Below, piece after piece: positions 1 through 64,000 of a stretch of DNA of 64,000 nt. Where the stretch lies: the sequence record OR544955. The stretch is one strand, 5' to 3'. A model generated the notes under the pieces. That model was not told where the DNA came from and searched no databases. It worked only from the letters and a program-made list of their open reading frames with translations. A program made the translations under genes and the position numbers. This DNA comes from Escherichia phage vB_EcoP_EP32B. How positions within the stretch are numbered: position 1 is the stretch's first letter; every line of letters begins with the position of its first letter.

Positions 1-1028
1 TCACCACTCAAAATTCCTGTAGGCAGCGTAAGATTAATAGTTCCGGTTGTAGCGTTATTTGTGCCAAAAATAAGAACTTCTTCATTTGGACGAATATTTG
101 AATCCGCACGGATAATACGAAGACGTGATTTCTGATCGCCTTCCCATATACGCCATAAACTATTTGAAGCATCAAAAACAAAAAACGCGTCAGAGTCATT
201 TCTGCCTTCGGCAATATGAGTCCCGACTTCACCAATAGACGTTGTATCATCAAATGTTTTAACAATTGTATGATACAGTGGGTTTAATCTATCTAAATCG
301 ACTAGGCTGATTATATCACCATTGTTAGCATTACGTGGAAGTGTAATGTTGATTGGTGCTGCACTAGTAAAACGACGAACGATAAAATCATTTGCTTGTG
401 CTTGATATGGTGTCGCAGGTGTAACAGTGATTGATTCTTTACCATAATCGGTAATATACATCTGCCACAAACGATTACTAAACACAAACAATAGTTGTGA
501 ACGTGGGCGTGTCATTAAAACTGTGCGAACTTGTTCACCTCTAAAGTTTAAAATACTCTGCACAGACGCGTTAATCTGTACTTTAACTGTCCCGGTTCTT
601 CCACCAATATCAGCCAAAACAACAGTATCACCATCAACCGGCGCATTTGGCAACGTGAAAACCATATCATTGCCGGCCCCAGTGTTAACCGAAATCGAAT
701 CACCTGAAGAAAGTTGATAAGTCCCAGAAGCGACAGTTATCCATTGTGCATCAGTACGAACTGCACGCCATTGTAAAAGGTTAAATGCCCCGGAAGGAGA
801 CACGATATCATTTATTGCTTGATATAAACGGTTGTCGTAAAGAACAACAAATCCTTTGTTATATCCGCGCGTAGAATCATATACTTGAACGGTGTTTTCT
901 TGTACCAGGAAGTCAACGTTTACGCCATCAGTACCTACTGTACGGTCGGCTAATGCTACGTTAACAATCTTGTCGCCACCGGCGTCCAGACCGTCTTCGG
1001 CTCTGAACTTACGTTTGATGTCGGCCAT
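1..1028 (-). CDS. 34: Long tail fiber proximal subunit gp34, N-terminal ~340 codons (gene continues beyond window start)
   Basis: Minus-strand frame open from ATG (rc of 1026-1028) to the window edge; translation begins MADIKRKFRAEDGLDAGGDK... and continues ...PATPYQAQANDFIVRRFTSA..., matching T4 gp34 N-terminus from memory. Missing from ORF track because no stop lies inside the window. Late promoter 30 nt upstream. Confidence 0.8.
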   Translation of the reverse strand, partial: MADIKRKFRAEDGLDAGGDKIVNVALADRTVGTDGVNVDFLVQENTVQVYDSTRGYNKGFVVLYDNRLYQAINDIVSPSGAFNLLQWRAVRTDAQWITVASGTYQLSSGDSISVNTGAGNDMVFTLPNAPVDGDTVVLADIGGRTGTVKVQINASVQSILNFRGEQVRTVLMTRPRSQLLFVFSNRLWQMYITDYGKESITVTPATPYQAQANDFIVRRFTSAAPINITLPRNANNGDIISLVDLDRLNPLYHTIVKTFDDTTSIGEVGTHIAEGRNDSDAFFVFDASNSLWRIWEGDQKSRLRIIRADSNIRPNEEVLIFGTNNATTGTINLTLPTGILSG

Positions 1029-1058
1029 TCGTTTTTCCTTTATTGTTTCAATAATACT

Positions 1059-1066
1059 TATTTATA
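1059..1066 (-). promoter_or_regulatory. Late promoter (TATAAATA) for gene 34
   Basis: Plus-strand TATTTATA = minus-strand TATAAATA, ~30 nt upstream of gene 34 ATG. Confidence 0.7.
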
Positions 1067-1069
1067 CCA

Positions 1070-1100
1070 GTTTACGCTTTCAAATGAGTATGTTACTATA
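1070..1100 (+). promoter_or_regulatory. T4-type early promoter upstream of rnh
   Basis: GTTTAC at 1070-1075 and TACTAT-type -10 about 18 nt downstream. Confidence 0.6.
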
Positions 1101-1131
1101 GTCAAGTTGACTAACTGAACAAGAGGTTCAT

Positions 1132-2049
1132 ATGGATTTAGAAATGATGTTGGATGAAGATTACAAAGAAGGTATTGCACTTGCCGACTTTAGTAACATT
1201 GCATTAGCAGCTGCATTAAACAACTTTGAAGACGGTGATAAAATTACTGTTCCGATGGTTCGTCATGTAATCTTGAATTCAATTCGTAAAAACGTAGTGA
1301 TGTTCCGTAAGCAAGGCTATACAAAATTTGTATTGTGTATGGATAATGCTACTTCAGGTTATTGGCGTCGTGACTTTGCTTACTATTACAAGAAAAATCG
1401 TAAAACCGATCGTGAAGCTTCAAAGTGGGATTGGGAAGGATATTTTACTGCTCTCCGTCAAGTTGTTGATGAGATTAAGAAATACATGCCATACGTTGTA
1501 ATGGATATTGACAAGTATGAAGCAGATGACCATATCGGTGTATTAACTAAATATTTGTCATTAGCTGGTCATAAGGTATGTATTGTTGCATCAGATGGTG
1601 ACTTTACACAATTACACAAATATCCTAACGTTAAACAGTGGTCGCCACCACAGAAAAAATGGGTTAAAATTAAGAACGGTTCTGCTGAAATTGATTGCAT
1701 GACTAAAATTCTTAAAGGTGACCGTAAAGACGGCGTTGCATCTGTTCGAGTTCGTGGCGACTTTTGGTTTACCAGAGTTGATGGTGAACGAACTCCGAGC
1801 ATGAAAACAACGATTATTGAAGCAATTGCCAATGACCGTTCTCAAGCTGAAGTATTATTAAGTGCAGAAGAATATAAACGGTATCAAGAAAATTTGGTTC
1901 TCATTGATTTTGATTATATCCCTGATAATATTGCTTCAACCATTATAGAGTATTATAACTCATATAAACCACAACCTAAAGGCAAGATTTATTCATACTT
2001 TGTAAAATCTGGTCTTTCTAAATTAACAAGTGTAATTAATGAATTCTGA
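1132..2049 (+). CDS. rnh: RNase H / 5'-3' exonuclease (FEN family)
   Basis: 305-aa ORF, same length as T4 RNase H; position between gene 34 and dsbA; early promoter and RBS upstream. Confidence 0.88.
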   Translation: MDLEMMLDEDYKEGIALADFSNIALAAALNNFEDGDKITVPMVRHVILNSIRKNVVMFRKQGYTKFVLCMDNATSGYWRRDFAYYYKKNRKTDREASKWDWEGYFTALRQVVDEIKKYMPYVVMDIDKYEADDHIGVLTKYLSLAGHKVCIVASDGDFTQLHKYPNVKQWSPPQKKWVKIKNGSAEIDCMTKILKGDRKDGVASVRVRGDFWFTRVDGERTPSMKTTIIEAIANDRSQAEVLLSAEEYKRYQENLVLIDFDYIPDNIASTIIEYYNSYKPQPKGKIYSYFVKSGLSKLTSVINEF

Positions 2050-2056
2050 GGTAAAC

Positions 2057-2326
2057 ATGGCTAAGAAAGAAGCAGTTGAATTTAATCAAGATGTGCATGG
2101 TGAAGAACTGGCTAAACTAGTCAAGGAAGCTTCCGATAACAAACTTAAAATTTCTGGTTATAATGAACTGATTAAAGACATTCGTACTCGTGCTAAAGAA
2201 GAGCTTGGCGTCGATGGAAAAATGTTTAATCGTTTGTTAGCTCTTTATCATAAAGACGCTCGTGACCAATTTGAAGCTGAAAATGAAGAGGTAGTCGAGC
2301 TTTATGACACAGTTTTCACTAAGTGA
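2057..2326 (+). CDS. dsbA: dsDNA-binding protein DsbA (late transcription enhancer)
   Basis: 89-aa product from ATG at 2057 (MAKKEAVEF...), GAGG RBS upstream; T4 DsbA is 89 aa; synteny rnh-dsbA-33. Confidence 0.75.
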   Translation: MAKKEAVEFNQDVHGEELAKLVKEASDNKLKISGYNELIKDIRTRAKEELGVDGKMFNRLLALYHKDARDQFEAENEEVVELYDTVFTK

Positions 2327-2642
2327 TATTAAACCGGTTGATGAGGCCGGTTTATCTGAACAAGAATTAGCAGTAAAACACGATAAAGATGATATCGCTA
2401 AATTGCTTGACCGTCAAGAAAACGGATTCATTATCGAATCCATGGTTGAACAATTTGGTATGTCTTATTTAGAAGCAACAACTGCTTTCTTGGAAGAAAA
2501 TTCTATTCCAGAAACACAATTTGCTAAATTTATTCCTACAGGAATTGTTGAAAAAATTACAAGCGAAGCAATTGACGAAAACATGCTTCGCCCATCAGTT
2601 GCTCGTGGTGAAAAAACTAATACGCTAGATTTCTTATTATGA
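2304..2642 (+). CDS. 33: Late transcription co-activator gp33
   Basis: 112 aa, identical length to T4 gp33; synteny dsbA-33-59. Confidence 0.8.
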   Translation: MTQFSLSDIKPVDEAGLSEQELAVKHDKDDIAKLLDRQENGFIIESMVEQFGMSYLEATTAFLEENSIPETQFAKFIPTGIVEKITSEAIDENMLRPSVARGEKTNTLDFLL

Positions 2643-3292
2643 TTAAAATACGCATGCCTCCTGATGGAGAACGTTATATTAACGGAAAATCGGTATACAA
2701 ACTATACTTGATGTGCAAACAACATTTTAATGGTCGGTATGACGTAATCAAATATAACTGGTGCATGCGTGTTTCGGATAATGCGTATCAAAAACGCCGA
2801 GATAAATATTTCTTTGAAAAACTAGCAGAGAAATATAAATTGAAGGAACTCACCTTGATATTCATAAGCAACTTAGTTGCTAACCAAGACGCATGGATTG
2901 GTGAGATATCAGACGCTGATGCATTAGTTTTCTATAGGGAATATATTGGACGTCTCAAACAAGCTAAAGAGTCGTTTGCTGAAGATGTACGTAACATCTA
3001 CTATTTCAGTAAGAAAGTTGAAGTTAGTGCGCTTCAAGAGATATTTGATTATAATAATAAAGTTCAGTCGAGCTACATATTTAAATTGCTACAAAGCAAT
3101 ATAATTTCGTTTGAAACTTTCTTATTGTTGGACTCATTTTTGAATATTATAGATAAGCACGACGAACTCACCGATAACTTAGTCTGGCAAAATTATTCTA
3201 CCAAATTAAAGGCATATCGAAAAATACTTCAAATCGATGGAAATGCTGCTAAGAAATTGTTCATAGAAACAATCAAATCATGTAAGTATTAA
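2639..3292 (+). CDS. 59: Helicase loader gp59
   Basis: 217 aa, identical length to T4 gp59; immediately upstream of gene 32. Confidence 0.85.
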   Translation: MIKIRMPPDGERYINGKSVYKLYLMCKQHFNGRYDVIKYNWCMRVSDNAYQKRRDKYFFEKLAEKYKLKELTLIFISNLVANQDAWIGEISDADALVFYREYIGRLKQAKESFAEDVRNIYYFSKKVEVSALQEIFDYNNKVQSSYIFKLLQSNIISFETFLLLDSFLNIIDKHDELTDNLVWQNYSTKLKAYRKILQIDGNAAKKLFIETIKSCKY

Positions 3293-3321
3293 GCTTTATT
3301 TTATCTGTGTTAGAATTACCG

Positions 3322-3329
3322 TATAAATA
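3322..3329 (+). promoter_or_regulatory. Late promoter (TATAAATA) upstream of gene 32
   Basis: Exact TATAAATA ~80 nt upstream of gene 32 start; T4 gene 32 is known to have late promoters. Confidence 0.6.
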
Positions 3330-3369
3330 AATCATACCAGCTACGAGGTATAAGTGTCGTAGCAACCAA

Positions 3370-3408
3370 CTGTAAATAAATTAAATAATCTAAATAAAGG
3401 TAAATATA
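3370..3408 (+). promoter_or_regulatory. A/U-rich leader resembling the gene 32 translational operator
   Basis: Leader ...AAATAAATTAAATAATCTAAATAAAGGTAAATATA-ATG: repeated UUAAA/UAAAU elements directly 5' of the start codon, as in the T4 gp32 autoregulatory site. Confidence 0.45.
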
Positions 3409-4029
3409 ATGTTTAAACGTAAATCTACTGCTGACCTCGCTGCTCAAATGGCTAAACTGAACGGTAACAAAGGTTTCTCTTCAGAAGATAAAGGCGAATG
3501 GAAGCTGAAACTCGACGCATCCGGTAATGGTCAAGCGGTAATTCGTTTCCTGCCGGCAAAAACAGATGACGCCATCTACACACGGCGATTATGACTCTTG
3601 TCCTGTATGTCAGTACATTAGTAAAAATGACCTGTACAATACCAACAAAAATGAATATTCTCAACTGAAACGTAAAACTTCTTATTGGGCTAATATTCTG
3701 GTTGTTAAAGACCCTCAAGCTCCAGATAACGAAGGTAAAGTATTCAAATACCGTTTTGGTAAAAAGATTTGGGACAAAATCAATGCAATGATTGCAGTTG
3801 ATACTGAAATGGGTGAAACTCCTGTTGATGTAACTTGGTTCTTGGTACTGCCGCTCTGGGCGGTGCAGCAGCTGCCGCAGCTTCTGTTGCAGATAAAGTT
3901 GCTTCTGACCTTGACGATTTTGATAAAGACATGGAAGCCTTTAGTTCTGCAAAAACTGAAGATGACTTCATGAGCTCTACCTCATCCTCTGATGATGGCG
4001 ACCTCGATGACCTGTTAGCTGGTCTATAA
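3409..4029 (+). pseudogene. 32: ssDNA-binding protein gene 32, interrupted by two frame-breaking lesions (about 621 bp versus ~906 bp expected)
   Basis: Frame 1 [36 protein letters not shown]...AVIRFLP matches T4 gp32 N-terminus then stops; frame 2 resumes at ...[21 protein letters not shown]...GETPVDVT (zinc-binding region); frame 1 again supplies the acidic C-terminus ...[12 protein letters not shown]. About 20 residues before THGDYD and most of the core after DVT are absent. Confidence 0.8.
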
Positions 4030-4035
4030 TAAATC

Positions 4036-4058
4036 GGGAGACTTCGGTCTCCCTTTTG
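4036..4058 (+). terminator. Intrinsic terminator after gene 32
   Basis: Perfect hairpin GGGAGAC-TTCG-GTCTCCC followed by TTTTG. Confidence 0.8.
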
Positions 4059-4084
4059 AGTATCTGTAAATTGCCAAAAAAGTT

Positions 4085-4114
4085 GTTTACTTCTTCCCTG
4101 GATGTATTAGTATA
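4085..4114 (+). promoter_or_regulatory. T4-type early promoter
   Basis: GTTTAC at 4085-4090, -10-like TATTAG/TAGTAT ~17 nt downstream. Confidence 0.5.
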
Positions 4115-4142
4115 GACATATCAACAACATGAGGAAATCAAA

Positions 4143-4535
4143 ATGGAAATCGGAAAATCTTATATCATTAACCCTTTATTTAAAGACGACTTTGTTCAAG
4201 AAGCACCACATAATAACGCTAAGATGTTAAAACTGATTGAACTCCATGGGCCTAGTTTTGTTGTAAACGGAATGGAACCTGATTATGATAGCGATACGTC
4301 AAACGTAGTAAGTGTAACTATGGAAGATGGTACTGTATGTTCTGCCGGTGGTGAAATTGAAACTTATTTTGAGATTTATCCTGACGAGTTCAAATACTTT
4401 ACTGAGGTAGATTTAGTAAAACCTCAACCTACTAACGAAGGTATAACTTTAGGTGTAACAAAAATCCATTGTATCGTAGATGAAACCAACGTCGACGAAA
4501 TCATCAAACTTTTGCAAAAAACTTTTAAAAAGTAG
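4143..4535 (+). CDS. Hypothetical early protein (frd.x position)
   Basis: 130-aa ORF on the sense strand of the early array; early promoter at 4085-4114. Confidence 0.5.
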   Translation: MEIGKSYIINPLFKDDFVQEAPHNNAKMLKLIELHGPSFVVNGMEPDYDSDTSNVVSVTMEDGTVCSAGGEIETYFEIYPDEFKYFTEVDLVKPQPTNEGITLGVTKIHCIVDETNVDEIIKLLQKTFKK

Positions 4536-4598
4536 TGTATAACAAGATAGGGCTATGTTATAGTAGTCCTATCAAATAAAAGTGAAGAGGAGAATAAA

Positions 4599-6196
<1,598 letters not shown>

Positions 6197-6451
6197 ATGA
6201 TTTTACGTTTTATTAATTCATATGGCACCACAATTTTTGAAATGAAAAATCCAAGTGAACTGGATATCCCTTCACCGAATAGTGAAATCACAGTTAAAGG
6301 TGAACGATTCATTTGCTATTCACACGAACGAATTTATGAATATCGTGAATTTTGTGGTGGTTACGGTATAGAAAAAGAACCGTTGGTTTATTTCGATATC
6401 ACAGTCTTGACACCTAAAGAATACGAAGAAATTATTGCTGAGGATAATTAA
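6197..6451 (+). CDS. Hypothetical early protein (nrdA.x position)
   Basis: 84-aa ORF between td and nrdA on the sense strand. Confidence 0.5.
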   Translation: MILRFINSYGTTIFEMKNPSELDIPSPNSEITVKGERFICYSHERIYEYREFCGGYGIEKEPLVYFDITVLTPKEYEEIIAEDN

Positions 6452-6538
6452 CGCTTCAGTTTAAAAGTGTATAATAAATTAACGGGATAAATACTATCCC
6501 GTTTGGAGTAATGTCTATCAACCTATACCGAGGACTAT

Positions 6539-8794
6539 ATGCAAGTAACTAAGAGCAGTGGTGTATCCCAAAATTTTGATGCACAGAAAATTATTCAAGT
6601 CTTAACTTGGCAATGTGAAGGAACACAAATTGACCCATATGAATTGTACGAAGAAATTAAGACCCATCTTGTCGATGGGATGAGCACCAAAGATATTCAG
6701 AAGATTTGTATTAAAGTTGCGGCTAACTCGATTTCTGTCGAAGAACCTGATTATCAGTATGTCGCCGCTAAAGGATTAATGTTTGCACTTCGTAAAGATG
6801 TATACGGACAGTTTGAACCACCTGCTTTTATCGACCATATTTCTTACTGTGTTAATGAAGGCAAATACGACCCCGAGCTGTTGTCTCAATATTCAGCAGA
6901 AGAAATCATTTATCTTGATTCTCGGATTAAACACGAACGAGATTTTGACCTGACTTATGCTGGTGCTATGCAGCTTAAAGAAAAATATCTAGTTAAAGAT
7001 AAAACAACTGGGAAGATTTATGAAACTCCACAGTTTGCTATCATGGCTATTGGCATGGCCTTACATCAAGACGAAACTCGTGACCGTTTGAAACATATTA
7101 TTCGTTTTTATGATGCCGTTTCTACTCATCAAGTTTCATTGCCTACCCCAATTATGGCAGGTGCTCGTACTCCGACTCGCCAGTTCTCTAGTTGTGTAGT
7201 TATTGAAGCCGGTGATTCGTTAAAATCTATTAACAAAACTTCAGCATCAATTATTGAATATATTTCTAAACGAGCTGGTATTGGTATCAACGTTGGTATG
7301 CTTCGTGCAGAAGGTTCTAAGATCGGTATGGGTGAAGTTCGACATACGGGTGTTATTCCATTCTGGAAACATTTCCAAACTGCAGTAAAATCTTGTTCTC
7401 AAGGTGGTATTCGTGGTGGTGCTGCTACAGCGTATTATCCGATGTGGCACTTAGAAGTAGAGAACCTATTAGTTCTGAAAAATAACAAAGGCGTGGATGA
7501 AAACCGTATTCGACATATGGACTACGGAATTCAGATTAATGACCTTATGATGGAACGCCTTGGTAAAAATGATTATATTACTTTATTTAGCCCTCACGAA
7601 ATGTCAGGCGAACTATACTACTCGTTCTTTGAAGATCAAGATAAATTCCGTGAGCTTTATGAGAAAGCTGAAAAAGACCCGACAATCAGAAAGAAAAGAA
7701 TCAAAGCACTAGAACTCTTTGAATTGTTCATGACTGAACGTTCTGGCACTGCTCGAATTTATCCACAATTCGTTGATAACACGAATAACTACACTCCGTT
7801 TATTCGTGAAAAAGCTCCAATTCGTCAGAGTAACTTATGTTGTGAAATCGCTATTCCGACTAATGATGTGAATGGCCCTGATGCTGAAATTGGTTTATGC
7901 ACATTATCTGCTTTTGTATTAGATAAATTTGATTGGCAAGACCAAGATAAAATTAATGAACTTGCTGAAGTACAAGTACGTGCACTTGATAACCTGTTAG
8001 ACTATCAAGATTATCCGGTTCCAGAAGCTTTAAAAGCCAAAAAGCGTCGAAACCTCGGTGTCGGTGTGACGAACTATGCCGCATGGTTAGCTTCTAACTT
8101 TGCTTCATATGAAGACGCTAACGATTTGACTCATGAATTGTTTGAGAGATTGCAATATGGCCTTATCAAAGCTTCAATCAAACTCGCCAAAGAAAAAGGA
8201 CCTTGCGAGTATTATTCAGACACTAAATGGTCTCGAGGCGAATTACCTATCGACTGGTACAATAAAAAGATTGACCAAATCGCAGCCCCGAACTACGTCT
8301 GTGACTGGGAAGAACTTCGAGCTGAACTCAAAGAACATGGAATTCGTAACTCAACATTGTCTGCACTTATGCCATGTGAATCAAGCAGCCAGGTTTCTAA
8401 CTCTACAAACGGGATTGAACCGCCGCGTGGTCCAGTAAGTATTAAAGAATCTAAAGAAGGCAACTTCCGTCAGGTTGTTCCTAATATAGAACATAACATG
8501 AGTCTTTACGACTACGCGTGGAAACTTGCTAAGAAAGGTAATAAACCTTATTTGACCCAAGTTGCTATCATGTTGAAATGGGTGTGCCAATCTGCTTCTG
8601 CTAATACTTACTATGACCCTGCGGTATTTGAGAAAGGTAAAGTACCAATGTCAGTAATGCTTGACGATCTACTTTACTTCTGGTACTTTGGTGGAAAAAA
8701 TCTCTACTATCATAACACTCGTGATGGGTCAGGTACAGATGACTATGAATTAGAAACACCTAAAGCTGAAGATTGTTCTGCTTGTAAGCTTTAA
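6539..8794 (+). CDS. nrdA: Ribonucleoside-diphosphate reductase large subunit
   Basis: 751 aa (T4 754); RNR active-site region ...RQSNLCCEIAIP... and C-terminal Cys pair (CSACKL). Confidence 0.93.
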   Translation: MQVTKSSGVSQNFDAQKIIQVLTWQCEGTQIDPYELYEEIKTHLVDGMSTKDIQKICIKVAANSISVEEPDYQYVAAKGLMFALRKDVYGQFEPPAFIDHISYCVNEGKYDPELLSQYSAEEIIYLDSRIKHERDFDLTYAGAMQLKEKYLVKDKTTGKIYETPQFAIMAIGMALHQDETRDRLKHIIRFYDAVSTHQVSLPTPIMAGARTPTRQFSSCVVIEAGDSLKSINKTSASIIEYISKRAGIGINVGMLRAEGSKIGMGEVRHTGVIPFWKHFQTAVKSCSQGGIRGGAATAYYPMWHLEVENLLVLKNNKGVDENRIRHMDYGIQINDLMMERLGKNDYITLFSPHEMSGELYYSFFEDQDKFRELYEKAEKDPTIRKKRIKALELFELFMTERSGTARIYPQFVDNTNNYTPFIREKAPIRQSNLCCEIAIPTNDVNGPDAEIGLCTLSAFVLDKFDWQDQDKINELAEVQVRALDNLLDYQDYPVPEALKAKKRRNLGVGVTNYAAWLASNFASYEDANDLTHELFERLQYGLIKASIKLAKEKGPCEYYSDTKWSRGELPIDWYNKKIDQIAAPNYVCDWEELRAELKEHGIRNSTLSALMPCESSSQVSNSTNGIEPPRGPVSIKESKEGNFRQVVPNIEHNMSLYDYAWKLAKKGNKPYLTQVAIMLKWVCQSASANTYYDPAVFEKGKVPMSVMLDDLLYFWYFGGKNLYYHNTRDGSGTDDYELETPKAEDCSACKL

Positions 8795-8847
8795 GACTTT
8801 TTATTATAATTTACTCATGGATGAGTTAAACTAAGTGAGAAAATATA

Positions 8848-9944
8848 ATGAGTACAGTTTTTAACACACAACAAGTCGATGTTTTGAATGAACCGATGTT
8901 CTTTGGTTCTGGTCTTGGTATTGCGCGTTATGATATTCAACGACATAAAGTTTTTGAAGAACTTATAGAAAAATCCTTGTCGTTTTTTTGGCGCCCAGAA
9001 GAGGTAAACTTGATGTTGGACTCTGCGCAGTTCAATAAGCTTCCTCAGTTCCAACAAGACATCTTTACAAACAATCTTAAGTATCAATCATTATTAGATT
9101 CTATCCAAGGCAGGGCCCCATCTGCGGTACTTATGGCACTGATTTCTGACCCTTCATTAGATACGTGGGTTGCAACATGGACATTCAGTGAAACTATTCA
9201 CTCTCGTTCGTATACTCATATTATGCGAAATCTTTATACCGATCCATCCAAAGTATTTGATGAGATTGTATTAGACGAAGCAATCATGAAACGAGCTGAA
9301 TCAATAGGTAAATATTACGATGATGTTCTAGACAAGACTCGTCGTTGGGAAAATGCAAGCGTGATTTAATGAAGTCTCTTTATCTCTGTTTGCATGTAAT
9401 TAACGCCTTGGAAGCTATTCGTTTTTACGTATCATTTGCATGTACTTTCAACTTCCATAAAAACATGGAAATTATGGAAGGTAATGCAAAGATTATGAAG
9501 TTCATTGCTCGTGACGAACAACTCCACCTCAAGGGTACTCAGTACATTATCCGTCAACTTCAATCTGGTACTGATGGTGATGAGTGGGTTCAAATTGCTA
9601 AAGAATGTGAACAGGAAGCAGTTGACATTTTTATGGAAGTAAATAGACAAGAGAAGGAATGGGCTGCACATCTCTTTAAAGACGGTACATGCCCGGGTAT
9701 CAATACACAGAGTATGTGTGCTTTTGTTGATTACTTGACTGTGTCTCGTATGAAACAGTGTGGTTTGCCATGTCCAATTACTGATGCTCCGACCAAGCAT
9801 CCGTATCCTTGGATTCGTGAATATCTGAACTCTGATTTAGTTCAAGCAGCTCCTCAGGAAGTTGAAATCAGTTCTTATCTTGTCGCACAAATTGATAATG
9901 ATGTAGACCAAAATGTAATCAATTCATACAAAAAATATTTCTAA
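8848..9944 (+). pseudogene. nrdB: Ribonucleotide reductase small subunit gene, intronless, frame-shifted near 9345-9370
   Basis: ORF 8848..9369 (173 aa, ...TWTFSETIHSRSYTHI...) and ORF 9345..9944 (LYLCLHVINALEAIRFYVSFAC...EGNAKIMKFIARDEQLHL...) together cover R2 iron-centre motifs but lie in different frames. Confidence 0.85.
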
Positions 9945-9948
9945 GGAC

Positions 9949-9970
9949 GGGACTTCGGTCCCACTTTATT
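9949..9970 (+). terminator. Intrinsic terminator after nrdB
   Basis: GGGAC-TTCG-GTCCC hairpin followed by T-rich run. Confidence 0.65.
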
Positions 9971-10381
9971 ATGAAAGATATTGCCGCCGAATATTCCTTT
10001 ATTAAATATACAGAATTGGAGCTATTAGAAGATGCAACAATTAAAACAGTTGATGTCCCTAATAAGAAAAATGTCATATACGCTATTGCTATAGATGACG
10101 AACTTGTGTATATTGGTAAAACCAAGAATTTAAAGAAACGCATTAACTATTATCGAACAGCCATAAATCGAAAAGACCAGACTTCAGATTCAAGAAAATC
10201 ACTTATGATTTTGGATGCCTTAATGCAAGGCAAAAAGGTTGAATTCTGGGCCCGCCAATGTTTTGACCTTTCAGTCACCAACGAACTTGGTTCAATGACC
10301 ATCGCAACAATGGACCTTGAAGAACCGCTTTTTATCAAAAAGTTCAACCCGCCTTGGAATATCCAACATAAGAAAAAGTAG
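9971..10381 (+). CDS. denA: Endonuclease II (GIY-YIG family)
   Basis: 136 aa, same as T4 EndoII; GIY-YIG-like motif VIYAIAIDDELVYIGKTKNLKKRINYY; synteny nrdB-denA-rnlA. Confidence 0.8.
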   Translation: MKDIAAEYSFIKYTELELLEDATIKTVDVPNKKNVIYAIAIDDELVYIGKTKNLKKRINYYRTAINRKDQTSDSRKSLMILDALMQGKKVEFWARQCFDLSVTNELGSMTIATMDLEEPLFIKKFNPPWNIQHKKK

Positions 10382-10410
10382 TTTACATACCACAAGGATT
10401 GTGGTACAAT
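10381..10410 (+). promoter_or_regulatory. T4-type early promoter upstream of rnlA
   Basis: GTTTAC 10381-10386, TGGTACAAT extended -10 at 10402-10410. Confidence 0.6.
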
Positions 10411-10427
10411 TTAAAAAAACTAACTGA

Positions 10428-11561
<1,134 letters not shown>

Positions 11562-11563
11562 TG

Positions 11564-11593
11564 GTTTACAAACACCAAGGATGGTGTTACTAT
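11564..11593 (+). promoter_or_regulatory. T4-type early promoter
   Basis: GTTTAC 11564-11569; TGTTACTAT -10. Confidence 0.55.
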
Positions 11594-11623
11594 GGTTTTT
11601 ATCAATAACACGAGGAGAAAATT

Positions 11624-12124
11624 ATGAATATGCAATTGATTACTAACGATATGGTTGTGGCAGCATTTGGTGATTCTACAGATGGAATCCGGGTCTTTAA
11701 GAAAGGCCGTGCAGTTGGTTATCTTACGGACCTACGTACTACACTAGCCAAAAATGCTAAAAAGAAGTTAAAGCAAAAGGAATATTCAACACGTTACACT
11801 GAAGAGAAACGCGAAGCGATGCCGGAAGCAGTTAATGCCATGGTAGAATTTCTTCAAAACAATTTGACTAAATATGACGCTAATGTGTTCATTAATATTA
11901 GTCAACCAAACGTACATATCGCAGGTATAAAATTCTACATTATTTGCGACCCTCTTACCGACAAATTCAACCGTCTCGGAATCTCAAGTCCATATCATAC
12001 AGCAGAAGAGTTGTGTGTATTGTTTGAATCATACAAAATCCAGTGCGATGGTTTGAAAACCGTTCTTATCAATGGATTATCCCGAGATGAAATCATTGGG
12101 ATTATTAAAACATGCTTAAAGTAA
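11624..12124 (+). CDS. Hypothetical early protein at the position and size of T4 Alc
   Basis: 166 aa (T4 Alc 167 aa) directly after rnlA; identification by synteny and size only. Confidence 0.45.
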   Translation: MNMQLITNDMVVAAFGDSTDGIRVFKKGRAVGYLTDLRTTLAKNAKKKLKQKEYSTRYTEEKREAMPEAVNAMVEFLQNNLTKYDANVFINISQPNVHIAGIKFYIICDPLTDKFNRLGISSPYHTAEELCVLFESYKIQCDGLKTVLINGLSRDEIIGIIKTCLK

Positions 12125-12158
12125 ATCCAACAATAAAGTCGATTCGCTGAATACTGAA

Positions 12159-12410
12159 TTGGCTTCTGTTAAAGAGACTGCTAAAAACAATGCTAAAGTA
12201 TTAGACGACTTCAAGGTTCAATATCAGTCAATCGAAGAAATGACTTATAAGAACCGTGTTTTAGTTGACCAACTTAAGGCCGAAAATGAAAAGCTCCGTC
12301 AGGATTCGAAGAAGAAGAACGTGGTGGCAAGTAAACCGGGATTGGTCGAAAAACAAATCAACAGGTCCTTCGATTCCTTTGCAGAAGACCTCAGGAAGCT
12401 CTCAGAATGA
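12159..12410 (+). CDS. Hypothetical protein (pseT.x region)
   Basis: 83-aa ORF, charged/coiled-coil-like; start codon uncertain. Confidence 0.4.
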   Translation: MASVKETAKNNAKVLDDFKVQYQSIEEMTYKNRVLVDQLKAENEKLRQDSKKKNVVASKPGLVEKQINRSFDSFAEDLRKLSE

Positions 12411-12697
12411 TTAAATTAATCGCAGTTGTATTATCTATTGGCATTTTGGCTGGATGTGCCCAGGATGTGCCCTTAAGCCCTAAAGAAACTTTACATCCGC
12501 CATGGCCTGAATCTATTGTTGAATATAACCAGAAATGGCAAGTAAAGGTTATTGATGGTAATCCGTGGGTTGGAATGCCATTTGAAGACTCTCAAGAATT
12601 TCGTATCTGGTTAAACGACGTAAAAAGATATGTACATGACCAGAAGACTATGTTATGTTATTATCGTAGTGGTTTAAAAGAGGAAAAATGCCAATGA
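12407..12697 (+). CDS. Putative lipoprotein (signal peptide with LAGC lipobox)
   Basis: N-terminus MIKLIAVVLSIGILAGCAQD: hydrophobic core followed by L-A-G-C. Confidence 0.5.
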   Translation: MIKLIAVVLSIGILAGCAQDVPLSPKETLHPPWPESIVEYNQKWQVKVIDGNPWVGMPFEDSQEFRIWLNDVKRYVHDQKTMLCYYRSGLKEEKCQ

Positions 12698-12912
12698 CTA
12701 AAGAACAGCATGAACACATTAAAGGGCTTATCTATGAATCTGAAATGGCGGCTATGATTTATGGGCGCCAGATTCAACGATTAGAATCTTTGCCTCCGAC
12801 TAATGACCGATTGTTAGTTCAGTCTCGTGCTAATCTGAAAAATGAATATCAGAATAAGTGGGCAGTAGCGACTAAAGCTCTTCACGAGTATATTGAATCT
12901 TTAGTAAAATAG
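12688..12912 (+). CDS. Hypothetical protein
   Basis: 74-aa ORF overlapping the previous stop; sense strand of early array. Confidence 0.45.
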   Translation: MPMTKEQHEHIKGLIYESEMAAMIYGRQIQRLESLPPTNDRLLVQSRANLKNEYQNKWAVATKALHEYIESLVK

Positions 12913-12941
12913 TTTACAAACTCTCAGGAGCAGAGTATAAT
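12912..12941 (+). promoter_or_regulatory. T4-type early promoter
   Basis: GTTTAC 12912-12917; TATAAT 12936-12941. Confidence 0.65.
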
Positions 12942-12969
12942 GCTCCTATGGATAATTGAGGAAATCTAA

Positions 12970-13270
12970 ATGAAAACATTACTAGAGAATTACATCAAAC
13001 GGTCTGATGAGTATATTGATATCTGTCGTGGAACGTCGTCACTTGTCAATTATGACAAAGATGCGGCAAAGGCACTAGATGAAGCAGGTAAAGCTCTTCG
13101 TAAAGCTGCTAAAGAAAAAGGGTTGGATTTGCAACAACTCAAAAGTCATATGATTAAATTTATTTCTTCAAACGTTAGAAGTACGTCAATTAATAAAAAC
13201 GTTGCTGAAATTAATAAAGACCGGCGCGAGCATAACATTCGTATTCTTGAAATTTTCTTAGGAATAAATA

Positions 13271-13293
<23 letters not shown>
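12970..13293 (+). CDS. Hypothetical protein
   Basis: 107-aa ORF downstream of early promoter 12912-12941. Confidence 0.5.
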
Positions 13294-14357
<1,064 letters not shown>

Positions 14358-14358
<1 letters not shown>

Positions 14359-14549
14359 TGAAACGATTATATGAAGTGATTGAGGTCATCGAACAGCATA
14401 AAGAATATTTGTTTGTAGTATGGCCTTTAGTAAATGGACGGTTCGGTATTGATGTGCTGGACTATGAACATGAAGAATGGTTGGACGGCGGTATATTTGA
14501 TAACGTCGACCAGGCAATTGAATGGTTAAATGAAAACTATGTACGATAA
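14358..14549 (+). CDS. Hypothetical protein (cd.x region)
   Basis: 63-aa ORF, start overlaps pseT stop. Confidence 0.45.
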
Positions 14550-14754
14550 ACATCATGAAATCGAAGATGAAGCATACAAAATGCTTCGTAAACTAGTGGG
14601 ACTTAATATGAGTCCTACATTAATCAACAAACTCGCAGGAATTCGTAATGATCTGAATACTCGTTACAAAGGCGAATATCATGTAGAGTTTGTTCCTGTA
14701 GGTGAACCGACCGAGCGATTTGTTGTTCGAGTTAAAGTAAATACTGTACACTGA
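14530..14754 (+). CDS. Hypothetical protein (cd.x region)
   Basis: 74-aa ORF in sense array. Confidence 0.45.
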   Translation: MKTMYDKHHEIEDEAYKMLRKLVGLNMSPTLINKLAGIRNDLNTRYKGEYHVEFVPVGEPTERFVVRVKVNTVH

Positions 14755-14761
14755 GGTAATT

Positions 14762-15037
14762 ATGTTCCCAACTTATTCTGAAATTGTAAAGGTAGTCTTC
14801 AGTCAGATTATTGCTAATAATATGTTTGAAGTGCTTGATAATGCAGCCGAACTCAGAGTTCATGCTCAACTAACTCATGTACTCAATGCTTTGCTCCCAG
14901 ACCAAGTAGATTCTATTGCTATTACTCTTCTCCCTGGGTCTGCACACGTCATCGTGGTATTTGATCTTGACGGCGATTTAGTTATCCAGTGCGATATCAA
15001 TTTCGGTACACAAAAAATTGAATGCAAAGCAATTTAA
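14762..15037 (+). CDS. Hypothetical protein (cd.x region)
   Basis: 91-aa ORF in sense array. Confidence 0.45.
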   Translation: MFPTYSEIVKVVFSQIIANNMFEVLDNAAELRVHAQLTHVLNALLPDQVDSIAITLLPGSAHVIVVFDLDGDLVIQCDINFGTQKIECKAI

Positions 15038-15039
15038 TG

Positions 15040-15069
15040 GTTTACAACATGGTAGAGTTGTGATACTAT
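15040..15069 (+). promoter_or_regulatory. T4-type early promoter
   Basis: GTTTAC 15040-15045; TGATACTAT -10. Confidence 0.6.
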
Positions 15070-15098
15070 AACTCTACCAACACAATGAGGAAACAGGA

Positions 15099-15335
15099 AT
15101 GCTAAGTGAAAACCCAATTACAGTGCACGAATTTCAGATTAAAGTAAAAGAATTTGCTCAAGCACTCATAAATAAAGTGTCTGAACGTTTCAAGGATGCA
15201 ACATTACGAGTTATTCAAGAATCTCCACGTTCTTTTCTCATAATTGTTAATCCTAAAGATGGCGACCAAATTACTAATCTTAAATTAGGCAGTGATGGTC
15301 TTGTTGAAGCAACTCGAGTATATGGAACACTATAA
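15099..15335 (+). CDS. Hypothetical protein (cd.x region)
   Basis: 78-aa ORF after early promoter 15040-15069 with GAGGA RBS. Confidence 0.5.
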   Translation: MLSENPITVHEFQIKVKEFAQALINKVSERFKDATLRVIQESPRSFLIIVNPKDGDQITNLKLGSDGLVEATRVYGTL

Positions 15336-15455
15336 TGAGAGCTATCTCATTACTATCGAGAATGGTCATAAATCTGAGCACTACCAACTTAGCCTGTCTA
15401 ATCCGGTTAAAGGTATTGTTGAATCAGAATCTGTTTATATCTCCTAAGGATTGTT

Positions 15456-16448
15456 ATGTTACCTGTCGTCGGAAAACTTATTTCTCCAAAAGAACTGGCT
15501 GAGATTATTCCTTTGTCGGAAGCTTACGCATCACAAGTGGCTTCTCATCGCGAACAAGTTAATTCGATTATGAACGGTGAAGACCCACGCAAACTTATTG
15601 TTGTAGGTCCTTGTTCAATTCATGACCCTATTGCTGCTGTTGAATACGGCAAACGTCTGGCTGAACTTCAAACTCGTCTTCCTAATGTTCTGTTAGTGAT
15701 GCGCGTTTATTTTGAAAAGCCTCGAACTACCGTAGGTTGGAAAGGTCTTGTAAATGATCCATATCTTGACGGAAGTTTTGATATGAACCACGGTCTTATA
15801 GTTGCACGAACATTGTGTCGTAAACTTCTACGTATGGGACTTCCATTAGCAACTGAAGTATTAGACCCATTCACGATTAAGTATCTTTCTGGTATTTTCT
15901 CATGGGTTGCTATTGGCGCCCGTACGACTGAAAGTCAGACACATCGTGAAATTGCTTCAGGTCTACCGATGTGCGTAGGCTTCAAGAACGCAACCAATGG
16001 TTCTATTAAAGTAGCTACAGACGCGATGTATAGTGCCGCCTGGCCTCATCGGTATATGGGTATGGACGTCGATGGTACTGTAGGCATTGTTGAAGCTGAA
16101 GGTAATCAGAATACGCATATCGTATTGCGTGGCGGGACCAACGGCCCGAACTATCATTCTTCTGATATTCAAGAAGCTTCTAACAAAGCAAGGGCAGTAG
16201 GTCTGAATCATTATGTAATGGTTGACTGTAGCCATGCAAACGCTGATGGACATTATAGCAATCAAATTGGTATTGGTAAAAATTTAGCAGCTAATGATTT
16301 GGTCAAAGGAATTATGATAGAATCATTCCTACATGAAGGAAATCAAAAAATTTCTGATAATATGTCCTATGGCGTTTCCATTACCGATGCGTGCATCAGT
16401 TGGGAACAAACTAAAGAGCTGTTAACTTATATTAATAAGGTTCAATAA
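15456..16448 (+). CDS. 3-deoxy-D-arabino-heptulosonate-7-phosphate (DAHP) synthase, class I (AroF/AroG-like)
   Basis: 330 aa with motifs VVGPCSIHD, MRVYFEKPRTTVGWKG, AIGARTTESQTHRE, PMCVGFKN, MVDCSHAN, IMIESFLHEGNQ, YGVSITDACISWE; colinear with E. coli AroF/AroG along the whole length. Confidence 0.9.
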   Translation: MLPVVGKLISPKELAEIIPLSEAYASQVASHREQVNSIMNGEDPRKLIVVGPCSIHDPIAAVEYGKRLAELQTRLPNVLLVMRVYFEKPRTTVGWKGLVNDPYLDGSFDMNHGLIVARTLCRKLLRMGLPLATEVLDPFTIKYLSGIFSWVAIGARTTESQTHREIASGLPMCVGFKNATNGSIKVATDAMYSAAWPHRYMGMDVDGTVGIVEAEGNQNTHIVLRGGTNGPNYHSSDIQEASNKARAVGLNHYVMVDCSHANADGHYSNQIGIGKNLAANDLVKGIMIESFLHEGNQKISDNMSYGVSITDACISWEQTKELLTYINKVQ

Positions 16449-17029
16449 TGAAAGCTAGCACATACCTTCAGATTGCATATCTGATTTCTCAAGAATCAAA
16501 ATGTTGTTCATGGAAAGTTGGCGCAGTCATTGAAAAAGATGGGCGCATTATCTCTACTGGGTATAACGGTAGCCCGGCCGGTGGTGTTAACTGTTGTGAA
16601 CATGCATCTGAAAATGGTTGGTTGAAGAATAAACCAATCCCAGTCATCGTTGCTGGGCATAAAGAAGGCACTACAGCATTTGGACGGGCCGATAATTTTG
16701 TTTTGGCTAAAGAACATCGGGCTGCTCATAGTGCATGGTCTGCCAATAACGAAATCCATGCGGAACTGAATGCAATTTTGTTTGCAGCTCGTAAAGGTAA
16801 TTCTATTGAAGGTGCTACGTTGTATACGACACTTTCTCCATGTCCTGATTGCACTAAAGCTATTACACAGTCAGGTATTAAAAAGGTTGTATATGCAGAA
16901 TTATATGACCGATCTCCTGAAAATTGGGCAGACATTCTTAAACAAGCTGGTATTGAAGTAATTCAGTACTCTCGTAATAATCTTCGTTCTCTGAATTGGG
17001 AACAAATCCGAAACTTTTGTGGTGAATAA
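16448..17029 (+). CDS. cd: dCMP deaminase
   Basis: 193 aa (same as T4 Cd); zinc-ligand motifs HAELNAI and SPCPDC; start overlaps DAHP synthase stop. Confidence 0.9.
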   Translation: MKASTYLQIAYLISQESKCCSWKVGAVIEKDGRIISTGYNGSPAGGVNCCEHASENGWLKNKPIPVIVAGHKEGTTAFGRADNFVLAKEHRAAHSAWSANNEIHAELNAILFAARKGNSIEGATLYTTLSPCPDCTKAITQSGIKKVVYAELYDRSPENWADILKQAGIEVIQYSRNNLRSLNWEQIRNFCGE

Positions 17030-17327
17030 TATGATTTTAACTGAACAAGAAACTATGGTTCTTCGTGAACGTATTAAAACTATTCTGTCTGTAGGCGTTC
17101 ATTGTGTTGTATTTGAAAAGGCTAACGGTGATGTTCGTACGATGTTTGCCTCCCGTGATGAACTTGAAGTCAAATACGAAAATAACAATCCGGCAACAGA
17201 AGTTCGTTATGAACCTCGTGAATCAGTTCGAGCATTCGATACCAAGTTAGGCCAGTGGCGTTCTTTCCGCCTTGATAAAGTAATTTCGGTTGATGGTACT
17301 CCGGTAGAACGTTTGCTTCTTATGTAA
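17019..17327 (+). CDS. Hypothetical protein (31.x position)
   Basis: 102-aa ORF between cd and gene 31. Confidence 0.45.
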   Translation: MVNNMILTEQETMVLRERIKTILSVGVHCVVFEKANGDVRTMFASRDELEVKYENNNPATEVRYEPRESVRAFDTKLGQWRSFRLDKVISVDGTPVERLLLM

Positions 17328-17356
17328 TATGCTTTACGAATAGTATGGTATTATTA
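17327..17356 (+). promoter_or_regulatory. MotA-dependent middle promoter upstream of gene 31
   Basis: MotA box ATATGCTTTAC (TGCTTTA at 17330-17336) 12 nt upstream of TATTAT -10. Confidence 0.55.
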
Positions 17357-17384
17357 ATCTATCGTCAAACAACAAGGAAATAAG

Positions 17385-17717
17385 ATGTCTGAAGTACAAC
17401 TCCCAATTCGTGCTGTTGGTGAATATGTTATTCTGGTTTCTGAACCCGCTCAAGCAGGTGATGAAGAAGTTACCGAATCAGGTCTTGTGATTGGTAAACG
17501 TGTTCAAGGTGAAGTTCCTGAACTATGTGTAGTTCATTCTGTAGGTCCTGATGTTCCTGAAGGTTTTGTTGAAGTCGGTGATTTGACTCCACTACCAGTT
17601 GGACAAATTCGAAATGTTCCACATCCATTTGTGGCTTTGGGACTTAAACAACCTAAAGAAATTAAACAGAAATTCGTAACATGCCACTATAAAGCTATTC
17701 CGTGTCTTTATAAGTGA
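17385..17717 (+). CDS. 31: Head-assembly co-chaperonin (GroES analogue) gp31
   Basis: 110 aa (T4 gp31 111 aa); N-terminus [21 protein letters not shown]; MotA-type middle promoter upstream. Confidence 0.85.
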
Positions 17718-17841
17718 TATAAATAACTATATGAAGAGAACACTCTTCTAAGCGGTAGCCTACAACTGAGAGACTTGTCGAAAGAAGGTGAAATTCAGAC
17801 GAACGTGGCTACTAAATATTATCTCGAATTGAGAATTTAAA

Positions 17842-18000
17842 ATGATTAAACAATTACAACACGCTCTTGAACTGCAACGAAACGCATGGAATAACGGTCA
17901 CGAAAACTACGGCGCGTCGATTGATGTTGAAGCCGAAGCTCTGGAAATCCTCTATCACGCGTCAGAAAAAGGTTATCTGTCTAAGTCGTGGTTGGCATGA
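17842..18000 (+). CDS. Small hypothetical protein (52 aa) at the position of rIII
   Basis: ATG at 17842, product MIKQLQHALELQRNAWNNGHENYGASIDVEAEALEILYHASEKGYLSKSWLA; below the 60-aa track cutoff; assignment by synteny only. Confidence 0.35.
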   Translation: MIKQLQHALELQRNAWNNGHENYGASIDVEAEALEILYHASEKGYLSKSWLA

Positions 18001-18111
18001 TGACGGGTTTATGGTTATCCTGTCGTTAAATATCCAAAACCTATGTTCCCCTTGAGGGCTTGAGCAGGCAATGTCAATAAGTCCTGCATTTTCATTTAAA
18101 GAGAATTTATA

Positions 18112-18291
18112 ATGGCAAAACAAGCTAAAGCAAAGAAAGCAGTTGAAAAGAAAGTTGATGGTACCTCTAAACGCGCTGGATACAAGCGTGGGTCGAACTC
18201 TCGTATTAATCAAACAGTTGAGAAGATCATGCGCAGAGCACGTGCAGTTCTTCGAGATGATGCTTCTCGTTTTGGAAAGGTTGTTGCATAA
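18112..18291 (+). CDS. Small basic hypothetical protein (59 aa)
   Basis: ATG at 18112, product MAKQAKAKKAVEKKVDGTSKRAGYKRGS...; followed by hairpin terminator 18297-18319; below track cutoff. Confidence 0.4.
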   Translation: MAKQAKAKKAVEKKVDGTSKRAGYKRGSNSRINQTVEKIMRRARAVLRDDASRFGKVVA

Positions 18292-18296
18292 TTTTA

Positions 18297-18319
18297 GGGA
18301 GACTTCGGTCTCCCTTTTG
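18297..18319 (+). terminator. Intrinsic terminator (identical copy of the gene 32 terminator)
   Basis: GGGAGACTTCGGTCTCCC + TTTTG, identical to 4036-4058. Confidence 0.8.
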
Positions 18320-18350
18320 TGCGTTTAGGGCAGAAAAAGTTTAAAAAGAT

Positions 18351-18380
18351 GTTTACTCTCCTGTAGGATGTGTTACTATA
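18351..18380 (+). promoter_or_regulatory. T4-type early promoter
   Basis: GTTTAC 18351-18356; TGTTACTATAGAC -10 region. Confidence 0.6.
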
Positions 18381-18420
18381 GACTTGTACCACCTAATCAA
18401 TAAAACAACCGGAGAACAAA

Positions 18421-18789
18421 ATGAAAATCAATCTGAACTCATACATCAAATGTAAAGACCATGATGGTTATAAAGCTATCGAAATTAAAGAATTCCAGTG
18501 GATGTTATACAAAGAGCAATTTGAGTTCGTAGGTTGTATGACCCCTGAAGGTCCTTCTGATGATTTCTCTTGGAAAATTGTGTTAGCAAACTTTTTCACA
18601 GGTGACACATACGAATTAAAAACTATTATTACCGGTAAAATTCGTTCAGAAACATATGTTGACGAAGAAACTGGTTACTCTGAAGATGTTACATGGTATC
18701 AAAATGGACGAATTACAGCAGATAACCTGATCGAAAAAATGAAAGCCAAAGGTGTTTTAAATTTAGACAATTGGATTAAAGTTGCATAA
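18421..18789 (+). CDS. Hypothetical protein (30.x cluster)
   Basis: 122-aa ORF with its own early promoter (18351-18380) and RBS GGAG. Confidence 0.55.
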   Translation: MKINLNSYIKCKDHDGYKAIEIKEFQWMLYKEQFEFVGCMTPEGPSDDFSWKIVLANFFTGDTYELKTIITGKIRSETYVDEETGYSEDVTWYQNGRITADNLIEKMKAKGVLNLDNWIKVA

Positions 18790-18793
18790 AACA

Positions 18794-18823
18794 GTTTACT
18801 TTGGTACAGGTTATGTTATTATA
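18794..18823 (+). promoter_or_regulatory. T4-type early promoter (near-duplicate of 18351)
   Basis: GTTTAC 18794-18799; TGTTATTATAGAC -10 region. Confidence 0.6.
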
Positions 18824-18863
18824 GACCTGTACCAACAAACAACTTAAACATCTGGAGAATAAA

Positions 18864-19229
18864 ATGAACTACACCAACTTCGAACGTAAATATGTTTCTA
18901 ACGGTATTGCTGGTTCTTCTGAAGTTATTTGCTTATGGAAACACGAAAACGGTACAGTTTGTGAAATCGAACAGTGCATGACTCCTAATTACGTTTATAT
19001 GCGATTTGAAAATGGTATCACGGTTTCAATCACGGTGGAAGGTTCAAATTTTAAAATTGCATTAGATGATGATTTCCGTCAGCGTGATTTAGGTACTCAT
19101 CCTTGCTGGAATGGTGTTAATCGTAAACTTCTGGTTAAAACTTGGATTCGTCATATCCTGAGCAACCGAGCTAAACCTGAACATCTCGAAGCAATCTTTG
19201 ATGTAGTTCTTAACGAATTTGATATCTAA
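18864..19229 (+). CDS. Hypothetical protein (30.x cluster)
   Basis: 121-aa ORF with near-duplicate promoter/leader (18794-18823). Confidence 0.55.
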   Translation: MNYTNFERKYVSNGIAGSSEVICLWKHENGTVCEIEQCMTPNYVYMRFENGITVSITVEGSNFKIALDDDFRQRDLGTHPCWNGVNRKLLVKTWIRHILSNRAKPEHLEAIFDVVLNEFDI

Positions 19230-19264
19230 ATTAATTGGGAGCTTCGGCTCCCACTGAGGAAATT

Positions 19265-19879
19265 ATGTTTAAAGTTAATACTTTTTATAAAATGAATTTT
19301 AAAAATGGGGATATTACTCCACGCCTTAAAAACATGTTCTCATATGACCTTATTGAGCCTTTTGAAGTTTTAGAAGTTACTGATGCCGGCTCAGTTTGTG
19401 AAATTAGAACTTCTGAAGGTAAAATTTATCAGGCCGGTGTTGGTAAATTCAGTAATTGTTTTACTTTAATATTCTCGACCGATTTAGATGAGCATTTTAT
19501 TGAATGTCCTAACCCTAAGGTCTATGAAGTTCCACAGCAAGAAACTAAGAAAAATGGCCCACACAAATATACGAAGGTTGAAACTCCTCACGGCGTGATG
19601 TGGCGTCATAACTCTCCTTTCGGAAGTAAAGGAACATTTGCTCAACCGTCTAAACCGTATGACGATGAAAAATATGTAGTAGTCCTTTTATCTGAACAGG
19701 GTACTCAAGACCGTGGATGTCAACGAAGTGGTTTACTAAGTGAACTTGAAGCTCATAACCAAGCACGTGAATTCGTTGAGAAAAATCCTGGTTCTGAAGC
19801 TCTAGTCATGAAAGCAATTACTCAATATATCACTGCTCAACCTGTTGTTCATCCGGTAGAAATTAATTTCATTAAGTAG
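19265..19879 (+). CDS. Hypothetical protein (30.x cluster)
   Basis: ATG at 19265 with GAGGA RBS (track ORF starts earlier in-frame at 19235); 204 aa. Confidence 0.5.
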   Translation: MFKVNTFYKMNFKNGDITPRLKNMFSYDLIEPFEVLEVTDAGSVCEIRTSEGKIYQAGVGKFSNCFTLIFSTDLDEHFIECPNPKVYEVPQQETKKNGPHKYTKVETPHGVMWRHNSPFGSKGTFAQPSKPYDDEKYVVVLLSEQGTQDRGCQRSGLLSELEAHNQAREFVEKNPGSEALVMKAITQYITAQPVVHPVEINFIK

Positions 19880-19909
19880 TTTACATCCAAGGACGGATTA
19901 GAGTATAAT
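19879..19909 (+). promoter_or_regulatory. T4-type early promoter
   Basis: GTTTAC 19879-19884; TATAAT 19904-19909. Confidence 0.6.
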
Positions 19910-19933
19910 GATTTCTTTAGTAAGTGGAAAAAT

Positions 19934-20131
19934 ATGAAATTTTTAATAGCACAAACAGTCCAATTAAAAGGTGTTGGAATTCCTGGGGTGATTTTTAAAG
20001 TTCTCCCTGAATTTAAAACCGCCGCTGGAATTATCAATGAAGCGTATGCTGTTCAATGGGTTGATTGGACTTCTGACATACGTATGGGTAAAGAGTTATC
20101 TCCTATTAAAGGGTTGAAACATGTTGAATAA
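19934..20131 (+). CDS. Hypothetical small protein
   Basis: 65-aa ORF after early promoter 19879-19909. Confidence 0.45.
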   Translation: MKFLIAQTVQLKGVGIPGVIFKVLPEFKTAAGIINEAYAVQWVDWTSDIRMGKELSPIKGLKHVE

Positions 20132-20294
20132 ATTAATCCAGAAATTGTTTGGTACGGAAATGATTGAAGTTACTTATCGTGTAACCGACGTTTTTCCTCG
20201 ATTAAACTACCTAAAAATGACAGAAATTTATCTATCGAAGACCGTATACCTGGATACGGACATTGGGCTGATGTTGAAATTATAAGTGTTAAAG

Positions 20295-20753
20295 ATGTCT
20301 GAATTAGAAATAAGAAGTAATTTCAAATGGCCGTCATGTGCATTAAGTAACTTTGCTCAATGGCCTTTTGTTATGGATGGTATTCAATTCGGAGGTCTTG
20401 AAGGATTTCTCCAAGGATGTAAGGTGAAAAATGTTGAACAACAAAGACGTATATTTGGGTTGTCTGGATTGGCTGCACAGCAAGCTGGAAGGTCTTACGC
20501 AAGAGCTCAGGACCGTGGGACTCTCTTCTGGTTAGGAGTTCCATTTTCAAGATACTCTGAAGCGTGGAAAGAATTATACACAAATGCATATTTTGAAGCC
20601 GCGATCCAAAACAAGGGGTTTCGCGATGCCTTACAAGCCTCTAAAGGAAAAATTTTGAAGCACAGCATGGCCAGCCACCTAACAAAAGATGATACAATAT
20701 TAACCGAAGCCGAATTTATTGACGTGTTAAACCTATTAAGAGACTCTTTATGA
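20295..20753 (+). CDS. YbiA/NADAR-like domain protein (putative N-glycosidase / ADP-ribose-processing enzyme)
   Basis: Motif ...SNFAQWPFVMDGIQFGGLEGFLQGCK... resembles the E. coli YbiA core (SNFAAWP..DG...E.YFQ..KF); ATG at 20295 taken as start. Confidence 0.55.
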   Translation: MSELEIRSNFKWPSCALSNFAQWPFVMDGIQFGGLEGFLQGCKVKNVEQQRRIFGLSGLAAQQAGRSYARAQDRGTLFWLGVPFSRYSEAWKELYTNAYFEAAIQNKGFRDALQASKGKILKHSMASHLTKDDTILTEAEFIDVLNLLRDSL

Positions 20754-21565
20754 AGCCTACTATTTTGACTGATATTGATGGTGTATGTTTAAGCTGGCAA
20801 TCTGGACTTCCTTATTTTGCCCAAAAATATAACCTTCCATTAGAACATATTTTAAAAATGATTCAGGACGAAAAATTTATTTCTCCTGGTAAACTGTTCA
20901 ATACCGACGATAACCTTGGTAAACAATTAATAGAAAAATATAATAGCTCTGATTTTATTCGTTACTTAGCGCCTTATTCTGATGCTCTTCGAGTTATCAA
21001 TAAACTAAAAGAAGACTATAATTTTGTAGCCGTGACGGCGCTAGGTGATTCAATTGATGCTCGATTGAATAGACAATTTAATTTGAATGCTTTGTTCCCA
21101 GGCGCTTTCTCTGAAGTAATGATGTGTGGTCATGATTCTTCAAAAGAACAATTATTTGAACTAGCTAAAACAAAATATAACGTGATTTGTTACGTTGACG
21201 ATTTAGCTCATCACTGTGACCATGCAGCAGAAATTCTTAATGTACCGATTTATTGGTTGGCTCGTGGTGAACGTGATGCCATTCCTCGTACTGCACAACG
21301 TGTACACACGTGGGATGATATTGAATCTCGTTTGGTTCCACCCGAGCATAATTCAGATTCAGATCGTGAAGACCTTTTAAAACGATTGGCGGATTTGCTT
21401 AAAGAATCTGGTGCAACAAGTCCAGGCGCATGGCCTAATCAAATTGGCGCTCCGTCGAATCCGTATACCTGGCGAACCCCAGGACCAACCGATATGCAGC
21501 CATGGTGGACGATTCAAAACTTTCCTTTAGATTCGTCCAAATGGACTTGGTCTATAAATTGTTAA
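20750..21565 (+). CDS. HAD-superfamily hydrolase (putative nucleotidase/phosphatase)
   Basis: N-terminal HAD motif I ILTDIDGV and downstream ICYVDDLAHH-type motif; 271 aa. Confidence 0.5.
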   Translation: MKPTILTDIDGVCLSWQSGLPYFAQKYNLPLEHILKMIQDEKFISPGKLFNTDDNLGKQLIEKYNSSDFIRYLAPYSDALRVINKLKEDYNFVAVTALGDSIDARLNRQFNLNALFPGAFSEVMMCGHDSSKEQLFELAKTKYNVICYVDDLAHHCDHAAEILNVPIYWLARGERDAIPRTAQRVHTWDDIESRLVPPEHNSDSDREDLLKRLADLLKESGATSPGAWPNQIGAPSNPYTWRTPGPTDMQPWWTIQNFPLDSSKWTWSINC

Positions 21566-21574
21566 GGGTTAATT

Positions 21575-21844
21575 ATGTTTGTAGTTCATGATATTACAGA
21601 TGGCAAAAATACCACACGTGACTACGGTCATGTTAACATGTTCTTTCGAGACTGGCCATTGTTTCGTTCAGTAAAAGACGCAGAAATATTTAAAGAGTGT
21701 GTTGAACAAGGGTTCATCTACATTTCAGAATACTATGTTGAAGGTCTCGGTAAATGGATTACCACTTATCAGAAAACGCTGAAATCGCTTCTAGATGAAG
21801 TGGCTTATAATAGAACCGTAACCAAAATCGAGGACATCAAATGA
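21575..21844 (+). CDS. Hypothetical protein (30.1 position)
   Basis: 89-aa ORF immediately upstream of ligase gene. Confidence 0.45.
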   Translation: MFVVHDITDGKNTTRDYGHVNMFFRDWPLFRSVKDAEIFKECVEQGFIYISEYYVEGLGKWITTYQKTLKSLLDEVAYNRTVTKIEDIK

Positions 21845-23261
21845 TTTTAGATATTTTAAACCAAATAGCTGCGATCGGTTCTACTAAAACAAAACAGGAA
21901 ATCCTTAAGAAAAATAAGGACAACAAATTACTTGAACGTGTATATCGTTTAACGTATGCACGTGGCATTCAGTATTATATTAAGAAATGGCCAGGACCAG
22001 GTGAAAGGTCTCAAGCGTATGGCCTTCTTGAATTAGATGACATGTTGGATTTTATTGAGTTCACATTGGCCACTCGTAAACTCACTGGTAATGCAGCAAT
22101 TAAAGAGCTCATGGGTTATATCGCTCTATCGCGAATAAGGTATGGCCTGGACTTATTCAATTGCAACCGCAGATGTTAGCATCTGCATATGACGAGAAAT
22201 TGATTACTAAAAATATTAAATGGCCTGCATTTGCTCAATTAAAGGCAGATGGTGCTCGTTGTTTCGCTGAAGTTCGTGATGACGGTGTTCAATTCTTTTC
22301 TCGTGCTGGTAATGAATACCATGGTCTTACCCTATTAGCAGATGAACTAATGGAAATGACTAAAGAAGCCCGTGAAAGACACCCTAATGGGGTTTTAATC
22401 GACGGTGAATTGGTTTATCATTCATTTGATATTAAAAAGGCTGTGAGCTCAGGAAATGACCTGTCGTTCTTATTTGGCGATAATGAAGAATCTGAAGAAG
22501 TACAAGTTGCAGACCGTAGTACTTCAAATGGTTTAGCAAATAAATCTCTTCAAGGGACTATTTCTCCTAAAGAAGCGGAAGGTATGGTTCTTCAAGCCTG
22601 GGACTATGTTCCTTTAGATGAAGTCTATTCTAACGGCAAAATTAAAGGTCAGAAATACGATGTTCGTTTTGCTGCTCTTGAAAATATGGCTGAAGGCTTT
22701 AAACGAATTGAACCTATCGAAAACCAGTTAGTTCGTAATCTTGATGAAGCTAAAGTGGTTTATAAAAAATATGTTGACCAAGGTCTTGAAGGTATTATCC
22801 TTAAAAACCGTGATTCATACTGGGAAAACAAACGCTCTAAGAACCTAATTAAATTTAAAGAAGTTATTGATATCGCTTTAGAAGTTGTAGGATACTATGA
22901 ACACTCTAAAGACCCTAACAAATTAGGTGGTGTCGAACTCGTATCACGTTGTCGTCGTATTACAACCGATTGTGGTTCAGGGTTTAAAGATACAACTCAT
23001 AAAACAGTTGACGGTGTAAAGGTTCTTATTCCTTTAGATGAGCGTCATGATTTAGACCGTGAACGATTAATGGCTGAAGCTCGTGAAGGTAAATTGATTG
23101 GACGTATTGCTGATTGCGAATGTAATGGTTGGGTTCATTCTAAAGGCCGTGAAGGTACTGTAGGTATTTTCCTTCCAATTATTAAAGGGTTCCGTTTTGA
23201 TAAAACAGAAGCGGATTCGTTTGAAGACGTATTTGGACCGTGGTCCCAGACAGGTTTATAA
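21841..23261 (+). pseudogene. 30: ATP-dependent DNA ligase gene 30, broken by a frameshifting deletion near 22115-22130
   Basis: ORF 21841..22179 = MILDILNQIAAIGSTKTKQEILKKNKDNKLLERVYRLTYARGIQYYIKKWP...LTGNAAIKELMGYI then out of frame; ORF 22161..23261 carries ...KVWPGLI...QPQMLASAYDEK...LKADGARCFAEV (adenylation KxDG) to the C-terminus. About 25 residues between GYI and ANKVWPG are missing. Confidence 0.85.
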
Positions 23262-23346
23262 TGAAAGCTTATTTAGAAACAGTAGTTGTGTACGAAAAAG
23301 GCCCTAATTTTGAAGTTTATCGTACTTTGCTCCCGATTGTGGATTA

Positions 23347-23368
23347 AGAGCCTTCGGGCTCTTTTTGG
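23347..23368 (+). terminator. Intrinsic terminator after DNA ligase gene
   Basis: AGAGCC-TTCG-GGCTCT hairpin followed by TTTTGG. Confidence 0.75.
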
Positions 23369-23386
23369 CATAAATATAAATTATTA
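23369..23386 (+). promoter_or_regulatory. Possible late promoter for alt
   Basis: CATAAATATAAATT contains 7/8 matches to TATAAATA ~20 nt upstream of alt; alt is a late, virion-packaged product in T4. Confidence 0.4.
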
Positions 23387-23402
23387 CTAAAAGGAAAACA
23401 CT

Positions 23403-25475
23403 ATGTCTGAACAATTAAATGAAGTGTTTGAATCTGAAGGCAGTCTTCCTGTCGTCAATTTGAACCCTAAAGCTAAAGTTCCACAAGTCTGGAAAATTGG
23501 TGATATCGATACAAATATTGTAGTTCGTTTATTCTCTTACCTTTCCGAAGGCGATGCTGTAAAACAAGTTAAACTTGGCGATAAATACGCTCATGTTGTT
23601 ATTATGAGTCTGTCTGAAAAGGGTAATCTCGCTGAATTGAAAAATGGCCTTGGTCCTGCTCCTATTGATGCAATCAACACCATTTTCAATACAGTATATG
23701 AACAGGTTAAAGCTCTTCGTATGGATGCAGTTCTGTTCCGATTCCCTACCAAGAAATTGAAAGGACGTGGTCAGCAGCTTCAAACTCTTCTTGCTCGTTT
23801 AGTTTCTACTAAAACCGGTGGTCGTTTTAAAGTATTGTCGGCAATGTATCAATTCACAGGTAAACACACCTATGTAATGATGGTTCGTAAAAATGCCAAC
23901 ATTGAAGATATTAAAGGCATCCCTAACATTAACACAGAGTTATACACGAAAGTAGATTCTGATGTTGGCGAAGTTTATGTGAGTAAAAAGACTGGCGAAA
24001 AGGTCACCAAAGAAACGGCTATCGCTGGTTCTATTGCTGCTGTAGAAGAAAAACGTAAAGATAAGCCTGTTATTGCTCGTACTAAAATTTCTCGTCGTGC
24101 TATTGCAGCAAGTCAATCTTTAGAAGCTGACCGCCAAGAAGGTGAGTTATTCCAGAAATACGAAAATTCTGCTAAAGAAGTTAGTGGCCCGGCTACAGCC
24201 GAATTACTTCCTGAAGCATATGAAATCGTACTAGCCCAGGCATCGTCTACAGCAAAAGGCACTCTAGTTGCTGATATCGAAAATAAGATTTATAATCGTA
24301 TTGATGAATCCTTTAGATTTGCTGATGAAGTTTCTTATGGTAGTGTTATTAAGCCAACTTTAGAAAAGTTTGCTAAGAAAATTAAAACTGAAAAAACAAC
24401 ATCTGTTAAAGCATTAGCTGCTTTTGTTGAAGCTGCAAACGAAATTGCAGACTCTATTAAAGACGAATGGTTTGAAGATTTTAGACGAGATAATTTCCAA
24501 CTGGCTGACGACGTTTTAGCTGAAGTATCTGAAAGAACTTGGAAACAACGTAAATCAGCGTTCTTGTCTAATGTGATGTATACTTATGCACGAGAATCGG
24601 CTAGAGGCACCTTTAATATAACAATGAATCGGGACCCTAAACAATACTCTGTTGCTGAAAAACGAGCTATTCGCGAATATGCCTCTTCTGCGTATACCGA
24701 TATCAATAATATGTTGTTAGGTCGTTATAAACCAGATTTTTACGATGTTGCAGATGAAGATGAAGTTAAACGCGCTATTGATGGTCTTGATTCGGCGTTT
24801 TTAAATGGAGACCGTTTACCTGAAGGACTAACGTTATATAGAGCTCAGTCTATCAGAATGCCTATTTACGAAGCAATGGTTAAAAATAAGGTATTCTATT
24901 TCAGAAACTATGTTTCTACTTCATTAGCTCCTATTATTTTTGGCGGGTTTAAAGAGAACGTTGCCCTTGGACTTGCTCCTGAAGAAGTTCGCAAAGAGCT
25001 TAACATTGACAATAATGACGAAGGTGTTACTATTTCTCCTAGTCAAGTAAGAACAGCTATGCATGCGCCAGAACAAATTCGTGTTAACGTTGGATGGGCT
25101 ATTGATGGCGCTCATAAAGTTAACGTGATTTATCCGGGGCAGTTGAGTAATCACCCTAATGAGCAAGAAATTATTTTGCCTAGAGGCATTCTCTTGCAGA
25201 TAAATAAAATTACAGATGCGTCATCTGACACCGGTGCAGGTTTAGAATCCAACCTTAAATTTATTCAAGCTGAAGTTATGTCCTCAGACCAGTTGGACGA
25301 AGCTGTCATTTACGATGGTGATGTTCTCATGGAAACAGGCGAGGTAGTTGCTATGACGGGTGAAATCGAATCAGATGAGCCGGTATCTTTTGCCTCATTT
25401 GTAGAAAAAACTAGTGCTCCTAAAGGATTGAAACTGTTAGCATCTTTGGTTCCGTTTAAATTTGTCCAAGGATAG
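23403..25475 (+). CDS. alt: Alt ADP-ribosyltransferase (virion-packaged)
   Basis: 690 aa (T4 Alt 682); position between ligase and gene 54; ART-type R...STS...E pattern in C-terminal half (...YVSTSLAP...). Confidence 0.75.
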   Translation: MSEQLNEVFESEGSLPVVNLNPKAKVPQVWKIGDIDTNIVVRLFSYLSEGDAVKQVKLGDKYAHVVIMSLSEKGNLAELKNGLGPAPIDAINTIFNTVYEQVKALRMDAVLFRFPTKKLKGRGQQLQTLLARLVSTKTGGRFKVLSAMYQFTGKHTYVMMVRKNANIEDIKGIPNINTELYTKVDSDVGEVYVSKKTGEKVTKETAIAGSIAAVEEKRKDKPVIARTKISRRAIAASQSLEADRQEGELFQKYENSAKEVSGPATAELLPEAYEIVLAQASSTAKGTLVADIENKIYNRIDESFRFADEVSYGSVIKPTLEKFAKKIKTEKTTSVKALAAFVEAANEIADSIKDEWFEDFRRDNFQLADDVLAEVSERTWKQRKSAFLSNVMYTYARESARGTFNITMNRDPKQYSVAEKRAIREYASSAYTDINNMLLGRYKPDFYDVADEDEVKRAIDGLDSAFLNGDRLPEGLTLYRAQSIRMPIYEAMVKNKVFYFRNYVSTSLAPIIFGGFKENVALGLAPEEVRKELNIDNNDEGVTISPSQVRTAMHAPEQIRVNVGWAIDGAHKVNVIYPGQLSNHPNEQEIILPRGILLQINKITDASSDTGAGLESNLKFIQAEVMSSDQLDEAVIYDGDVLMETGEVVAMTGEIESDEPVSFASFVEKTSAPKGLKLLASLVPFKFVQG

Positions 25476-25504
25476 TTTACAAACACATGGATGTGTGATA
25501 CTAT
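25475..25504 (+). promoter_or_regulatory. T4-type early promoter
   Basis: GTTTAC 25475-25480; TGATACTAT -10. Confidence 0.6.
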
Positions 25505-25533
25505 CATCCCATCAACAACATGAGGAAAACGTT

Positions 25534-25827
25534 ATGAAATCTATGCTTCGCTTTAATGGTCAAGAACTAGTAGTTGAAGATGCTATCCCAGCGGATGATG
25601 TTTTTAACGAAGCTGTGATTGACGAATTGAATCGAGTATTCCCAGGTGCATTCCATATTGCTATGGAACCTCTTAAAAACTTTCGTGACCCTGAGCACAC
25701 TGATCAAATTTTTATCGGTGTCGTGACAGGTCATTTAGAAACAGAGGTACCAATGGTCGTATTAGTTAAATACTCTAAAGATGATACTCCATTCCGAGCA
25801 CCAGCATTCCTTTCATTCCGTAAATAA
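25534..25827 (+). CDS. Hypothetical protein (alt-downstream ORF)
   Basis: ATG at 25534 with GAGGAAA RBS (track ORF 25462 begins earlier); early promoter 25475-25504; terminator follows. Confidence 0.5.
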   Translation: MKSMLRFNGQELVVEDAIPADDVFNEAVIDELNRVFPGAFHIAMEPLKNFRDPEHTDQIFIGVVTGHLETEVPMVVLVKYSKDDTPFRAPAFLSFRK

Positions 25828-25835
25828 ACCCCTAA

Positions 25836-25858
25836 AGGGAGACAACGTCTCCCTTTTT
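25836..25858. terminator. Bidirectional terminator between the alt-side plus genes and gene 54
   Basis: AAAGGGAGAC-AACG-TCTCCCTTTTT: hairpin flanked by A-run and T-run between convergent genes. Confidence 0.75.
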
Positions 25859-25862
25859 CTTC

Positions 25863-26825
25863 TTATAGACCTAAAACTCTTGATGCAGAATTCACCACAC
25901 CTGTCAATGTGTTTATATTAGACACACCACCAGCAGTCCCACCTAATCTAGAAAGTCTTGATACTGCACTTCCTAGTCCAGAATCATTCTGATTATTTCC
26001 AAACATTCCTGAAACACTACTAATAAGTCCTGATTCCAGCCATTCTAAAGCAGCCTGTCTATTTACAGCACCTGATTGCATAACGCGATAAGCAAATGTT
26101 ACATCAAAAACTGTTATCTGATTATCACCATCATACGTTAACTCAGGAGAAGAGACACTAACAGGAATACATCCTGTGAACATGACAGCGGTATGTGGTA
26201 AACCATTTCGTGCGTGTAAATTAACCTGAATATCTGCTTCGACGTCTTGTGGTAAAGCACGAAGACCTGTTACAGGGTCTTGGACTGAGTTTACCCAGTC
26301 TTGCATTGCTCTAAAGTTAGATGCTTCGGAATCCATTCTAAAGCTTATTACTAACGGGTCCATTTCACGACCGGTAATTCGGATGTTCGGGGAGTTATAG
26401 TTGAAATCCGTTTCATAAGATAATCGGTTCTCAGGCATTTTTACAGAATAAATCATTAAACCTGTATTATTATATGCCATATTGAAGAAGTCTATCAGAT
26501 AAGTTCCTACTGTGAACTCACCTAACAAGCTTTGTACCGTACGTTGACTCATTGCTCCAATCAGATATTTACTTGCACCCGATTTTCGAATTAATTTCTG
26601 TGTTCCTGCTGTAATCAGGGTTGTTACACCCTGATTGATATCACCTCGAGTTAATCCTAACCAATCTGAATCCAACCCTAAGTTATTATAAGCAAAACTA
26701 CCAATTGACGAAATTAGTGAAGATGATTTGGTCGATGGGGTAGTAGCAAATACACAACTAAACATATTGTTTCGTTGGAAATCCGCATTTATAGCGTGGT
26801 TATTAAATTCTTCTAAAGAGTACAT
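25863..26825 (-). CDS. 54: Baseplate tail-tube initiator gp54
   Basis: 320 aa, identical to T4 gp54 length; synteny 48-54-alt. Confidence 0.8.
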   Translation of the reverse strand: MYSLEEFNNHAINADFQRNNMFSCVFATTPSTKSSSLISSIGSFAYNNLGLDSDWLGLTRGDINQGVTTLITAGTQKLIRKSGASKYLIGAMSQRTVQSLLGEFTVGTYLIDFFNMAYNNTGLMIYSVKMPENRLSYETDFNYNSPNIRITGREMDPLVISFRMDSEASNFRAMQDWVNSVQDPVTGLRALPQDVEADIQVNLHARNGLPHTAVMFTGCIPVSVSSPELTYDGDNQITVFDVTFAYRVMQSGAVNRQAALEWLESGLISSVSGMFGNNQNDSGLGSAVSRLSRLGGTAGGVSNINTLTGVVNSASRVLGL

Positions 26826-27934
26826 TAGAAAGTCCCCGCATAAAGTGAAGAACGGTTTAATGTAATAATTTCTCGCATTGTTATCTCTAACGTAAATGTT
26901 GATGGTAAGTTAGGAGCAACAGCGAGACCATTAAATTGTCCATTTGGAGTTTTATCAAAACGTACGCTTTGAATTTGACATGGGCCAAATACGTCAGTTA
27001 ATCCATCAAATTTAGATGTATAACCAAAGTTTTTAACCATCCAAATTGTAGGGTTGCTTACAACTAATACGTTTGTTAATGACGCAGTAATCTTTTCAAA
27101 CAATGTCTTATTTTTTACTGCATCATCTGGCGTCATAGGCTCAATAAACGTTGAACGGTACCATTCGTCTAAATAACTTTTAATCTCTTGGGCATACTGT
27201 GATTTACCAGTCTCACCATAAGAGAAATAGTTAAAATACTGGTAAATGTTTATAATAGCCATAAGGTCTTCAGTCGAACGTGGAGTTAAATCCCATGTAA
27301 AGACTTTAGTACGGTTCTCAGCACCGCCATACATACTACGAGAAGTCGTATAAATCTGTTCGTTGTTATCAGCCATAAGCCCCTGAGTAATAGAATCTAA
27401 TGCACCAAAGACTGCAGTAGAAGCAATGTTACTTAAAACACCTGTAGCAGTACCTCCACCTTTAGTAATAAGGCTATCACCGATATCATTAAAACGATGT
27501 GAAGTTGTATCAACATCAGATTTGGAACGTGGCAAAAGTATATTAGCAACAGGAGTTTTGTTTATAGTAGACTTATTAGCTCCGGCAGGAAGCAATCCAT
27601 TTGAGAATTTAGTCACTGCATCTTTCACATTATCAGTTAAATCTGATATGATACCATTAGATGAAGTCCCGGCATACGCCGGACGTAAATTCCTGAGGGA
27701 TCCTGAATCGCGTGCAGACATATTGTACGCGGTAAATAATAATCCATTCTTATAAAGGTCTGTTACCTGGAAGTCTCCTGTGGAGTCATTTCCGGCTGCT
27801 CTTCCTGTAGGAAATTGAGCAACATAAGTTTTAGTAGTTGTTTCGGTTTTAGTGCTTTGCCCAGCACTTTCTGAGACTGGGATTGCTTTATTTAAATCCT
27901 TTGCATCTACTACTATTTCTTTTACACTAATCAT
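26825..27934 (-). CDS. 48: Baseplate tail-tube cap gp48
   Basis: 369 aa (T4 364); synteny 29-48-54. Confidence 0.8.
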   Translation of the reverse strand: MISVKEIVVDAKDLNKAIPVSESAGQSTKTETTTKTYVAQFPTGRAAGNDSTGDFQVTDLYKNGLLFTAYNMSARDSGSLRNLRPAYAGTSSNGIISDLTDNVKDAVTKFSNGLLPAGANKSTINKTPVANILLPRSKSDVDTTSHRFNDIGDSLITKGGGTATGVLSNIASTAVFGALDSITQGLMADNNEQIYTTSRSMYGGAENRTKVFTWDLTPRSTEDLMAIINIYQYFNYFSYGETGKSQYAQEIKSYLDEWYRSTFIEPMTPDDAVKNKTLFEKITASLTNVLVVSNPTIWMVKNFGYTSKFDGLTDVFGPCQIQSVRFDKTPNGQFNGLAVAPNLPSTFTLEITMREIITLNRSSLYAGTF

Positions 27935-27942
27935 AATAATCC

Positions 27943-29715
27943 TTAATTAACACCGGTGGCATGGAAAATTCCAGGAGCCGTTGTACTTGTTACAGGGGTC
28001 ATATTCTGGACTACGGTATTCTTTTTGACGACATTATTTGTGTTACTAATCGCCGCTACCGGTTGCTGTTGTTTAGATTCAGAAGCACGTCCTTTCTCTA
28101 TTGACTGAACTTGTTTTGCTTCCGGAGATTTAGTCGAAGATTCAGGCTTAACTGTTGTCTGAGCCTTTTTGGCTTCAGCCATTTTATTATTTAGCTTTTC
28201 AAATCTAGCATCTATTTCCTTTTTAACAACAGGAGTTTTATTAAGTTCAGGGTCTTTAATAAGTTTACTTAAATCAGCATAAGACTTCTCGACGTTTTTA
28301 GCATTTTCTGGATTAGTCATATCGATTTTATCGATATAATCCTCAAATCTAACCAGTGCCGCACGAGTTTCATTAGCTTTTATGTACGCCTCTTTACGCT
28401 CCTCTTCAGGTAACTCTTTTAATTTTGCTGATTCCGCAGCACGCTCATCGCTTGTACTAAACTCTTCTTTATTGTCATTACCACGAACCCAGTTAGTAAC
28501 GAATGTTTTGCCGCGTTGTAACATATCAAGACCTTTAGAAACGGTTCCTAATTCCCCATCGTCACGCTTCATTTGATATTTAGCGACTTTCTCTTGGTCT
28601 TCTTTCTTTAATTTGTTTCCAGTAGTTTCTTGGAATCCTTCCAAAGCACGTCCTTCTATTTCGTCCGCGGTATCGCCAAAACCTATAGCACGCAATATAG
28701 ACGCAGAGAGTTTAGCCATTCCTAATTGAATTAGTTCACCTAAGTTCATTAATGCTGTTCCTACACCTTTGACAATAGCAACGGTTAAACCACCCCAGTC
28801 TCCAGCTTCCCATAATTGTTTTATCGAGTCAACAGAGGTGAATATATCACTTAAGAATTTACCCCACTCTTTAGCTTCATCGGAGAATTTAGTAAAGTTT
28901 TCATCAAATAAATCCCAGGCAGAAGTGAACTTGTCTGTCCAATATTTGAAATGGACTATCAATAAATCAATACCAATAACAATACCAAGAATAAGTGCAG
29001 CCATTTTTGCTGCTTCAATAGCAGCCGTTATAGTGTATTTGAAAAGCATTCCAGCAATTCTGTCTGAAATTGATATTGATTTATTAAACCCGGTTTGAAC
29101 TGTTTTTGTGAGCATTGCAATTTTATCGCTCAATTTAAAGCTAATTCCGCCTTTAGAATCGGAAGTAGAATTAGCACTTTCTTGAACCGGGGCCGGGAAG
29201 AAATCTTCGTCTGGCTTATTATCAATCTTTTCAGGTGTAGGTAATGCTTTAAACAACTCGTCAGAAGTTTCATTCTCAACCACTTTAACAGGTATTGCGT
29301 TCTCAATTACTTCAAGAGAGGTGCCTCCTGTATTTTGAATAGCGGTAGATGTTTGTAATTTTTGCTCTAATAATGTAGCTAATCGGTCTAACTTAGAGCT
29401 TATTGCACTAGAAACTTCGTTTATACTTTTAGTGACTTCAGTTTGTTTTTCAATAACTTCTGCGATAAGCTCTGTGCCTTCAGCAGTATTATCTGTCGAA
29501 TTCTTTAAGTCTCCAATTGATTCAATAATTCCATTGCCTTTATCTTCTACACTTTGTGATGTGAGTTCAGACGCGGCTTGGACATCGTCTAGTTTTGATG
29601 AAATGTCATTCAATGCTTCTAATGAATCGGTAGCTGCTGTTGCAGCTACTTTTTGTGGTTTATTATCGGCAATGACCTTATTTCTACGCATGGATTTCAT
29701 TTCTTCAGGTTTCAT
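27943..29715 (-). CDS. 29: Baseplate hub / tail length determinator gp29
   Basis: 590 aa, identical to T4 gp29 length; synteny. Confidence 0.8.
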   Translation of the reverse strand: MKPEEMKSMRRNKVIADNKPQKVAATAATDSLEALNDISSKLDDVQAASELTSQSVEDKGNGIIESIGDLKNSTDNTAEGTELIAEVIEKQTEVTKSINEVSSAISSKLDRLATLLEQKLQTSTAIQNTGGTSLEVIENAIPVKVVENETSDELFKALPTPEKIDNKPDEDFFPAPVQESANSTSDSKGGISFKLSDKIAMLTKTVQTGFNKSISISDRIAGMLFKYTITAAIEAAKMAALILGIVIGIDLLIVHFKYWTDKFTSAWDLFDENFTKFSDEAKEWGKFLSDIFTSVDSIKQLWEAGDWGGLTVAIVKGVGTALMNLGELIQLGMAKLSASILRAIGFGDTADEIEGRALEGFQETTGNKLKKEDQEKVAKYQMKRDDGELGTVSKGLDMLQRGKTFVTNWVRGNDNKEEFSTSDERAAESAKLKELPEEERKEAYIKANETRAALVRFEDYIDKIDMTNPENAKNVEKSYADLSKLIKDPELNKTPVVKKEIDARFEKLNNKMAEAKKAQTTVKPESSTKSPEAKQVQSIEKGRASESKQQQPVAAISNTNNVVKKNTVVQNMTPVTSTTAPGIFHATGVN

Positions 29716-30245
29716 TCAAGCAATCCAATAATTTCTGCTATACCCTTAATAGGACCATTAGGGCCTGGAATAGCAATAGTTGTCGAAAGGTCTTCTGCCC
29801 ATTTGATTACAAAAGCAGGCATCTCAAGGAAAGAAATTTCTTTCTCTTCGTCATTAACTTTTATTAAGCAATTTGATAGCATTTCACTGATTGTAGCGAA
29901 TTGTTCAAATTTGCCTGGAGGTCTAAAATAAAAAGTATTGCCTTGGAATTGGAATTCTGTTCGTTGGCATACATAGACGTCATCTAGTTTATAAGTGAAT
30001 CCATCTTTTTCAACTTCAGACTTAAGTTTGTTATTAAATTCCAATATGTGTAGACATGCAAAATCAAAATCTGCGGGACTCATATTTTTACAAATAGAAT
30101 CAGCTAAGATTTTCATGTTTTCGTCAGGACCTTTAACGTCCTTTAAAAGATTATAATGTTTGAGCCCTAATTTAGGAATCATTACCTTTTTATTAGACTG
30201 TGGTAGAATTATTTTCTTTAGAGGTAGAATCAGATTTAAGTTCAT
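29712..30245 (-). CDS. 28: Baseplate hub distal subunit gp28
   Basis: 177 aa, identical to T4 gp28 length. Confidence 0.75.
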
Positions 30246-31365
30246 TTTTAACCTTAACTGGGTTAACAGGTTCTAACACCATTGAGTTGGTAAACATGTA
30301 CAGATGAGTTTGTGAGTTGTTATTTGATAACTCATGAATAACTTCATCTACGTAAAATTCGGATTTGAATTGGTTCTTTTGGTCAACAAATATAATTTTA
30401 GTAGCAGGCGTTATGTTAAAATTACCTGTAGTAGTACATTTAGCATATCCGTCATATTGAGCCATTGTCTGAAGACGACTTGCTTCTTCAAATCCATTAC
30501 GATAGGTCATTTCGGAATATCCACCGGATCTTGACACAACAATAGCATTATCACCATCACCTGTAACAATAACCGGAATAGATGTATCTAAAAATGAATG
30601 AGCGAATATCGTGGCGTTTTTAATAGGGTCTCTTGTAAATTGGTTAGCTTTAGTCATCCAGGTGAAATCCCATACTAATGGATACTCAAGCTCTTGAATA
30701 TACTGACCTACAGTATTTGGCTCACCTACAATCATCTTAATGCCTTCCTGACCAATAAGAGTATCGTAGTCAATCATGTTTACGCCTAAAATATCTTGCC
30801 ATACGAATACGAACTTATCACTCGCTGTAGCAAGTCCTAATTCTCTGACATATGCCAAATAATCATCAAATGTGCTTGTCCAAGGAATATCAGGAACATA
30901 AGCATTAATAGTGTTTATTGGCGGAGTAATTAACGTACGGTCTTTATATATGACACCTAACATTTCACGTATAGATTCTCCTGCGTCTGAGAAGAATGGT
31001 CGCCCAAATTTAAGGTTCTCTATAGAATGTATTGTTCCAAGCTCAATTGCAATAATATTGTCACCTTTTGAGTCCACAGACACAGAATAATGTCTACATC
31101 CGTAAATTCGAGTTCTAACTTGGAGAGGCGTGTTTGAATTTGAAACAGAGATTTGAACTATCTGTCTACCATCCATTTTAGTGTGGATGTTTTTAGTGTC
31201 ATAAAATTGAAGAATCCCTTCATTTCTTCCATATAGTGAATCTCGCATGGTTAAAGTTGTTATTGTTGCTGCGAGTTCAACATATCTATTTTCTTGCCAA
31301 GCAGAATAATCTTGGTATAATTTAACGCTTAAGTTAGGATATCCTGGACGTTGGAATACTGTCAT
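30193..31365 (-). CDS. 27: Baseplate hub subunit gp27
   Basis: 390 aa (T4 391). Confidence 0.8.
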
Positions 31366-32114
31366 TTTTTATGGTCCTTTTCTACTAATGTTAAAGCAAT
31401 ACCACGTTCAACAGGAATCATTTGCATAATAGAATCCAATGTGTATTGACTCTTTACTAGTGAATGGTTTATCTGATAGAATGTAAAAATCTCATCAGGG
31501 TTAACTAACAATTTAAAAACCTCTAAGATATCAGTATATGTTTTAACATGACGTTCACAACAACCTAATCTAAGGGTCAAATTAATAGGATTCATAGAAG
31601 CAATAACCTTCTCGAGCGAGTCAATGTCTATTGCTTCTATTACTTGGATTTGGTTCTCTTCAGTCAAATCATTCCATGGGTACCATTCATCATTATAATA
31701 TATTTCTTTTATGTTTTCACTTATCATTAATGCTTTATTGTCATAAAACTTTTCAGGGAAAGAAAAACGTATTTTTATACCAGCAACATCAAGTTCAGGT
31801 TCGACTAGTTCTTTTTGATATATCTCAAATGGTGCAGTTTTTTCTTTAGAGCATTTAGGGCAAGTGAAAATAACGGGAACTTTTGTTTTGCCTATAGAGC
31901 CTGCAAAAACTTGCAGGAATATAAATGGTTGCCATGTTTTAGGGTACTCGCCAAAATAATCATCAATCAGATCGGCAATTATTTCTTTTTGTTCTTGCGG
32001 CGAACGATGTTCGATATCATTTCTAACTAGTAAAAAGTCTCTATAATCCGCTACGGTGAACGGCTTGAAACGATGAACACCATCCGGTAATTTACAACGA
32101 ATTATATTAGCCAT
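31362..32114 (-). CDS. 51: Baseplate hub assembly catalyst gp51
   Basis: 250 aa (T4 249); late promoter 18 nt upstream. Confidence 0.75.
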
Positions 32115-32131
32115 AATTACTCCTTTTCTAT

Positions 32132-32143
32132 TATTTATAAATA
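32132..32143. promoter_or_regulatory. Divergent overlapping late promoters (gene 51 on minus, genes 26-25 on plus)
   Basis: Sequence TATTTATAAATA: plus-strand TATAAATA (32136-32143) 19 nt upstream of gene 26; minus-strand TATAAATA (rc of 32132-32139) 18 nt upstream of gene 51. Confidence 0.65.
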
Positions 32144-32161
32144 CACAATAAAGGAGTTAAC

Positions 32162-32788
32162 ATGTACAAATATACATTTACCGTACGTTTAGGCGATAAA
32201 GAAGTGAATTGTAGAGCTTTTACTTTAAAAGAATATTTAGGACTCATAGGTGCGCGGGCTACCGGTACTATTGAATCAGCAGTGAACAATATTATCACTA
32301 ATTGCTCTAATGCTAAAAACTTGACCAAACAAGAAGCCGAGCTATTGTTGGTAAATCTGTGGGCACATTCATTAGGTGAAGTGAATCAAGAACACACCTG
32401 GAATTGTTCCTGTGGGCATTCATTTCAAGTCTATATGAATTTATTGCACACTCAATTAGATGAACAGGCCGATCCATGGTATTCGTTCAGTGGTATTAAA
32501 ATTAAGTTCCGTCAACCTAAATTATTTGACGATAAAAATATCGCATTAATGATTGCTTCATGTATTGAGGCCGTTTTTGTCAATGGAGAGTCCATCCCTG
32601 TTGAAGATTTAACTGAAGCAGAAATAAATGACCTTTACGGCCTTATAACAGAAGATGACATGATCAATATTAAAAATCTTTTGGTATCGCCATCAATTTA
32701 TCTGGCAACCCCTATTAAATGTCCCAAATGTGGGGCGTCACACGTTCACACAATACGAGGCCTCAAAGAATTCTTTGAGTTACTATAA
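32162..32788 (+). CDS. 26: Baseplate hub subunit gp26
   Basis: 208 aa, identical to T4 gp26 length; divergent from gene 51. Confidence 0.75.
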   Translation: MYKYTFTVRLGDKEVNCRAFTLKEYLGLIGARATGTIESAVNNIITNCSNAKNLTKQEAELLLVNLWAHSLGEVNQEHTWNCSCGHSFQVYMNLLHTQLDEQADPWYSFSGIKIKFRQPKLFDDKNIALMIASCIEAVFVNGESIPVEDLTEAEINDLYGLITEDDMINIKNLLVSPSIYLATPIKCPKCGASHVHTIRGLKEFFELL

Positions 32789-33186
32789 TGTCTAATATCA
32801 ATAAACTTTATTCAGATATCGACCCAGAAATGCGTATGGATTGGAACAAGGACGTTGCTCGTTCTGTAGGACTTCGTTCTATTAAAAATAGTCTTCTTGG
32901 CATAGTGACAACTAGAAAAGGCTCACGCCCCTTCGACCCTGAATTTGGATGCGATTTGGTTGATGAACTTTTCGAGAACATGACACCACTTACAGCCGAT
33001 ACGATTGAGCGTAATATCCAGGCAGCCGTCCGTAACTATGAGCCGCGCATCGACAAACTTTCTGTAAGTGTAACGCCAGTATATGATGACTATACAGTTA
33101 TAGTAGAGATTAGATTTTCGGTCGTAGATAACCCTGATGATATCGAACAAATCAAACTTCAGTTAGCGTCAAGCAATAGAGTGTAA
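32788..33186 (+). CDS. 25: Baseplate wedge subunit gp25
   Basis: 132 aa, identical to T4 gp25; N-terminus MSNINKLYSDIDPEMRMDWNKD. Confidence 0.82.
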   Translation: MSNINKLYSDIDPEMRMDWNKDVARSVGLRSIKNSLLGIVTTRKGSRPFDPEFGCDLVDELFENMTPLTADTIERNIQAAVRNYEPRIDKLSVSVTPVYDDYTVIVEIRFSVVDNPDDIEQIKLQLASSNRV

Positions 33187-33266
33187 TGCTTCAAGGCAAC
33201 CTATGTATAATGGTTTTAGGTCCTTCCGATACAGCCGGGAGATTATTAGTTAAAAGAGAGAATATT

Positions 33267-33680
33267 ATGAAGCTGGAAGATTTACAGGAAGAGTTAGACA
33301 CAGACTTAGCTATTGATACGACAAAGTTGCAATATGAGACAGCGAATAATGTTAAGTTATACAGCAAATGGCTACGTAAGCACTCATTTATTCGTAAAGA
33401 AATGTTGCGTATAGAGACTCAGAAGAAAACTGCTCTAAAAGCGAGATTAGACTACTACTCGGGACGAGGTGACGGTGATGAATTCAGTATGGACCGATAC
33501 GAGAAATCTGAAATGAAAACTGTCCTGGCTGCTGATAAAGATGTGCTTAAAATAGAGACTACTTTACAATACTGGGGAATTTTACTTGAGTTCTGTAGTG
33601 GTGCACTTGATGCAGTTAAGTCTCGTAGTTTTGCACTTAAACATATCCAGGATATGCGAGAATTTGAAGCGGGGCAATAA
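33267..33680 (+). CDS. uvsY: Recombination mediator UvsY
   Basis: ATG at 33267 gives 137 aa (T4 UvsY 137 aa) beginning MKLEDLQEELDTD...; track ORF starts further upstream in-frame. Confidence 0.85.
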   Translation: MKLEDLQEELDTDLAIDTTKLQYETANNVKLYSKWLRKHSFIRKEMLRIETQKKTALKARLDYYSGRGDGDEFSMDRYEKSEMKTVLAADKDVLKIETTLQYWGILLEFCSGALDAVKSRSFALKHIQDMREFEAGQ

Positions 33681-33877
33681 TGCGTTATTCAATTGAAGAT
33701 GCCTTTAATAATGATGAAGAATTTGAAACAGAAATTAAATTCTTAATGGAAAAGTATCGTCTACGACGTCAGGATATTCGTATCCTGGCAGACCACCCGT
33801 GTGGTGAAGACGTCCTTTATATTAAAGGAAAATTTGCCGGTGCGAGTGGTATAAATAGATATGTAATTTCAACTTAG
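33680..33877 (+). CDS. Hypothetical protein (uvsY.-2 position)
   Basis: 65-aa ORF overlapping uvsY stop. Confidence 0.5.
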   Translation: MRYSIEDAFNNDEEFETEIKFLMEKYRLRRQDIRILADHPCGEDVLYIKGKFAGASGINRYVIST

Positions 33878-33886
33878 GAGGCAATC

Positions 33887-34054
33887 ATGTCAGATAAGAT
33901 TTGTGTTGTCTGTAAAACTCCAATCGATTCTGCATTGGTTGTTGAAACAGACAAAGGTCCAGCACATCCTGGTCCTTGTTATAATTATGTCCAACAATTG
34001 CCGGTTTCAGAAAGTTCAGAAGAGCAATTGAACGAAACCCAACTTTTACTATAG
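33887..34054 (+). CDS. Hypothetical small Cys-containing protein (55 aa; uvsY.-1 position)
   Basis: Strong RBS AGGAGG 7 nt upstream of ATG 33887; product MSDKICVVCKTPIDS...; below track cutoff; followed by bidirectional terminator. Confidence 0.5.
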   Translation: MSDKICVVCKTPIDSALVVETDKGPAHPGPCYNYVQQLPVSESSEEQLNETQLLL

Positions 34055-34074
34055 TGTTACCTTTTTTGCCTATG

Positions 34075-34112
34075 GTTTTTGGCCCTTCCAAAAAGGTCGG
34101 GCCTTTTTTTTT
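34075..34112. terminator. Bidirectional terminator between uvsY-side plus genes and uvsW.1/uvsW
   Basis: GC-rich stem (GGCCC...GGGCC) flanked by T6 upstream and T9 downstream, between convergent transcription units. Confidence 0.7.
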
Positions 34113-34114
34113 AA

Positions 34115-34345
34115 TTAGAAGTCTTCTTCCACATCCTCATCATCGCCTTCAAGTTCGGCACGCTTACCTGCTAAGGCATCCCTGACAGAAATATCATCTG
34201 TATCTTTTAATTCCGTTTCTTTTATACGTTTCTTATAATAAGCTTCCAATTCTTCAAGCCCTTCTAAGGTATGACAACTAGCAATTTTACCCATGAATTC
34301 GTCAATAGATGCTTCGTATAAAAATTGTTTAAATTCAAGTACCAT
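34115..34345 (-). CDS. Hypothetical acidic protein (uvsW.1 position)
   Basis: 76-aa ORF directly downstream of uvsW on the minus strand with RBS AGGAG. Confidence 0.55.
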   Translation of the reverse strand: MVLEFKQFLYEASIDEFMGKIASCHTLEGLEELEAYYKKRIKETELKDTDDISVRDALAGKRAELEGDDEDVEEDF

Positions 34346-34370
34346 TTTTATCTCCTAAGGGCCGAAGCCC

Positions 34371-35885
34371 TTATAAATTAATTGTTTTCATTACATAGTT
34401 AAATTTCTCATCAGCGTAACGTTGGATACGATCAATACCGTGTTTTAACAAGTAATTAAGATGAGTATACTTCTTTTTAGTATTTAATGATTTAGGTTTT
34501 ACACCTGCGTCATCTATGAGATCCCAAACTGTAGCAACAGCTTTAGAACCGTGCTTACGAAGCACACGACCTACGGTTTGAAGTACGATAATTTTTGATT
34601 TAACACCATGGGCAAAAATAACATGATGAAGATTCTTGACTGAAATACCAGTAGAGAATACTCCATATGATGCGACAATAATAATGCCTTTACCATTTTC
34701 TGCCATGACTTTAAGCGCATTACGTGTTTCAGTATCAACTTCACCTGATACGTAATAAACTTTTTCGTATCCAAGCTCTTTAATAGCTTCAAATATTTCT
34801 TTACCGTGTGTAACGTGTTTAAACATTACAAAGGCGTTCTCGTCTTTCTTAGCCAATTTGACTGAAAGTTGAGCAATCCACTTTGTACGACGTTTTAGTC
34901 CGGTAATAATTTTAACTTCTTCTTGGTATGTTTTACCTTTTAATTTAACGGCGAATTCGTCCGGATAACGAAGGAAAATACTATTAATCTTAAGCTCAGT
35001 TACCTGTCCGTCTTCCATTAATTTAGACGTGCTAACAGGACGGAAGATTTCGCCGAACATACCTACGTACTGCATTACATTGGCTTTTCCGTCTCTTAAT
35101 GAGCCGGATAAACCGAATTTAAACATGCAATTATTTAATCCTGAGATGATTGAAGAAATACTTTTGCCTGTTGCTAAGTGGCATTCATCATTCATCATCA
35201 TACCGAACTGAGAGAACCATTCTTTAGGCTGCTTAACTACCGTTTGCCATGTGCCAACAATAATTGGAGCGTCGTTTTTAGATTTGTCCGCTTTATCAGC
35301 ACCACCACCAATTTTCTTAATCATCGAATGACTAAACAAACGATAATCAACAAAATCGTTAGCCATCTGGGTTGTCAATGCTGTTGTAGGTACGATAATG
35401 AGAATTTTACCTTCATAGTTCTCTAGATAATACCGAGCTAAAAGTGCTTGGATTAGTGATTTACCTGCTGATGTCGGAAGGTTTAAAATTCGACGACGAT
35501 TAACTAGTCCTTCATATACTGCATCTTTTTGATACCAATGTGGTTCGATTTTGGCGTTGCCTGAATAAATTTCTTGTTTAGAAAGCCATGAGTCAAAATC
35601 TTCCCTGGTAAGGTCTTCAGTCTCAAAGATTTTAGGGTCAATCCATACAGAATAACTCATATTGTTACAGAACTTTTTTATTTGTCCTACAAGTCCATAT
35701 GGTAACAAACGATTGTAATCTAAAAGACGAATTCTACCATCCCATTGCCCATAGCGATATTTTGGGTTAAATTTATACCCGTCAGCTTCAAAGCTAAAAA
35801 AGTCACGAAGTTCGTAAAACGTACTTTCGTCGCATTCAATGCGAACGTGACTAAAATCATAAAAATGTACTTTAATGTCAGTCAT
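34371..35885 (-). CDS. uvsW: UvsW RNA-DNA and DNA-DNA helicase
   Basis: 504 aa; SF2 helicase motifs (LPTSAGKS Walker A-like; MMNDECH DExH box). Confidence 0.9.
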   Translation of the reverse strand: MTDIKVHFYDFSHVRIECDESTFYELRDFFSFEADGYKFNPKYRYGQWDGRIRLLDYNRLLPYGLVGQIKKFCNNMSYSVWIDPKIFETEDLTREDFDSWLSKQEIYSGNAKIEPHWYQKDAVYEGLVNRRRILNLPTSAGKSLIQALLARYYLENYEGKILIIVPTTALTTQMANDFVDYRLFSHSMIKKIGGGADKADKSKNDAPIIVGTWQTVVKQPKEWFSQFGMMMNDECHLATGKSISSIISGLNNCMFKFGLSGSLRDGKANVMQYVGMFGEIFRPVSTSKLMEDGQVTELKINSIFLRYPDEFAVKLKGKTYQEEVKIITGLKRRTKWIAQLSVKLAKKDENAFVMFKHVTHGKEIFEAIKELGYEKVYYVSGEVDTETRNALKVMAENGKGIIIVASYGVFSTGISVKNLHHVIFAHGVKSKIIVLQTVGRVLRKHGSKAVATVWDLIDDAGVKPKSLNTKKKYTHLNYLLKHGIDRIQRYADEKFNYVMKTINL

Positions 35886-35914
35886 GTCAAATTACCATGT
35901 AATAAATATAGTTA

Positions 35915-35922
35915 TATTTATA
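35915..35922 (-). promoter_or_regulatory. Late promoter for uvsW
   Basis: Plus TATTTATA = minus TATAAATA ~30 nt upstream of uvsW start. Confidence 0.6.
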
Positions 35923-35935
35923 ATGAGGAAATACC

Positions 35936-36604
35936 ATGATCGATAAAGACTATATTGAAGAGTTACGTGCTCTTTCTGATAAAAAGGAAGCCAAAGCTAA
36001 ACTGTTTGAATATGCGGAACAATTTGGTATTAGTGTTAAGAAAACAAAATCATTCGATAATATTGTTATTGATATCGAAGAAGCTCTTAACGCACTGGCT
36101 GATGAACCATTACCTGAAACTGATGGATTATCTATCACCGATTTAATTACTGCCGCAGATGATGTGGACAGTGTTAATTTCACCAACGAAGAAGTTAAAG
36201 AAGAAGCTATTCTGCTGTTTGATTCTCCAACAGAACAAGTTGAAGTATTAGAAGTTGTCGAACAAGAAATAGAATTCGACCATGATAAATTTGAAGAAGC
36301 AATTACTCAGGTTGTTGAATCTGAAAAAGAGCCTGAGCCAGAAGTAAATAAAGAAGTAAAATTTGTTCTGCCTGAAAATTTTAGTCCTACGCTTATTAAA
36401 TTAGGCAAAGGCCCAGGGTATGTTACTGTTCCTTGGTGGATTTATCAATGGATAGCCGAAACACCTGATTGGAAATCTCGCCCAACTAGTTTTGTACATG
36501 CTTCTGCTCACCAAACATTATTTAGCTTAATTTATTATATTAATCGCGATGGATCAGTTCTAATTCGCGAAACTCGTAATTCTTCTTTCGTAACATTAAA
36601 ATAA
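35936..36604 (+). CDS. Hypothetical acidic protein at the position of Inh (prohead protease inhibitor)
   Basis: 222 aa (T4 Inh 226) between uvsW and hoc; assignment by synteny and size only. Confidence 0.4.
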   Translation: MIDKDYIEELRALSDKKEAKAKLFEYAEQFGISVKKTKSFDNIVIDIEEALNALADEPLPETDGLSITDLITAADDVDSVNFTNEEVKEEAILLFDSPTEQVEVLEVVEQEIEFDHDKFEEAITQVVESEKEPEPEVNKEVKFVLPENFSPTLIKLGKGPGYVTVPWWIYQWIAETPDWKSRPTSFVHASAHQTLFSLIYYINRDGSVLIRETRNSSFVTLK

Positions 36605-36613
36605 GGATAACTT

Positions 36614-38029
36614 ATGGCCTTCACTGTCACGTTATCTCCTCTAACTCCTACAGGGGTTATTGGAGGTTCACAAACATTCACTGCTACACCCGCAGGTGAA
36701 GCTCCAGACGGTACTATTACATACGTCTGGACTGTAGATGATATAACACAGGGCTCTACAGCTGCTACAATGGATTATACTCTTGCTTCTCCAGCAGGAA
36801 CAAAAAAAATTAAAGTGGTTGCAACTAATACACTTTCCGAAGGAGATCCGGAAATAGCTGAAGCATCAACAACTATCACTGTTAATAAGAAAGAAAATAA
36901 TTCCACTATCACTGTTACTCCGGCTTCTCCAGCGGCAGTAGAAATTGGAACAGCAACAACATTCACTGCTAATGTAAACAATAAACCTACTGGTGCTGCT
37001 ATTGCTTATACATGGAAAGTTGACGGGGTCGCTGTCGACGGTCAAAAACAATCAACCTTTGAATATACACCAACATCTGAAGGAACTAAGTCTATAACTT
37101 GCTCTGCCACAGTGACTGCAACTGATTACGTTGATAAAACGGTAGAATCATCAGCGGTTTCTTTGACTGTAAATAAAAAGGCTAATTCTTCAACGCTAAA
37201 AATTACACCAGAGTCTCCGACTACAGTCTTTGGTGTTCCTATTACTTTAACTGCAAATGTCTCTAGTGCACCTTCAGGTGCTACTACATCATTCCAGTGG
37301 TCAATGGATGACAGTAATATTCCAGATGCAACTTCTGCTACGTATAAATTCACTCCAACCGAGGTCGGAAGTAAAACTCTTAAATGCACCGTATCTGTTT
37401 CTGCAACAAATTATGTTACAAAAGAAATTTCAGCAGAAGCAACAGTAGTAACTAATAATGCGACATTTAATAGTGCCACCATTTCTTTATCTCCGCCATC
37501 AGTTAATACTACTGTTGGTGAAACTGCAACTTTAACAGCATCTGTTACTGGTGCTCCGGGTGATACTAATATTGTGTATTCTTGGAAGAAAGACAACGTA
37601 GCAGAAAGTAATTCTACTAATACTTACAGTATTGATACCTCCTCGGCAGGTACTCATACAATTAAAGTTGAAGCAGTATTAACTAAAGATAATTATACTT
37701 CAAAGACAATTAGTTCAACCGCTGAAGTTGTTATTGCTGAACGGACTCCAATTGAACCAGAAGGTGAACTACCTTATGTTCATCCTCTTCCGCATCGTAC
37801 TTCAGCTTACATCTGGTGCGGATGGTGGGTTATGGATGAAATCCAAAAAATGACTGAAGAAGGTAAAGATTGGAAAATTGACGATCCAGATAGTAAGTAT
37901 TACTTGCATCGTTATACGCTTCAGAAGATGATGAAAGACTACCCAGAAGTTGATGTTCAAGAATCACGTAATGGATACATCGTCCATAAAACTGCTTTGG
38001 AAACTGGTATCATCTATACATATCCATAA
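36614..38029 (+). CDS. hoc: Hoc outer capsid protein with four tandem Ig-like domains plus C-terminal capsid-binding domain
   Basis: 471 aa; four ~93-aa repeats each starting near ...ITVTP/LKITP/ATISLSP and ending ...Y.WK.DD / ...TV.NKK; Trp-rich C-terminus (YIWCGWWVMDE). Confidence 0.8.
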   Translation: MAFTVTLSPLTPTGVIGGSQTFTATPAGEAPDGTITYVWTVDDITQGSTAATMDYTLASPAGTKKIKVVATNTLSEGDPEIAEASTTITVNKKENNSTITVTPASPAAVEIGTATTFTANVNNKPTGAAIAYTWKVDGVAVDGQKQSTFEYTPTSEGTKSITCSATVTATDYVDKTVESSAVSLTVNKKANSSTLKITPESPTTVFGVPITLTANVSSAPSGATTSFQWSMDDSNIPDATSATYKFTPTEVGSKTLKCTVSVSATNYVTKEISAEATVVTNNATFNSATISLSPPSVNTTVGETATLTASVTGAPGDTNIVYSWKKDNVAESNSTNTYSIDTSSAGTHTIKVEAVLTKDNYTSKTISSTAEVVIAERTPIEPEGELPYVHPLPHRTSAYIWCGWWVMDEIQKMTEEGKDWKIDDPDSKYYLHRYTLQKMMKDYPEVDVQESRNGYIVHKTALETGIIYTYP

Positions 38030-38041
38030 TCAAGGGGCTTC

Positions 38042-38066
38042 GGCCCCTTTCTTCGTTTTAAAGCAT
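38042..38066 (+). terminator. Intrinsic terminator after hoc
   Basis: GGGGC-TTCG-GCCCC hairpin followed by TTTCTT. Confidence 0.7.
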
Positions 38067-38126
38067 ACAAACACATCTTGAGATTGATGTATATAATGGC
38101 ACAAACCAAATAATACGGGGTTGATT

Positions 38127-38321
38127 ATGAGAGCTGAAGTTGAAGTTTATACACTACATGAGGCGGGATTTTCATTCGTAGAAATTGCTCAAAAAATCGG
38201 TTTACAGCCTAAAGAAGTTGGATTACTATGGACTAAAGCCGAGACAGCTCGGTCAAAGTTTAAAGCAAAAGAAAAAGTTGTATACCGTAAACGTCTGATT
38301 AACAAAAAGGTGAAGAAATGA
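38127..38321 (+). CDS. Hypothetical small protein with helix-turn-helix-like segment
   Basis: ATG at 38127 (MRAEVEVYTLHEAGFSFVEIAQKIGLQPKEV...); track ORF begins 6 nt earlier. Confidence 0.45.
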   Translation: MRAEVEVYTLHEAGFSFVEIAQKIGLQPKEVGLLWTKAETARSKFKAKEKVVYRKRLINKKVKK

Positions 38322-38569
38322 GTTTTGCACAGGAATTAAGAGAAAGGGCCCTGGCCACTAAAGCTAATTTGTTGAGTGATTTTATTACTAACTTCTCTGT
38401 GATGGCAGAGAAAGCCGCTGACAAAGGCCAGACACAATTTACATACTATCCATCAAAGAATGATTTAACTATCACCGAGCAAGTCGGGCAATGGCTTCGT
38501 GATAACGGCTTTCAGTACAAAATTAATCATGACCAGCGCGATGGTCATTGGATAGAAATCAAGTTCTAA
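38318..38569 (+). CDS. Hypothetical protein (24.x position)
   Basis: 83-aa ORF, start overlaps previous stop. Confidence 0.45.
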   Translation: MSFAQELRERALATKANLLSDFITNFSVMAEKAADKGQTQFTYYPSKNDLTITEQVGQWLRDNGFQYKINHDQRDGHWIEIKF

Positions 38570-38571
38570 TA

Positions 38572-38601
38572 TGCTTTACATTTTTTGATGGTATAATGAA
38601 T
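38572..38601 (+). promoter_or_regulatory. MotA-dependent middle promoter upstream of rnlB
   Basis: ATATGCTTTAC (TGCTTTA 38575-38581) 13 nt upstream of TATAAT 38595-38600. Confidence 0.55.
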
Positions 38602-38688
38602 CTAGGTTCTATCCATTCAAATTAAACATCTGGACGGAGACAGAGTCTCTGCTAATTATTTTGATATTATTATTTATAATGGTGATTT

Positions 38689-39687
38689 ATGTTTAAGAAA
38701 TACAGCAGTCTTGAAAACCACTACAACTCTAAGTTTATTGAAAAACTCTACACTAATGGTTTGACTACTGGTGTTTGGGTAGCACGTGAGAAAATCCATG
38801 GGACCAACTTTAGTTTAATTATTGAACGTGACAACGTCACATGCGCCAAGCGCACAGGCCCTATTCTTCCGGCAGAAGATTTTTATGGTTATGAAATCGT
38901 ACTCAAGAAGTATGATAAAGCTATTAAAGCCGTTCAGGAATTCATGTACACAGCTCGAGCTGTATCATATCAAGTATTTGGTGAATTCGCTGGTGGTGGA
39001 ATCCAGAAAGGTGTTGACTACGGTGAAAAAGATTTTTATGTGTTCGATATCCTTATCAATACAGAAAGTTGTGATAATACGTATTTGACCGATTATGAAA
39101 TGCAAGATTTCTGTAATGAATTCGGTTTTAAAATGGCACCAATGCTTGGTCGTGGCACATTTGATGCTCTTATCATGATTCCAAACGACCTTGATTCTGT
39201 CTTAGCCGCTTATAATGCTACAGCGTCAGAAGACCTTGTCGAAGCAAATAATTGCGTATTTGATGCTAATGTTATTGGTAATAATACTGCGGAAGGTTAT
39301 GTTCTGAAGCCCTGTTTCCCTAAATGGTTGCCAAACGGTACTCGTGTAGCTATTAAGTGCAAGAACTCTAAATTCAGTGAAAAGAAAAAGTCTGATAAGC
39401 CTATTAAAACTCAGGTTCCATTAACCGAAATTGACAAAAACTTACTTGATGTTCTAGCTTGTTATGTTACATTAAATCGTGTTAATAATGTGATTTCTAA
39501 GATTGGGACTGTAACGCCAAAAGATTTTGGCAAAGTGATGGGATTGACTGTTCAAGATATTCTGGAAGAAACTTCTCGTGAAGGTATTGTATTAACATCA
39601 TCTGATAATCCGAATCTTGTTAAGAAAGAATTAGTCCGAATGGTGCAAGATGTTCTGCGTCCTGCATGGATTGAATTAGTATCATAA
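38689..39687 (+). CDS. rnlB: RNA ligase 2
   Basis: 332 aa (T4 Rnl2 334); N-terminus [21 protein letters not shown] and nucleotidyl-transferase motif [11 protein letters not shown]. Confidence 0.88.
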
Positions 39688-39690
39688 CGA

Positions 39691-39717
39691 AAAAGGGACC
39701 GTAAGGTCCCTTTTTTT
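39691..39717. terminator. Bidirectional terminator between rnlB and gene 24
   Basis: AAAA-GGGACC-GTAA-GGTCCC-TTTTTTT between convergent genes; overlaps gene 24 stop. Confidence 0.8.
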
Positions 39718-40999
39718 ATTCATCAATGATAATTTTTGGTAGCTTAACACCGAGTAAAACAGACAAGTCTGAACGTCCTGCCATTTTATCCATGTCCCCG
39801 CCATCAATTATTCTCGCTTCTTTTTCATCTTTTGCTACTGTGTAAGGATTTGCTGATAAGGCATATCTAACCAATAATCCGATAGACGGTTGCAAGCTTT
39901 CTGGATCAACTACAACTTTAAATGCACCGACATGTTCCGGGTCATCTAAATCCACTCCTTCAGTATATGGAGCATAAAAGATGGACCCTACAATTTCTTT
40001 TTCGCCGAGATTTTCTACAACACCCACAATAACATAATCTAACGGGCTGTTGGTATCGCAGTAAAGAGGTAATCCATTTGCCAAGAATCCATAAGCATTT
40101 TGTGAAAGATACTTGTCATCTTCTGGCTTATGTTTTAACCAACCGGAAGCAGCAAGAATAGCAGCTGCACGAGCTGAGGCTACACAAAACGTTGCAGTAT
40201 AAGTTGTCTCTTTTTGGATGTGTGATACCATTTCACACACCATTCGATATAACGAACGACCTGCTTCTGGAGCGGATGCATAGCTCAAGTCAATAAATCC
40301 GGTGTCAGTAATTCCAGTAACTTTATAACGTTTCGATACAGTAATTAAAGACTGAAGAATATCTTTATTAATTTCATCTGCCATTTCAGTAGCAAGCAAA
40401 TCTTCTAAGAAGTTAGGGGCATCAAATCCATTCGCTTCCAAATCTTGCGCTAATTCAACCGTGAGGCCAGTTTTAAGTTTACGAGATTTGACTGAAGTTT
40501 GCCATTTATTAATCTGGAATCTTGCATCAGAAATTTCGCTATCAGAGCTTTCAAATTTGCTTGTTACCGCTGCATCTGAAAATAACCGTACCTTTAAATG
40601 AACGACCGCAATCTGAAGAGCTAATTCTAGATCACTTTCTTGAATATCTGCAAATGGTGTATCTTCTAACACTTTATAGACGATATTATTATATTTGAAA
40701 AAATCGCCTTTATTTAGTGTGACTTTTGATTCTTCTGTGAGTTCGGTAATTTTTTCTCGGTCTACATATCCAACTTCACCAGCATAAGTAGCACCGGTTT
40801 TAAATGTGAATTCGTTATCTGGGTTAAGATATTTGATACCATAAAAAGCAGCAACAGGTTGATTAGTTCTTTGTGTTGCTACAATGTCAGAATATATTAA
40901 TTTAGTCGTAGCGCGAGTCAAAGCAACGAGATTTGGGCGACCAATTGAGTTGCTAGTAGACGTTGTAGATTCACGCAATAATTTTTGGATTTTACTCAT
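39716..40999 (-). CDS. 24: Capsid vertex protein gp24
   Basis: 427 aa, identical to T4 gp24 length; late promoter 28 nt upstream; paralogous to gp23. Confidence 0.88.
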   Translation of the reverse strand: MSKIQKLLRESTTSTSNSIGRPNLVALTRATTKLIYSDIVATQRTNQPVAAFYGIKYLNPDNEFTFKTGATYAGEVGYVDREKITELTEESKVTLNKGDFFKYNNIVYKVLEDTPFADIQESDLELALQIAVVHLKVRLFSDAAVTSKFESSDSEISDARFQINKWQTSVKSRKLKTGLTVELAQDLEANGFDAPNFLEDLLATEMADEINKDILQSLITVSKRYKVTGITDTGFIDLSYASAPEAGRSLYRMVCEMVSHIQKETTYTATFCVASARAAAILAASGWLKHKPEDDKYLSQNAYGFLANGLPLYCDTNSPLDYVIVGVVENLGEKEIVGSIFYAPYTEGVDLDDPEHVGAFKVVVDPESLQPSIGLLVRYALSANPYTVAKDEKEARIIDGGDMDKMAGRSDLSVLLGVKLPKIIIDE

Positions 41000-41026
41000 T
41001 GCATTTTTTCCTTATGTGATATAGAT

Positions 41027-41034
41027 TATTTATA
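41027..41034 (-). promoter_or_regulatory. Late promoter for gene 24
   Basis: Minus-strand TATAAATA 28 nt upstream of gene 24 start. Confidence 0.65.
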
Positions 41035-41040
41035 AAGATT

Positions 41041-41070
41041 GTTTACAACGTATTTGGTATGTGATACTAT
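41041..41070 (+). promoter_or_regulatory. T4-type early promoter for ORF 41101..41370
   Basis: GTTTAC 41041-41046; TGATACTATAGAC -10 region (same module as 18351/18794). Confidence 0.55.
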
Positions 41071-41100
41071 AGACTTATCAACTACAGAGGAGTAAACAAA

Positions 41101-41370
41101 ATGACTAAAGCACGTTTCTTACGAGATACTTTAAAAGTTCTGGAAGCTGAAGCAGTTAAGTTAGTAGAAAAATATGGTGCAAAAGTTAATGGTAATGCCT
41201 TCAACAAAGTATGGATGAAAGTTGATTCTGAAGCTCGAGCTAAAGGTTATTGGGCCACTGATAAACTTGCATCATTCAAAAACAAAGACGGTTCTCCAGC
41301 ATATATCCAAGAAGGTATGCCTAATTGGCAAAATATTTTGAAAACTTACATCAAAATTGCACAGAAATAA
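41101..41370 (+). CDS. Hypothetical protein on the early-sense strand between genes 24 and 23
   Basis: 89-aa ORF with its own early-type promoter (41041-41070) and RBS GGAG. Confidence 0.5.
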   Translation: MTKARFLRDTLKVLEAEAVKLVEKYGAKVNGNAFNKVWMKVDSEARAKGYWATDKLASFKNKDGSPAYIQEGMPNWQNILKTYIKIAQK

Positions 41371-41398
41371 AACCAAAAATGGGAGACCGAAGTCTCCC
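41371..41398 (-). terminator. Intrinsic terminator after gene 23 (inverted copy of the gene 32 terminator hairpin)
   Basis: Minus strand reads GGGAGACTTCGGTCTCCC followed by ATTTTTGGTTTT. Confidence 0.8.
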
Positions 41399-41422
41399 AA
41401 AATAAGATTTAATCAATTAAGA

Positions 41423-42951
41423 TTAGATGCCTTTTACATATACACGGCGGAAGTAAGCGTTCTTACCAAGGCTGTTCAGGATAGACGGCATACCGGACTG
41501 GATGCGAGCACCTGGAGCCTGCAGGGAACTTTCAGCAAACGGGTTAACACCGATACCGTAACGAGTTTTGAAGCCCATTACCGGCTGGAAGTTCTTAGGA
41601 TCAGAACCACGCAGTGGGGTAAGTGCAACGTAAGGAGCATAGTAAATACCTGCATCCATTTCGTTAGCGCCTTTGTAACCAACGGTGAAGTAATCCTGTT
41701 TAGCATACTGGTCGATGTATACGCGGTATTTACCACCAAGTACACCGGCAAATACAGACTTAGTAGTGTCGGTATTAAAACCAGAAGCCAGACCCTGTGC
41801 AGCGTAAGAAATACCAGTATCAACTGAAGCCAGTACGTTAACTACGTTACGGGAAGCGATAATGAAGTTACCTTCACCACGACCGGTTTGACGAGCAATT
41901 TCAACTGCTTCTTTATCAATCTGGAACAACAGAGATTTAAAGCTTTCACCGGCCCAACGAGCACCACGGATATCAATCGGGTCCTGGAAGTCAAATACAC
42001 CAGCTTTAGAACCCGGAGTCAGGGTCATACCGGATTTACCAACCTGTGCTGAGTAGTTAATCCAATCAACAACTTCACGGTTGATTTCTAGCATAATTTC
42101 TGTAGCCAGAATACCACTCAGTTCAGCATCAGCATCCATACCGTGTACTGCACGGAGGTCTTGTGCTAATTCGATAGAGTAAGCAGCTTTCAGCTGGCGA
42201 GATTTAGCTTCGATAACTTGTTTATCGATACGGAAGCCCATTTCATTCCATGGGTTATCGGTAGAACCGTTGAAACCTTCCTGAAGTTCAGCGATAGAAG
42301 TAGCCATACCTTCAGCGATTTCTACCAGTGCACCAGCTTCCATTTGTTTCTTAACTTCGGCATCTAATTTAGCAGCATCGGTCGCATCGATTGTTACTTG
42401 AACAGAAGCTTGCAGATATACAGTACCAGTTTCCTGGAAGAAGTGAGTGCCAGAGCTGGGAATTTCTTAGCAGCACCCTGACCAGAGAACATCGCATCTG
42501 GGGCATACATCGGATGGAAAGCTTCTTTAGCGCCAGCAGCGATAGGGTCTTTACCATATACTGCACGGAGAGCAAATACCTGACCGGTCGGGCTGTTCAT
42601 AGGCTGAACACCACAAATATCAAAAGCGATCAGATTAGGAATAGCACGACGAACCATACCCATAACTGCTGGCCCAATTTGGGTTACTGCACCAGAGGTT
42701 TGACCTGCTGCGATGTTCTGAGCATTATAACCATGGTCACCACCAATTTCAGCTTCGGTCAAGAAAGAACCAAATGCCTGAGCGATTTTCTCGTCTTTAT
42801 ATTCAGGGGATACTTCGAAATCTTTTTCCTGGTTTTCGAAGATTTTAGCGATAATAGCCTGCTTGCTATTAGCGATTTCCGGCAGGCCTTCACCTTCCAG
42901 CAGTTCTTTCCATTTGTCTACGAGCTGAGCTTTAGTTTTGATAGTAGTCAT
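41423..42951 (-). pseudogene. 23: Major capsid protein gene 23, broken by a frameshifting deletion near 42447
   Basis: ORF 42394..42951 = MTTIKTKAQLVDKWKELLEGEGLPEIANSKQAIIAKIFENQEK...AAKKFPALA then out of frame; ORF 41423..42343 continues MEAGALVEIAEGMATSIAELQEGF...YFRRVYVKGI. Both match T4 gp23 nearly residue for residue; about 12 residues after FPALA are missing. Confidence 0.9.
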
Positions 42952-42968
42952 TTGTGTTAACCTTTAAA

Positions 42969-43781
42969 TTAGAAACGAGATGCGACTTTCGCATATAAAC
43001 TTACATTAGAATTCTGTTCTACCTGAGTTGTGGTAGTGTCAACTGCTTCGGCAACAAAATTAAGACCGGCAGCGTCATTGTCAACTGTATTTATACTTTC
43101 GGTAATAGCGGCTTCTTCTTTAGTAGAACCTTTAACCATTTCTACAATAGCAGTTAACTTAGTACCAAATGCGTCAGAATAATCCATACCTTCAACCAGG
43201 CCAATAACTTTTTCTTTCTGAGATTCAGTCAGGTCTTTTACGCTTTCATTAATAGCGGTTTCACGCTGAACGTAATTGATATATGCATCACGTTTGGTAA
43301 CTTCTTCGAACAAACGAGCGGTTTCTTCTTTATGTTCGGCCAGCTCTTCTTCCATTTCTGCTACAACATCTACAGATTCTTCTGGAACAACAACGTTATG
43401 TTCAACAAACAGTTCTTTCAGACCACCAAGCATGGATTCGAACAAATCAGCTTTAATGCCTTTATCAACTGCGATTTGGTTTTCTGCGAGCCATTCTTTT
43501 GCAAGATGGTCTAGGAATTTAGAAGCTTGTTCAGCCAATTTTTTATCAGCTTTCTCTTCAGCATCTTCTTTAGCCTTTTCAACTTCTTCTTCGGCCTTTT
43601 CGGCGATGGCTTTGATATGAGATTCAGCCAGTTTGACTGCTTCCTGCTTAACGGTGGCTTCGAATACAGTGCTGAAATTAGCTTTAACGTCCGGAGACAG
43701 TTCTACTGATTCGAAAACACTATTAAGAGCAACTGAAGTCTCGATGTTCTGAGCTTCTTTCAAAAGTTGTTCTTTGATCAT
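42969..43781 (-). CDS. 22: Prohead core scaffold protein gp22
   Basis: 270 aa (T4 269); Glu/Ala/Lys-rich coiled-coil composition; late promoter upstream. Confidence 0.85.
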   Translation of the reverse strand: MIKEQLLKEAQNIETSVALNSVFESVELSPDVKANFSTVFEATVKQEAVKLAESHIKAIAEKAEEEVEKAKEDAEEKADKKLAEQASKFLDHLAKEWLAENQIAVDKGIKADLFESMLGGLKELFVEHNVVVPEESVDVVAEMEEELAEHKEETARLFEEVTKRDAYINYVQRETAINESVKDLTESQKEKVIGLVEGMDYSDAFGTKLTAIVEMVKGSTKEEAAITESINTVDNDAAGLNFVAEAVDTTTTQVEQNSNVSLYAKVASRF

Positions 43782-43811
43782 TTTAGTGTCCTGTGGTTTA
43801 GATTACATTAT

Positions 43812-43819
43812 TATTTATA
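43812..43819 (-). promoter_or_regulatory. Late promoter for gene 22
   Basis: Minus-strand TATAAATA overlapping the 3' end of gene 21, ~31 nt upstream of gene 22. Confidence 0.65.
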
Positions 43820-44428
43820 ATGCTTTTAAACTCTCTGCGAGAGCTTTAAATGCTTCATCAGCACTGTTTTTGGTGATTTCCACCGAATTTTCTGATTCTG
43901 ATATTTGTTTAGGAGTAACCCAAGCATCTGGAGCAGAAGGTCCCCACACGGCATCTACGCCGACGGTTAATTTAAATCCTTCGTTCACGATACGGTACCC
44001 TTTATTGGTGTCGGTTAAAGAACCAAGACCACGAGAGGAAACACCTGGAATCCAACCAGCTCGTATATTAGCAGCTAATTTATCGCCGGGACCATGGTCG
44101 CCTTCAATAATTCTAGCGCGTCCATATACATCGTTTCCTTTCCACCACATATCTTCAATAATGATAGCGGCTTGCATAGGGTCAACATTTGCGCGAGGTG
44201 GATGATTTAATTCTCCAAGGGCTTGTTTGGTTGCGCTTTTTCCAAAACGCGTTTAGGATATAAACGTTTATTTCGGTTAACAACCTCTGCCTGAAGAAAA
44301 ATACCTTCTATATAAAGCCCTGGTTTTAAGCCAGAATCTTTTCCATCATGAGATTCCAACATTGGAACGCCATCAATAATCTCACCGGGTTGACCCCAAG
44401 TTTCAATAAGTAACTCGGGTTTATTCAT
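43815..44428 (-). pseudogene. 21: Prohead protease gene 21, broken by a frameshifting deletion near 44230-44236
   Basis: ORF 44207..44428 = [31 protein letters not shown]...RLYPKRVLEKA then out of frame; ORF 43815..44177 = MQAAIIIEDMWWKGNDVYGRARIIEGDHGPGDKLAANIRAGWIPGVSSRGLGS... Correct frame resumes at ...TKQALGELNHPPRANVDPMQA; about 10 residues missing. Confidence 0.85.
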
Positions 44429-44853
44429 TAGCTTAATCCTAATGCTTTACGACGTTTAAGAGCTTTTTTACGCTTACGCAAGCCTTTAACTTGGCCTGAA
44501 GGGTTAGCTTTTTTAGCTTTAACGACCTTACGAGCGATTTGTCTACGTTTTGCTTTAGAAAGACCAGTGGTTTGGAACGCATTACGTTCACGAGTTTTAC
44601 GGTCTTTAGTGCGGGTGACTTCACCACGAGAAGAAACATGTTTAACGATAAACTCGTTTAACTGTTCTTCATTAATAATGGAAGCCATTGCAACAGCTAA
44701 ATCCGTTTCAGTTTCAAGCATGTTCTCGATAATAGTATTTATATCGTCAATATCGAGAGCAGAAGACAATGCATCGATTCGGCCCTGTGCTTCAGGAATA
44801 AGTGCTTCGACATTTTCGAGTACCAATTCATAAGATTCAGGGATAAGATACAT
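44428..44853 (-). CDS. 68: Prohead core protein gp68
   Basis: 141 aa, identical to T4 gp68 length; synteny 67-68-21. Confidence 0.7.
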
Positions 44854-45083
44854 TATTCATCGTCCTCATCATCTTCGTCTTCGTCGTCATCGCCTTCATC
44901 AGCGTCGTCTTCCGAAGCTTTCTTTTCTTCTTCAGGTTCTTCGCCTTCAATCAAAAATTGAGAAGCGATTTCTGCTTTGCGTGCTTCAATCAAACGAACC
45001 GTTTTTTCTGCCATTGCACTTTCAAAAAACTTTCGAGTAGCAACGAGGTCGTTTGATTTAATAGCTTGAATTAAATCGTCCAT
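44853..45083 (-). CDS. 67: Prohead core protein gp67 (acidic C-terminal tail)
   Basis: 76 aa (T4 80); poly-Asp/Glu C-terminus; between portal and gp68. Confidence 0.7.
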
Positions 45084-46654
45084 TAAAAATCCTCTTGTTC
45101 TTGGTCGGGGTCTTGGAAACGAGCCTCTTTCGACTCTTCTTCAATTTGCTTAGCCTCTTGTTCAATTTCCTCGTCAGACATCTGAAGAATATCTTTCATA
45201 GCTGTTCTGTGAGAAATATATTTACCAATAAATGGTTCGGCCATCTGAAGCATATTAATGCGACGCTCCAGAATCTCAGCATCCTTTAATTCCGAGAAAT
45301 AACTATCCCGATGAAATTTTATCTTAATATTATTTATTTCATCATTCCACTCATCTTCTGTAATAATTCCTTTAAGAATTAAATTAGTTTTAAGAGGGTC
45401 TAGGAATATCTCTTCAAATTTATGTTGCAGCTCACGAATAAATTTACCAAATGATAATTCATCTCGTGTAATAGAAGTACCAGCATCAAACTGTATACCA
45501 CCTTGGTCACTTGGAATACGGGTAATAGGAATACGTAAAGCCATATAAAGCGCATTACGGAACCAACGTACATCTTCCATATTTCCGGTATTATCTGCAC
45601 CCGGTAATGTGTCAACTTCTGTTACTGCTTTACCATCACGTCGTTGTAACCAATAATCTTCGGTCATCGACATAATATGCTGCTGGTTTTTAATCTTGCC
45701 TGTAGTAGCATCATATGCAATACGGTTTTTCATCGTATTCATAACATGTTGCATATGTTCTGCTGCTTTTCTTGAAGGCATATTACCTGTATCAACGTAC
45801 CATACACGACGATCGGGAGCACGAGTAATACGATAAATTACGACAGCATCTTCAAGAAGTTTTAATTGGTTCGCTGGCTTAATAGCCCGATGCAAATAAC
45901 CGATGATATTTTTACCACAACAATCAACTAAACCAGAATGGGCATAAACAATCGCGGCTTTAGGGATTTTTATTTTTGTGCCCGCTTCATATATGCGACC
46001 ATCACAAGCATAAGATTCGTGTGATGTGTCATAAATGAAATATTCTTTATAACCCTTGACTATTTTAACACCAGCTTCAGTGGTTGTAATAACTTCACGG
46101 ACATATTGAACTTGACGTGGGTCTAAACGACGAAGCTCTTTAATACCTTCTTTAGGGCGTTTAGGGTCAATAATTTTATGGAAGAAAATTCGAGAATCCA
46201 CATACCAACGTCTAAAATGATCTGAACCTTTACGTTGGAAAGATAAATGATTTAACACTTCGTTAAATTCATCCAACATCATTGATTTGATATTTGGACT
46301 AAATTTTGTGTTGTCTAAATTTATAGAAACGACTTCTGTATCATCTTCATATACGATAGCATCCGAAACTATTTCAGAGACTGCATTATCCACTTCATAG
46401 TTCGTCATCAAATTTCGATACGTATCGATTAATTCACGCGTTGATTTGAGCCCTGGTTCTTGGCTACCGAACATTCTCTGAAACATAGCATTATATGTTT
46501 GCTGTGCTTCATTTTCAGATACTTCGTATTCTTTAGCGCCGTCGTCTAATTTTGGTGTGGTGATCGATTCTAAATTTTCTTTTTCTTGGTCTTTGTAATC
46601 ACGTTCGTCCATTTTTGCCCATGGAGCAAACAAACTTAAGATATTAAATTTCAT
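45083..46654 (-). CDS. 20: Portal vertex protein gp20
   Basis: 523 aa (T4 524); late promoter upstream. Confidence 0.9.
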
Positions 46655-46682
46655 TGTATTCTCCGAATGGGAATTATAGTTA

Positions 46683-46690
46683 TATTTATA
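46683..46690 (-). promoter_or_regulatory. Late promoter for gene 20
   Basis: Minus-strand TATAAATA ~29 nt upstream of portal gene start. Confidence 0.65.
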
Positions 46691-46738
46691 TGGACTTCTC
46701 CGTCATCACGGGAAGCTGGGGATTTCTCCCCAACCAGA

Positions 46739-47230
46739 TTATTCCCACCAATCAAGAGCAAGAGTTACTTCGAACGTTTCAATCTCGTTATTACTATCCC
46801 AATCAAGAGATACTTCACCAACGTTAGTAGGCCACAAGCCGACAATTTCAACTTCTTTAGTGACCGTTTTAGCATCACGAGCAAATTGACGAACGATAGC
46901 AGACTTTTTATATTCAGCAGGTTTACCACCGGTAATTTCATTACCTTGTCCTGCTGCAATACCTTGCCAATCAACAAATTTCTGACGAATGCTATGAGCA
47001 TCATCGTTCATTACTGTAATAGTCCAATCATCGAATGTACGATCACCGGCCACGTTAATTTTACGGTTCATATAAGAAACAGGAACCTTTTCAACAATCG
47101 CAGCAGGAAGAGCCGTAGCACGACACTGGAAGCTAAAGTTTTGCCCAAGATAAGAGATTTCTACTTCGAACAGGTTAGGGCGAGCGAAATCACCTGATTC
47201 GAAGGCACGAGTTACGTCATCTACAAACAT
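46739..47230 (-). CDS. 19: Tail tube protein gp19
   Basis: 163 aa, identical to T4 gp19. Confidence 0.9.
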   Translation of the reverse strand: MFVDDVTRAFESGDFARPNLFEVEISYLGQNFSFQCRATALPAAIVEKVPVSYMNRKINVAGDRTFDDWTITVMNDDAHSIRQKFVDWQGIAAGQGNEITGGKPAEYKKSAIVRQFARDAKTVTKEVEIVGLWPTNVGEVSLDWDSNNEIETFEVTLALDWWE

Positions 47231-47302
47231 ATTAGCCTCTGTAGTAATATGGGCTTAGGATTAACCTGATGCCCATAGAATTAATTTTTAAACGATATAG
47301 TA

Positions 47303-47310
47303 TATTTATA
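47303..47310 (-). promoter_or_regulatory. Late promoter for gene 19
   Basis: Minus-strand TATAAATA in the 18-19 intergenic region, flanked by stem-loops. Confidence 0.6.
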
Positions 47311-47342
47311 TGGGCTACCGAAATAGCCCATCAGGCGTCTTA

Positions 47343-49325
47343 TTAACCACCTACAGCACCAATCAGTTCGTCGAAATCGGCACCAGTTGCTGTTGCTACA
47401 AAGTTCAACGTAATATAATTTATCGAGCGGGCAGGTTGTAAGTAGAAAGTAGCTACAAATTCATTACGGTCGATAACTGCTGGGGTGTTATTGGTAGTAT
47501 CACAAACAACTTTAAAGTTATATACACCACCGAGAGCTTTAATACCCTGTAGATATTGAGAAGTCTCTGTACGGAAAGAAGAACGGGTAAATGCGTTGTT
47601 CAATTCAAACAGGCGATATTTGGATGCTGAACCAATGTTCGTTTTAACCATATTGAACAAACGACGAACGTTAATACGGTCAAATGGTGAAGGAACAGAA
47701 GTGGCAGTTTTATCACCGTACAGAACATATCCATCACCACCGGTACCAGTAACAGGGTTAATAGCTTCCTGATACAAACGATCACGCTGTGGTTGACGAG
47801 TTTCAATTGCAAGCTTAATAACGTTAAGAATTTGTCCACGATTATAACCAGCAGGAGACATCCAAGGCTGAGAAATATTGTCTGTGCGAGCACAAAGACC
47901 AGCAATATCAGCAGCTAATGGAACCCAACGATTCACGTCATTATATTTGTCATATTGATATTTATAGTTACCGTCAATAGCAGCATAAGTAGAACTTACA
48001 TTAAAGTTATTATCAGTGTAAGTTCCTGACGCAGTACGCCAATCAACCAGATTATCAACTGCACGATTAACAGGAATACCGACTATAGTTGCACGTGGCG
48101 GTGAGCAAAGAACCAAGCAATCTTGACGAGAATCACCAATTGCTACAACATGTTTCTGAACTGTAGAAGCAACTTCTAAAGATTCACCTGCACAAGAACC
48201 GGCAATAAACAACTGCGCATTAACAGATTCACGGTCAGCAAACAAATCCCAAGCTTCCATTAAATCACCAGCGTCAACCGTTTCATTAGATGATAAGCCA
48301 CCACCCAGTTTGATTACGCCAGAGAAACCTTTTGGCCAACCTTGTGCAGTAGCGAAAATATAATTGCTTGCGCCTTTAGCAAAGAAATCATCAATAAAGA
48401 TATTACTACCATAAATATCGCGTTCACCGCGTTTAGTAGAAAGAACTACGCTCTGAACTACAGCATCGTTACGACGAACGATAATTGCATATTGGTCATC
48501 AGTTTGTGGGCCATACCCAAAGATTGCTTTAGCAGTAGATGCGCGAGTACCACCATCAGGATAAATTTTTAACTGGGCTGAAGCACCTTTGTCGTAGTCT
48601 GCTTTAGATACGATTTCAATTTCGAGCTGGTCGCCAAGTTCACCAGGATAAAGAGCAACTACGCCTGGGACACCATATTTTTTAATAGATTCTTGGAAAG
48701 TTAGAGAAGTAATAGCTTCTTCAGAAGTTTCAACTTCAGTTAACAGAATACCCGAATCGGTTACGATAGAACCAATTGTAATAACGCCAGAGAGACCAGA
48801 AGAAGAACTGGCAACTTCGGCGGTCCAGTTAGAACCCAATGCCGGATATTCATTAATTTCTTTTGCACGAGCAATAATTTTACCGGTTGGGATATAAATG
48901 TTAAGAATTTTACCATCGACATCAACTGAAGTGACATAACCATCTGCTTCAACAGTTTCGGTCAAATACTTAACGATAATTTTATCACCAACTGCATAGT
49001 TACTACCAGCAGCAGAGATTGTGAATTCAATATTGCCTGCTACAGGAGATGAGTTCTTAGCAGTATCACGGTCAACTGCGCGTACAACACGAAGGTCATT
49101 ACCATATTGAAGGAAGTTCATAGCAGACATGAAATAATCTGCTGTATCCGTATTAGGAGTACCAAACATATCAACTAATGCAACTTCATCAGTGATTTGT
49201 TTAATCTGGAATGCAGGGCCCCATTGGAATTTTCCAGCCAGGGCAGCAGTACCAGTGGAGTTATTAACTACAGTACTCTGTACGGTAGTTTCTTTGAGCT
49301 CAACGCCCGGAGAGAGAAGTGCCAT
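47343..49325 (-). CDS. 18: Tail sheath protein gp18
   Basis: 660 aa (T4 659); late promoter overlapping gene 17 stop. Confidence 0.92.
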   Translation of the reverse strand: MALLSPGVELKETTVQSTVVNNSTGTAALAGKFQWGPAFQIKQITDEVALVDMFGTPNTDTADYFMSAMNFLQYGNDLRVVRAVDRDTAKNSSPVAGNIEFTISAAGSNYAVGDKIIVKYLTETVEADGYVTSVDVDGKILNIYIPTGKIIARAKEINEYPALGSNWTAEVASSSSGLSGVITIGSIVTDSGILLTEVETSEEAITSLTFQESIKKYGVPGVVALYPGELGDQLEIEIVSKADYDKGASAQLKIYPDGGTRASTAKAIFGYGPQTDDQYAIIVRRNDAVVQSVVLSTKRGERDIYGSNIFIDDFFAKGASNYIFATAQGWPKGFSGVIKLGGGLSSNETVDAGDLMEAWDLFADRESVNAQLFIAGSCAGESLEVASTVQKHVVAIGDSRQDCLVLCSPPRATIVGIPVNRAVDNLVDWRTASGTYTDNNFNVSSTYAAIDGNYKYQYDKYNDVNRWVPLAADIAGLCARTDNISQPWMSPAGYNRGQILNVIKLAIETRQPQRDRLYQEAINPVTGTGGDGYVLYGDKTATSVPSPFDRINVRRLFNMVKTNIGSASKYRLFELNNAFTRSSFRTETSQYLQGIKALGGVYNFKVVCDTTNNTPAVIDRNEFVATFYLQPARSINYITLNFVATATGADFDELIGAVGG

Positions 49326-49352
49326 TTTAATTCCTCTTAATTTGCTTTATTT

Positions 49353-51678
<2,326 letters not shown>

Positions 51679-52503
51679 TTATTGTTTTCTAGGACCAGGA
51701 GGGGTTGGTGGAGTCGGAATTGGAATATCATGAGTATAAGTTTGTTCAACTTCACCATTCCAATCTTGTACTTCAACGTCTCTCGGTTTAATTTCTGTAT
51801 CAACTGATTCAAAAACGCTTTCGGCTGTTTGAAGGTCTCGTTCATTAGCATGAAAATCAAGATAAGTCGTTTTAATAAGACCTTCTGCTGCGCCTACCGG
51901 AGGATACATCCATCCATTTACTTCAAATGTTAATGACCACTCTAAACGTCTACGGGATAAATTATCACCATCTATTTGTTCATCCATTGCCGCAGCCATC
52001 CATACGACCTTAATATCCCTTTCAAATGGAATATCCTGCCCATATTGCTCAATCATAGTCGTATTAAAATGCGGCTGAAAATATGGAATAATTTGCTCAA
52101 CGATTTGGAACATATCATCTTCATAACGAGTAAAGATGCTCAGTTCAAAAATCATTTTAATTGGTGATGGGTTGTATTGGTCTACAATATCCTTAGTCGA
52201 TTTACTCAAAAGAGAGTTATTCAATATATTCGTTTTAAACGTCGGGTTATAAACGAAATCCACCATTTGGAGATTTATACGTGGTAGAATAGTTTCGACT
52301 TTAGCCACATCTTCTTGTGAGTTTATAGAGGTCCATTTATTAAGTTTCATCATAAAGTGCTCTTTAGATGCATACGTAATAGGAACTCTAATTAATTTAT
52401 TGCCTGTAGACAATTGACGGTTAACTTGGATATTTGAAAACAAATCGCCCATCATTGTGATATATCGCCTGAACGACGAGTTGTAAAAATAACCAAACAT
52501 CAT
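51679..52503 (-). CDS. 15: Tail sheath stabiliser / tail completion gp15
   Basis: 274 aa (T4 272); synteny. Confidence 0.8.
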   Translation of the reverse strand: MMFGYFYNSSFRRYITMMGDLFSNIQVNRQLSTGNKLIRVPITYASKEHFMMKLNKWTSINSQEDVAKVETILPRINLQMVDFVYNPTFKTNILNNSLLSKSTKDIVDQYNPSPIKMIFELSIFTRYEDDMFQIVEQIIPYFQPHFNTTMIEQYGQDIPFERDIKVVWMAAAMDEQIDGDNLSRRRLEWSLTFEVNGWMYPPVGAAEGLIKTTYLDFHANERDLQTAESVFESVDTEIKPRDVEVQDWNGEVEQTYTHDIPIPTPPTPPGPRKQ

Positions 52504-52552
52504 TTCTCCTAACCGGCCTTTCGACCGGTGTTTGCTTTATCTTATCTATTTA

Positions 52553-53281
52553 TTAATTCATAAACCCATCGTCAAATGGTGAATTTTGTCTACCACGGTT
52601 GTTAACTACTACATACGGCTCAACGTATTCACTTGCCTCTGAATTGATTTGCTCAACTTCAGAATATTCATCGATATTAATGTCATGGATACCGTCAAGA
52701 TTTCTAACAGGGTTAAGTTCCAAGTCACTAAATTCAGGTATATTGATACCTTCATTTTTCTGAAGCACCGGATTGATTTCTTCGCCAGAGTAAATAAACT
52801 TGCCTGCAGTAATTTTACGAATCGCATTTTTACCTACTTGATAGAACGGGTCATATGGTTCAACCCAGTTAATCTCAAACAAACTGTTGTCCATTGGGAA
52901 GTATATCAAATCACCTTCCTTGGGCTCCTGATTGTTGACCTGGTGTTTGAAAAGACCTGGGTTAATAGATAATGTAACTTCGTCTTGAACTTGCATTCCG
53001 AAGTTGCTGAAGAACGATTTCGCTCCTTCATAACCTTCAAAAGAGTTCAGATATGCAGCAAATTTCCATGCTTTAGTAAATTTATTTTTAAGGTCCTCAC
53101 CAAAGATAAGGTCCACGGCAACATATTCACGTGGAACATAAAAACATTCAATACCGCGCATCTGTATGCTTTCTGCCACTAGAACATCGGCTAATGTCTG
53201 ACTATTCTCATAATTATTAAAATTAGAATACCCACCACGATTTTCTAGCTTGGCGAAAAGATTTTTATCATAAGTTGCCAT
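52553..53281 (-). CDS. 14: Head completion (neck) protein gp14
   Basis: 242 aa (T4 256); synteny 13-14-15. Confidence 0.75.
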
Positions 53282-53282
53282 A

Positions 53283-54209
53283 TTAACCTACCAAAATACC
53301 TGCAGGAGGGTCCAGTAAATATAACTCTTCTCGTAAAGCTTCTTTCTCTAAACGAGCTTCTTCAATTAATCGAACACCATCAACGGTGACGCCACCCGGT
53401 AACATCATACCTTGATGTTTAGCAAGAATTTGTCCATTAAGCTCTTTAGCTAATGCAGTTGCATAATCTTTAACCCAGCGGTTGTTATATGCGCCTTGTT
53501 TGGTTGCAGGATCTTCACCAACTCGTCGTCCGACCAAATTATGGTCTGGATTATCATAACGTTCAGAAATAGACCATGAATCACGAGGACCTACCTGACC
53601 GTACCCTACTGTATTTCCTACCATCTTATGGGTCTCGATATAAGAGCGAACATACGATTCAACGATAATGACATCTTTCTGTCTAAAGTTACCCATTACT
53701 TTTAATTGCTCGTTTGCAGAGTTAAACCAAAAATCCGGGATAGGAGCAATCATATCTTGAAGCATACCCATATAAGATACTAATTGAGAATAATACCCGA
53801 GATCAGCGCCAAAAGCGTTCGGACCATAGAATTTACCACAATTACTACCCATGCCACCTGAAACACCAGCCATTCCTAAAAGGAAATCAGTGAACCACGG
53901 ATAAGTTGCATTACCATCCATTGAAGTAATAGAGCCAACGTTTGTTCTTATAATTCTTGTTACAGCAAATACGTTAGAACCACGCATATCAAATACGCCG
54001 TGACGGTATTTTTCTTCGTCATCAACAAAAAATACATGGAAACCTTTATTCAACCCGTCAAAATGGTATTCGCCATAAAGTTCTAACGCTCGTGAAATAC
54101 AATCATAAATTTGGTCTGTAGTTAATTCAACATTTACAATAGGAGCGCCTAAACGACGTAATATTACGTCCTTTAATTCTTTAGGGTTTTGTGCATTATA
54201 ACCTGACAT
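53283..54209 (-). CDS. 13: Head completion (neck) protein gp13
   Basis: 308 aa (T4 309). Confidence 0.8.
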
Positions 54210-54221
54210 ATAAATCCTTTA

Positions 54222-54240
54222 GGGCCCGAAGGCCCTTTTC
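54222..54240. terminator. Stem-loop between wac and gene 13 (terminator-like)
   Basis: GGGCC-CGAA-GGCCC hairpin; T-run is on the plus side only, so it may terminate antisense transcription or act as an RNA stability element. Confidence 0.45.
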
Positions 54241-54241
54241 A

Positions 54242-55690
54242 TTAAGCTGTAGGAAGTTCAACCCATGCACCATCTTTGCGAACATAGAATTTACCGTCTG
54301 AAGGAGCATCTTCAATATATCCAGCGTCCTTAAGAGTTTGGATTTCAGCTTCTGCAGCGGCCAAATCAGTTTCAAGAGTAGCAATTCTAGAAGTTAAACC
54401 ATTAATTGTCGTATCATGACTTTTAACTGTAGGCAATATACCGCGTTCTTCAACAGTCGAACCATTTGGGTTGGTGCCATTTATAAGAGTATTTAATGTG
54501 TTTACAGAACCCTTAATTCCTGTGGAATTAGTCCCAACATCAGTTTGAATGTTCTGAATGTCATTACTCAGCCCACCGATAGTTCCTTCAAGCTCTCGAG
54601 TACGATAAAGCAAAGAGCCGTCTGGTTCCGGTTTCCCACCTGAAGCGTCAACACCAACTACGTTATTTAACCATGACACATTAAAACGCAATCCTGACGA
54701 AGAATCAGAGCCGACAACAGTATTCAATGCTCCGATAGCATCAGTATTGAGTTTAATACGTCCTTGGATTGTAGTAGGCAAATCATCGGCGCCAATGGCA
54801 GTTTCTACTGTAGTCAAACGAGGTTTAATACCACCAGATTGATTGAGCTCAAGATTAATGTCGTTTATTGCTGAACTATTCGCATTAGTTGTAGTAATAA
54901 TAGAAGTCGTATTAGGATACCCAATAGACTGTTTAATGCCATCCAAGTCAGCATTTTGACGCGACAAAGTTAAATCAATACCGGAAAGACGACTAAACAC
55001 TGGAGTAGTGAAAGAAGTGCGAGGCCCCATTTCTTCGCGCAAGTGTTCAACTTCAACAGTTAAAGAGCCGACGTCAGAATCAGCAAATTTAGTTTCCAAA
55101 TCGGTTAAACGAACACCGTGGTCAACAATTACGGAGCTATTAGTCATAATACGGCGTTTCATACCAGTGCTATCATTTCCTGGAGTAGGAACCCCATTAA
55201 TATCTTGACCGGTATATTGTCCTAATTCATTTTTAATCCAAAGCAGGTCGTTACGAACCGTTCTATAAACTGAATCTGTTTCCTGATTATAAACACCAAT
55301 ATCGTCAGTATTCGCATCAATATGTTCATTCAAATCATTCAATTCACTGGCATGGGTTTGAACTGTGACTTTAATGACATCGATATCTTGGGTGTTCTGG
55401 CCTATCTGTGCAAGAGCATCAACATCCCCAGAAACATCTAAAATACCTTGAATAGCTTTGATATCTTCATTGGCCGTATTCAAAGAAGATGCTATAGTTT
55501 TAATATTAACATCTAACGCTTCTACGTTACGTTGAACTTCAACAATAGGACGGTTCATTACACCTTCAGAACCGTATTTTGTGTCAGCACCTGTTATTTC
55601 TTCATCGTTTTTAATCCATTCAATACGACTCTGACCCGCGTCTGGTGGGCCGTCAACATATGGTAAATCTACCAGAGTTATATCAGTCAT
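54242..55690 (-). CDS. wac: Fibritin (whiskers)
   Basis: 482 aa (T4 487); coiled-coil heptads and C-terminal foldon ...GYIEDAPSDGKFYVRKDGAWVELPTA. Confidence 0.88.
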   Translation of the reverse strand: MTDITLVDLPYVDGPPDAGQSRIEWIKNDEEITGADTKYGSEGVMNRPIVEVQRNVEALDVNIKTIASSLNTANEDIKAIQGILDVSGDVDALAQIGQNTQDIDVIKVTVQTHASELNDLNEHIDANTDDIGVYNQETDSVYRTVRNDLLWIKNELGQYTGQDINGVPTPGNDSTGMKRRIMTNSSVIVDHGVRLTDLETKFADSDVGSLTVEVEHLREEMGPRTSFTTPVFSRLSGIDLTLSRQNADLDGIKQSIGYPNTTSIITTTNANSSAINDINLELNQSGGIKPRLTTVETAIGADDLPTTIQGRIKLNTDAIGALNTVVGSDSSSGLRFNVSWLNNVVGVDASGGKPEPDGSLLYRTRELEGTIGGLSNDIQNIQTDVGTNSTGIKGSVNTLNTLINGTNPNGSTVEERGILPTVKSHDTTINGLTSRIATLETDLAAAEAEIQTLKDAGYIEDAPSDGKFYVRKDGAWVELPTA

Positions 55691-57273
55691 TATTTTACCT
55701 TAATGATATAGTTTAAAGAAATATTCCATGGGCGAGTTTCATTTCCAATTAATTCTGGACGATTTAATGTATATTTGGAATTTCGTTGTGATGCCGGGTC
55801 AATTTCATATCCGTCATTGGTGAAGTATGAACGGTTATCCCAGTCAAGTCCTTTACGTGTACCAACAAAATTTGATCTACGGGTATTACCGAATGCTCCA
55901 GAATCATCATGTTCACCAAAACCGCCAGCATGCTTATGATATGACATCTGTTGTTTTTGCACTTCACCGACATATCCACCGGTACAACCTACACCTAATC
56001 TAGGCTTACCAAACTGGTCATTACCATTAACATTTGGATTTGTTAAGTGAGAACCACGACCTGAGCCGCGAACAAATAATCCACGCATATCGGGCAAGCC
56101 TGGGTTAGAAGAACTACCACCATATCGTGTCCCAATTCTGGAAGCATATACCGGACATTCTGAAGCAGAAACGGTCCCACCGTGACAGAAACGCCAGTCC
56201 GAACTCGGCAAACTATCTGCAGCCCACATTGTAATAGCGCCAACTGGAAGAATTCGGTCTAATTCATTTTGAGTCACAATACGATTGCCTTGAATATAAC
56301 CACCGGTCATATTGACATTACCCGTTATATTAGCACCACCAGAACCAACCGTCAACGTATTATTAATGCGAAGCGTGCCATTAATAGTTTGACCGCCTCG
56401 TTGGTGGATAACATCAGCATTCCAAGCAAGGGCAGAAGAACCATCACCACCTGATTGGCTACCCGCTTGTGTAGTTAAACGAACAACTCCACGTAAAGAA
56501 GTTGTAGCCCCACGCCCGTTTAATGTTGCGCCGGTCACTACAACTGAAGAGTTGTTACTATTTACTTCAGTCTGTGTCCCTAGTTTAACGACACCTTTAT
56601 TAGTTTCTGATGCTACTGAATTCATAAAGGTATAAGGTGAAATTGCATAGCCTTCACGCAGGGTGCCTTGTTGTGCTTGTGCAACTGTAGCTAAACGAAC
56701 AACACCTGTAATAGATTCGGTGGCGTCACTATTATTTGGAGCAATTTGTGAAATAAGTTTAATTGCTAATTGTTGTGTTTTTAACGGGGTCATTGCCGTT
56801 GTATCGTCAGAACCAGCTAATGCCGCAGCAGAAGTTGAAATTTTAATTACACCATTTGTTGCTTCTGTTGATACTTTTGTCTGGAATACATTGTCTATTT
56901 TTTGATTCAATTTAAGCGGAGTAATTGATGCATCGTCAATAGCTCCGGCTACTGCTTCATCTTCAGTAGCATAACGAGTTAAACCATATTGAGTTTCGGT
57001 TGCATTAGGATATTGTAGACGAGCATTCAGTGATGCCGGAGTAACAGCTTTACTATTATCTAATCCATCAATAACTTCTTGTGGAGTGGCTATTTGAATA
57101 ATTCCAGGTGTAGTAGTTGTTGCTTCCGGTACGCCATTAACACCTGAAGGAGAAATAGCAGCTAATGCGGCTTGGACATTAGTGACTGTATCTGGAAAAT
57201 TCGACCCAGTAGGGTCGAATTCAACGTAAATAGATTCATTTGAAACGTGTTGGTATGTATTGTTATTACTCAT
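55690..57273 (-). CDS. 12: Short tail fiber gp12
   Basis: 527 aa, identical to T4 gp12. Confidence 0.85.
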
Positions 57274-57947
57274 GAGGCTCTCACAAAGTGGTAGAAAACG
57301 GTAGGAGTATCATGGTTATCAAGAGTAACCGTTTGGGCACCTAATAAATTCCATGTTCCGTATCCGGATTTTGCTTCAGACAAAATTTCTTGCGAAATTG
57401 TTACACCAAACGAAGCATATGTTGGCAACACATGACGTTGGTTATCTAAATATGTCACCTGAAGTTTATTACCTTCGGATGGATGGTCTTTATAAGAAGA
57501 AATAGCGATTTGATTAGCAATGGCTTCTTGTAAAGCTATACGAACTTGTGCCGTTAATTCGTTATCAGTCATACCGATTGTTGCTTTAACAGCAAGTCCA
57601 AATACGTTAATAACGACTGGCGTTCCAGTGGTCAAAGTATCGTCGAGAACATCACCAGAAAAAGTCCAATAATCAACTTGTGCTGTACCTTCAGGCGATA
57701 CGCCTGAAGTGTTTGTGACAACAGTACCAATATCAGCTCGTGCCATATTATGGACATCATTTATTGCAGATTCTACGTTAGCATCATAAAAACCGCGAGC
57801 TAACTGAGAAATAGTCACGGAACCTACAGCTTGGTTGTTTAAAACATCAATTTGAGCTGGATTTTTTCTGTAATTCAAAAAATCAGCATGACGGGAAATA
57901 ACTCCCGCCTTTGTATTAAGTACAGTCATTATGCAATCCTTACCCAA
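57270..57947 (-). CDS. 11: Baseplate wedge / short tail fiber connector gp11
   Basis: 225 aa (T4 219); synteny. Confidence 0.8.
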
Positions 57948-59734
57948 CGGTATACAGTTATAGATGGCTGAATATTAGTTATAGAACGCGCTGGAACATG
58001 AGATCCATTAGTCTTTGCATGGTCTTCACGATATTTAGTGTAAATAGGACCTTCTTCATCCGGGTCATATTGGCAACCGCCTATAATTACTGTACCATTA
58101 TCATCAGAAATAAGAACCTTTTCATCGGTTTGTGTAGCTGGTAAATCAGCATTTTCTAATGTGATGGTTGTTACACCAACGGTACCACCTGCGGTATGAG
58201 TAGGGTTACCATTGACGTCAAGGTCATTATTATTTAATGCAAAATTAGGATCGGATGCGTCGTCATTCCAACCTGCTAATACTTTGCCTTGTCCCCAAAT
58301 TTTCCACAAACCAAAACCTAAATAAGTTGCCGGATTATTAGGGTTAACCGCATTTTCGTAAATAGTCCCGACAGGATAAATTGTATCAAATATTGCTGAG
58401 ATAGTCGAGAATTCACGTTCATACTTAGGAACAGGTTCTACATTAGGCCATCCAATTTTATCGAAATCGGTTAATGCAACGTCACCAGTAATTTCAATGT
58501 TAGACCCTTGAGAAACATATTTCTCATCAGCGACATCAAGGATTTCTTCCATTTCAAGAAGAGTTCCTAAATCGTTATTAAACCATGTGATGGTAATAAT
58601 GTCTTGGTCTTCAAATTGACGGTCAAACAGAATTGCGCTAGGGATATTATCAGTATATTCAATCGCATAATCTGTATACGATTGAGTCCACGTCCCACCG
58701 AGATTAGCGCATGACTCTTCAGAATCAGCATCCACACCTTCACAACGGAAAATAGGAGTTCCAACAGTACCAGCTAATTCTTGGAGAATACCATTGAAGC
58801 GAACTTCTAACGAATTAGGGTTAGGTGGTTCCGTAGGATTAATACCAAATGCTGTAAATGGAATAGACCGGAACGTACTCAAATCAGTGACGTAAATACT
58901 TCCGTCAATAGACTTTTTAGCAGTCAATTTACTATCTAAAATGCGAACTTGGCGACGAGTATATGAACTACGCCACTGAGAAACACCATCTAAGAATGTC
59001 TCAATTTGTACAGTGTCGCCAACATTACATGGTTGGCGTAATCTAATATTAAATCCATCAAGTGCAACCAGTTCACCAGGATTAGCGCCTGGAGAACCAA
59101 AATCACTGTTATCACTGAATACATCACCATAGTACAATTCGTTGCCACGATGTTTTACGCGAATGTTGTTAACGTTATAAGAGGTCCCGTTAAAAACATC
59201 CATGAAATCGGTCTGACCTTGGGTTTCAACCAGATATTCTCTACGAGCAACGTTACTAATGTCAGAGCTAACTATTTTGTCAATTTGTTTGTTCTTGATG
59301 TATTCCCAACGTCCAGGAGCACAATAAACTAATTCTAAATCAGAGAACTGAACGTTAATTTCCACCGGAGATGAAGAACCTTTAATCGTGTCTCCGTTTG
59401 CCGGAATTAAAGTAACAGGGTTAATGTTCCAAGTTGCAAATACGTCACGGGCACGAATAACTTTATTATAGTCTGCAATTGTCCCTTTAGGAAGATTTAC
59501 CGAAACTCGCCCAGAAGTAGTATTAATTGCATAAGATTTACCCCAAGCAGCCTTAAGATTAAGACCATCAGCCGCATCATAAGTCTTCCATGCACCAGCG
59601 GCATAAGGAACTTCACCATCACCTAATTCATAATAGATTTCGTCAAAGTTCTCATTTATTTTTTCACCACCTCGACGAAGGTAATCGCCTTGTCCGTCAT
59701 CAACGACGTTACCAATTTTAATATTTTGTTTCAT
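57929..59734 (-). CDS. 10: Baseplate wedge protein gp10
   Basis: 601 aa (T4 602). Confidence 0.82.
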
Positions 59735-60606
59735 TATTGAGCGACCCCAATTTTCTGAGTTGAGATAATTTTAACTGCCGAACGTAATCCAATAATATCG
59801 GATGTAATCGTCATAGTAGCAAAGTTGTTAATAATACTAAAGCTAATATTAGCAATCTCGTCGGTTTCATCTACATTACCAACTCGCATTACTGCAAATT
59901 CGGTAGAAAGAACTTCTGAGTTAATTGTATCTATTAGAATATTTATTTCACATGTTTTTATTTTTCTACCGTCAGCGGATTGACATGTAACAAGCAATTT
60001 AGCCATGTTATAATCTGTGCGATAAAACAGAGGAATAGAAACTGTGTTTCCTGTAAGACTCCAAGTCCCATCGACAGGAGATTCTTTCTGCCCAAACATG
60101 CTATCAGTAGAATAATTCCATACTGAAGTCGGCCCATTAATTTCAACACAACGAAGAACAACATGGGTATAAGGGGTGGAAATAACAAGATTATTAAGAA
60201 CACCTTTAATTGAACCATCAGTTACTTGGATACTTAAAGGATTGTTAACAGAAATAGACCCATTAGAGTTTATGAATTCTACAGAGTCACCTAATTCAGG
60301 ACGGTCAATAATAACAATCACACCACCATCAGAAGCATCAATATCATGCATAGTGCCTGGTTTAATAGGAGTTTGATAATCGACCGCCTTTCCTTTTTGA
60401 TAATAACCTGTGGCATGAATAGTTTGACCTGTAGGTCCGGTTCCATCTGCTACGGCCATTTTACGTTGATCGCCAAATGCATTGTAAATAGCGTTGATAT
60501 CGTCATTTATTTTATTACCACCGTCGAATAAGATATCACCTGTTGAGGCATTACCAATTTCGCCGGTATCGATTAATTGTTTAGGAGTTTGCTTAAAAAA
60601 TGCCAT
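59734..60606 (-). CDS. 9: Baseplate wedge / long tail fiber socket gp9
   Basis: 290 aa (T4 288); late promoter and terminator in the 8-9 intergenic region. Confidence 0.8.
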   Translation of the reverse strand: MAFFKQTPKQLIDTGEIGNASTGDILFDGGNKINDDINAIYNAFGDQRKMAVADGTGPTGQTIHATGYYQKGKAVDYQTPIKPGTMHDIDASDGGVIVIIDRPELGDSVEFINSNGSISVNNPLSIQVTDGSIKGVLNNLVISTPYTHVVLRCVEINGPTSVWNYSTDSMFGQKESPVDGTWSLTGNTVSIPLFYRTDYNMAKLLVTCQSADGRKIKTCEINILIDTINSEVLSTEFAVMRVGNVDETDEIANISFSIINNFATMTITSDIIGLRSAVKIISTQKIGVAQ

Positions 60607-60637
60607 AATTCTGCCTTTTGTTGTCCGATATTATATT

Positions 60638-60645
60638 CTATTTAT
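60638..60645 (-). promoter_or_regulatory. Late promoter for gene 9
   Basis: Minus-strand TATAAATA between terminator hairpin and gene 9 start. Confidence 0.65.
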
Positions 60646-60649
60646 AGAT

Positions 60650-60674
60650 ACAAAAATGGGAGCCCGAAGGCTCC
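60650..60674 (-). terminator. Intrinsic terminator after gene 8
   Basis: Minus strand reads GGGAGCC-TTCG-GGCTCCC followed by ATTTTTG, then the gene 9 late promoter. Confidence 0.75.
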
Positions 60675-60678
60675 CTAA

Positions 60679-61683
60679 TTAAAACATAAACAAAATGTTA
60701 ATTTCTTCTGTTTGGTCCATTGCCATAATAACAGGTGGTCGGTTTTCCATATAAATCATTTCACCAGAATGACGTTGCAGGTCTCTAGGGTCGTAATAAT
60801 CCTTTTCTGCTTTAACATTAGGGTCATTTGGATTTTTCTTAGCTTCTAATGGGTTTGCGATAATTGATATCTGTCTAAAACCCTTGTTACCTGGCAAAGC
60901 TGCCTCAGGGAAATAAACAGAATCAAAATATGCTTTAAACCGCATTGTATTAGCTTTAACACGATAAATCAAGCCGTAGTCGTCTTGTTGCCAAGTTAAG
61001 TTATTTTCATATCCCCAACGGGTGGGGTCTTCTTTAATTTCTTCCGGCCATGGAACTACAAGATATTCATTAGTGCAACGGTTAATTGACACATCGGCAG
61101 GAATCTCATAAAGATATTCCCAAATATATCCATCACCGGTTTCGATAACCCCATTAGCATCGCCTCTGCCTTCAGGAGGAGACATAGAACGAACAGACGG
61201 AGTCCATTTACCACCTAATTTAAGACATTCGTCTTTATTATCTAAAGATTCTATTGAACAGAGCCCTACGTCAGGGACGTCTAAACAACGGTAAATTAAC
61301 CAACCGGCTCCAACTTCTGTCGCGTTGTACGGAGCAGTATTACATGCGACTATATCGTTAATTCTAAACGTGTAAGGGTCTGGATATCGCACATCTCCCC
61401 AATCACGTCTAGGAATAACAGAATCTAACATTGAAGGTAAAACTTTAACGGTACCCATCATATGGGTCCACATATCAGTAACACCAAGAACAGAATCTGT
61501 AGGATAAGGTGGGGCGAAGCCCACCTCATTTTCATTTGACGCCCAAGGCTCTGAACGTCCAAACGTAATATAAATGGAGTTCTTATCATCTCCATCCCCA
61601 ACTGAATTATAAAAATTCAGCATTTTCTCTGTTCTAAATTTTGATGTAACTATTGCACGATAGATAACACTTGAATCATTCAT
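60679..61683 (-). CDS. 8: Baseplate wedge protein gp8
   Basis: 334 aa, identical to T4 gp8. Confidence 0.82.
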   Translation of the reverse strand: MNDSSVIYRAIVTSKFRTEKMLNFYNSVGDGDDKNSIYITFGRSEPWASNENEVGFAPPYPTDSVLGVTDMWTHMMGTVKVLPSMLDSVIPRRDWGDVRYPDPYTFRINDIVACNTAPYNATEVGAGWLIYRCLDVPDVGLCSIESLDNKDECLKLGGKWTPSVRSMSPPEGRGDANGVIETGDGYIWEYLYEIPADVSINRCTNEYLVVPWPEEIKEDPTRWGYENNLTWQQDDYGLIYRVKANTMRFKAYFDSVYFPEAALPGNKGFRQISIIANPLEAKKNPNDPNVKAEKDYYDPRDLQRHSGEMIYMENRPPVIMAMDQTEEINILFMF

Positions 61684-64000
61684 CTAATTTAACCTGTGGT
61701 GGATTCACGGGGTCTCTTGGATTTCCTACATTATCGATTAACCGCTGTTCAACCAAATCTCTAAATCTAGAGAATGTTGTTCCGGACGCATCAAATAATG
61801 GGCTCATCAGTTTACGTCGTTCCGATGGAAGTTGACCTTGAAATATGGAGTTATTGTTTTCAGCGTTATAATCTTCAGGTAATGGATAATCTTGACCGGC
61901 CATAGGGCCTATTTCATATATCGCTTTACCTGTAATAGGGTCAAACTCAACATTTCCTTGTGGGTCTAATTTAGCCACTCGGTCTGCATATTTAGTCGGT
62001 AATCCAGAATCCCACTTATAGTTTTTGTATTTATTAATAACGGTTTCAACATGTTTAAGTGTTAATCCGGTGTTAATAAACATTGTGAGAAGGGTAATTG
62101 CGATAAATCCAAATCCAACCGGATGAACAAAACGTAATACGTCTGATTTCCAACGAGATGATGGAAGTTTAGATTTAATCTTCATTACGTAGTATGCTCT
62201 ACCACGATTTATGTAATCGATGTTGTTCTGAGAAAGCTCTTTACCTTTAATACCACGAACAATTTCACCTTCAAAACCAGGGAGTCTTTCAGCTTTAACT
62301 TCTTGTCCTTGGATTAAACGACCTAAGAGGTTGTGAATTGTTACGGTCCATTGTAATTTACCTTTAGAGTAACTTCTCTCGATATACGTCACATTACAAC
62401 GTCCTGTCGCGGTGTATATGGTTTGTCCGACCAAATCTTCTGTCAACGAATCAGATTCAATGATGATATCATATTCGGTCCCGGAGCTAGATTCAATTTC
62501 AATTTCAACATCTTCGTTATAAAGCACTTTAAACAAGAATTTATATGATGCTTCAGTTCCTTTAGTTGAATAGAAGTCATAACTTCTTGATTCAAAGAAA
62601 CGAGACACTAAATCGCGTTTTTCGGCGTTTAAATAAATGTTTCGTTTATAAATCTCGGACCATAAATATTCCCACGCATGTTCTTCTCGCGGATATTGAT
62701 TTTTAATAAGATTCAAAAGGTTGTTATAATGGGTCCCATAACCGTCAGAAAGATACTGAATATAAGCCTCGCAGAACGCTTCAAAGTTTGTATTATCTAA
62801 AAGATAAGACTCCGGCATCATTGTAGTGAGCAATGGACGTAAATCTGGGTCTGCAATACCATTCTCTTCTACAGGAGTCCATGTGGTATCTTTTTCTTGG
62901 TTTTGTAACGATGCTGTTAAGAATATATTAGTAGGCTTCCAAATTATAGAAACATTATCTCTAACACGATAACTAAAATCATAATAAGAAATAATCTCAC
63001 CTGATGATTTATAGAAAATCATGCCGGATGCATATTTTTTAAATCCGGTGAAATCCACGTTAGGCATCACTATTGTACAGTCACCGTCCTTCCAATATTC
63101 ATGAACTTCACGGTCTGAAGAACTAAGTGGATGATTCTCAATAACCTTAGTGTAAAGTAAATCAGAATAAATTACAACAGCCTTGTCTGAGTTATTAATC
63201 CAACATCGAGTACCGGACTTTCTAGAATAACTAAAGAATGGCTCAGCATAGTATTCCATCGGTTGAGGAGTGAACGATTCCCATTGAGAGTCTTCAGTTG
63301 AAATAAATGCCATCATATGATAATGTTTATCAGCCAACCATTCGCGAGGATACTCATATTTAACAGCACCGATTAAACCGTACTTGATTTGTGTTTTTGG
63401 GTCATCAACAATATCCGATTCTAGAAATTTAAAATTACTAGATGAAATAGATAACTCAACACCATCAGTAGACATACTGGTGTACCCAGGTTCAATACGA
63501 CGGCGTTCTTCTTCAGTATTACCAAACACACGTTTAAATGTGCCAGCATCATGGTCTAGAACGTAAACGCCCTTATCAGCAGAATCAACAATAGGAGTAG
63601 TCCTCGGGTCATCGTTAAGATTAACAACTTCACCGATAATCAGTGCAAATATTTTACCACCGACAGAATCCATTTTATAGCAAACTGCCTTAGGGTTACC
63701 TGTGATGTTAAATGTTTCTTGTTCAAACAAACGTTCGGAATATGTCGGAGATAACGGGTCTGAATCAATAGGGGCATTACTAGTTTTGATAAAACGAACT
63801 TTATCTCGAGCAGCAACGTATACATAATCGTCGTTGCAAACGATAGCTTCTGCAATACGTGATACGTTAGCAGGTAATGATGCGTAGTTACCAAATATTT
63901 CTACATCAAATCCTAAATTTAATTGGTCGCCAATTTTAGCAAATGTTATATCTTGGGAACTAAATCTCACATCATCAGCAGACCAACGAATGTCTGTTGA
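61676..64000 (-). CDS. 7: Baseplate wedge protein gp7, C-terminal ~770 codons (gene starts beyond window end)
   Basis: Minus-strand frame open to the window end (no stop upstream of the track's internal start at 63970); size and position upstream of gene 8 fit T4 gp7 (1032 aa). Confidence 0.8.
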   Translation of the reverse strand, partial: STDIRWSADDVRFSSQDITFAKIGDQLNLGFDVEIFGNYASLPANVSRIAEAIVCNDDYVYVAARDKVRFIKTSNAPIDSDPLSPTYSERLFEQETFNITGNPKAVCYKMDSVGGKIFALIIGEVVNLNDDPRTTPIVDSADKGVYVLDHDAGTFKRVFGNTEEERRRIEPGYTSMSTDGVELSISSSNFKFLESDIVDDPKTQIKYGLIGAVKYEYPREWLADKHYHMMAFISTEDSQWESFTPQPMEYYAEPFFSYSRKSGTRCWINNSDKAVVIYSDLLYTKVIENHPLSSSDREVHEYWKDGDCTIVMPNVDFTGFKKYASGMIFYKSSGEIISYYDFSYRVRDNVSIIWKPTNIFLTASLQNQEKDTTWTPVEENGIADPDLRPLLTTMMPESYLLDNTNFEAFCEAYIQYLSDGYGTHYNNLLNLIKNQYPREEHAWEYLWSEIYKRNIYLNAEKRDLVSRFFESRSYDFYSTKGTEASYKFLFKVLYNEDVEIEIESSSGTEYDIIIESDSLTEDLVGQTIYTATGRCNVTYIERSYSKGKLQWTVTIHNLLGRLIQGQEVKAERLPGFEGEIVRGIKGKELSQNNIDYINRGRAYYVMKIKSKLPSSRWKSDVLRFVHPVGFGFIAITLLTMFINTGLTLKHVETVINKYKNYKWDSGLPTKYADRVAKLDPQGNVEFDPITGKAIYEIGPMAGQDYPLPEDYNAENNNSIFQGQLPSERRKLMSPLFDASGTTFSRFRDLVEQRLIDNVGNPRDPVNPPQVKLDE

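Follow-up and report, generated by a model that had tools for sequence, protein, structure and literature searches.

Losses in gene 32 and other genes of an RB69-like Mosigvirus genome record probably reflect reconstruction on a typing phage 3-like reference

The two gaps that break gene 32 in this record of an RB69-like Mosigvirus (assigned by megablast against 50,697 phage records) are best explained as neither a property of the phage nor a peculiarity of gene 32, and they are very probably an artefact of rebuilding the genome on the coordinates of a reference resembling E. coli O157 typing phage 3 (tp3, KP869101). This reading rests on the combination of an origin shared with tp3, differences that are pure losses, losses that track divergence from tp3 and stop at mismatches, indifference of the losses to the reading frame, and essential genes hit in a lineage otherwise under strong purifying selection. 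The window referred to throughout is the whole stretch of DNA analysed, 64,000 nucleotides in length, and the coordinates of all features are collected in Table 1.

Within the window, gene 32 measures 621 nt versus 900 nt in its relatives (alignment with tp3 and RB69), matching the figures of about 620 and about 900 bp given in a preliminary description of this DNA, and no uninterrupted open reading frame (ORF) of about 300 codons was found at the locus. The sequence and its ORF list give three overlapping ORF pieces, located at 3409..3594 in frame 1 (the N-terminus, starting with MFKRKST), at 3566..3973 in frame 2 (carrying GETPVDVT) and at 3835..4029 again in frame 1 (the acidic C-terminus). 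These are exactly the three segments in alternating frames that had been described, and the two frame switches reported with them are placed by the alignment with tp3 and RB69 at junctions 1 and 2 (Table 1). Read in its starting frame, gene 32 contains 15 stops, the first as codon 62, and the 5' piece as written is translated into 61 aa before the stop at 3592-3594. Alignment to relatives, which had been proposed as the way to size the gaps, gives 68 nt and 214 nt; as these add up to 282 nt, or 94 codons, the two outer pieces are in the same frame and the middle piece alone is shifted.

Deletion 1 starts at the third position of codon 55 and takes in the first position of codon 78, which refines the earlier estimate of about 20 residues lost before the zinc motif to residues 56-77, and deletion 2 starts at the third position of codon 166 and includes all of codon 237, so that the core sequence reported missing after GETPVDVT corresponds to residues 167-237 (71 core residues). 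The zinc ligands of gp32 are His64, Cys77, Cys87 and Cys90 (PMC8549804), and two of the four are left in the window: His64 and Cys77 are lost with deletion 1, whereas Cys87 and Cys90 are kept in the middle piece, together with part of the ssDNA-binding core. The zinc-binding segment had been called recognisable, which holds for the Cys87/Cys90 region in its shifted frame, but does not extend to the deleted His64 and Cys77. The Pfam family PF08804 is matched at profile positions 50-139 of 208 only, in the frame-2 fragment, versus 1-207 for the tp3 protein, and no full-length match was obtained for the window gp32. With this truncated match, two zinc ligands and 71 core residues missing, the sequence as written is without a functional gp32, as the preliminary description had concluded. 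The 3' piece has one codon more than tp3; this extra codon is shared by the IMG/VR contig L006, which is 97.4% identical to the window and has an intact gene 32, and with only this level of identity L006 was rejected as the closest intact relative.

Table 1. Coordinates of gene 32, its signals and the losses across the window of an RB69-like Mosigvirus (a slash marks a junction between two adjacent bases; sizes are of the sequence absent)
Feature	Position	Strand	Description
T4-type late promoter consensus TATAAATA	3322..3329	+	intact, 5' of gene 32; read directly
gene 32	3409..4029	+	between gp59 and frd.2
gene 32 5' piece	3409..3572	+	codons 1-55 (to position 2), frame 1; tblastn residues 1-56
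junction 1	3572/3573	+	68 nt absent = tp3 3573-3640; blunt, 0 microhomology
gene 32 middle piece	3573..3837	+	codon 78 position 2 to codon 166 position 2, now frame 2; tblastn and Pfam
junction 2	3837/3838	+	214 nt absent = tp3 3906-4119; blunt
gene 32 3' piece	3838..4029	+	codons 238 to stop, frame 1 again; acidic C-terminal domain
intrinsic terminator hairpin GGGAGACTTCGGTCTCCC then TTTT	4036..4057	+	intact; hairpin itself 4036-4053
frd.1-like ORF / next ORF	4761/4762	+	321 nt absent = tp3 5042-5362; fuses frd.1-like ORF to end of next ORF
td (5353..6196)	5865/5866	+	17 nt absent, codons 172-177 (QWYQRS), frame broken
nrdB	9355/9356	+	79 nt absent, frame broken
ECTP3_00175 homologue	12128/12129	+	58 nt absent, frame broken
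ECTP3_00190 homologue	17951/17952	+	247 nt absent versus tp3; 3' end lost
ECTP3_00196 homologue	20197/20198	+	34 nt absent, frame broken
DNA ligase gp30	22124/22125	+	73 nt absent, frame broken
ECTP3_00201 homologue	23289/23290	+	102 nt absent, in frame
alt, near 3' end	25447/25448	+	15 nt absent, in frame
ECTP3_00213 homologue	33840/33841	+	50 nt absent, frame broken
major capsid protein gp23	42448/42449	-	34 nt absent, frame broken; first stop codon 186 of 521
prohead protease gp21	44234/44235	-	28 nt absent, frame broken
neck protein gp14	53222/53223	-	36 nt absent, in frame

The surroundings of gene 32 are undisturbed: the order gp59 - gene 32 - frd.2 is conserved, the gene has its own promoter and terminator (Table 1), and the ribosome-binding site is intact. 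An Rfam scan of the window (1..64000), which took in the stretch before 3409 with the gene 32 translational operator, gave no family at the gathering score. An intact second copy of gene 32, which the preliminary description had named as an observation that would overturn it, was not found within these 64 kb, nor were the deleted segments found relocated elsewhere in the window.

What is retained of gene 32 closely resembles gp32 of RB69 and tp3 (AAP76145, AKE45043; structures 2A1K, 2ATQ). The gene is in the same place, and DNA identity is 96-98% over what has been kept, which includes the N-terminal cooperativity segment, the Cys87/Cys90 region, the acidic C-terminus, the promoter and the terminator; however, RB69 and tp3 have a single ORF of 299 residues, whereas the window lacks 282 nt and has its middle piece out of frame. 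The closest solved structures to the window gp32 are 8GME, 2ATQ, 2A1K and 1GPC. T4 gp32 (1GPC, 8GME) belongs to the same family and has the same domain plan, with His64, Cys77, Cys87 and Cys90 aligning residue for residue, and its gene is about 80% identical in DNA to that of RB69 (PMC535899); the T4 gene is intact, while the window copy is without two ligands and much of the core. The T4 gene 60 hop likewise involves coding pieces in different frames on one mRNA, but there the bypass skips extra nucleotides to give a complete protein, whereas the window gene 32 is without conserved coding sequence. Translational bypass or frameshifting was thus rejected, as conserved coding sequence is missing and not interrupted, and with this sequence absent no reading of the mRNA restores residues 56-77 and 167-237.

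None of the best 30 of 152 related phage records (each covering at least 80% of the stretch) shares the gene 32 gaps, all 30 matching in three pieces, and 801 window bases correspond to approximately 1081 bases in the relatives listed. The sequence across junction 1 was not found in viral or bacterial-genome collections, and that across junction 2 was not found in viral or metagenome collections; this absence from the collections searched fits an artefact, although it falls short of proof. A search of the viral collection for other alleles of the 68-nt stretch with the exact flanks of the window also gave none. Exact look-ups with two window proteins, the 135-aa fragment and intact gp59, gave no match, and the best phage record for the window is 98% and not 100% identical. 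The window is collinear from its first base with tp3 at approximately 98% identity: base 1 aligns to base 1 of KP869101.1, genes located before the first gap have the same coordinates in both, and the first 3572 nt form one ungapped block which is 98.4% identical to tp3. The origin of KP869101 is an arbitrary contig end from the de novo Velvet assembly of a typing-phage set (PMC4429339), a set in which no record corresponds to the window. With 98% identity the window represents a different phage from tp3, yet it has the same arbitrary origin, and this common origin suggests that KP869101 served as the basis for building, or for reorienting, the source genome.

The comparison with tp3 also makes clear that gene 32 is one of many affected genes. 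The deletions specific to the window number 15, with sizes of 15, 17, 28, 34, 34, 36, 50, 58, 68, 73, 79, 102, 214, 247 and 321 nt, and all differences of this kind are losses, with no insertion of at least 2 nt in the window versus tp3. From the 84 reference genes mapped, 69 are intact at identical length, three are in-frame variants and 12 are broken, the latter being gp32, td, nrdB, gp30, gp23, gp21, the fused frd.1-like pair and four small ORFs. Re-measuring the gaps against the relatives ST0 (MF044457) and UGJNEcP1 (OV754623) gives the same set, with one change in size, from 247 to 142 nt. Each loss is one clean block with nothing inserted in its place (the window contributes 0 nt at every alignment break), and junction microhomology is 0 nt in 12/15, 1 nt in 2/15 and 2 nt in 1/15. 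Deletion lengths are divisible by three in 4/15 cases, near the one third expected at random, which argues that no selection filter has acted on them. The preliminary description implied a phage crippled in gene 32, and this is not supported, with losses of the same kind found in 14 other genes, blind to the reading frame and tracking patches divergent from tp3.

The natural relatives differ from tp3 in another way. ST0 and UGJNEcP1, both intact and of similar divergence, show block substitutions (247 for 248 nt, 3 for 108 nt), 5-10 small insertions and, among these differences, a 671-nt insertion of a homing-endonuclease gene, and no conserved gene is broken by any of them. In UGJNEcP1 an annotated homing endonuclease is located between gp33 and gp59 (L008 2739-3422); the window, tp3 and ST0 do not have it. 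The frd.1-like gene and frd are separated by a small ORF (tp3 5112-5359) that is a swappable Mosigvirus cassette, with 247 versus 248 nt that cannot be aligned between tp3 and ST0/UGJNEcP1, and it lies inside the 321-nt gap.

The positions of the losses follow the divergence between tp3 and its relatives. In comparisons of tp3 with ST0 or UGJNEcP1, 10/15 deletions are on patches which are 24-78% different, versus a background of 5.4%, and in a permutation test of 20,000 runs the observed mean was reached by one run and the observed median by none. Between tp3 and ST0, identity falls to 58% over the nrdB gap and to 74% over the 34-nt gap at tp3 21200, the patch at the 102-nt gap is 74.5% identical in UGJNEcP1, and the region of the 321-nt gap is mostly unalignable between tp3 and relatives. 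At gene 32 deletion 2, tp3 and ST0/UGJNEcP1 are 75% identical with flanks of 95-97%, and in a five-way alignment the edges of this deletion are the first and last bases that differ between the tp3/RB69-type and ST0-type alleles. Over all 15 losses, 13/30 edge bases are polymorphic, a strong excess over the background rate (P = 1.7e-9) but only a marginal one over the rate within the patches (P = 0.06). The remaining 5/15 gaps, i.e. gene 32 deletion 1 and the 58-nt, ligase, alt and gp21 gaps, are on stretches only 0-11% different in the two relatives (ST0 and UGJNEcP1), with the stretch of gene 32 deletion 1 being 91% identical in both; for these five we assume that the sequenced phage has a more divergent allele than those seen so far.

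Mosigvirus gene 32 itself comes in two allele classes, a tp3/RB69-type and an ST0/UGJNEcP1/IMG-VR-type, which differ over a sharply bounded 214-nt patch encoding residues 167-237 (tp3 3906-4119, equivalent to L007 4012-4224 and L008 4682-4894). The patch is a clear recombination mosaic within the ssDNA-binding core.

A reconstruction in tp3-like coordinates would account for these observations if, for example, reads or contigs were mapped by local alignment to such a reference and the consensus omitted uncovered positions. A mosaic patch too divergent to align would cause the aligned sequence to end at the first mismatch and to restart after the last one, and the unaligned patch would then vanish from the output while small variants were still called. 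We infer both the software step that removed the patches and zero coverage at the gaps. This corresponds to the known behaviour of reference bias in a mapping-based consensus, which has the same common origin, pure losses, lack of large insertions, divergent patches with edges at mismatches and called small variants. An assembly artefact had been named in the preliminary description as an outcome that would refute it; the evidence favours such an artefact, while the gaps themselves are truly in the sequence. Gene 32 of the real phage is most likely normal, at about 300 codons, with residues 167-237 encoded by a divergent allele and residues 56-77 probably by a variant.

A close variant of this explanation, likewise an artefact, starts from two co-existing Mosigvirus strains, where highly divergent patches gave unresolved bubbles in the de novo assembly graph, the short branches of these bubbles were dropped, and tp3 guided the order in which the flanking contigs were joined, leaving the patch out. 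This predicts loss exactly from the first to the last differing base, pure losses and their association with mosaic patches, and the common origin is expected if contigs were ordered on tp3. It does not explain the total lack of insertions versus tp3 in long intact contigs, as natural relatives have several, and five of the deletions are in stretches with little known polymorphism, and we therefore regard it as unlikely.

Much less credible is that the deletions are real and that the record represents a defective, multiply deleted Mosigvirus, originating for instance in a mixed infection in which heteroduplex patches were excised during recombination. The gaps are unambiguous in the sequence and lie on patches with two allele classes, which in a mixed infection would pair as large heteroduplexes full of mismatches, and the equivalent of the I-TevI cut site falls within the td gap. 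Against this, one molecule would combine frame-broken copies of gp32, gp23, gp30 and gp21. All four are indispensable for T4-type phages (nrdB is dispensable), and with all of them broken in one molecule neither DNA replication nor head building would be supported, so the intact or in-frame essential genes needed for propagation are not there. The genome also shows no sign of decay. The 1089 substitutions versus tp3 have a Ts/Tv of 3.4, 83% are at codon position 3, and 881 are synonymous versus 160 nonsynonymous (85% synonymous), a pattern that looks natural and indicates a healthy lineage under strong purifying selection. Downstream of the frameshifts, when read in the original frame, there are 54 synonymous versus 7 nonsynonymous changes, which means that the gaps postdate essentially all divergence of the window lineage. 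T4 deletions typically occur between short direct repeats; such repeats were not found at the junctions, where 12/15 are without microhomology, and the deletion lengths are without frame bias. A non-viable genome of this kind, derived from a mixed infection with two alleles by heteroduplex excision and kept only by complementation from a co-infecting phage, is more improbable still.

Homing-endonuclease or intron scars were rejected as a general cause of the gaps: in nrdB, 85-160 nt separate the gap from the T4 intron site, and no such link exists at the remaining gaps. The td gap covers CDS nt 514-530 and with it the equivalent of the I-TevI cut, with the T4 intron site (nt 549/550) following 23-25 nt downstream of that cut, but this is probably a coincidence since these 17 nt themselves form a small divergent patch, with 76% identity in relatives. 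Repeat-mediated collapse is not supported either, as no repeats are present at the junctions and the deleted segments are unrelated to one another in sequence, and neither is composition bias, with deleted segments of 24-48% GC versus 38% in the window and no pattern. The series of sizes that are multiples of 34 (34, 34, 68, 102) fails for the other sizes. Random alteration after assembly, be it file corruption or deliberate deletions unrelated to biology, would give blunt, frame-blind cuts without filler and with sizes spread over 15-321 nt, but is barely conceivable, as it would neither hit tp3-divergent patches (at most 1/20,000 permutations) nor start and end on polymorphic bases at the rate seen against background, and it leaves the absence of insertions versus tp3 unexplained.

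Taken at face value, the record describes a T4-type phage without gp32, major capsid protein, ligase and prohead protease, and its automatic annotation would yield a string of pseudogenes. It is unsuitable for comparisons of gene content or essentiality, and its value is mainly as a warning. Under the reconstruction on a tp3-like reference favoured here, the lost pieces mark mosaic patches where the phage probably differs most from typing phage 3, and the stretches that were dropped are likely to be the most distinctive parts of its genome.

Follow-up and report, generated by a model that had tools for sequence, protein, structure and literature searches.

Documented auxiliary metabolic genes come mostly from marine cyanophages. 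A phage gene for DAHP synthase is already known: it has been annotated since about 2014, is catalogued in PHROGs and is present in more than 200 phage genomes. Its published treatment consists of annotation and one-sentence hypotheses (PMC11845039, PMC8022965); the copy in Kanagawavirus KLB31 was flagged in a passing mention as an auxiliary metabolic gene (PMC11845039), and a DAHP synthase domain in phiC120 was listed, also in passing (PMC8022965). In the full-text literature we found passing mentions only and no functional study of a phage DAHP synthase, and neither enzymology, expression data nor a knockout phenotype was found for such an enzyme.

The closest described bacterial enzymes are AroF, AroG and AroH of Escherichia coli. 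In AroG, D6 and D7 of the adjacent subunit take part in binding the inhibitor. The inhibitor's main chain is contacted by AroG Q151 (AroF Q152) and S180 (AroF S181), D155 stabilises the inhibitor site of AroG, and the AroG variants P150L, S180F and F209A/S are feedback-resistant (PMC9529685). Engineered feedback-resistant DAHP synthases are used in metabolic engineering.

Here we analysed a DAHP synthase gene of Escherichia phage vB_EcoP_EP32B (sequence record OR544955), which is a Mosigvirus (RB69-like T-even coliphage). The window, meaning the whole stretch of DNA that was analysed, is 64,000 nucleotides long, and it has unexplained deletions outside the region described here. We consider it reasonably probable that the gene encodes a feedback-insensitive type I-alpha DAHP synthase that is expressed before replication and sustains the aromatic supply of the infected cell. 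To our knowledge, the rebuilt inhibitor site of the enzyme and the scar of the cassette that carries its gene are the only new points in this analysis.

A DAHP synthase gene between cd.2 and cd

The gene at positions 15456–16448 (+ strand) is an uninterrupted open reading frame of 330 aa with an ATG start and a TAA stop at 16446–16448, and the reading frame, family profiles and a residue alignment all identified it as a type I-alpha DAHP synthase. The four DAHP synthase motifs GPCSIHD, VDCSHAN, IESFLHEGNQ and ITDACISWE were all found in it. The protein matched Pfam DAHP_synth_1 (PF00793) with E = 4e-75 and 252.6 bits against a cutoff of 25.5, and it scored 427.9 bits with TIGR00034, the NCBIfam aroFGH equivalog (cutoff 173.2), and 455.3 bits with NF009395 (cutoff 343). 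These whole-protein scores above the curated family cutoffs assign it to the type I-alpha (AroF/G/H) family, while it stayed below the cutoffs of the NCBIfam models for AroG (363 against 568) and AroH (387 against 463). The closest solved structure was that of E. coli AroF (PDB 6agm, E = 7e-105), and the fold of the phage protein is fixed by the existence of solved structures at ~50% identity. Its full-length match to phrog_5045 (E = 2.8e-182) falls in the PHROG category 'moron, auxiliary metabolic gene and host takeover', and the protein is the product of a phage auxiliary metabolic gene of PHROG 5045 in a phage genome setting. The KPRT motif tells DAHP synthases from KDO8P synthases; together with the equivalog-level TIGR00034 score, it points to DAHP synthase, and a KDO8P-synthase-like or other activity was rejected on these grounds. 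The preliminary description of this DNA had proposed a complete AroF/AroG-type DAHP synthase of 330 aa, and the Pfam, NCBIfam, PDB and PHROG comparisons all agree with that assignment, including the DAHP_synth_1 profile that it had named as a check.

On its left, the gene is flanked by a Mosigvirus-type cd.2 (DUF7320; 15099..15335, + strand), recognized by a profile match and genome comparison, and on its right by the dCMP deaminase gene cd (16448..17029, + strand), recognized by a profile match. Further upstream lie pseT (polynucleotide kinase) and small cd.x homologues, and downstream of cd lie genes for a 31.1-like WYL_2 protein and the GroES-like gp31 (gene 31). Between cd.2 and cd, the synthase gene thus occupies the place of cd.1 in T2; T4 lacks the synthase gene. 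The same location was found in Mosigvirus, Kanagawavirus, Marfavirus and a basal metagenomic T4-like contig (P0020, 57% identity); in Winklervirus X20 (Serratia) and Bragavirus PM2 (Proteus), the synthase gene is separated from cd by one or two small ORFs, among them a cd.1 homologue.

As described previously for this DNA, the stop of the synthase gene overlaps the start of cd in the sequence TAATG, the final A of the stop codon (position 16448) being also the first base of the cd ATG (16448–16450). Such overlaps are ordinary T4 gene packing. In the PhAPEC2 annotation, 13 of the 28 adjacent gene pairs from rnh to gene 31 overlap. Given this frequency and the intervening ORFs of X20 and PM2, the overlap with cd does not speak for a functional tie to cd in particular.

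Conservation of catalytic residues

We aligned the protein with those of five other phage lineages (Marfavirus F48, Winklervirus X20, Bragavirus PM2, Kanagawavirus PEi26 and Kanagawavirus Entb_45) and with AroG, AroF and AroH of E. coli MG1655. The metal ligands C53, H260, E289 and D311 of the phage protein correspond to AroG C61, H268, E302 and D326. The PEP and E4P residues R83, K88-P89-R90-T91, G154-A155-R156, K177 and R225 were likewise all kept, their AroG counterparts being R92, K97-P98-R99-T100, G163-A164-R165, K186 and R234. Both sets of residues were invariant in the six phage lineages, whose overall identity is just 56–77%. In a larger comparison of 30 phage and 98 bacterial proteins, 91 alignment columns carried one and the same residue in both groups at ≥95% conservation. 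This conservation is strong indirect evidence that the phage enzyme is catalytically competent. It also accords with the view in the preliminary description that the catalytic hallmarks are intact rather than decaying; no catalytic residue was lost in the alignment.

A rebuilt inhibitor site and a shortened N-terminus

Using the same 30 phage-clade and 98 bacterial proteins, we defined clade-diagnostic columns as those in which ≥90% of the phage clade share a residue that ≤10% of the bacterial homologues have. Ten of the 14 such columns fell in the AroG segments 144–160, 180 and 209–223, which build the aromatic amino acid inhibitor site. In the first segment, the phage clade has V at AroG F144 (F in 41% of bacteria), I at P150 (P in 90%), K at Q151 (Q in 100%), G at D155 (D in 98%), I at L156 (L in 79%), F at M157 (bacteria 54% I) and V at G160 (bacteria 57% S). 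The three others are P at S180 (S in 98%), Y at F209 (F in 100%) and A at T223 (T in 100%). The inhibitor contacts P150, Q151, D155, S180 and F209, which are 90–100% conserved in bacteria, were all replaced in every phage lineage. The alignment also placed Ser at the AroG A202 position of the phage enzyme.

The N-terminus is shortened as well. All 30 phage proteins have 46–50 residues ahead of the GPC motif, compared to at least 56 in each of the 98 bacterial proteins. With Cys53 standing at the place of AroG C61, AroF C62 and AroH C60, the phage enzyme is 7–9 residues shorter than the E. coli enzymes, in line with the earlier estimate of about nine residues relative to AroF and AroG. The absent segment includes the counterparts of AroG D6/D7. 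In all 30 phage proteins, the inhibitor residues of the feedback isozymes and the N-terminal D6/D7 arm were replaced or absent.

The clade-wide changes in the inhibitor site and the short N-terminus support feedback insensitivity of the phage enzyme, an idea already raised from the N-terminus in the preliminary description and strengthened by the replacement of P150, Q151, D155, S180 and F209 in all phage lineages. Since the first 6–10 or more N-terminal residues are lost and inhibitor-binding residues are replaced relative to all sampled bacterial homologues, Phe, Tyr and Trp are most likely not inhibitors of the enzyme. Some residual sensitivity to Tyr is possible, given that the phage enzyme has Gly at the AroG S211 position, as has the Tyr-sensitive AroF.

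On these alignments, the phage inhibitor site is conserved but different, not decayed. The clade-specific residues I141, K142, G146, P171, Y200 and A214 of the phage protein were 97–100% conserved across phage lineages, and LGLPLATEVLDPFTIKYL(S/T)GIFSWVAIGARTTESQTHREIASGLPM was the most conserved stretch of the phage DAHP synthases. Such invariance of the replaced residues better fits a selected site, with another ligand or a structural role, than simple loss, and the conserved pocket would fit a constitutive enzyme locked open as well as one whose pocket has been re-purposed for a different ligand. The second option, a pocket rebuilt into a new regulatory site of an enzyme that is still allosteric but answers to an infection-relevant ligand other than Phe, Tyr and Trp, seems unlikely to us. 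It would account for the near-invariance of the six residues among lineages that differ at 23–44% of positions and for the conservation of the LGLPLATEVLDPFTIKYL(S/T)GIFSWVAIGARTTESQTHREIASGLPM stretch, and the Gln-to-Lys change puts a positive charge in the pocket. However, no data indicate a ligand, and the same pattern would arise if, with the N-terminal arm gone, the residues simply served to lock the active state or to stabilise the interface of the dimer; the sequence permits reasoning on one subunit only. If a new effector did exist, entry into the shikimate pathway would be ruled by an infection-specific signal, a viral re-wiring of a textbook allosteric enzyme.

Distribution and origin of the phage enzyme

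The protein is 100% identical to the annotated protein of Mosigvirus PhAPEC2. A megablast search with the gene returned 145 phage records, 139 of them at ≥95% identity over ≥80% of its length; these 139, out of ~152 Mosigvirus-like records, correspond to about nine in ten sequenced members carrying the gene cassette. How widespread the gene is, a question posed earlier, was addressed with tblastn, which found it in 212 phage records; among them are T4-like phages of Klebsiella, Serratia, Erwinia, Proteus, Edwardsiella and Enterobacter at 58–77% identity.

In a neighbour-joining tree, the phage proteins formed one clade apart from the sampled bacterial homologues and AroF, AroG and AroH. The phage protein was 50.8% identical to AroF, 47.4% to AroG and 43.8% to AroH, and its nearest bacterial relatives, at ≤55% identity, were scattered over several phyla. 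The GC content of the gene (41.1%, GC3 29%) matched that of the adjacent phage genes, compared to 52–53% (GC3 50–57%) in the E. coli aro genes, and across phages the GC content of the gene followed that of its surroundings, from 32.5% in Proteus phage PM2 to 45% in Klebsiella phage F48. Recent capture from the host was rejected on the basis of the ~50% identity to AroF/G/H, the monophyletic phage clade and the phage-like GC content. Taken together, the tree and base composition indicate that the DAHP synthase gene is an old phage resident.

Import of a cassette into Mosigvirus

In Mosigvirus, the gene lies in a cassette much younger than its flanks. Intact cd.2 is followed by a 120-nt spacer filled by a remnant of a foreign cd.2. 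This remnant (15340..15447, + strand) is the 3' half of a second cd.2 of the Kanagawavirus/Marfavirus type, recognized by homology at both the DNA and protein levels. It reads SYLITIENGHKSEHYQLSLSNPVKGIVESESVYIS* and is 51% identical to residues 45–81 of Entb_45 cd.2 (E = 1e-7), and the likeness of the spacer to Kanagawavirus/Marfavirus cd.2 at the DNA level extends to the TAAGG that combines stop and ribosome-binding site. Judging from this homology, the remnant is a recombination scar of the import of the cassette.

The divergence profile delimited a low-divergence cassette at 15324..16521 (+ strand), which spans the cd.2 remnant and the synthase gene and reaches ~74 nt into cd. Compared to phage p000v, the cassette had six differences in ~1.2 kb (0.5%), and both flanks differed by ~6%. 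Among three Mosigvirus species, synonymous divergence was 0.013–0.027 in the synthase gene, 0.19–0.25 in cd and 0.10–0.21 in cd.2, i.e., ~10-fold lower in the cassette, and the spacer was 100% identical. Mosigvirus JK36 has ~96% identical flanks and lacks the gene, the stop of its cd.2 overlapping the ATG of cd directly; RB69-type Mosigviruses also lack the gene. At the left junction, the start of cd (ATGAAAGCTAGCACAT) shows a short similarity to donor cd.2 (GAGAGCTATCTCAT), and the crossover may have been directed by it. These observations point to a Kanagawavirus-like T-even phage as the source of the ~1.2-kb cassette. Outside Mosigvirus, the nearest relative in the sample shares only 77% identity, so the direct donor is unsampled.

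The youth of the cassette, its high frequency and its presence in diverged backgrounds suggest that it spread recently, possibly under selection. Within Mosigvirus, dN/dS (omega 0.06–0.69) was calculated from too few changes (6–12 in total, with 1–7 non-synonymous against 3–6 synonymous). The gene is accessory and dispensable, as close viable relatives lack it.

That dispensability, the variability of the pseT–cd region among T-even phages and the deletions noted elsewhere in the 64-kb stretch would be expected if the gene were a neutral passenger hitch-hiking in a hyperplastic region, or an artefact of assembly or host DNA. We regard this as extremely unlikely: the catalytic residues are all kept across lineages down to 56% identity, the GC content is phage-like, and 139 independent Mosigvirus records, as well as five further genera, have the gene at this position. 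The artefact part is effectively refuted, as the block from 12129 to 17951 is colinear with public genomes. Contamination or chimeric assembly, which the preliminary description had named as grounds for rejecting its own reading, was excluded by the same gene at the same place in the 139 near-identical records and by the matching GC content.

Expression signals

The synthase gene is preceded by a Shine-Dalgarno sequence AAGGA (15446..15450, + strand), which lies 5 nt before the ATG and overlaps the TAA stop of the cd.2 remnant; Kanagawaviruses are arranged alike. The best sigma-70-like (early-type) match, TTTACA-17-TATAAT with 11 of 12 consensus positions, was located at 12913..12941 (+ strand) and a weaker one upstream of the gene at 15041–15069; both are consensus matches, which occur in this region at chance frequency. 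A MotA box with a -10 element, resembling a middle promoter, lies inside pseT (14051..14075, + strand) and is likewise a consensus match. On the + strand, motif searches gave no late-promoter sequence TATAAATA in 3322–17718 and no terminator match in 12800–18200. A dedicated promoter in the 120-nt spacer was rejected, as no promoter match was found there and the spacer is a gene remnant.

The presence of early- and middle-type matches and the lack of late-motif and terminator matches in these intervals make pre-replicative transcription probable, and the consensus matches suggest that the gene is transcribed with pseT, cd and gene 31. Co-expression with cd, as proposed earlier from the stop/start overlap, is supported in the sense of probable co-transcription.

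Possible role during infection

The phage enzyme would convert PEP and erythrose-4-phosphate to DAHP, the reaction that commits carbon to the shikimate pathway. Probably transcribed before replication in the pseT–cd–31 unit, it would keep carbon entering the host AroB-to-AroC enzymes when the DAHP synthases of the host are subject to feedback inhibition or repression or cease to be renewed, and chorismate and aromatic amino acids would thereby be sustained for phage protein synthesis. Any benefit of the gene must be conditional, because RB69-type Mosigviruses do well without it. Natural Mosigviruses with the gene (PhAPEC2, HY126) and without it (RB69, JK36) allow a direct comparison. If the enzyme is naturally deregulated, it would represent a virulent enterobacterial phage controlling the committed step of aromatic biosynthesis.

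A different use of the chorismate was put forward in the preliminary description, namely that the enzyme raises the supply of pABA and folate for Frd, Td and dCMP hydroxymethylase in DNA synthesis. Genome comparison does show that this genome also has frd (4769–5356, + strand) and td (5353–6196, + strand), in the orientation of the synthase gene, in the basal metagenomic T4-like contig frd and td lie just ~4 kb upstream of the synthase gene, and, from established pathway knowledge, a feedback-insensitive enzyme would feed chorismate to non-amino-acid products in aromatic-rich medium. However, frd and td, which the preliminary description had placed upstream, are not operon neighbours of the synthase gene but lie ~9–10 kb away, separated from it by many genes, among them nrdA, nrdB, denA, rnlA, alc, the spanin genes and pseT, and by a terminator annotated after nrdB in PhAPEC2. 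In the sequence of this phage, td has lost 17 nt and with them the LQWYQRS codons, and the resulting frameshift splits it. As a cofactor, folate is recycled and not consumed. T4, with a larger folate demand, lacks the gene, and no pab or fol biosynthesis gene was present in the examined parts of the PhAPEC2 map. Moreover, the thymidylate-synthase (ThyA) homologue of RB69 and HY126 is reported to be a flavin- and O2-dependent 5-hydroxy-dCMP synthase, so that cytosine modification in Mosigvirus does not use a folate-dependent hydroxymethylase (PMC13326640); HY126 carries the DAHP synthase gene. As Mosigviruses make no hm-dCMP, one of the two proposed folate sinks is gone. The proposed support of folate-dependent dTMP and hm-dCMP synthesis is thus weak and lacks specific support, and we consider it improbable.

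The same modification pathway brings in another alternative. The enzyme could act as a sink for E4P and PEP, drawing the pentose phosphate pathway towards ribulose-5-phosphate for nucleotides and for the arabinose on 5-hydroxycytosine. Arabinose has been proposed to derive from ribulose-5-phosphate (PMC13326640), and T4-like phages bearing the synthase fall in the group with the RB69-type sugar-nucleotide module between gene 43 and uvsX (PMC8056088). The co-occurrence, however, is partial and confounded by common ancestry. The arabinose-5-phosphate isomerase gene was found in 275 records, including RB69, JK36, 57 Acinetobacter and 6 Yersinia phage records (phiR1-RT among the latter phages), whereas the synthase is missing from JK36 and RB69-type Mosigviruses, and the phage-clade synthase matches included no T4-like phage of Acinetobacter or Yersinia. 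Conversely, Klebsiella phage F48 has the synthase and no isomerase gene at the expected position beside the DNA polymerase gene. A drain of E4P would also be stoichiometrically wasteful, and we judge such a sink very unlikely. A link of the gene to the arabinosyl-5-hydroxycytosine modification was retained only as this improbable alternative, as the partial co-occurrence follows phylogeny and the arabinosylation-pathway papers examined do not mention the synthase gene. The overlap between the synthase and the sugar-nucleotide module is best explained by shared ancestry. A supply of chorismate and aromatic amino acids by a deregulated, pre-replicative enzyme is the reading that we prefer.

Comparison with known DAHP synthases

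The protein and its cd.2–cd locus are the same as in Mosigvirus PhAPEC2, where the gene is already classed as an auxiliary metabolic gene; the proteins are 100% identical and nothing differs. Compared to E. coli AroF (PDB 6agm/6agl), AroG and AroH, the phage enzyme belongs to the same fold family, and its metal ligands and PEP/E4P residues are identical. It differs from all three by the substitutions P150I, Q151K, D155G, S180P, A202S, F209Y and T223A (AroG numbering), an N-terminus shorter by 7–9 residues, two short loop deletions near the C-terminus and an AT-rich codon usage. It falls below the NCBIfam equivalog cutoffs of AroG and AroH, and it shares with AroF the Gly at the AroG S211 position.

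The engineered aroG-fbr enzymes (P150L, S180F, D146N; AroF variants) offer the nearest functional parallel, as the phage enzyme is changed at the same inhibitor-site positions and the expected outcome, a deregulated entry of carbon into the shikimate pathway, is the same (PMC9529685). If feedback-resistant, the phage protein would be a natural enzyme of use to metabolic engineers. In contrast to aroG-fbr, the phage enzyme is natural, multiply substituted, shortened at the N-terminus and fixed across its clade, and these features together predict its insensitivity to aromatic amino acids.

Comparison of the window with O157 typing phage 3

The window and NC_041863.1 (E. coli O157 typing phage 3) begin at the same first base and are colinear and ~98% identical. 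At least ten segments of 17–321 nt each that are present in NC_041863.1 are missing from the window, with junctions at window positions 3572/3573, 3837/3838, 4761/4762, ~5865, ~9356, 12128/12129, 17951/17952, 20197/20198, 22124/22125, and 23289/23290. The block from 12129 to 17951, in which the DAHP synthase gene resides, was intact.

Several of the deletions relative to NC_041863.1 were located inside essential genes. Gene 32 had two deletions (68 and 214 nt), while nrdB (~78 nt), the DNA ligase gene (73 nt), and the 3' end of rIII (247 nt) each had one. The thymidylate synthase gene td (5353–6196) was split into two ORFs, 5353–5871 and 5840–6196, by a 17-nt deletion relative to the Mosigvirus PhAPEC2, which removed the conserved LQWYQRS segment; these 17 nt are also present in NC_041863.1. 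The deletions in the gp32 region were found in no public record, no microhomology was seen at any of the eight junctions checked, and six of eight deletions had lengths that were not multiples of three. The window deletions look like assembly damage or deliberate excision, rather than features of a viable natural genome.

Allelic variation of cd.3

Two very different alleles of cd.3 (DUF7355; window 14762–15037) were found among Mosigvirus species. One is common to the window, phi25-307, and JK36, and the other is carried by p000v (L013 1405–1680). The p000v allele shared 71% nucleotide identity with that of the window (dS ~1.9), and the genes around cd.3 were 94–99% identical. At this locus one allele has replaced another, as is typical of the mosaic genomes of T-even phages.

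DAHP synthases in other phages

The most basal member of the phage clade of DAHP synthases was P0022, encoded on a metagenomic contig (L017 2517–3515). Its gene has a different neighbourhood, with a zeta-toxin-like kinase gene upstream, a T4 Y05Q-family gene downstream, and no adjacent cd on the contig, indicating that the link between phage DAHP synthase and cd is not universal.

Distant DAHP synthase genes (35–38% identity) outside the T4-like clade were found in the 79-kb Aeromonas phage HJ05 (OQ594355.1) and in two small human-gut phage contigs (MT837410.1 and MT838377.1), and were possibly acquired independently.

Klebsiella phage F48, a Marfavirus with a DAHP synthase gene, also carries an RB69-type sugar-nucleotide module between DNA polymerase and uvsX (L014 17742–23409). 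Where RB69 has ORF52/53, the F48 module has an ORF of 554 aa. It also encodes a phosphatase that carries the annotation phosphoheptose isomerase, a peptidase, and a homologue of ThyA, and it includes a thymidylate-kinase-like gene. The arabinose-5-phosphate isomerase gene was absent from F48 at the position that it occupies in RB69, and F48 may rely on the host KdsD or use another sugar.

Follow-up and report, generated by a model that had tools for sequence, protein, structure and literature searches.

A Mosigvirus genome sequence very probably carries an intact orthologue of T4 gene 30.3 (adfN), which encodes a phage NADAR

The resistance of T-even phages against DarTG1 has been mapped to gene 30.3, which was renamed adfN (Johannesman et al. 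2025, PMC11825919). Its product gp30.3, now AdfN, is a "phage NADAR" that is both necessary and sufficient for this resistance (PMC11825919, PMC11125620, PMC11543638). T4 AdfN counters DarTG1 enzymatically and does not bind DarT1. Purified AdfN(T4) removes ADP-ribose from DarT1-modified DNA, the E36A mutant does not, and the rescue by AdfN(T4) is impaired by E36A, by K43A, or by a C-terminal truncation; a truncated T4 adfN allele has a lowered activity (PMC11825919). Phage RB69 is sensitive to DarTG1, and in its gp30.3 the last 15 residues are cut off by the insertion of a T at nt 411. Its plaquing on DarTG1 hosts is restored by ectopic AdfN(T4), but uninfected cells, T5, and Bas25 are not rescued, which suggests a further T-even factor (PMC11825919). 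The mechanism of NADARs was defined in papers of the Suskiewicz group, which reported that T4 gp30.3 hydrolyses guanine-ADP-ribose and not thymidine-ADP-ribose, that K95 of the E. coli C7 NADAR, the equivalent of K43, is essential, and that the residue in the last strand is a His in phage NADARs (gp30.3), a Glu in YbiA, and an Asp in DarG1 (PMC11543638, PMC11125620, PMC12945103).

The window, i.e. the whole stretch of 64,000 nt that was analysed, contains the following gene:

20295..20753, + strand: adfN, 152-aa phage NADAR, predicted DNA guanine-ADP-ribose glycohydrolase, T4 gene 30.3 orthologue

The ORF extends from an ATG to a TGA, and the latter overlaps with the start codon of the gene that follows (ATGA at 20750-20753). 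Translation could alternatively begin at an in-frame GTG (20286), which would add three residues; the ATG at 20295 was taken because it is the annotated start in T4 as well as in SA79RD, a Mosigvirus and the closest relative. The protein matches Pfam PF08010 (Phage_30_3, "Bacteriophage protein GP30.3") with an E-value of 1.8e-69 and 232.3 bits, at a cut-off of 36 bits, and this is a full-length match that spans positions 1-138 of the 138 profile positions. PHROG 652 is also matched. The protein is identical to T4 gp30.3 at 147 of 152 residues (97%), its identity to gp30.3 of SA79RD is 99.3%, and that to a protein of E. coli O157 typing phage 6 is 100%. The PF08010 match and the identity to T4 gp30.3 far exceed what chance could give. 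At the DNA level the identity to T4 adfN is 88.4%. The third codon positions account for 42 of the 53 nucleotide differences, and 40 codon differences are synonymous versus five that are non-synonymous. Therefore, the reading frame is under purifying selection. The five substitutions compared to T4 AdfN (K11R, E89P, I120V, M125I, and H128G) are conservative or of surface type, and none of them is located in an invariant column of the family alignment. We are highly confident that this ORF is orthologous to T4 gene 30.3, has been kept intact, and encodes a phage NADAR, for which the activity of T4 AdfN is predicted. An out-of-frame internal ORF of 75 aa, which is annotated in T4 as 30.3', was also considered. 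In the window its codon 35 is a stop codon, so that only 34 aa remain (20431..20535, + strand), and 30.3' was rejected as a conserved gene because of this interruption.

An earlier note on this DNA, which was made from the letters alone, had recognized a YbiA/NADAR (DUF1768) signature in the ORF and had proposed a profile search and a structure prediction as checks. The outcome of the profile search was divided. The window protein alone did not match Pfam NADAR (PF08719) at E<=1, and as a direct query it had no match in the PDB, NCBIfam, or PADLOC. Therefore, the link to NADARs could be made only with a family profile or by modelling the structure. A set of 107 homologues was collected, and the 64 full-length ones were aligned (alignment A1). 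PF08719 (DUF1768) is matched by 22 of these 64 family members, with a best E-value of 1.5e-7. A search of the PDB with the family HMM found a single sequence, E. coli YbiA (2b3w, E=0.0048), and the comparison of A1 with YbiA by hhalign yielded a probability of 93.9% and an E-value of 1.6e-7 over 91 columns. The profile similarity to NADAR/YbiA is thus present at the family level only. The structure of the window protein was predicted with AlphaFold2 and A1 (pLDDT 93.2, pTM 0.88), and the model has the fold of the NADAR superfamily, an alpha-helical core with small flanking sheets. The signature of the earlier note is borne out by these family-level results and by the residues that follow, which were found at their places on the alignment to YbiA.

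20340..20423, + strand: NADAR signature block (residues 16-43, ALSNF...EGFLQGCK), predicted to form the ADP-ribose pocket; aligns to YbiA 27-55
20400..20402, + strand: codon for the catalytic Glu36, invariant in 64 homologues; aligns to YbiA E48
20421..20423, + strand: codon for the phosphate-coordinating Lys43, invariant in 64 homologues; aligns to YbiA K55
20661..20663, + strand: codon for His123 in the last beta-strand (strand 120-123 in the model), a hallmark of phage NADARs, invariant in 64 homologues
20706..20747, + strand: C-terminal helix (residues 138-151), seen in the model and intact; full activity depends on it

The motif SNFAQWPFVMDGIQFGGLEGFLQGCK, which had been quoted in the earlier note, comprises residues 18-43 of the window protein. 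Eleven columns of the signature block are invariant in the 64 homologues, i.e. A16, L17, S18, N19, F20, F25, E36, G37, F38, Q40, and K43, and E36 and K43 make up the E-x6-K motif of the NADAR superfamily, which combines the catalytic Glu with the phosphate-binding Lys. His123 comes to lie opposite to E125 of YbiA after an extension of the hhalign alignment by a single residue. When the DNA was aligned with that of T4, RB69, and SA79RD, the T insertion at nt 411 was seen in RB69 and was absent from the window, and therefore the C-terminal helix has been kept in this allele. Judged from its sequence, the window allele, which is free of the helix-removing frameshift of RB69, should be active.

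The gene order around adfN is that of T4, namely 30.5, 30.4, 30.3, 30.2, 30.1, ligase, alt.1, and alt. Two features of this locus are:

19880..19909, + strand: candidate sigma-70 (early) promoter upstream of 30.5-30.4-adfN-30.2 (TTTACA-18-TATAAT, 11 of 12 matches, consensus match only)
20750..21565, + strand: gene 30.2 orthologue, HAD-fold hydrolase, start overlaps the adfN stop (ATGA); context only

In SA79RD a promoter is annotated at the same site. The HAD-type hydrolase adjoining the ORF had already been noticed in the earlier note, and correctly so: gp30.2 has a Rossmannoid fold, the DxD of motif I, the Lys of motif III, and the acidic pair of motif IV. In its model a confident HAD core (about residues 1-222) is followed by a disordered Pro/Trp-rich tail (about 225-271); the homologues have lengths of 196-347 aa, and the tail varies widely in length and sequence. 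Only in T4-like loci (L012 and L013) does a gene for gp30.2 adjoin the one for a gp30.3 homologue, and tblastn detected none within 4 kb of the gp30.3 homologues in five contexts that are not T4-like (L006-L011 and L014-L016). A conserved 30.2-30.3 module was therefore rejected, and the arrangement is lineage synteny. One of the distant contexts is a metagenomic contig of 308 kb (L006-L008), in which NUDIX and Thg1-like genes lie at a distance of about 2.6 kb from the gene for a NADAR of the gp30.3 family, a neighbourhood that hints at further functions related to NAD/ADP-ribose or RNA repair. Members of the gp30.3 family thus occur in genomes of jumbo-phage size, and a further example is Caulobacter phage CcrPW (MH588545.1).

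In comparison with SA79RD, about a dozen segments of 19-214 nt are also cleanly deleted from the window. The deletion closest to adfN has destroyed the gene directly upstream:

20121..20285, + strand: gene 30.4 remnant, frameshifted by a 37-nt deletion at 20197|20198; only the first 26-29 residues match gp30.4

This deletion lies 98 nt upstream of the adfN start. It could be ruled out that the 37-nt gap reaches adfN, because it is contained within 30.4 and adfN is intact; adfN and 30.2 are untouched by any of the deletions. The ligase gene (gene 30, 21841..23261) has a clean 73-nt deletion at 22124|22125, which splits the protein into residues 1-95 in frame 1 and residues 120-497 in frame 3. 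No phage record shares the junctions of the window in 30.4 and in the ligase gene, and the missing segment is present in 104 of 104 and 149 of 149 matching records, respectively. Further deletions versus SA79RD are found at 3569-3575, 3837, 9348-9356, 12128, 17951, 23289, 33840, 42448, 44235-44242, and 53224. They hit gp32 (two), nrdB, pseT.3/alc, rIII (142 nt), alt.1 (102 nt), an ORF adjacent to uvsY, the major capsid protein gp23 (34 nt), the protease gp21, and the neck protein gp14. Changes of the reading frame were verified by tblastn for gp23, gp32, nrdB, and gp21. As essential genes are broken (ligase, gp23, gp32, nrdB, gp21), the sequence as given is unlikely to represent a viable phage genome, and an artefact of the assembly or an editing of the window is the probable cause. 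Because the gene-breaking deletions include one in 30.4, the expression context of adfN is uncertain here. Two additional differences to SA79RD are of another kind. A segment of 671 nt with a homing endonuclease gene is absent from the window at about 2638-2642, and in the hoc region (36742-37754) about 1 kb is replaced by unrelated sequence. Unlike the small deletions, these look like natural differences of the mobile-element or variable-gene type.

How AdfN might act can be outlined from the work with T4. AdfN would probably be made early in infection as a minimal single-domain NADAR. Upon infection of a DarTG1 host, the DarT1 toxin would put ADP-ribose onto guanines of the phage DNA and block replication. 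AdfN may then hold the ADP-ribose in a pocket that is made up of the SNF...E36-x6-K43 block and of the last strand with H123, and cleavage of the N-glycosidic bond between ribose and guanine would release ADP-ribose, leave the DNA unmodified, and allow replication to proceed. AdfN would thus be an orphan, phage-borne "antitoxin" that operates without binding the toxin. By analogy, we infer that the window allele acts as T4 AdfN does, i.e. that it cleaves guanine-ADP-ribose and counters DarTG1, and the Mosigvirus from which it stems should be resistant to DarTG1, unlike RB69. The mechanism has an additional requirement in vivo, as T4 AdfN rescues from DarT1 only within a T-even infection. The product of gene 30.2, which is translationally coupled to adfN via ATGA throughout the T4-like phages, might be the factor that AdfN(T4) needs. 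The idea is based on the rescue of RB69, which has an intact gp30.2, and the lack of rescue of T5, Bas25, and uninfected cells. However, T-even phages encode many other candidates for a helper, and the absence of gp30.2 from the five distant contexts weakens the idea of an obligatory module, so that a helper role of gp30.2 appears very unlikely.

The earlier note had proposed that the protein is an anti-defence enzyme that removes ADP-ribose from DNA. This is supported by the 97% identity to T4 AdfN, which has been tested against DarTG1 (PMC11825919), and three other readings have to be weighed against it. The note had also pointed to alt and suggested that the phage encodes both a writer and an eraser of ADP-ribosylation, and AdfN could accordingly be imagined to tune the ADP-ribosylation of protein or RNA by the phage's own ADP-ribosyltransferases, i.e. 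Alt as well as ModA and ModB, which are located elsewhere. The writer is real, since alt (23403..25475), 2.6 kb downstream on the same strand, encodes an ADPrib_exo_Tox enzyme, and NADARs also clear RNA of guanine-ADP-ribose in vitro (PMC12945103). It is the pairing that did not hold. The annotated targets of Alt are RNA polymerase alpha and other proteins, whereas in all NADAR substrates that have been reported the ADP-ribose is attached to a base of a nucleic acid or nucleotide (PMC11543638, PMC11125620, PMC12945103). In addition, the genetic phenotype maps to host DarT1 (PMC11825919), and gp30.3 homologues of distant phages have no alt within 4 kb. The pair of Alt and gp30.3 was rejected in the absence of a shared substrate class, and a function of AdfN as eraser for Alt is highly improbable.

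The deletions in neighbouring genes such as 30.4 and ligase might raise the suspicion that adfN is a non-functional relic in this sequence, as it is in RB69, all the more as databases contain many gp30.3 alleles that are truncated or fused. Such decay is hardly conceivable for a full-length ORF with the identities to SA79RD and O157 typing phage 6 given above, in which all invariant residues are kept and the RB69 insertion is absent. Even less can be said for a metabolic N-glycosidase of the YbiA type, which would clear intermediates of the riboflavin pathway instead of de-ADP-ribosylating DNA. The fold is common to AdfN and E. coli YbiA, RefSeq uses the name "N-glycosidase YbiA", and NADARs have been linked to riboflavin metabolism (PMC11125620). 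However, all family members have His123 in place of the last-strand Glu that defines YbiA, and the T4 orthologue has been shown to hydrolyse guanine-ADP-ribose on DNA and to have a phenotype with DarTG1 (PMC11825919, PMC11125620), so that this explanation can practically be dismissed. The assignment as an orthologue of T4 AdfN is therefore retained.

Homologues of gp30.3 were found in 1510 of 50,697 phage records, and in a sample of 30 of these 1510 the label was almost always "hypothetical protein". A transfer of the annotation to gp30.3 homologues would thus be worthwhile. Among the database entries for gp30.3 of T4-like phages, many are shortened to 83-126 aa or joined to domains of 30.4, 30.7, or 30.8 (P0004-P0007, P0013-P0018, P0022, P0051, and P0102). 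This suggests that adfN has recurrently been inactivated or rearranged, as in RB69. Some of these entries may be artefacts of contig ends or gene calling. An intact adfN predicts that this Mosigvirus is resistant to DarTG1, unlike RB69, the type phage of the genus, and this is relevant for the choice of therapeutic phages against DarTG1-carrying hosts. The gene is an ordinary one and its assignment is correct but not new, as its function was published in 2023-2025. Therefore, the discovery value is small, and the practical value remains.

Compared with the known systems, the window gene is closest to T4 adfN (PF08010), with which it shares the length of 152 aa, E36, K43, and H123, the C-terminal helix, and the neighbours, i.e. 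30.4 upstream and 30.2 downstream with the overlap of stop and start, followed by 30.1, ligase, and alt. T4 is a Tequatrovirus, whereas the genome of the window is that of an RB69-like Mosigvirus. RB69 has the genus-level backbone in common with the window, and the gp30.3 DNA is nearly identical, but its gp30.3 is a natural loss-of-function allele due to the T insertion, which the window allele does not have. E. coli YbiA (2b3w) and a eukaryotic NADAR (P. nicotianae 8bau) have only 18-20% identity to the window AdfN and a Glu instead of His123. The window protein thus lacks the last-strand glutamate of the YbiA family, its His123 replacing E125 of YbiA. YbiA is encoded on the chromosome in a LexA-regulon context, in contrast to the phage-borne AdfN, and it also acts on cytidine-ADP-ribose (PMC12945103). 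In DarG1 (BC4488 family; G. lovleyi 8bat, E. coli C7), the last strand has an Asp and the protein is extended at its N-terminus (219 aa in 8bat), whereas the window AdfN has His123 and consists of the 152-aa core only. Furthermore, DarG1 is encoded beside DarT1 and is an antitoxin in uninfected cells, which AdfN(T4) is not. The window AdfN is an orphan between 30.4 and the HAD-like 30.2; no DarT1 partner gene adjoins adfN, and PADLOC had no matches. The AdfN of the window would work like DarG1, yet it is no DarG1.

Follow-up and report, generated by a model that had tools for sequence, protein, structure and literature searches.

The DNA ligase gene (gene 30) in the sequence analyzed here is broken by a 73-nt gap, which we take, with a probability of about 0.8, to have arisen in the sequence record rather than in any living phage. 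The gap and its exact extent, its absence from the relatives examined, the 14 companion gaps in the same window (the whole 64,000-nt stretch of DNA under analysis) and the joint lethality of these lesions are all established directly here. Judging from the pattern that the gaps form, the source of the ligase gap is most likely an assembly or consensus artefact, or editing of the sequence.

Identity of the window and of its ligase gene

The window comes from an RB69-like T-even phage (Mosigvirus). Its DNA is 97–99% identical to that of many RB69-like Mosigvirus phages, and the best matches are the Escherichia phages Mizar, SA79RD and p000v and the E. coli O157 typing phages 3, 6 and 13. Around 22 kb the gene order is 30.3 – 30.2 – 30.1 – 30 (ligase) – small ORF – alt, so that gene 30 occupies the same position as the gene for the T4 gp30 ligase (6DT1) and for its 497-aa Mosigvirus orthologs in RB69, O157 typing phage 3 (TP3), SA79RD and Mizar. 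The intact Mosigvirus ortholog aligns with T4 DNA ligase (PDB 6DT1) over residues 1–494 (residues 1–483 of 6DT1; E = 2e-192). The gene in the window is most likely an unremarkable ligase gene of the T4 gp30 type, the frame of which has been broken in the record by one dropout of a series.

The break in gene 30

Compared with the intact gp30 orthologs, the gene in the window lacks 73 nt and with them residues 96–119, is shifted in frame and contains no uninterrupted ORF of ~487–497 codons. Two frames are found in its place, at 21841–22179 and 22125–23261, both on the plus strand. The first encodes an N-terminal stub of 112 aa, in which residues 1–95 of the ligase, ending …LTGNAAIKELMGYIA, are followed by 17 out-of-frame residues and a TAG stop. 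The second holds the remainder of the gene, equivalent to residues 120–497 plus the stop codon at 23259–23261, and reads …SIANKVWPGLIQLQPQMLASAYDEK…KADGAR… up to the C-terminal …WSQTGL. When the intact 497-aa ligase of SA79RD was used as a tblastn query, residues 1–95 were recovered at 100% identity in frame 1 and residues 120–497 at 99.5% identity in frame 3. Base-level alignment to Mizar, SA79RD and O157 typing phage 3 places the junction at 22124..22125 (plus strand), where it is blunt, with 0–1 nt of microhomology. The lost 73 nt correspond to the third base of codon 95 and the whole of codons 96–119, i.e., 24 residues.

These residues belong to the N-terminal DNA-binding domain (solved alone as 5WFY, residues 1–129), which is incomplete with 96–119 deleted. 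The nucleotidyltransferase domain PF01068, on the other hand, is present in full in the downstream frame (E = 7.7e-27), as is the KxDG adenylation motif, which can be read directly as an intact KADG at 22242–22253 on the plus strand. The downstream piece also extends through the C-terminal part, which can be aligned with T4 ligase.

A sequence-only reading had proposed that gene 30 is cut in two by a frame-shifting deletion, with the loss of part of the N-terminal DNA-binding region, and the ORFs, the tblastn hits and the alignments all confirm this. Its description of the N-terminal 95 residues and the KxDG-bearing remainder as lying in different frames corresponds to frames 1 and 3 of the tblastn search, and its estimate of ~70 nt and ~25 residues gone near 22115–22130 was accurate, the exact figures being 73 nt at 22124|22125, or 24 residues plus one base of codon 95. 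The check that it had suggested, alignment with the ligase genes of relatives, likewise bears the deletion out.

The TAG stop of the stub (22177–22179) overlaps an ATG in the downstream frame (22173–22175), forming the sequence ATGTTAG at 22173–22179. On reading the sequence we saw no Shine-Dalgarno sequence before this ATG, and the overlap is probably due to chance.

The missing segment in relatives

The 73 nt are present in all 16 relative loci that were fetched, drawn from isolates, ENA metagenomes and Logan assemblies, and the segment is conserved across these 16 aligned relatives, with at most 8 differing positions. Three further metagenome contigs, found with the conserved flank as a control, also carry it, so that the count among relatives read directly is 19 out of 19. 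An intact ligase of 497 aa is found in every one of the 12 relatives that came with gene calls.

Searches with the junction itself give the same picture. A 160-nt query that spans the junction gave matches in 144 phage records. Not one of the 60 listed runs across it without interruption, and wherever the match is full-length (27 of the listed records), it covers 233 nt. The best 40 records from the first search, for which the query was 1846 nt long, each span 2021 nt; relative to these, 175 nt are missing, an early hint of a second gap beyond the 73 nt of the ligase. The 28-nt ligase junction was not found in the JGI metagenomes or the GTDB genomes. A search of IMG/VR with the junction 28-mer was also empty but is uninformative, as the undeleted control 28-mer from the flank was itself unmatched there. 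Searches with the junction in gene 23 and with a 25-mer specific to the window gave no match, and no identical protein was found for Alt, Hoc, gp29 or the 112-aa stub. The ligase deletion is thus not shared by any relative examined.

Fifteen private deletions in one window

Comparing the whole window with TP3 (NC_041863.1) reveals 15 deletions of at least 15 nt and no insertions above 3 nt over 64 kb. The 14 companions of the ligase gap range from 15 to 321 nt and are private to the window, and the same gaps recur when the comparison is made with SA79RD and p000v. Coordinates below refer to the plus strand unless the minus strand is given.

Gene 32, for the ssDNA-binding protein (window 3409–4029), has lost 68 nt at 3572..3573, which shifts the frame, and another 214 nt at 3837..3838. 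Together these amount to 282 nt and restore the frame, the intervening 263 nt being read out of frame; the ORFs that are left measure 61, 135 and 64 aa. Upstream of frd, the DUF5417 ORF (frd.2) is truncated by a deletion at 4761..4762 that measures 321 nt against TP3 and ~80 nt against p000v. The thymidylate synthase gene td (window 5353–6196) is frameshifted by a loss of 17 nt at 5865..5866 and nrdB (window 8848–9944) by a loss of 79–82 nt at 9355..9356, while 58 nt are gone from the start of pseT.3 at 12128..12129. At 17951..17952 the 3' half of rIII has been deleted together with its stop codon and the downstream spacer, a loss of 142–247 nt, or of up to 274 nt, depending on the reference because the length of the spacer varies naturally among relatives; what remains of rIII (window 17842–17952) ends after codon 37 of 82.

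Gene 30.4 lacks 34–37 nt at 20197..20198, and next comes the 73-nt ligase gap at 22124..22125. Between the ligase and alt, the 'Phage_blade' ORF (PF24647; window 23261–23347) has lost 102 nt at 23289..23290, a blunt deletion that is in frame and reduces an ORF of 62 codons in relatives by 34 codons to 28 aa. Near its 3' end, alt lacks 15 nt, also in frame, at 25447..25448, which leaves Alt with 690 aa here, against 695 aa in each of the 12 gene-called relatives.

Further along, 50 nt are missing from the 3' end of uvsY.-1 at 33840..33841. The gene for the major capsid protein, gene 23 (window 41423–42951), is frameshifted by a 34-nt deletion at 42448..42449 on the minus strand, leaving ORFs of 185 and 306 aa, and that for the prohead protease, gene 21 (window 43815–44428), by a 28-nt deletion at 44234..44235, again on the minus strand, leaving ORFs of 73 and 120 aa. 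Finally, a gene annotated in TP3 as 'head closure Hc2', which from our reading of the gene order we take to be T4 gene 14, lacks 36 nt in frame at 53222..53223 on the minus strand. By tblastn and the ORF lists, none of the coding sequences of gp32, td, nrdB, the ligase, gp23 and gp21 still lies in a single frame.

T4 genes 23, 32, 21 and 30 are each essential, and a sequence with all these frameshifts could not yield virions or a propagating phage. Since the sequence as a whole is not that of a propagating phage, it allows no specific conclusion on the ligase. The sequence-only reading had implied a phage without its ligase, and this is where it loses its support: the ligase gap is 1 of 15 blunt, private deletions, others of which frameshift gp23, gp32 and gp21.

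Character of the deletions

Microhomology at the ends is limited to 0–1 nt in 15 out of 15 deletions. Their lengths, with a mean of 92 nt and an SD of 93 nt, are not multiples of 3 in 11 of the 15 cases. Two other indels, of 12 nt and 6 nt, are in frame, have repeat homology of 6–7 nt and resemble ordinary polymorphisms. The fragments of the broken genes remain 95–100% identical in protein to the intact orthologs by tblastn, with no other decay, and none of the missing pieces was found relocated elsewhere within the window.

As a control, TP3 was compared with SA79RD and p000v over the same 48 kb. The only differences are replacements of whole genes or of intergenic sequence, affecting a homing endonuclease, frd.2, the nrdA.1 region, the spacer downstream of rIII, the 30.5–30.6 region and the hoc domains, and there is no difference inside the essential genes that carry deletions in the window. 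Deletions in T4 typically arise between short direct repeats. We also considered a natural repeat-mediated deletion of the T-even kind and rejected it, with microhomology of 0–1 nt at all 15 ends and with essential genes frameshifted. From their sequence, the deletions look unfiltered by selection and unlike the products of T-even recombination.

Relation to O157 typing phage 3

The window and NC_041863.1/KP869101.1 begin on exactly the same base, which lies at an arbitrary position within the long tail fibre gene. Positions 1–64000 of the window are equivalent to 1–65384 of NC_041863.1, the two are collinear throughout, and at each structural polymorphism the window has the TP3 form. The shared first base and the collinearity suggest that the window was assembled on TP3 or re-oriented to it. 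The two sequences are 98.3% identical (1.7% different); in the first 3.5 kb, which we inspected, the substitutions relative to TP3 are spaced in multiples of three, and the window is sometimes nearer to other phages than to TP3, for example to Mizar in the ligase region. Because of this spacing and of the varying nearest phage, the substitutions look natural.

The genomes of the O157 typing phages are reported to have been assembled de novo with Velvet, into 1–7 contigs (PMC4429339), which does not explain the window. O157 typing phage 7, considered as a candidate source, proved to be a Tequatrovirus and was rejected.

A probable origin in the sequence record

Reference-guided phage assemblies are subject to a class of artefact in which consensus or scaffolding drops out and the uncovered stretches are closed up. 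The gaps in the window resemble such dropouts: they are multiple, private, blunt, blind to frame, placed regardless of whether the gene is essential, and with respect to the one reference, TP3, they are deletions only. The approximate equality of the mean and the SD of the gap lengths is in addition what would be expected for random coverage holes. The resemblance does not extend to the gap edges, which have neither a drop in quality nor back-filling.

We infer that the conjunction of deletions only, the TP3 origin of coordinates and the TP3 architecture arises because a reference-guided consensus or scaffold had its uncovered stretches closed up. Specifically, the assembly, or the ordering of its contigs, was probably carried out on the coordinates of O157 typing phage 3, and stretches left uncovered would then have been dropped and their ends joined, with no N in their place. 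Editing of the sequence, whether deliberate or accidental, would produce the same signature. In either case the real phage would be expected to carry an ordinary, intact T4-type ATP-dependent DNA ligase of 497 residues, and resequencing should give an uninterrupted ORF.

Several details fit a simple dropout model less well. The 73 nt of the ligase are well conserved in relatives, which is at odds with that model, and a hypervariable stretch in which reads failed to map can be rejected as the cause of the ligase gap given this conservation across 16 relatives. The mismatch density within 25–200 nt of the junctions, 1.9–2.2%, equals the background of 1.7%, and so there is no sign of back-filling from the reference or of poor base quality at the gap edges. 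No GC bias was found in the deleted or the flanking sequence of the 15 gaps. The gaps are also unevenly placed: 11 of the 15 fall in the early-gene cluster, which makes up the first 25.5 kb, or 40%, of the window (p of about 0.009 in a post hoc binomial test). This clustering in window 1–25500 is not accounted for by local GC content, and a simple model of uniform random dropout would not predict it. These points bear on the exact technical cause and do not revive a biological reading.

Alternative explanations

The same gaps could have been made in silico, by putting random deletions into a genuine TP3-like genome, so that they would not be a product of assembly at all. The perfectly blunt junctions, with natural variation right up to their edges, would be accounted for in this way, as would the fact that the gaps are linked neither to GC content nor to local divergence; the junction and the aberrant 112-aa product are, moreover, absent from the public collections searched. 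Nothing in the data separates editing from assembly dropout, however, and the clustering in the first 25 kb would be unexpected from uniform random editing. We consider this origin unlikely.

If the record is instead taken at face value, all 15 deletions may be physically real and sit on a dead or defective template, for example a heavily damaged or rearranged single molecule or clone, or DNA of a non-propagating particle, which would not represent the consensus of a population. Lesions that are frame-blind and unselected, in broken genes free of decay, would fit very recent damage of this kind. On the other hand, it would take 15 independent blunt deletions on 64 kb, with no rearrangement, duplication or insertion, and we know of no process in T-even replication or recombination that yields 15 such deletions on one stretch. 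The short direct repeats typical of T4 deletions are absent as well, and a lysate would give the wild-type sequence as its consensus. A defective template is accordingly very unlikely.

Marginally less credible than a defective template is the biological reading proper, in which a viable phage has truly lost its own ligase to a frameshift deletion and relies on the host's NAD-dependent LigA. The deletion is cleanly present in the sequence, the sequence on either side is of high quality (protein identity of 100% and 99.5%), and T4 genetics provides an example of a ligase that can be dispensed with under certain conditions: the classical gene 30 mutants of T4 are viable in hosts that overproduce ligase or in rII backgrounds. 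Like the window, those mutants have lost the reading frame of the phage ligase. Their lesions are single and their genomes otherwise intact, however, whereas the window also has broken genes for the capsid protein, the SSB and the protease, and because of these the analogy provides no route to viability. The deletion is found in no relative examined, and the same molecule carries frameshifts in gp23, gp32 and gp21, for which no substitute in the host is known. A wild T-even phage without ligase, if true, would inform on dependence on the host enzyme.

This reading might be rescued by supposing that the ligase frameshift is truly present in the phage stock and that the other gaps have a technical origin, so that a natural RB69-like phage would depend on host LigA. 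If the other gaps are artefacts, however, the ligase gap, which is equally blunt, private and free of microhomology, has no better claim to be real, and we regard this mixed case as a shade less probable again.

Discontinuous genes do have a precedent in T-even phages, in that T4 gene 60, like the ligase of the window, has a coding sequence that is discontinuous in the DNA. Gene 60 contains an extra insert of 50 nt that is conserved and skipped; the window ligase, by comparison, has lost coding sequence that is conserved, and its interruption is peculiar to this window. A split ligase made functional by programmed frameshifting, translational bypassing or reinitiation into a two-piece enzyme is the least credible proposal: the ATGTTAG overlap could in principle allow termination–reinitiation, but sequence is missing, not inserted, 24 conserved residues of the DNA-binding domain are gone, there is no slippery heptamer at 22115–22135 and no Shine-Dalgarno sequence before the ATG, and the arrangement occurs in no relative, neither in the 19 read directly nor among the phage records listed. 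Recoding or a two-piece ligase thus appears to be excluded in practice.

Use of the record

With a defect of the record as the preferred reading, the practical value of the result is that a sequence with at least 15 closed-up gaps needs re-assembly before it is interpreted biologically. Any pseudogene, split gene or missing domain in the window is suspect, including those in gp32, td, nrdB, rIII, gp23, gp21 and alt, and calls for confirmation at the level of reads.

An aroF-like DAHP synthase gene (PF00793) lies between the cd.x ORFs and the dCMP deaminase gene in Mosigvirus relatives. The collinear alignments imply that the window probably carries it too. In three of the relatives' sequences this auxiliary metabolic gene is found at 17512–18504 (L002), 16211–17203 (L004) and 401–1393 (L006), where it is already annotated.

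Follow-up and report, generated by a model that had tools for sequence, protein, structure and literature searches.

The 64,000 bp of Escherichia phage vB_EcoP_EP32B (sequence record OR544955) analyzed here, referred to below as the window, contains genes 51 and 26 in head-to-head orientation. Based on the ORF list and on Pfam and PHROG matches, gene 51 (31362..32114, minus strand) encodes the long paralogue, a protein of 250 amino acids with a PF12322 core and a C-terminal extension. Gene 26 (32162..32788, plus strand) encodes the short paralogue, whose 208 amino acids comprise the PF12322 core only. The start codons of the two genes are separated by a 47 bp spacer. Each gene is preceded by the predicted Shine-Dalgarno sequence AAAGGAG, located at 32120..32126 on the minus strand for gene 51, within an inverted repeat (32112-32126 and 32150-32164), and at 32150..32156 on the plus strand for gene 26. 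The Shine-Dalgarno and ATG of one gene mirror those of the other, and the entire spacer is a quasi-palindrome with a single dyad axis between 32137 and 32138. Inside gene 26, an in-frame ATT codon (32501..32503, plus strand) falls at the position where the T4 product gp26* (annotated 26′) starts, and comparison with the T4 annotation revealed that both the codon and its context are identical.

The window represents an RB69-like Mosigvirus that differs from T4 by sequence divergence and in which we recognize nothing functionally different at this locus. T4 has the same two genes in the same head-to-head order with the same 12-mer, TATTTATAAATA, between them, and its spacer is 50 bp. DNA identity between the two phages is ~73%, and their gp26 proteins are 62% identical. 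All of the two-gene phages examined retain genes 51 and 26 in head-to-head order. The original prediction for this locus gave the coordinates and sequences of both genes and of the 12-mer as we find them in the ORF list and the sequence. The observation is thus correct and mostly known already, being T4 biology that was re-derived from raw sequence.

Predicted overlapping late promoters between genes 51 and 26

The 12-mer TATTTATAAATA is located at 32132-32143, inside the spacer, and reads the same on both strands, as had been proposed. It consists of two exact copies of the late-promoter box TATAAATA, one on each strand, with a 4 bp overlap. The box of gene 51 (32132..32139, minus strand) is 18 nt from the ATG and is conserved in 14 of 15 genera, and that of gene 26 (32136..32143, plus strand) is 19 nt from the ATG. 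A chance origin of the 12-mer is unlikely because only 0.04 copies are expected per window and the sole copy falls inside the 47 bp spacer. The box itself occurs 17 times in the window (6.9 expected; 0 of 100 shuffles reached 17), and most copies are 15-33 nt 5′ of a long ORF. The original prediction also raised the conservation of the palindrome across T-even phages. We found all 12 positions to be exact in 13 of the 15 genera, with flanks that diverge freely, and the other two have near-variants (TATTTATAAAATA in Krischvirus and TATTTAAATA in Biquartavirus).

The T4 late promoter is an 8 bp box at -10, placed at -13 to -6, with no -35 element, and late transcripts are made in either direction (PMC2988020). 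Conservation and what is known of T4 together support a palindromic late promoter for genes 51 and 26, which would be active in this phage by analogy. The T4 GenBank and RefSeq feature tables (NC_000866 and AF158101) are without promoter features. The locus had been described as having one “shared late promoter”; the late-promoter boxes are indeed conserved, but they are better regarded as two overlapping promoters on opposite strands. This interpretation is not new, as Scarlato et al. reportedly mapped the overlapping late promoters between T4 genes 51 and 26 in both directions in 1989.

Genes 51 and 26 would each be transcribed late from their own T4-type promoter, a class dependent on gp55, gp33 and gp45, with predicted start sites at ~32126 and ~32149, respectively, ~23 bp apart. 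The leaders would be 12-13 nt each and nearly all Shine-Dalgarno sequence. As the -10 elements and melted regions abut or overlap, two polymerases could not be accommodated at once, so each initiation event would pick one direction. The palindrome may descend from the duplication that gave rise to the gene pair, or may reflect the simple packing of two consensus boxes.

Homology of gp26 and gp51, and a possible third paralogue

BLASTP aligned gp51 with gp26 over 214 columns at 25% identity (E = 2e-10), and the alignment includes the GIKIRF/GIKIKF stretch that the original prediction had singled out. Profile comparison using hhalign gave a probability of 99.2-99.6% (E-values of 1e-19 to 5e-24) over ~190 colinear columns. 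The similarity claimed for the two proteins is therefore significant by both pairwise and profile alignment. Both proteins match Pfam PF12322 (T4_baseplate) along their core, gp51 with 200.2 bits (E = 4.6e-59, residues 1-201) and gp26 with 203.5 bits (E ~1e-60, residues 1-206), scores far above the gathering score of 24.5 bits and counted as full-length matches. Both also match PHROG 150. The direct alignments indicate that gp26 and gp51 are homologous to each other, beyond their joint matches to one broad model. Pfam and PHROGs already place the two in one family, so the assignment is not new, and a full-text literature search found no paper on the paralogy. No solved structure was matched by sequence for the PF12322 family. 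A scan of IMG/VR with the gp26 of the window recovered 5 loci only, and an annotated phage collection was used instead.

Both proteins carry two conserved cysteine sites that resemble knuckles of the zinc-ribbon type and for which metal binding is putative. In gp51, the first is C85-P-K-C88 (31851..31862, minus strand), with both cysteines invariant in 43 homologues, and the second is C185-C186 (31557..31562, minus strand), with C185 invariant and C186 at least 90% conserved. The first site of gp26 is C82-x-C84 (32405..32413, plus strand), where C82 is invariant and C84 at least 90% conserved among 35 homologues, and the second is C187-P-K-C190 (32720..32731, plus strand), where both cysteines are invariant. 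The structure model of gp26 places these sites in hairpin turns, the first between strands 75-81 and 87-93 and the second between strands 179-186 and 193-199. Zinc-ribbon Pfam matches at gp26 residues 184-203 were weak and below the cut-off. In both the BLASTP and hhalign alignments, C85-P-K-C88 of gp51 is paired with C82-x-C84 of gp26, and C187-P-K-C190 of gp26 with C185-C186 of gp51. Thus, the CPKC motifs that had been taken as a shared likeness occupy non-homologous positions, each aligning to a different cysteine site of the other protein.

The “similar C-termini” ascribed to the two proteins are not equivalent either. The terminal EFFELL of gp26 is paired with gp51 residues ~198-203, and both the BLASTP and hhalign alignments stop at gp51 residue 203. 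From there gp51 runs 47 residues further (residues ~204-250; 31362..31505, minus strand) as a tail that has no counterpart in gp26. This added C-terminal domain is covered by PHROG 634, which matches gp51 residues 147-248, and homologues of gp51 carry PF28602.

Gene 28 (29712..30245, minus strand), located directly upstream of the tape-measure gene 29, encodes a protein of 177 amino acids assigned to PF11110. Its T4 counterpart (PF11110, baseplate hub distal subunit) resembles gp26 in secondary-structure order, in belonging to the same module and in its position next to gene 29. In the AlphaFold2 model of gp28 (pLDDT of 89.3), the secondary-structure elements follow one another as in gp26, and reciprocal Foldseek matches link gp28 with gp26 and gp51 relatives (E-values of 5e-7 to 3.5e-6). 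The sequence signal is marginal and inconsistent (E-values of 0.002-0.02), with an hhalign probability of 93.5% for small diverse alignments versus 6.5% for larger, shallower ones. Given that these two profile results disagree, the case for gp28 relies on the structure models. Unlike gp26 and gp51, gp28 is shorter and lacks the conserved cysteines. Tentatively, gp28 is probably a third, remote paralogue of gp26 and gp51. HMM searches of the single-gene loci described below found no gp28-like protein at E < 0.05.

A conserved heptamer and -1 frame ORF in single-gene relatives

Among the T4-like phages, only one PF12322 gene is present in cyanophages, KVP40-like and Aeh1-like phages, Cr30, phiM9 and others. 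All 80 of the cyanophage-like loci have NNT TTT TT[C/T] followed by one codon and the stop, within flanking codons that vary. The codon before the Phe pair ends in T throughout, although four different codons occur there, TTT invariably encodes the first Phe, and a -1 frame ORF of 58-61 codons follows the heptamer. A heptamer exactly 9 nt before the stop, with a -1 ORF of 54-61 codons, also occurs in Cr30, Yut2, AsFcp_4, phiM9, SRB7757, the cyanophage S-SM2 and the KVP40-like phage F86. The heptamer of phiM9 is T_TTT_TTG, the same as the frameshift site of P2. The heptamer is explained in part by a conserved Phe-Phe dipeptide. No conserved base pairs were predicted downstream of the heptamer by RNAalifold; lambda G-T is likewise not known to have a downstream RNA structure.

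An HMM of gp51 aligned continuously across the conceptual junction (HMM positions 14-247, E-values of 1e-14 to 1e-18), and aligned to the -1 extensions of the single-gene phages alone at HMM positions 204-247 (E ~1e-7). By this profile comparison, the gp51 tail and the -1 frame extension are homologous. In six single-gene loci, what follows directly or after one small ORF is either the tape-measure gene, annotated as such in Cr30 only, or a large ORF occupying that position. The ORF upstream of the gp26-like gene of cyanophage S-T4 was considered as a tandem gp51 and rejected, as it encodes a tail-tube-like protein (PF23849).

In these relatives, one gene would yield both a short and a long form through -1 ribosomal frameshifting at T_TTT_TTC, just ahead of the stop. 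The single PF12322 gene sits just upstream of the tape-measure gene or of the ORF in that position, in the manner of the lambda G, G-T and H arrangement. Such frameshifting could extend to the Kyanoviridae, the KVP40-like and Aeh1-like phages, Cr30, phiM9, Menderavirus and SRB7757. A full-text literature search found no paper on a frameshift in T4-like gp26.

Proposed short and long forms, their origin and the alternatives

The tail assembly chaperones gpG/gpGT of lambda and gpE/gpE+E′ of P2 are reportedly produced by -1 programmed frameshifting (Levin et al. 1993; Xu et al. 2004; Christie et al. 2002). Like gp26 and gp51, each of these pairs has a short and a long form built on one core. They further share with the single-gene T4-like phages a slippery heptamer shortly before the short ORF ends, a -1 extension of ~55-60 codons and, downstream, a tape-measure gene or the large ORF in that position. 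The window differs in that the two forms are separate, diverged genes on opposite strands, neither of which has a slippery heptamer or other frameshift site. Gene 51 is on the strand of gene 29, but genes 27 and 28 lie between them; gene 26 is on the opposite strand, and it is gene 28 that adjoins gene 29. Moreover, the core of gp26 and gp51 is about twice the size of gpG and, unlike gpG, has the four-cysteine site in T-even phages. Sequence similarity of gp26 and gp51 to gpG-like families was not detectable.

In its N-terminal part, the model of gp26 has a putative tail-assembly-chaperone fold, similar to that of the HK97 protein. In GenBank records, gp26, gp28 and gp51 bear the name of tape-measure chaperones, and no paper on such a role for gp26 and gp51 was found in the full-text literature search. 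By analogy, we infer that gp26 and gp51, as two genes, correspond to a short/long chaperone pair of the lambda G/GT type. The short form would be gp26, and the long form would be gp51, with the common core and a C-terminal domain of ~47 residues. Both would be tail-assembly-chaperone-like proteins for the tape-measure/hub complex, and not ordinary baseplate subunits.

A neighbour-joining tree (196 columns, ~18-20% identity between groups, so that long-branch effects are possible) grouped gp26 and gp51 together against the single-gene homologues with 91% bootstrap support, and within this group the gp26 clade and the gp51 clade each roughly mirror phage phylogeny. Both features support an old duplication, as the original prediction suggested. 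We infer that evolution proceeded from a single gene to the inverted pair: an inverted duplication would have taken place in the common ancestor of the two-gene phages (Tevenvirinae, Twarogvirinae, Krischvirus and Biquartavirus), after which gene 51 settled permanently as the “shifted” long form and gene 26 as the short form. The FF-ELL/KLI ending of gp26 hints that it may stem from a gene that was fused already. Among T4-related phages gp26 is listed as a core gene, and gp51 is not so listed (PMC2993671).

Other explanations of the gene pair and its promoters have to be weighed against this history. One of the two genes could have been acquired horizontally from another T4-like phage and have landed beside its homologue, with no local duplication. 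The identity of gp26 to gp51 is low (~18-25%) and comparable to that with the single-gene homologues, as such an origin would allow. This is nevertheless very unlikely given the tree, the adjacent head-to-head placement in every two-gene phage examined and the four-cysteine site, which gp26 and gp51 have in common and which is missing in both of the cyanophage proteins inspected (n = 2). The palindrome, for its part, could contain only one working promoter, with the second gene transcribed from elsewhere: TATAAATA is nearly self-complementary, so a mirror box costs only four extra bases, and in vivo activity has not been shown for all listed T4 late-promoter sites (PMC2988020). The invariance of all 12 positions in 13 of 15 genera, next to bases that are free to vary, argues against this, as does the placement of both boxes at 18-19 nt from their own ATG with a Shine-Dalgarno sequence in between. 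Besides the two 51/26 boxes there is no further TATAAATA between 17725 and 33850 to serve as a replacement, and sigma-70-like sites around the spacer are not enriched (10 found versus 8.1 expected). With the T4 promoters reportedly mapped in both directions, we regard a one-sided promoter as extremely unlikely.

The reading of the single-gene loci as frameshift cassettes faces the alternative that the small -1 ORF is an independent gene, expressed by termination-reinitiation at an ATG that overlaps the stop. It would follow that gp51 is a fusion of two genes, that there is no short/long logic and that the T-run merely encodes Phe-Phe. In Cr30, Yut2, phiM9 and F86 the stop does overlap a -1 frame ATG (as TGATG or TAATG), and coupled translation could make a separate product from the small ORF. 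In Vibrio phage K351 the overlapping ATG is present and the heptamer is missing, many cyanophage sequences have an ATG four codons past the shift site, and in the databases the ORF is listed as a gene of its own. Against this, the T-ending codon and TTT are found in 80/80 loci, NNT TTT TTY accounts for at most 25% of the Phe-Phe dipeptides in those loci, and the two-gene phages, which have no heptamer, encode the retained pair as TTC TTT (so in gp26). The heptamer-to-stop distance is fixed at 9 nt across eight deep lineages. In S-T4, AsFcp_4 and SRB7757, conserved residues extend upstream of any start codon, up to the heptamer, with no ATG near the junction. An independent gene is therefore unlikely, and we favor frameshifting. 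As for function, gp26 and gp28 could be structural subunits of the baseplate hub, the chaperone resemblance being a coincidence of fold. Many GenBank records name gp26 a “baseplate hub subunit,” and earlier genetics assigned gp26 and gp28 to the hub as structural components; the same source lists gp26 and gp51 as hub assembly chaperones, with gp51 needed for assembly and absent from the particle (PMC3004832). We consider a purely structural role for gp26 and gp28 to be highly improbable.

Taken as a whole, the model of paralogues with paired late promoters, short and long chaperones, frameshifting relatives and an inverted duplication is likely to hold. A narrower proposition is that gp26 and gp51 are the hitherto missing T4 counterparts of G and GT, with an unannotated frameshift in most T4-like lineages that was replaced in one by inverted duplication; that this is both correct and unpublished we advance tentatively, as somewhat short of probable. 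The 51/26 finding as originally stated serves as a positive control and not as news. What is new here is the putative chaperone-type N-terminal fold of gp26, gp28 as a probable remote paralogue and the heptamer with a gp51-tail-like extension in single-gene phages.

If the G/GT model is true, one lineage of Straboviridae swapped a frameshift for an inverted duplication and a bidirectional late promoter, and promoter direction and ribosome-binding-site strengths would set the ratio of the two forms in place of frameshift efficiency. The “catalytic” gp51 would be the low-abundance long form, gp28 would be a third, more diverged copy, and thousands of small ORFs annotated as “baseplate hub assembly catalyst” would be mis-annotated frameshift extensions. 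The link predicts that hundreds of genomes of marine cyanophages, in which two genes are now annotated, have a programmed frameshift. Relatives that appear to make short and long proteins from one gene also suggest why the phage retains two copies. The locus would then be a natural example of how duplicating a gene and recoding it can stand in for each other when two related proteins are needed at a set ratio.

A predicted palindromic late promoter between genes 51 and 26

The minus-strand genes 29, 28, 27 and 51 are followed by the plus-strand genes 26, 25 and uvsY in the window, an order identical to that in T4. RB69-like phages (Mosigvirus) share 98-99% identity with the 2.2 kb around 51/26, and T4 about 73%. 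Gene 51 (31362-32114, minus strand; 250 aa) and gene 26 (32162-32788, plus strand; 208 aa) stand head to head across a 47-bp spacer that contains the 12-bp palindrome TATTTATAAATA (32132-32143, both strands). As originally predicted, this element reads as a late-promoter box, TATAAATA, on both strands: at 32136-32143 (+) for gene 26 and at 32139-32132 (-) for gene 51. The 12-mer occurs once in the window, against 0.04 expected per shuffled window. The box itself occurs 17 times (6.9 expected), and the majority of copies lie 15-33 nt 5′ of a long ORF. In the spacer, the boxes are 18 and 19 nt from the start codons, with an AAAGGAG Shine-Dalgarno sequence within each gap. The ATG and Shine-Dalgarno sequences of the two genes mirror each other in 15-nt arms that are 80% complementary and share the dyad axis of the 12-mer. 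A promoter scan around the spacer revealed no enrichment of sigma-70-type sites.

T4 late promoters have an 8-bp box at -10 and no -35 element, and late transcripts run in either direction, with polar activation by the sliding clamp (PMC2988020). With the box placed at -13 to -6, transcripts would start near 32126 (-) and 32149 (+) and have leaders of 12-13 nt. Because 4 bp are common to both -10 elements, we infer that initiation at 51 and at 26 is mutually exclusive. A clamp in either orientation would meet a correctly oriented promoter at this spacer. Exactly such an arrangement was reportedly mapped in T4 by Scarlato et al. in 1989 ([quoted passage not shown]).

We compared the spacer in 15 genera, all of which have the 51/26 genes head to head. 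The exact TATTTATAAATA is present in 13 (Mosigvirus, Tequatrovirus, Moonvirus, a Slopekvirus-like phage, Dhakavirus, Winklervirus, Gelderlandvirus, Marfavirus, Karamvirus, Roskildevirus, Tegunavirus, Lazarusvirus and Acinetobacter phage 133), while adjoining bases vary freely. Krischvirus has a variant with a one-base insertion, TATTTATAAAATA, and Biquartavirus a shorter palindrome, TATTTAAATA.

Several features were noted nearby. The gene 25 start and gene 26 stop overlap (TAATG, 32785-32790), and gene 25 is read in the -1 frame with respect to gene 26; the T4 26/25 junction has an unusual split ribosome-binding site (PMC3014915). T4 records annotate an in-frame gp26* (26') starting at an internal ATT of gene 26. 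This codon is conserved in the same sequence context at 32501-32503 (+), and gene 26 of the window probably also yields a 95-residue C-terminal product. The mechanically called uvsY ORF has 164 aa, compared with 137 aa in T4, so the true start is probably an internal ATG (MKLEDLQ...). That start leaves a spacer of about 80 nt 3′ of gene 25 (33186-33270), with a terminator-like hairpin at 33223-33241; the T4 replication origin oriF lies in this region. An additional exact TATAAATA at 33850-33857 (+), 30 nt 5′ of a 55-aa uvsY.-2-like ORF (33887-34054), may be its late promoter.

Paralogy of gp26 and gp51, and a probable third paralogue, gp28

BLASTP aligned gp26 and gp51 at 25% identity over 214 columns (E=2e-10), including the stretch quoted in the original prediction, and profile-profile comparison gave a probability of 99.2-99.6% over about 190 colinear columns. 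Each protein aligns from end to end with PF12322 (E 4.6e-59 for gp51, 4.5e-60 for gp26) and also falls in PHROG 150, so their homology is already curated. The observation of a palindrome between paralogues is confirmed and its interpretation supported, and both are established T4 knowledge.

The CPKC motifs cited as a shared feature are present in both proteins but at non-homologous positions. C85-P-K-C88 of gp51 aligns with C82-x-C84 of gp26, and C187-P-K-C190 of gp26 with C185-C186 of gp51. Given this crosswise alignment, the two motifs look like opposite knuckles of one putative four-cysteine zinc site. In homologue alignments, each of the eight cysteines is invariant or almost so, and those of gp26 fall at hairpin turns in an AlphaFold2 model (35 sequences; pLDDT 92.2, pTM 0.85). 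The four cysteines are absent from the PF12322 proteins of the only two cyanophages inspected, S-T4 (L016 4944-5660) and S-SM2 (L017 5787-6506), and the site would thus be a lineage-specific addition, not a feature of the family. The C-termini are not equivalent, contrary to the prediction: the end of gp26 aligns with gp51 residues ~198-203, and the 47 residues beyond form a separate domain (PHROG 634; PF28602 in homologues).

No solved structure matches the gp26/gp51 family by sequence. In a Foldseek search of BFVD, the gp26 model matched orthologues of gp28 (E 5e-7 and 3.5e-6), the product of gene 28 (29712-30245, minus strand), directly upstream of tape-measure gene 29. The gp28 model (pLDDT 89.3), which has the same order of secondary-structure elements, matched gp26 orthologues (E 1.5e-6 and 3.5e-6) and then gp51-sized proteins. 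Sequence evidence is marginal (hhalign probability 93.5% or 6.5%, depending on the alignment). On the models, gp28 is a probable third, remote paralogue. “Tape measure protein assembly chaperone” is already the name of gp26, gp28 and gp51 in some GenBank records.

A slippery heptamer and -1 ORF in single-gene relatives

PF12322 is represented by a single gene in distant T4-like phages. In cyanophages S-T4 and S-SM2, a small -1 frame ORF comes after this gene (L016 5636-5842 and L017 6482-6691); RefSeq names that of S-SM2 “baseplate hub assembly catalyst,” and in records generally the ORF is a separate small gene or unannotated. The -1 frame is open from 22 nt ahead of the cyanophage gene's stop codon (a 25-nt overlap including the stop), and the gene ends in GGT TTT TTC GCA TAG, a classic X_XXY_YYZ slippery heptamer. 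Among 80 IMG/VR cyanophage-like loci (L018-L097; 28 distinct 3′ ends), NNT TTT TT[C/T] plus one codon plus stop is invariant, and the codon before TTT varies (TCT, GCT, AGT, GGT). At most 25% of Phe-Phe dipeptides in these loci are encoded NNT TTT TTY, junction sites included. The same heptamer, exactly 9 nt before the stop, and a -1 ORF of 54-61 codons occur in seven phages: Caulobacter phage Cr30, Stenotrophomonas phage Yut2, Aeromonas phage AsFcp_4 (Angelvirus), Nitratidesulfovibrio phage SRB7757, Sinorhizobium phage phiM9 (heptamer TTTTTTG), cyanophage S-SM2 and KVP40-like Vibrio phage F86. Their -1 ORFs share a P-[FW]-E-R motif (L-F-E-R in F86). The full set of loci is L015-L100, L102 and L109. 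The gp51-family HMM runs unbroken across the conceptual junction (HMM positions 14-247, E 1e-14 to 1e-18). Taken by itself, the extension is homologous to the gp51 C-terminal domain and matches this HMM at E~1e-7. The heptamer is absent from two-gene phages; those that retain Phe-Phe in gp26 encode it as TTC TTT.

Together, the heptamer and -1 ORF probably represent a -1 programmed frameshift not described before. The main alternative, separate translation of the small ORF through coupling, may also operate in some lineages. In Vibrio phage K351 (L101 4555-4761), the heptamer is absent and a -1 frame ATG overlaps the stop (TAATG); in this lineage, translational coupling may yield the extension domain as a small protein in its own right. 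In the cyanophage-like loci, the -1 ORF (58-61 codons) is conserved up to the heptamer, and some clades have no start codon. No conserved RNA structure was found 3′ of the heptamer. We found no report of a frameshift in T4-like gp26 or of G/GT equivalence in the literature searched, which excludes key subscription papers. Two record errors were noted: the S-T4 small ORF is annotated from a TTG (L016 5708), cutting off 16 conserved codons, and the gp51 start of Enterobacter phage myPSH1140 (L106 311-458) is annotated about 100 nt too far downstream.

A programmed frameshift would match lambda, where G/G-T, a short/long tail assembly chaperone pair made by -1 frameshifting, precedes the tape measure H; six of the single-gene T4-like phages have this layout. 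A large gene occupies the tape-measure position, directly or one small ORF on, in S-SM2, Cr30, Yut2, AsFcp_4, phiM9 and F86, and the Cr30 record alone calls it a tape measure.

A probable duplication history and a proposed chaperone pair

The shared core (30 sequences, 196 columns) was placed in a neighbour-joining tree, which recovered a gp51 clade (99% bootstrap), a gp26 clade (73%) and a split of gp26+gp51 from all single-gene forms (91%). The two clades also each roughly track phage phylogeny. The tree is consistent with a single duplication in the common ancestor of Tevenvirinae, Twarogvirinae, Krischvirus and Biquartavirus, once the Angelvirus and KVP40-like lineages had diverged. This agrees with a core gene list of T4-related phages that includes gp26 and not gp51 (PMC2993671). 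Gene 51 would still occupy the ancestral strand, on the original side of the tape-measure gene, and gene 26 would be the inverted copy. The predicted ancient inverted duplication is supported as an old duplication. An inverted duplication would also copy the upstream promoter head to head; however, fitting two consensus boxes and two Shine-Dalgarno sequences into 47 bp would give a palindromic look without it, so the palindrome may stem from the duplication or simply from this packing.

The residues of gp26 that follow the conserved Phe-Phe are ELL, KLI or KVM (window 32774-32788; L002, L008-L010). They are more like the start of the -1 extension and the “FKLL” of gp51 than the zero-frame ends of single-gene phages, so gp26 may have arisen by later truncation of a long form that was already fused.

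In the best-supported mechanism, overlapping and presumably competing late promoters would drive expression of two putative tape-measure chaperones, one short (gp26) and one long (gp51), and most other T4-like phages would obtain the same short/long pair from one gene via -1 frameshifting.

What the first reader, a model, noticed from the sequence alone, without database searches (positions are those of the whole stretch)
36614..38029. Hoc with an extra (fourth) Ig-like domain
Hoc here is 471 aa versus 376 aa in T4. The sequence shows four tandem ~93-aa Ig-like repeats, each beginning with a ...(I/L)(T/K)(V/I)TP.SP... strand and ending ...TV.NKK..., followed by the Trp-rich capsid-binding domain. 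That is one more repeat than T4, consistent with internal tandem duplication. Hoc fibres mediate adhesion to mucus and cell surfaces, so repeat number may tune fibre reach.
Basis: partly seen in the sequence, partly recalled or inferred. Interest (0 to 1): 0.4.

Follow-up and report, generated by a model that had tools for sequence, protein, structure and literature searches.

The report
RB69-type Hoc with four Ig domains
The gene encodes the head-decoration fibre Hoc of an RB69-like (Mosigvirus) T4-type phage, and it does carry four immunoglobulin-like domains instead of T4's three; but phage RB69 (record AY303349) and about 30 other sequenced phages have the same four-domain protein, so it is correct but ordinary.

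Summary
Window 36614-38029 (+) is an intact 471-aa ORF. It has a Shine-Dalgarno site, a terminator hairpin after the stop codon, and T4-type neighbours (uvsW, inh, hoc, 24.3, 24.2, rnlB, gp24).

The protein matches T4 Hoc (376 aa) over residues 1-190 and 289-471, which leaves about 95 extra residues. Four homologous units of 93-96 aa lie at aa 1-93, 94-189, 190-284 and 285-377. They are followed by a capsid-binding domain that is 88/91 identical to T4's. AlphaFold models residues 1-377 as four beta-sandwiches with pLDDT 85-96. The best fold matches are solved four-Ig fragments and RB49 Hoc.

It is not new. RB69 Hoc is also 471 aa and 96% identical, and 30 phage records carry the full gene. Close Hoc homologues come in length classes of 376, 471/472 and 563-570 aa, with 3, 4 and 5 units. 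A 2023 paper describes Hoc proteins with 1-10 Ig domains.

The "tandem duplication" reading is only weakly supported. The extra unit is 37-45% identical to D2-type units and there is no repeat at DNA level. This contrasts with T4-type 472-aa alleles, whose duplicated D2 units are 75-84% identical. The extra unit is an old, distinct domain type carried on a variable Ig cassette between conserved flanks.

The parts
36603..36607 (+). Shine-Dalgarno-like AAGGA, with a 6-nt spacer before the hoc ATG; it overlaps the inh stop codon
   Evidence: Read directly from the sequence. This stretch is identical in RB69 and T4 in the alignment.
36614..38029 (+). hoc coding sequence, 471 aa plus stop codon (RB69-type allele)
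   Evidence: ORF list. T4 Hoc 5vf3_Z at E = 6.5e-140. PHROG 1149 'Hoc-like head decoration' at E = 1.6e-137. 453/471 aa identical to RB69 Hoc.
36614..36892 (+). Ig-like unit 1 (aa 1-93), orthologous to T4 Hoc domain 1 (type A)
   Evidence: 61% identical to T4 D1. Homologous to the other units, z = 9-14. Modelled as a beta-sandwich, pLDDT 85-95. No Pfam hit on its own.
36893..37180 (+). Ig-like unit 2 (aa 94-189), orthologous to T4 Hoc domain 2 (RB69 subtype B')
   Evidence: 54% identical to T4 D2. PKD hit at E = 7.3e-5, 23.1 bits against a cut-off of 23.5, and a weak Ig_2 hit. pLDDT 91-96.
37181..37465 (+). Ig-like unit 3 (aa 190-284), type X: the extra unit absent from T4 Hoc. It shares the D2-lineage signature, (F/Y)x(Y/F)TPT..G.K and a single Cys.
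   Evidence: Falls in the gap of the T4 alignment. Best matches are D2-type units, with local-alignment scores 193 and 191 against 95-139 for other unit types. Identity is 37% to its own unit 2 and 43-45% to T4-type D2. PKD_4, Big_7 and Ig_2 hits are all sub-threshold. pLDDT 91-96. At 95% identity or more it is present in 30 phage records; nothing lies between 60% and 95%.
37466..37744 (+). Ig-like unit 4 (aa 285-377), orthologous to T4 Hoc domain 3 (RB69 subtype C')
   Evidence: 42% identical to T4 D3. I-set hit at 24.2 bits, above the cut-off of 23.7; Ig_3 at E = 6.8e-6. pLDDT 85-94.
37745..38026 (+). C-terminal capsid-binding domain (aa 378-471), Trp-rich
   Evidence: 88/91 aa identical to T4 Hoc 286-376. 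His394, Arg395 and Trp401/404/405 correspond to T4 H299, R300 and W306/309/310, residues that PMC10385173 names at the gp23 interface. Nucleotide identity to T4 is 90-94%. The AlphaFold model is poor here, pLDDT below 50.
38032..38059 (+). Intrinsic-terminator-like hairpin (AAGGGGC TTCG GCCCCTT) with a T-run, 3 nt after the hoc stop codon
   Evidence: Terminator scan. Conserved in RB69 and T4.

Best explanation
This is the RB69-type allele of hoc, the dispensable 'highly immunogenic outer capsid' decoration protein of T4-like phages.

Shown by sequence: the last ~94 residues are almost identical to the T4 Hoc capsid-binding domain. The first 377 residues are four tandem Ig-like beta-sandwich units in the order A, B', X, C'. 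A, B' and C' are the counterparts of T4 domains 1, 2 and 3. X (aa 190-284) is an additional unit inserted between domains 2 and 3.

Inferred from T4 work: each monomer docks its C-terminal domain at the centre of a gp23 hexamer and projects the Ig string outward. This gives a fibre roughly one Ig domain (about 45 A) longer than T4's 180 A fibre, with one more acidic surface for weak adhesion or dispersal interactions.

Inferred origin: X is an old offshoot of the domain-2 lineage, not a recent duplication. This phage inherited it with the whole RB69-type Ig cassette. The cassette sits between conserved flanks (the 3' end of inh plus the hoc start, and the C-terminal domain plus terminator), and these flanks allow cassette exchange by homologous recombination among T-even phages.
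For: Identity as Hoc:
- T4 Hoc match at E = 6.5e-140 and Hoc PHROGs.
- Neighbours in T4 order: uvsW, inh, hoc, 24.3, 24.2, rnlB, gp24.
- 96% aa identity to RB69 Hoc of the same length.

Four units:
- Shuffle-tested pairwise homology and four full-length profile matches.
- AlphaFold pLDDT 85-96 over residues 1-377, with four repeated strand patterns.
- Top Foldseek PDB matches are four-Ig fragments (Dscam1 Ig1-4, ICAM-5 D1-D4, Sidekick Ig1-4), and RB49 Hoc 3shs at E = 1.6e-10.
- Ig/PKD Pfam hits for units 2-4.

Capsid binding:
- 88/91 identity to T4, with the interface residues conserved (residues named in PMC10385173).

Old origin of X:
- Mean identity of X is 0.40 to B, 0.39 to B', 0.30 to A, 0.30 to C and 0.33 to C'; B to B' is 0.53.
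- No DNA-level repeat.
- No sequence between 60% and 95% identity to X in 50,697 phage records.
- At most 43% identity to X in the listed best 150 of a 1.84-billion-protein representative library.

Cassette structure:
- Nucleotide identity to T4 is 49-72% across the Ig region and 90-94% in the flanks.
- Mosaic alleles exist: A-B-B'-X-C', A-B'-C and A-B-B'-C.
- A Mosigvirus (ST0) carries the T4-type A-B-C allele.
Against: - Nothing here tests binding, copy number or fibre length. The extra 45 A is arithmetic from the 180 A, four-domain T4 fibre in PMC10385173.
- Unit 1 has no Pfam hit of its own, and most per-unit Pfam hits fall below the curated cut-offs.
- The C-terminal domain was modelled poorly, so its fold rests on sequence identity to the solved T4 domain.
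- The direction of change is not resolved: X gained in the RB69 lineage, or X lost from the A-B-C alleles.
- The high flank identity could partly reflect purifying selection rather than recombination.
Confidence: 0.9

Rival explanations
1. Recent internal tandem duplication of domain 2 within this phage lineage, the first reader's mechanism taken literally: unit X is a fresh copy of unit 2 made by unequal recombination.
For: X's nearest relatives are D2-type units. X shares the D2 signature motifs and the single Cys (alignment). Exactly this mechanism is visible in T4-type 472-aa and 568-aa alleles, where duplicated D2 units are 75-84% identical.
Against: X is only 37% identical to its own neighbouring unit 2, about the same as the divergence among the three founding domains (27-37%). 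TRF finds no tandem repeat, and the direct-repeat scan finds only short matches. X is 98-100% conserved across RB69-type alleles, so it long predates this isolate.
Confidence: 0.05
2. The four-Ig form is ancestral, and T4-type A-B-C alleles lost unit X by deletion or recombination at unit boundaries. On this reading nothing is 'extra' here; T4 is the reduced form.
For: X is as diverged from the other units as they are from each other, consistent with great age. The allele P0011 (A-B'-C, 376 aa) shows that an RB69-type N-terminal half can be joined directly to a T4-type last Ig without X, with the switch at the SLTVNKK boundary.
Against: A-B-C is by far the commonest architecture, 78 of 122 sequences typed. 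It occurs in both Tequatrovirus and Mosigvirus. X is confined to one tight allele group, 30 records. No outgroup rooting was done.
Confidence: 0.25
3. Residues 190-288 are a long flexible linker or low-complexity spacer rather than a folded domain.
For: The region is Thr/Ser/Ala-rich, like the rest of the Ig string. Pfam hits for it alone are below the curated cut-offs.
Against: It gives a full-length match to the unit profile at 119 bits. Homology to unit 2 has z = 21. pLDDT is 91-96, with the same strand pattern as the neighbouring units. The best fold matches are four-Ig fragments aligned over about 420 columns.
Confidence: 0.01
4. Assembly or annotation artefact: for example a collapsed or expanded repeat, or a fusion of two ORFs.
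For: Repeat-containing genes are prone to mis-assembly.
Against: The units are too diverged at DNA level to mis-assemble. Twenty-eight independent phage records cover 100% of the gene, and 30 cover at least 80%, at 95.7-97.9% identity. The RB69 record holds the same 1416-nt gene.
Confidence: 0.01

Closest known systems
Hoc of Escherichia phage RB69 (NP_861884, gene hoc, NC_004928 112612-114027)
   Same: Same length (471 aa), 453/471 aa identical, 96.0% nt identity, and the same four-unit plus C-terminal architecture. The neighbours are also the same: uvsW, inh, hoc, 24.3, 24.2, rnlB, gp24.
   Different: 18 substitutions scattered over all domains, only two of them in unit X (S218G, P237L). No architectural difference.
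Hoc of phage T4 (NP_049793; PDB 5VF3 chain Z, 8T1X, 8T9R)
   Same: Homologous over its whole length. Domains 1, 2 and 3 correspond to units 1, 2 and 4 at 61%, 54% and 42% identity. The capsid-binding domain is 88/91 identical with the interface His/Arg/Trp residues conserved. Similar acidic pI, 4.78 against 4.74.
   Different: T4 has three Ig-like domains (376 aa) and lacks unit X (aa 190-284). The Ig region is only 49-72% identical at DNA level.
Four- and five-Ig Hoc alleles of T4-type phages (472 aa, e.g. vB_EcoM_G10400, BF15, vB-Eco-KMB23; 568-570 aa, e.g. UGKSEcP1/2)
   Same: They also have more Ig units than T4, and the extra units also sit between domain 1 and the last Ig domain.
   Different: Their extra units are recent copies of domain 2, 75-84% identical to it (architectures A-B-B-C and A-B-B-B-C). 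Here the extra unit is a distinct type, 37-45% identical to any D2.
RB49 Hoc N-terminal three Ig domains (PDB 3SHS) and large Hoc homologues such as Serratia phage Muldoon (10 Ig domains)
   Same: The same design: a linear string of Ig-like domains on a C-terminal capsid anchor. 3shs matches the model at Foldseek E = 1.6e-10. PMC10385173 reports Hoc homologues with 1 to 10 Ig domains.
   Different: Much lower sequence identity (15% to 3shs in the Foldseek alignment) and a different number of units.

Membership tests
Hoc (highly immunogenic outer capsid protein) family of T4-like phages | C-terminal capsid-binding domain homologous to T4 Hoc residues ~281-376, with conserved His/Arg and Trp interface residues | tested here: met
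   88/91 identical to T4. H394, R395, W401, W404 and W405 are conserved. PHROG 21694, 14282 and 11091 Hoc C-terminal hits.
Hoc (highly immunogenic outer capsid protein) family of T4-like phages | N-terminal string of tandem Ig-like domains | tested here: met
   Four homologous units. Beta-sandwich model at pLDDT 85-96. Fold matches to multi-Ig fragments and to RB49 Hoc. Pfam Ig_3, I-set and PKD above cut-off for the whole protein.
Hoc (highly immunogenic outer capsid protein) family of T4-like phages | Genomic position between inh and genes 24.3/24.2/rnlB/24 in the T-even head-gene region | tested here: met
   ORF order in the window matches the RB69 and T4 annotation.
Hoc (highly immunogenic outer capsid protein) family of T4-like phages | Binds as a monomer at the centre of gp23 hexamers (155 copies per T4 head) and is dispensable for growth | not testable with these tools
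   Known for T4 (PMC10385173). Inferred here from the near-identical binding domain only.
RB69-type four-Ig hoc allele (A-B'-X-C') | 471 aa, with unit X at least 95% identical to the RB69 unit and placed between the D2-type and last Ig units | tested here: met
   The window clusters with P0001, the RB69-type cluster of 54 members. X is 98-100% identical within the group. 30 phage records hold it.
Recent intragenic tandem duplication | Adjacent copies with high identity that is detectable at DNA level | tested here: not met
   TRF returns 0 rows. The direct-repeat scan finds only short families of 30 nt or less. Units 2 and 3 are 37% identical in protein.

The most novel reading that the evidence does not exclude
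The most novel reading left open concerns the locus rather than this gene. The hoc Ig string may behave as an exchangeable cassette. Whole strings, or single Ig units, would be swapped between Mosigvirus and Tequatrovirus phages by recombination in the conserved flanks and at the conserved SLTVNKK unit junctions. Unit X would then be a distinct specificity module found only in the RB69-type cassette. On this reading, domain number and type are a rapidly reassorting, population-level polymorphism that tunes what the capsid sticks to.
Probability: 0.5. Interest if true: 0.3.

Novelty: already known. Interest (0 to 1): 0.1.

Why it matters
It matters little as a discovery. The four-Ig Hoc is the annotated hoc gene of RB69 and of about 30 other sequenced phages. 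Variation in the number of Ig-like domains among Hoc homologues is described in the literature (PMC10385173).

There is modest practical value. Anyone using RB69-like phages for capsid display or mucus-adherence work should expect a Hoc fibre one domain longer than T4's, with an Ig unit that has no T4 counterpart.

The contrast between old, diverged extra units (RB69 type) and recent D2 duplications (T4-type 472/568-aa alleles), together with the mosaic alleles, would make a tidy small study of how decoration fibres diversify.

Tried and rejected
- A BLASTP self-comparison of the whole protein returned only the identity hit. I replaced it with unit-by-unit alignments scored against shuffles.
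- The DNA repeat searches found nothing meaningful. This argues against a recent duplication.
- I searched for a closer relative or donor of unit X. tblastn against 50,697 phage records found nothing between 60% and 95% identity. phmmer against 1.84 billion representatives listed only identities of 43% or less. That ranking is dominated by giant multi-Ig proteins through summed scores, and the library is clustered at 50% identity, so it is not a sensitive test for a donor.
- I tried to read the two primary Hoc papers (Sathaliyawala 2010, PMC2909354; Fokine 2011, PMC3147960) to see whether RB69's extra domain is mentioned explicitly. Neither is held. Literature searches found no explicit statement about RB69 Hoc having four Ig domains. 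'Already known' therefore rests on the database records and on the general statement in PMC10385173.
- Pfam on unit 1 alone gave no hit. Its Ig-like status rests on homology to the other units, on the model, and on its equivalence to T4 domain 1.
- AlphaFold did not model the C-terminal domain, pLDDT below 50, probably because the 28-sequence alignment is nearly invariant there. I did not use a second prediction on it because the T4 domain is solved and 97% identical.

Full report
**The observation**

Window 36614..38029 on the + strand is an open reading frame of 471 codons plus a stop codon. An AAGGA Shine-Dalgarno-like site at 36603-36607 precedes it, overlapping the stop codon of the upstream gene. 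Three bases after the stop codon there is a G+C-rich hairpin with a T-run at 38032-38059.

The neighbours are, in order:
- a helicase ORF on the minus strand (34371-35885)
- a 222-aa ORF (35936-36604)
- the 471-aa ORF
- two small ORFs (38121-38569)
- a 332-aa ORF (38689-39687)
- a 427-aa ORF on the minus strand (39716-40999)

This is the uvsW, inh, hoc, 24.3, 24.2, rnlB, gene 24 order annotated in RB69 and, in mirror image, in T4.

**Identity**

Against PDB chain sequences the protein hits T4 Hoc (5vf3_Z, 376 aa) at E = 6.5e-140. The hit is in two blocks: query 1-190 to T4 1-190, and query 289-471 to T4 194-376. PHROGs gives 'Hoc-like head decoration' at E = 1.6e-137. A global alignment puts one gap of about 95 residues in T4, opposite window residues ~191-288.

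The gene is 96.0% identical in DNA to RB69 hoc, and the protein is 453/471 identical. RB69 hoc is also 1416 nt and 471 aa. The closest phage record is Escherichia phage 348Ecol098PP, a Mosigvirus, at 97.9%. The window therefore comes from an RB69-like phage.

**Are there four Ig-like units?**

I cut the N-terminal 376 residues at the obvious boundaries and aligned all pairs of units from the window and from T4. Every pair scored above all 300 shuffles, with z = 8-40.

A profile built from these seven units finds four full-length matches in the window protein (aa 1-93, 94-188, 190-283, 285-377) and three in T4. That test is circular for the window and T4, but it is independent for the 120 homologues described below.

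Independent evidence:
- Pfam Ig_3, I-set, Ig_2, PKD and PKD_3 pass their curated cut-offs on the whole protein.
- Scanned alone, units 2, 3 and 4 each give Ig/PKD-type hits, mostly sub-threshold. Unit 1 gives none.
- An AlphaFold2 model from a 28-sequence alignment has pLDDT 85-96 over residues 1-377, with the same strand pattern repeated four times.
- The best Foldseek matches in the PDB are proteins solved as four consecutive Ig domains (Dscam1 Ig1-4, ICAM-5 D1-D4, Sidekick Ig1-4), aligned over about 420 columns. The RB49 Hoc three-Ig fragment 3shs matches at E = 1.6e-10.

The 'three units plus a long linker' alternative is excluded.

The start motif [IL][TK][VI]TP.SP occurs in units 2 and 3 only, and the TVNKK end occurs in units 1 and 2 only.

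**The capsid-binding domain**

Residues 381-471 are 88/91 identical to T4 Hoc 286-376. His394, Arg395, Trp401, Trp404 and Trp405 correspond to T4 H299, R300, W306, W309 and W310. Fokine et al. 2023 (PMC10385173) place H299, R300, W306 and W310 at the interface with gp23 hexamers.

The AlphaFold model is poor in this domain, pLDDT below 50. The fold assignment therefore rests on sequence identity to the solved T4 domain. Capsid binding at hexamer centres is an inference from T4.

**What is the extra unit, and where did it come from?**

The extra unit, here called X (aa 190-284; nt 37181-37465), sits between the counterparts of T4 domains 2 and 3. Its best matches are domain-2-type units: local-alignment score 193 with its own unit 2 and 191 with T4 D2, against 95-139 for the rest. 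It shares the D2 signature, (F/Y)x(Y/F)TPT..G.K...C...(T/S)AT(D/N)Y, including the single Cys (alignment).

The identity, however, is low:
- 37% to its own unit 2
- 43-45% to T4-type D2 units
- 27-33% to the other units in its own protein

Mean identities between unit types are X-B 0.40, X-B' 0.39, X-A 0.30, X-C 0.30 and X-C' 0.33, while B-B' is 0.53. X therefore lies outside the T4-D2/RB69-D2 pair. It is about as far from everything as the three founding domains are from one another.

There is no DNA-level repeat. TRF returns nothing, and the repeat finder returns only short families of 30 nt or less.

In 50,697 phage records, 30 hold X at 95% identity or more, none holds it between 60% and 95%, and all others are at 46% or less. 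A phmmer search of 1.84 billion cluster representatives listed nothing above 43% identity. That list is dominated by giant multi-Ig proteins and is not a sensitive test for a donor.

So 'internal tandem duplication' is at most an ancient event in the D2 lineage. It is not something that happened in or near this phage.

**Comparison across relatives**

A search of 5.8 billion proteins gave 891 hits at E <= 1e-10. The 120 best cluster representatives fall into three length classes: 372-379 aa (79), 468-472 aa (31) and 563-570 aa (10). These have 3, 4 and 5 unit matches respectively.

Counting the window and T4 as well, the architectures are:
- A-B-C (78)
- A-B-B-C (29)
- A-B-B-B-C (8)
- A-B'-X-C' (the window and the RB69 cluster of 54 member sequences)
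- three full-length mosaics: A-B-B'-X-C' (P0002, 567 aa), A-B'-C (P0011, 376 aa) and A-B-B'-C (P0013, 472 aa)
- B-X-C' (P0003, 379 aa), which lacks the type-A first unit, comes from a 3.3-kb contig and may be truncated
- one more distant allele (P0092, 563 aa) with its own unit types

In the T4-type four- and five-unit alleles, the repeated B units are 75-84% identical to each other. That is what a recent tandem duplication looks like, and it makes a useful contrast with X.

In the mosaics, the type switches fall at or near the conserved ...SLTVNKK unit boundary (alignment).

**The locus as a cassette**

In a window/RB69/T4 DNA alignment, identity to T4 is:
- 49-72% over the Ig region (36644-37813)
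- 90-94% over the C-terminal domain and the terminator hairpin (37814-38079), falling to 80% in the last 54 aligned bases up to the start of the next ORF (38080-38140)
- 92% over the 3' end of inh (36464-36553), falling to 81% over 36554-36643, the interval that holds the hoc start

The allele type does not follow genus. The Mosigvirus-type variable part of inh is present at 80% coverage or more in 151 records, but the RB69-type hoc is present in only 30. Mosigvirus ST0 carries a T4-type 376-aa A-B-C Hoc.

This pattern fits exchange of the Ig string by recombination in conserved flanks. No formal recombination test was run.

**How it most likely works**

Shown:
- a protein with four Ig-like units and a T4-identical anchor domain
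- an acidic protein (pI 4.78 overall, each unit 4.4-4.9), like T4 Hoc at 4.74

Inferred from T4 work summarised in PMC10385173:
- one monomer per gp23 hexamer, anchored by the C-terminal domain
- the Ig string projecting as a fibre
- roles in dispersal or aggregation control and in weak adhesion to bacterial or mucosal surfaces

T4's four-domain fibre is given as 180 A in that paper. A fifth domain should therefore add roughly 45 A. This is my arithmetic, not a measurement. Whether X adds only reach or also a new binding specificity is unknown.

**Novelty and verdict**

The finding is correct and its central interpretation is supported, but it is already known biology. The same protein is annotated in the RB69 record (AY303349/NC_004928) and in about 30 later ones. 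Variable numbers of Ig domains (1 to 10) among Hoc homologues are described in PMC10385173.

I could not find an explicit published statement that RB69 Hoc has four Ig domains, because the two primary Hoc papers are not held.

Interest is low (0.1). The only mildly interesting residue is the population-level picture of hoc as a reassorting Ig cassette, with both old (X) and recent (B-B) domain gains.

Noticed in passing
window 36464-36643 and 37814-38079, compared with 36644-37813: The hoc Ig-coding region is 49-72% identical to T4 at DNA level. Flanking segments are 90-94% identical: the 3' end of inh (36464-36553), and the C-terminal domain with the terminator hairpin (37814-38079). The interval holding the hoc start (36554-36643) is 81% identical. 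This looks like a variable cassette between conserved recombination arms.
   Followed up: partly
L004 (Mosigvirus ST0, NC_041990) 1646-2776; The hoc allele type does not follow genus. Mosigvirus ST0 has a T4-type 376-aa three-Ig Hoc. The Mosigvirus-type inh 5' part is present in 151 phage records, but the RB69-type four-Ig hoc is present in only 30.
   Followed up: partly
proteins P0002, P0011, P0013 (alignment, typing): These are mosaic Hoc alleles that combine T4-type and RB69-type Ig units: A-B-B'-X-C' (567 aa), A-B'-C (376 aa) and A-B-B'-C (472 aa). The type switches fall at or near the conserved SLTVNKK unit junction. Their genomic backbones were not examined.
   Followed up: partly
proteins P0004-P0042: T4-type Hoc alleles of 472 and 568-570 aa carry two or three copies of domain 2 that are 75-84% identical to each other. 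These are recent tandem duplications, unlike unit X of the window.
   Followed up: yes
window 35886-35935: uvsW and inh are separated by only a 50-bp divergent intergenic region, as in RB69. T4 has the homing endonuclease gene segE at this position.
   Followed up: no
window 35936-36460: The 5' three-quarters of inh (prohead protease inhibitor) is also strongly diverged from T4, 49-79% nt identity with indels. Its last ~140 nt are conserved.
   Followed up: no
whole window: The T4 late-promoter core TATAAATA occurs 17 times against 6.9 expected from shuffles, mostly on the minus strand between 41027 and 49360, as expected for a T-even late structural gene region. No exact copy lies on the + strand directly upstream of inh or hoc.
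   Followed up: no
window 37745-38026 (aa 378-471), model m0bce8ec20585: AlphaFold2 with the 28-sequence alignment gave pLDDT below 50 for the capsid-binding domain, although the equivalent T4 domain is solved (8T1X). The likely cause is that the alignment is almost invariant there.
   Followed up: no
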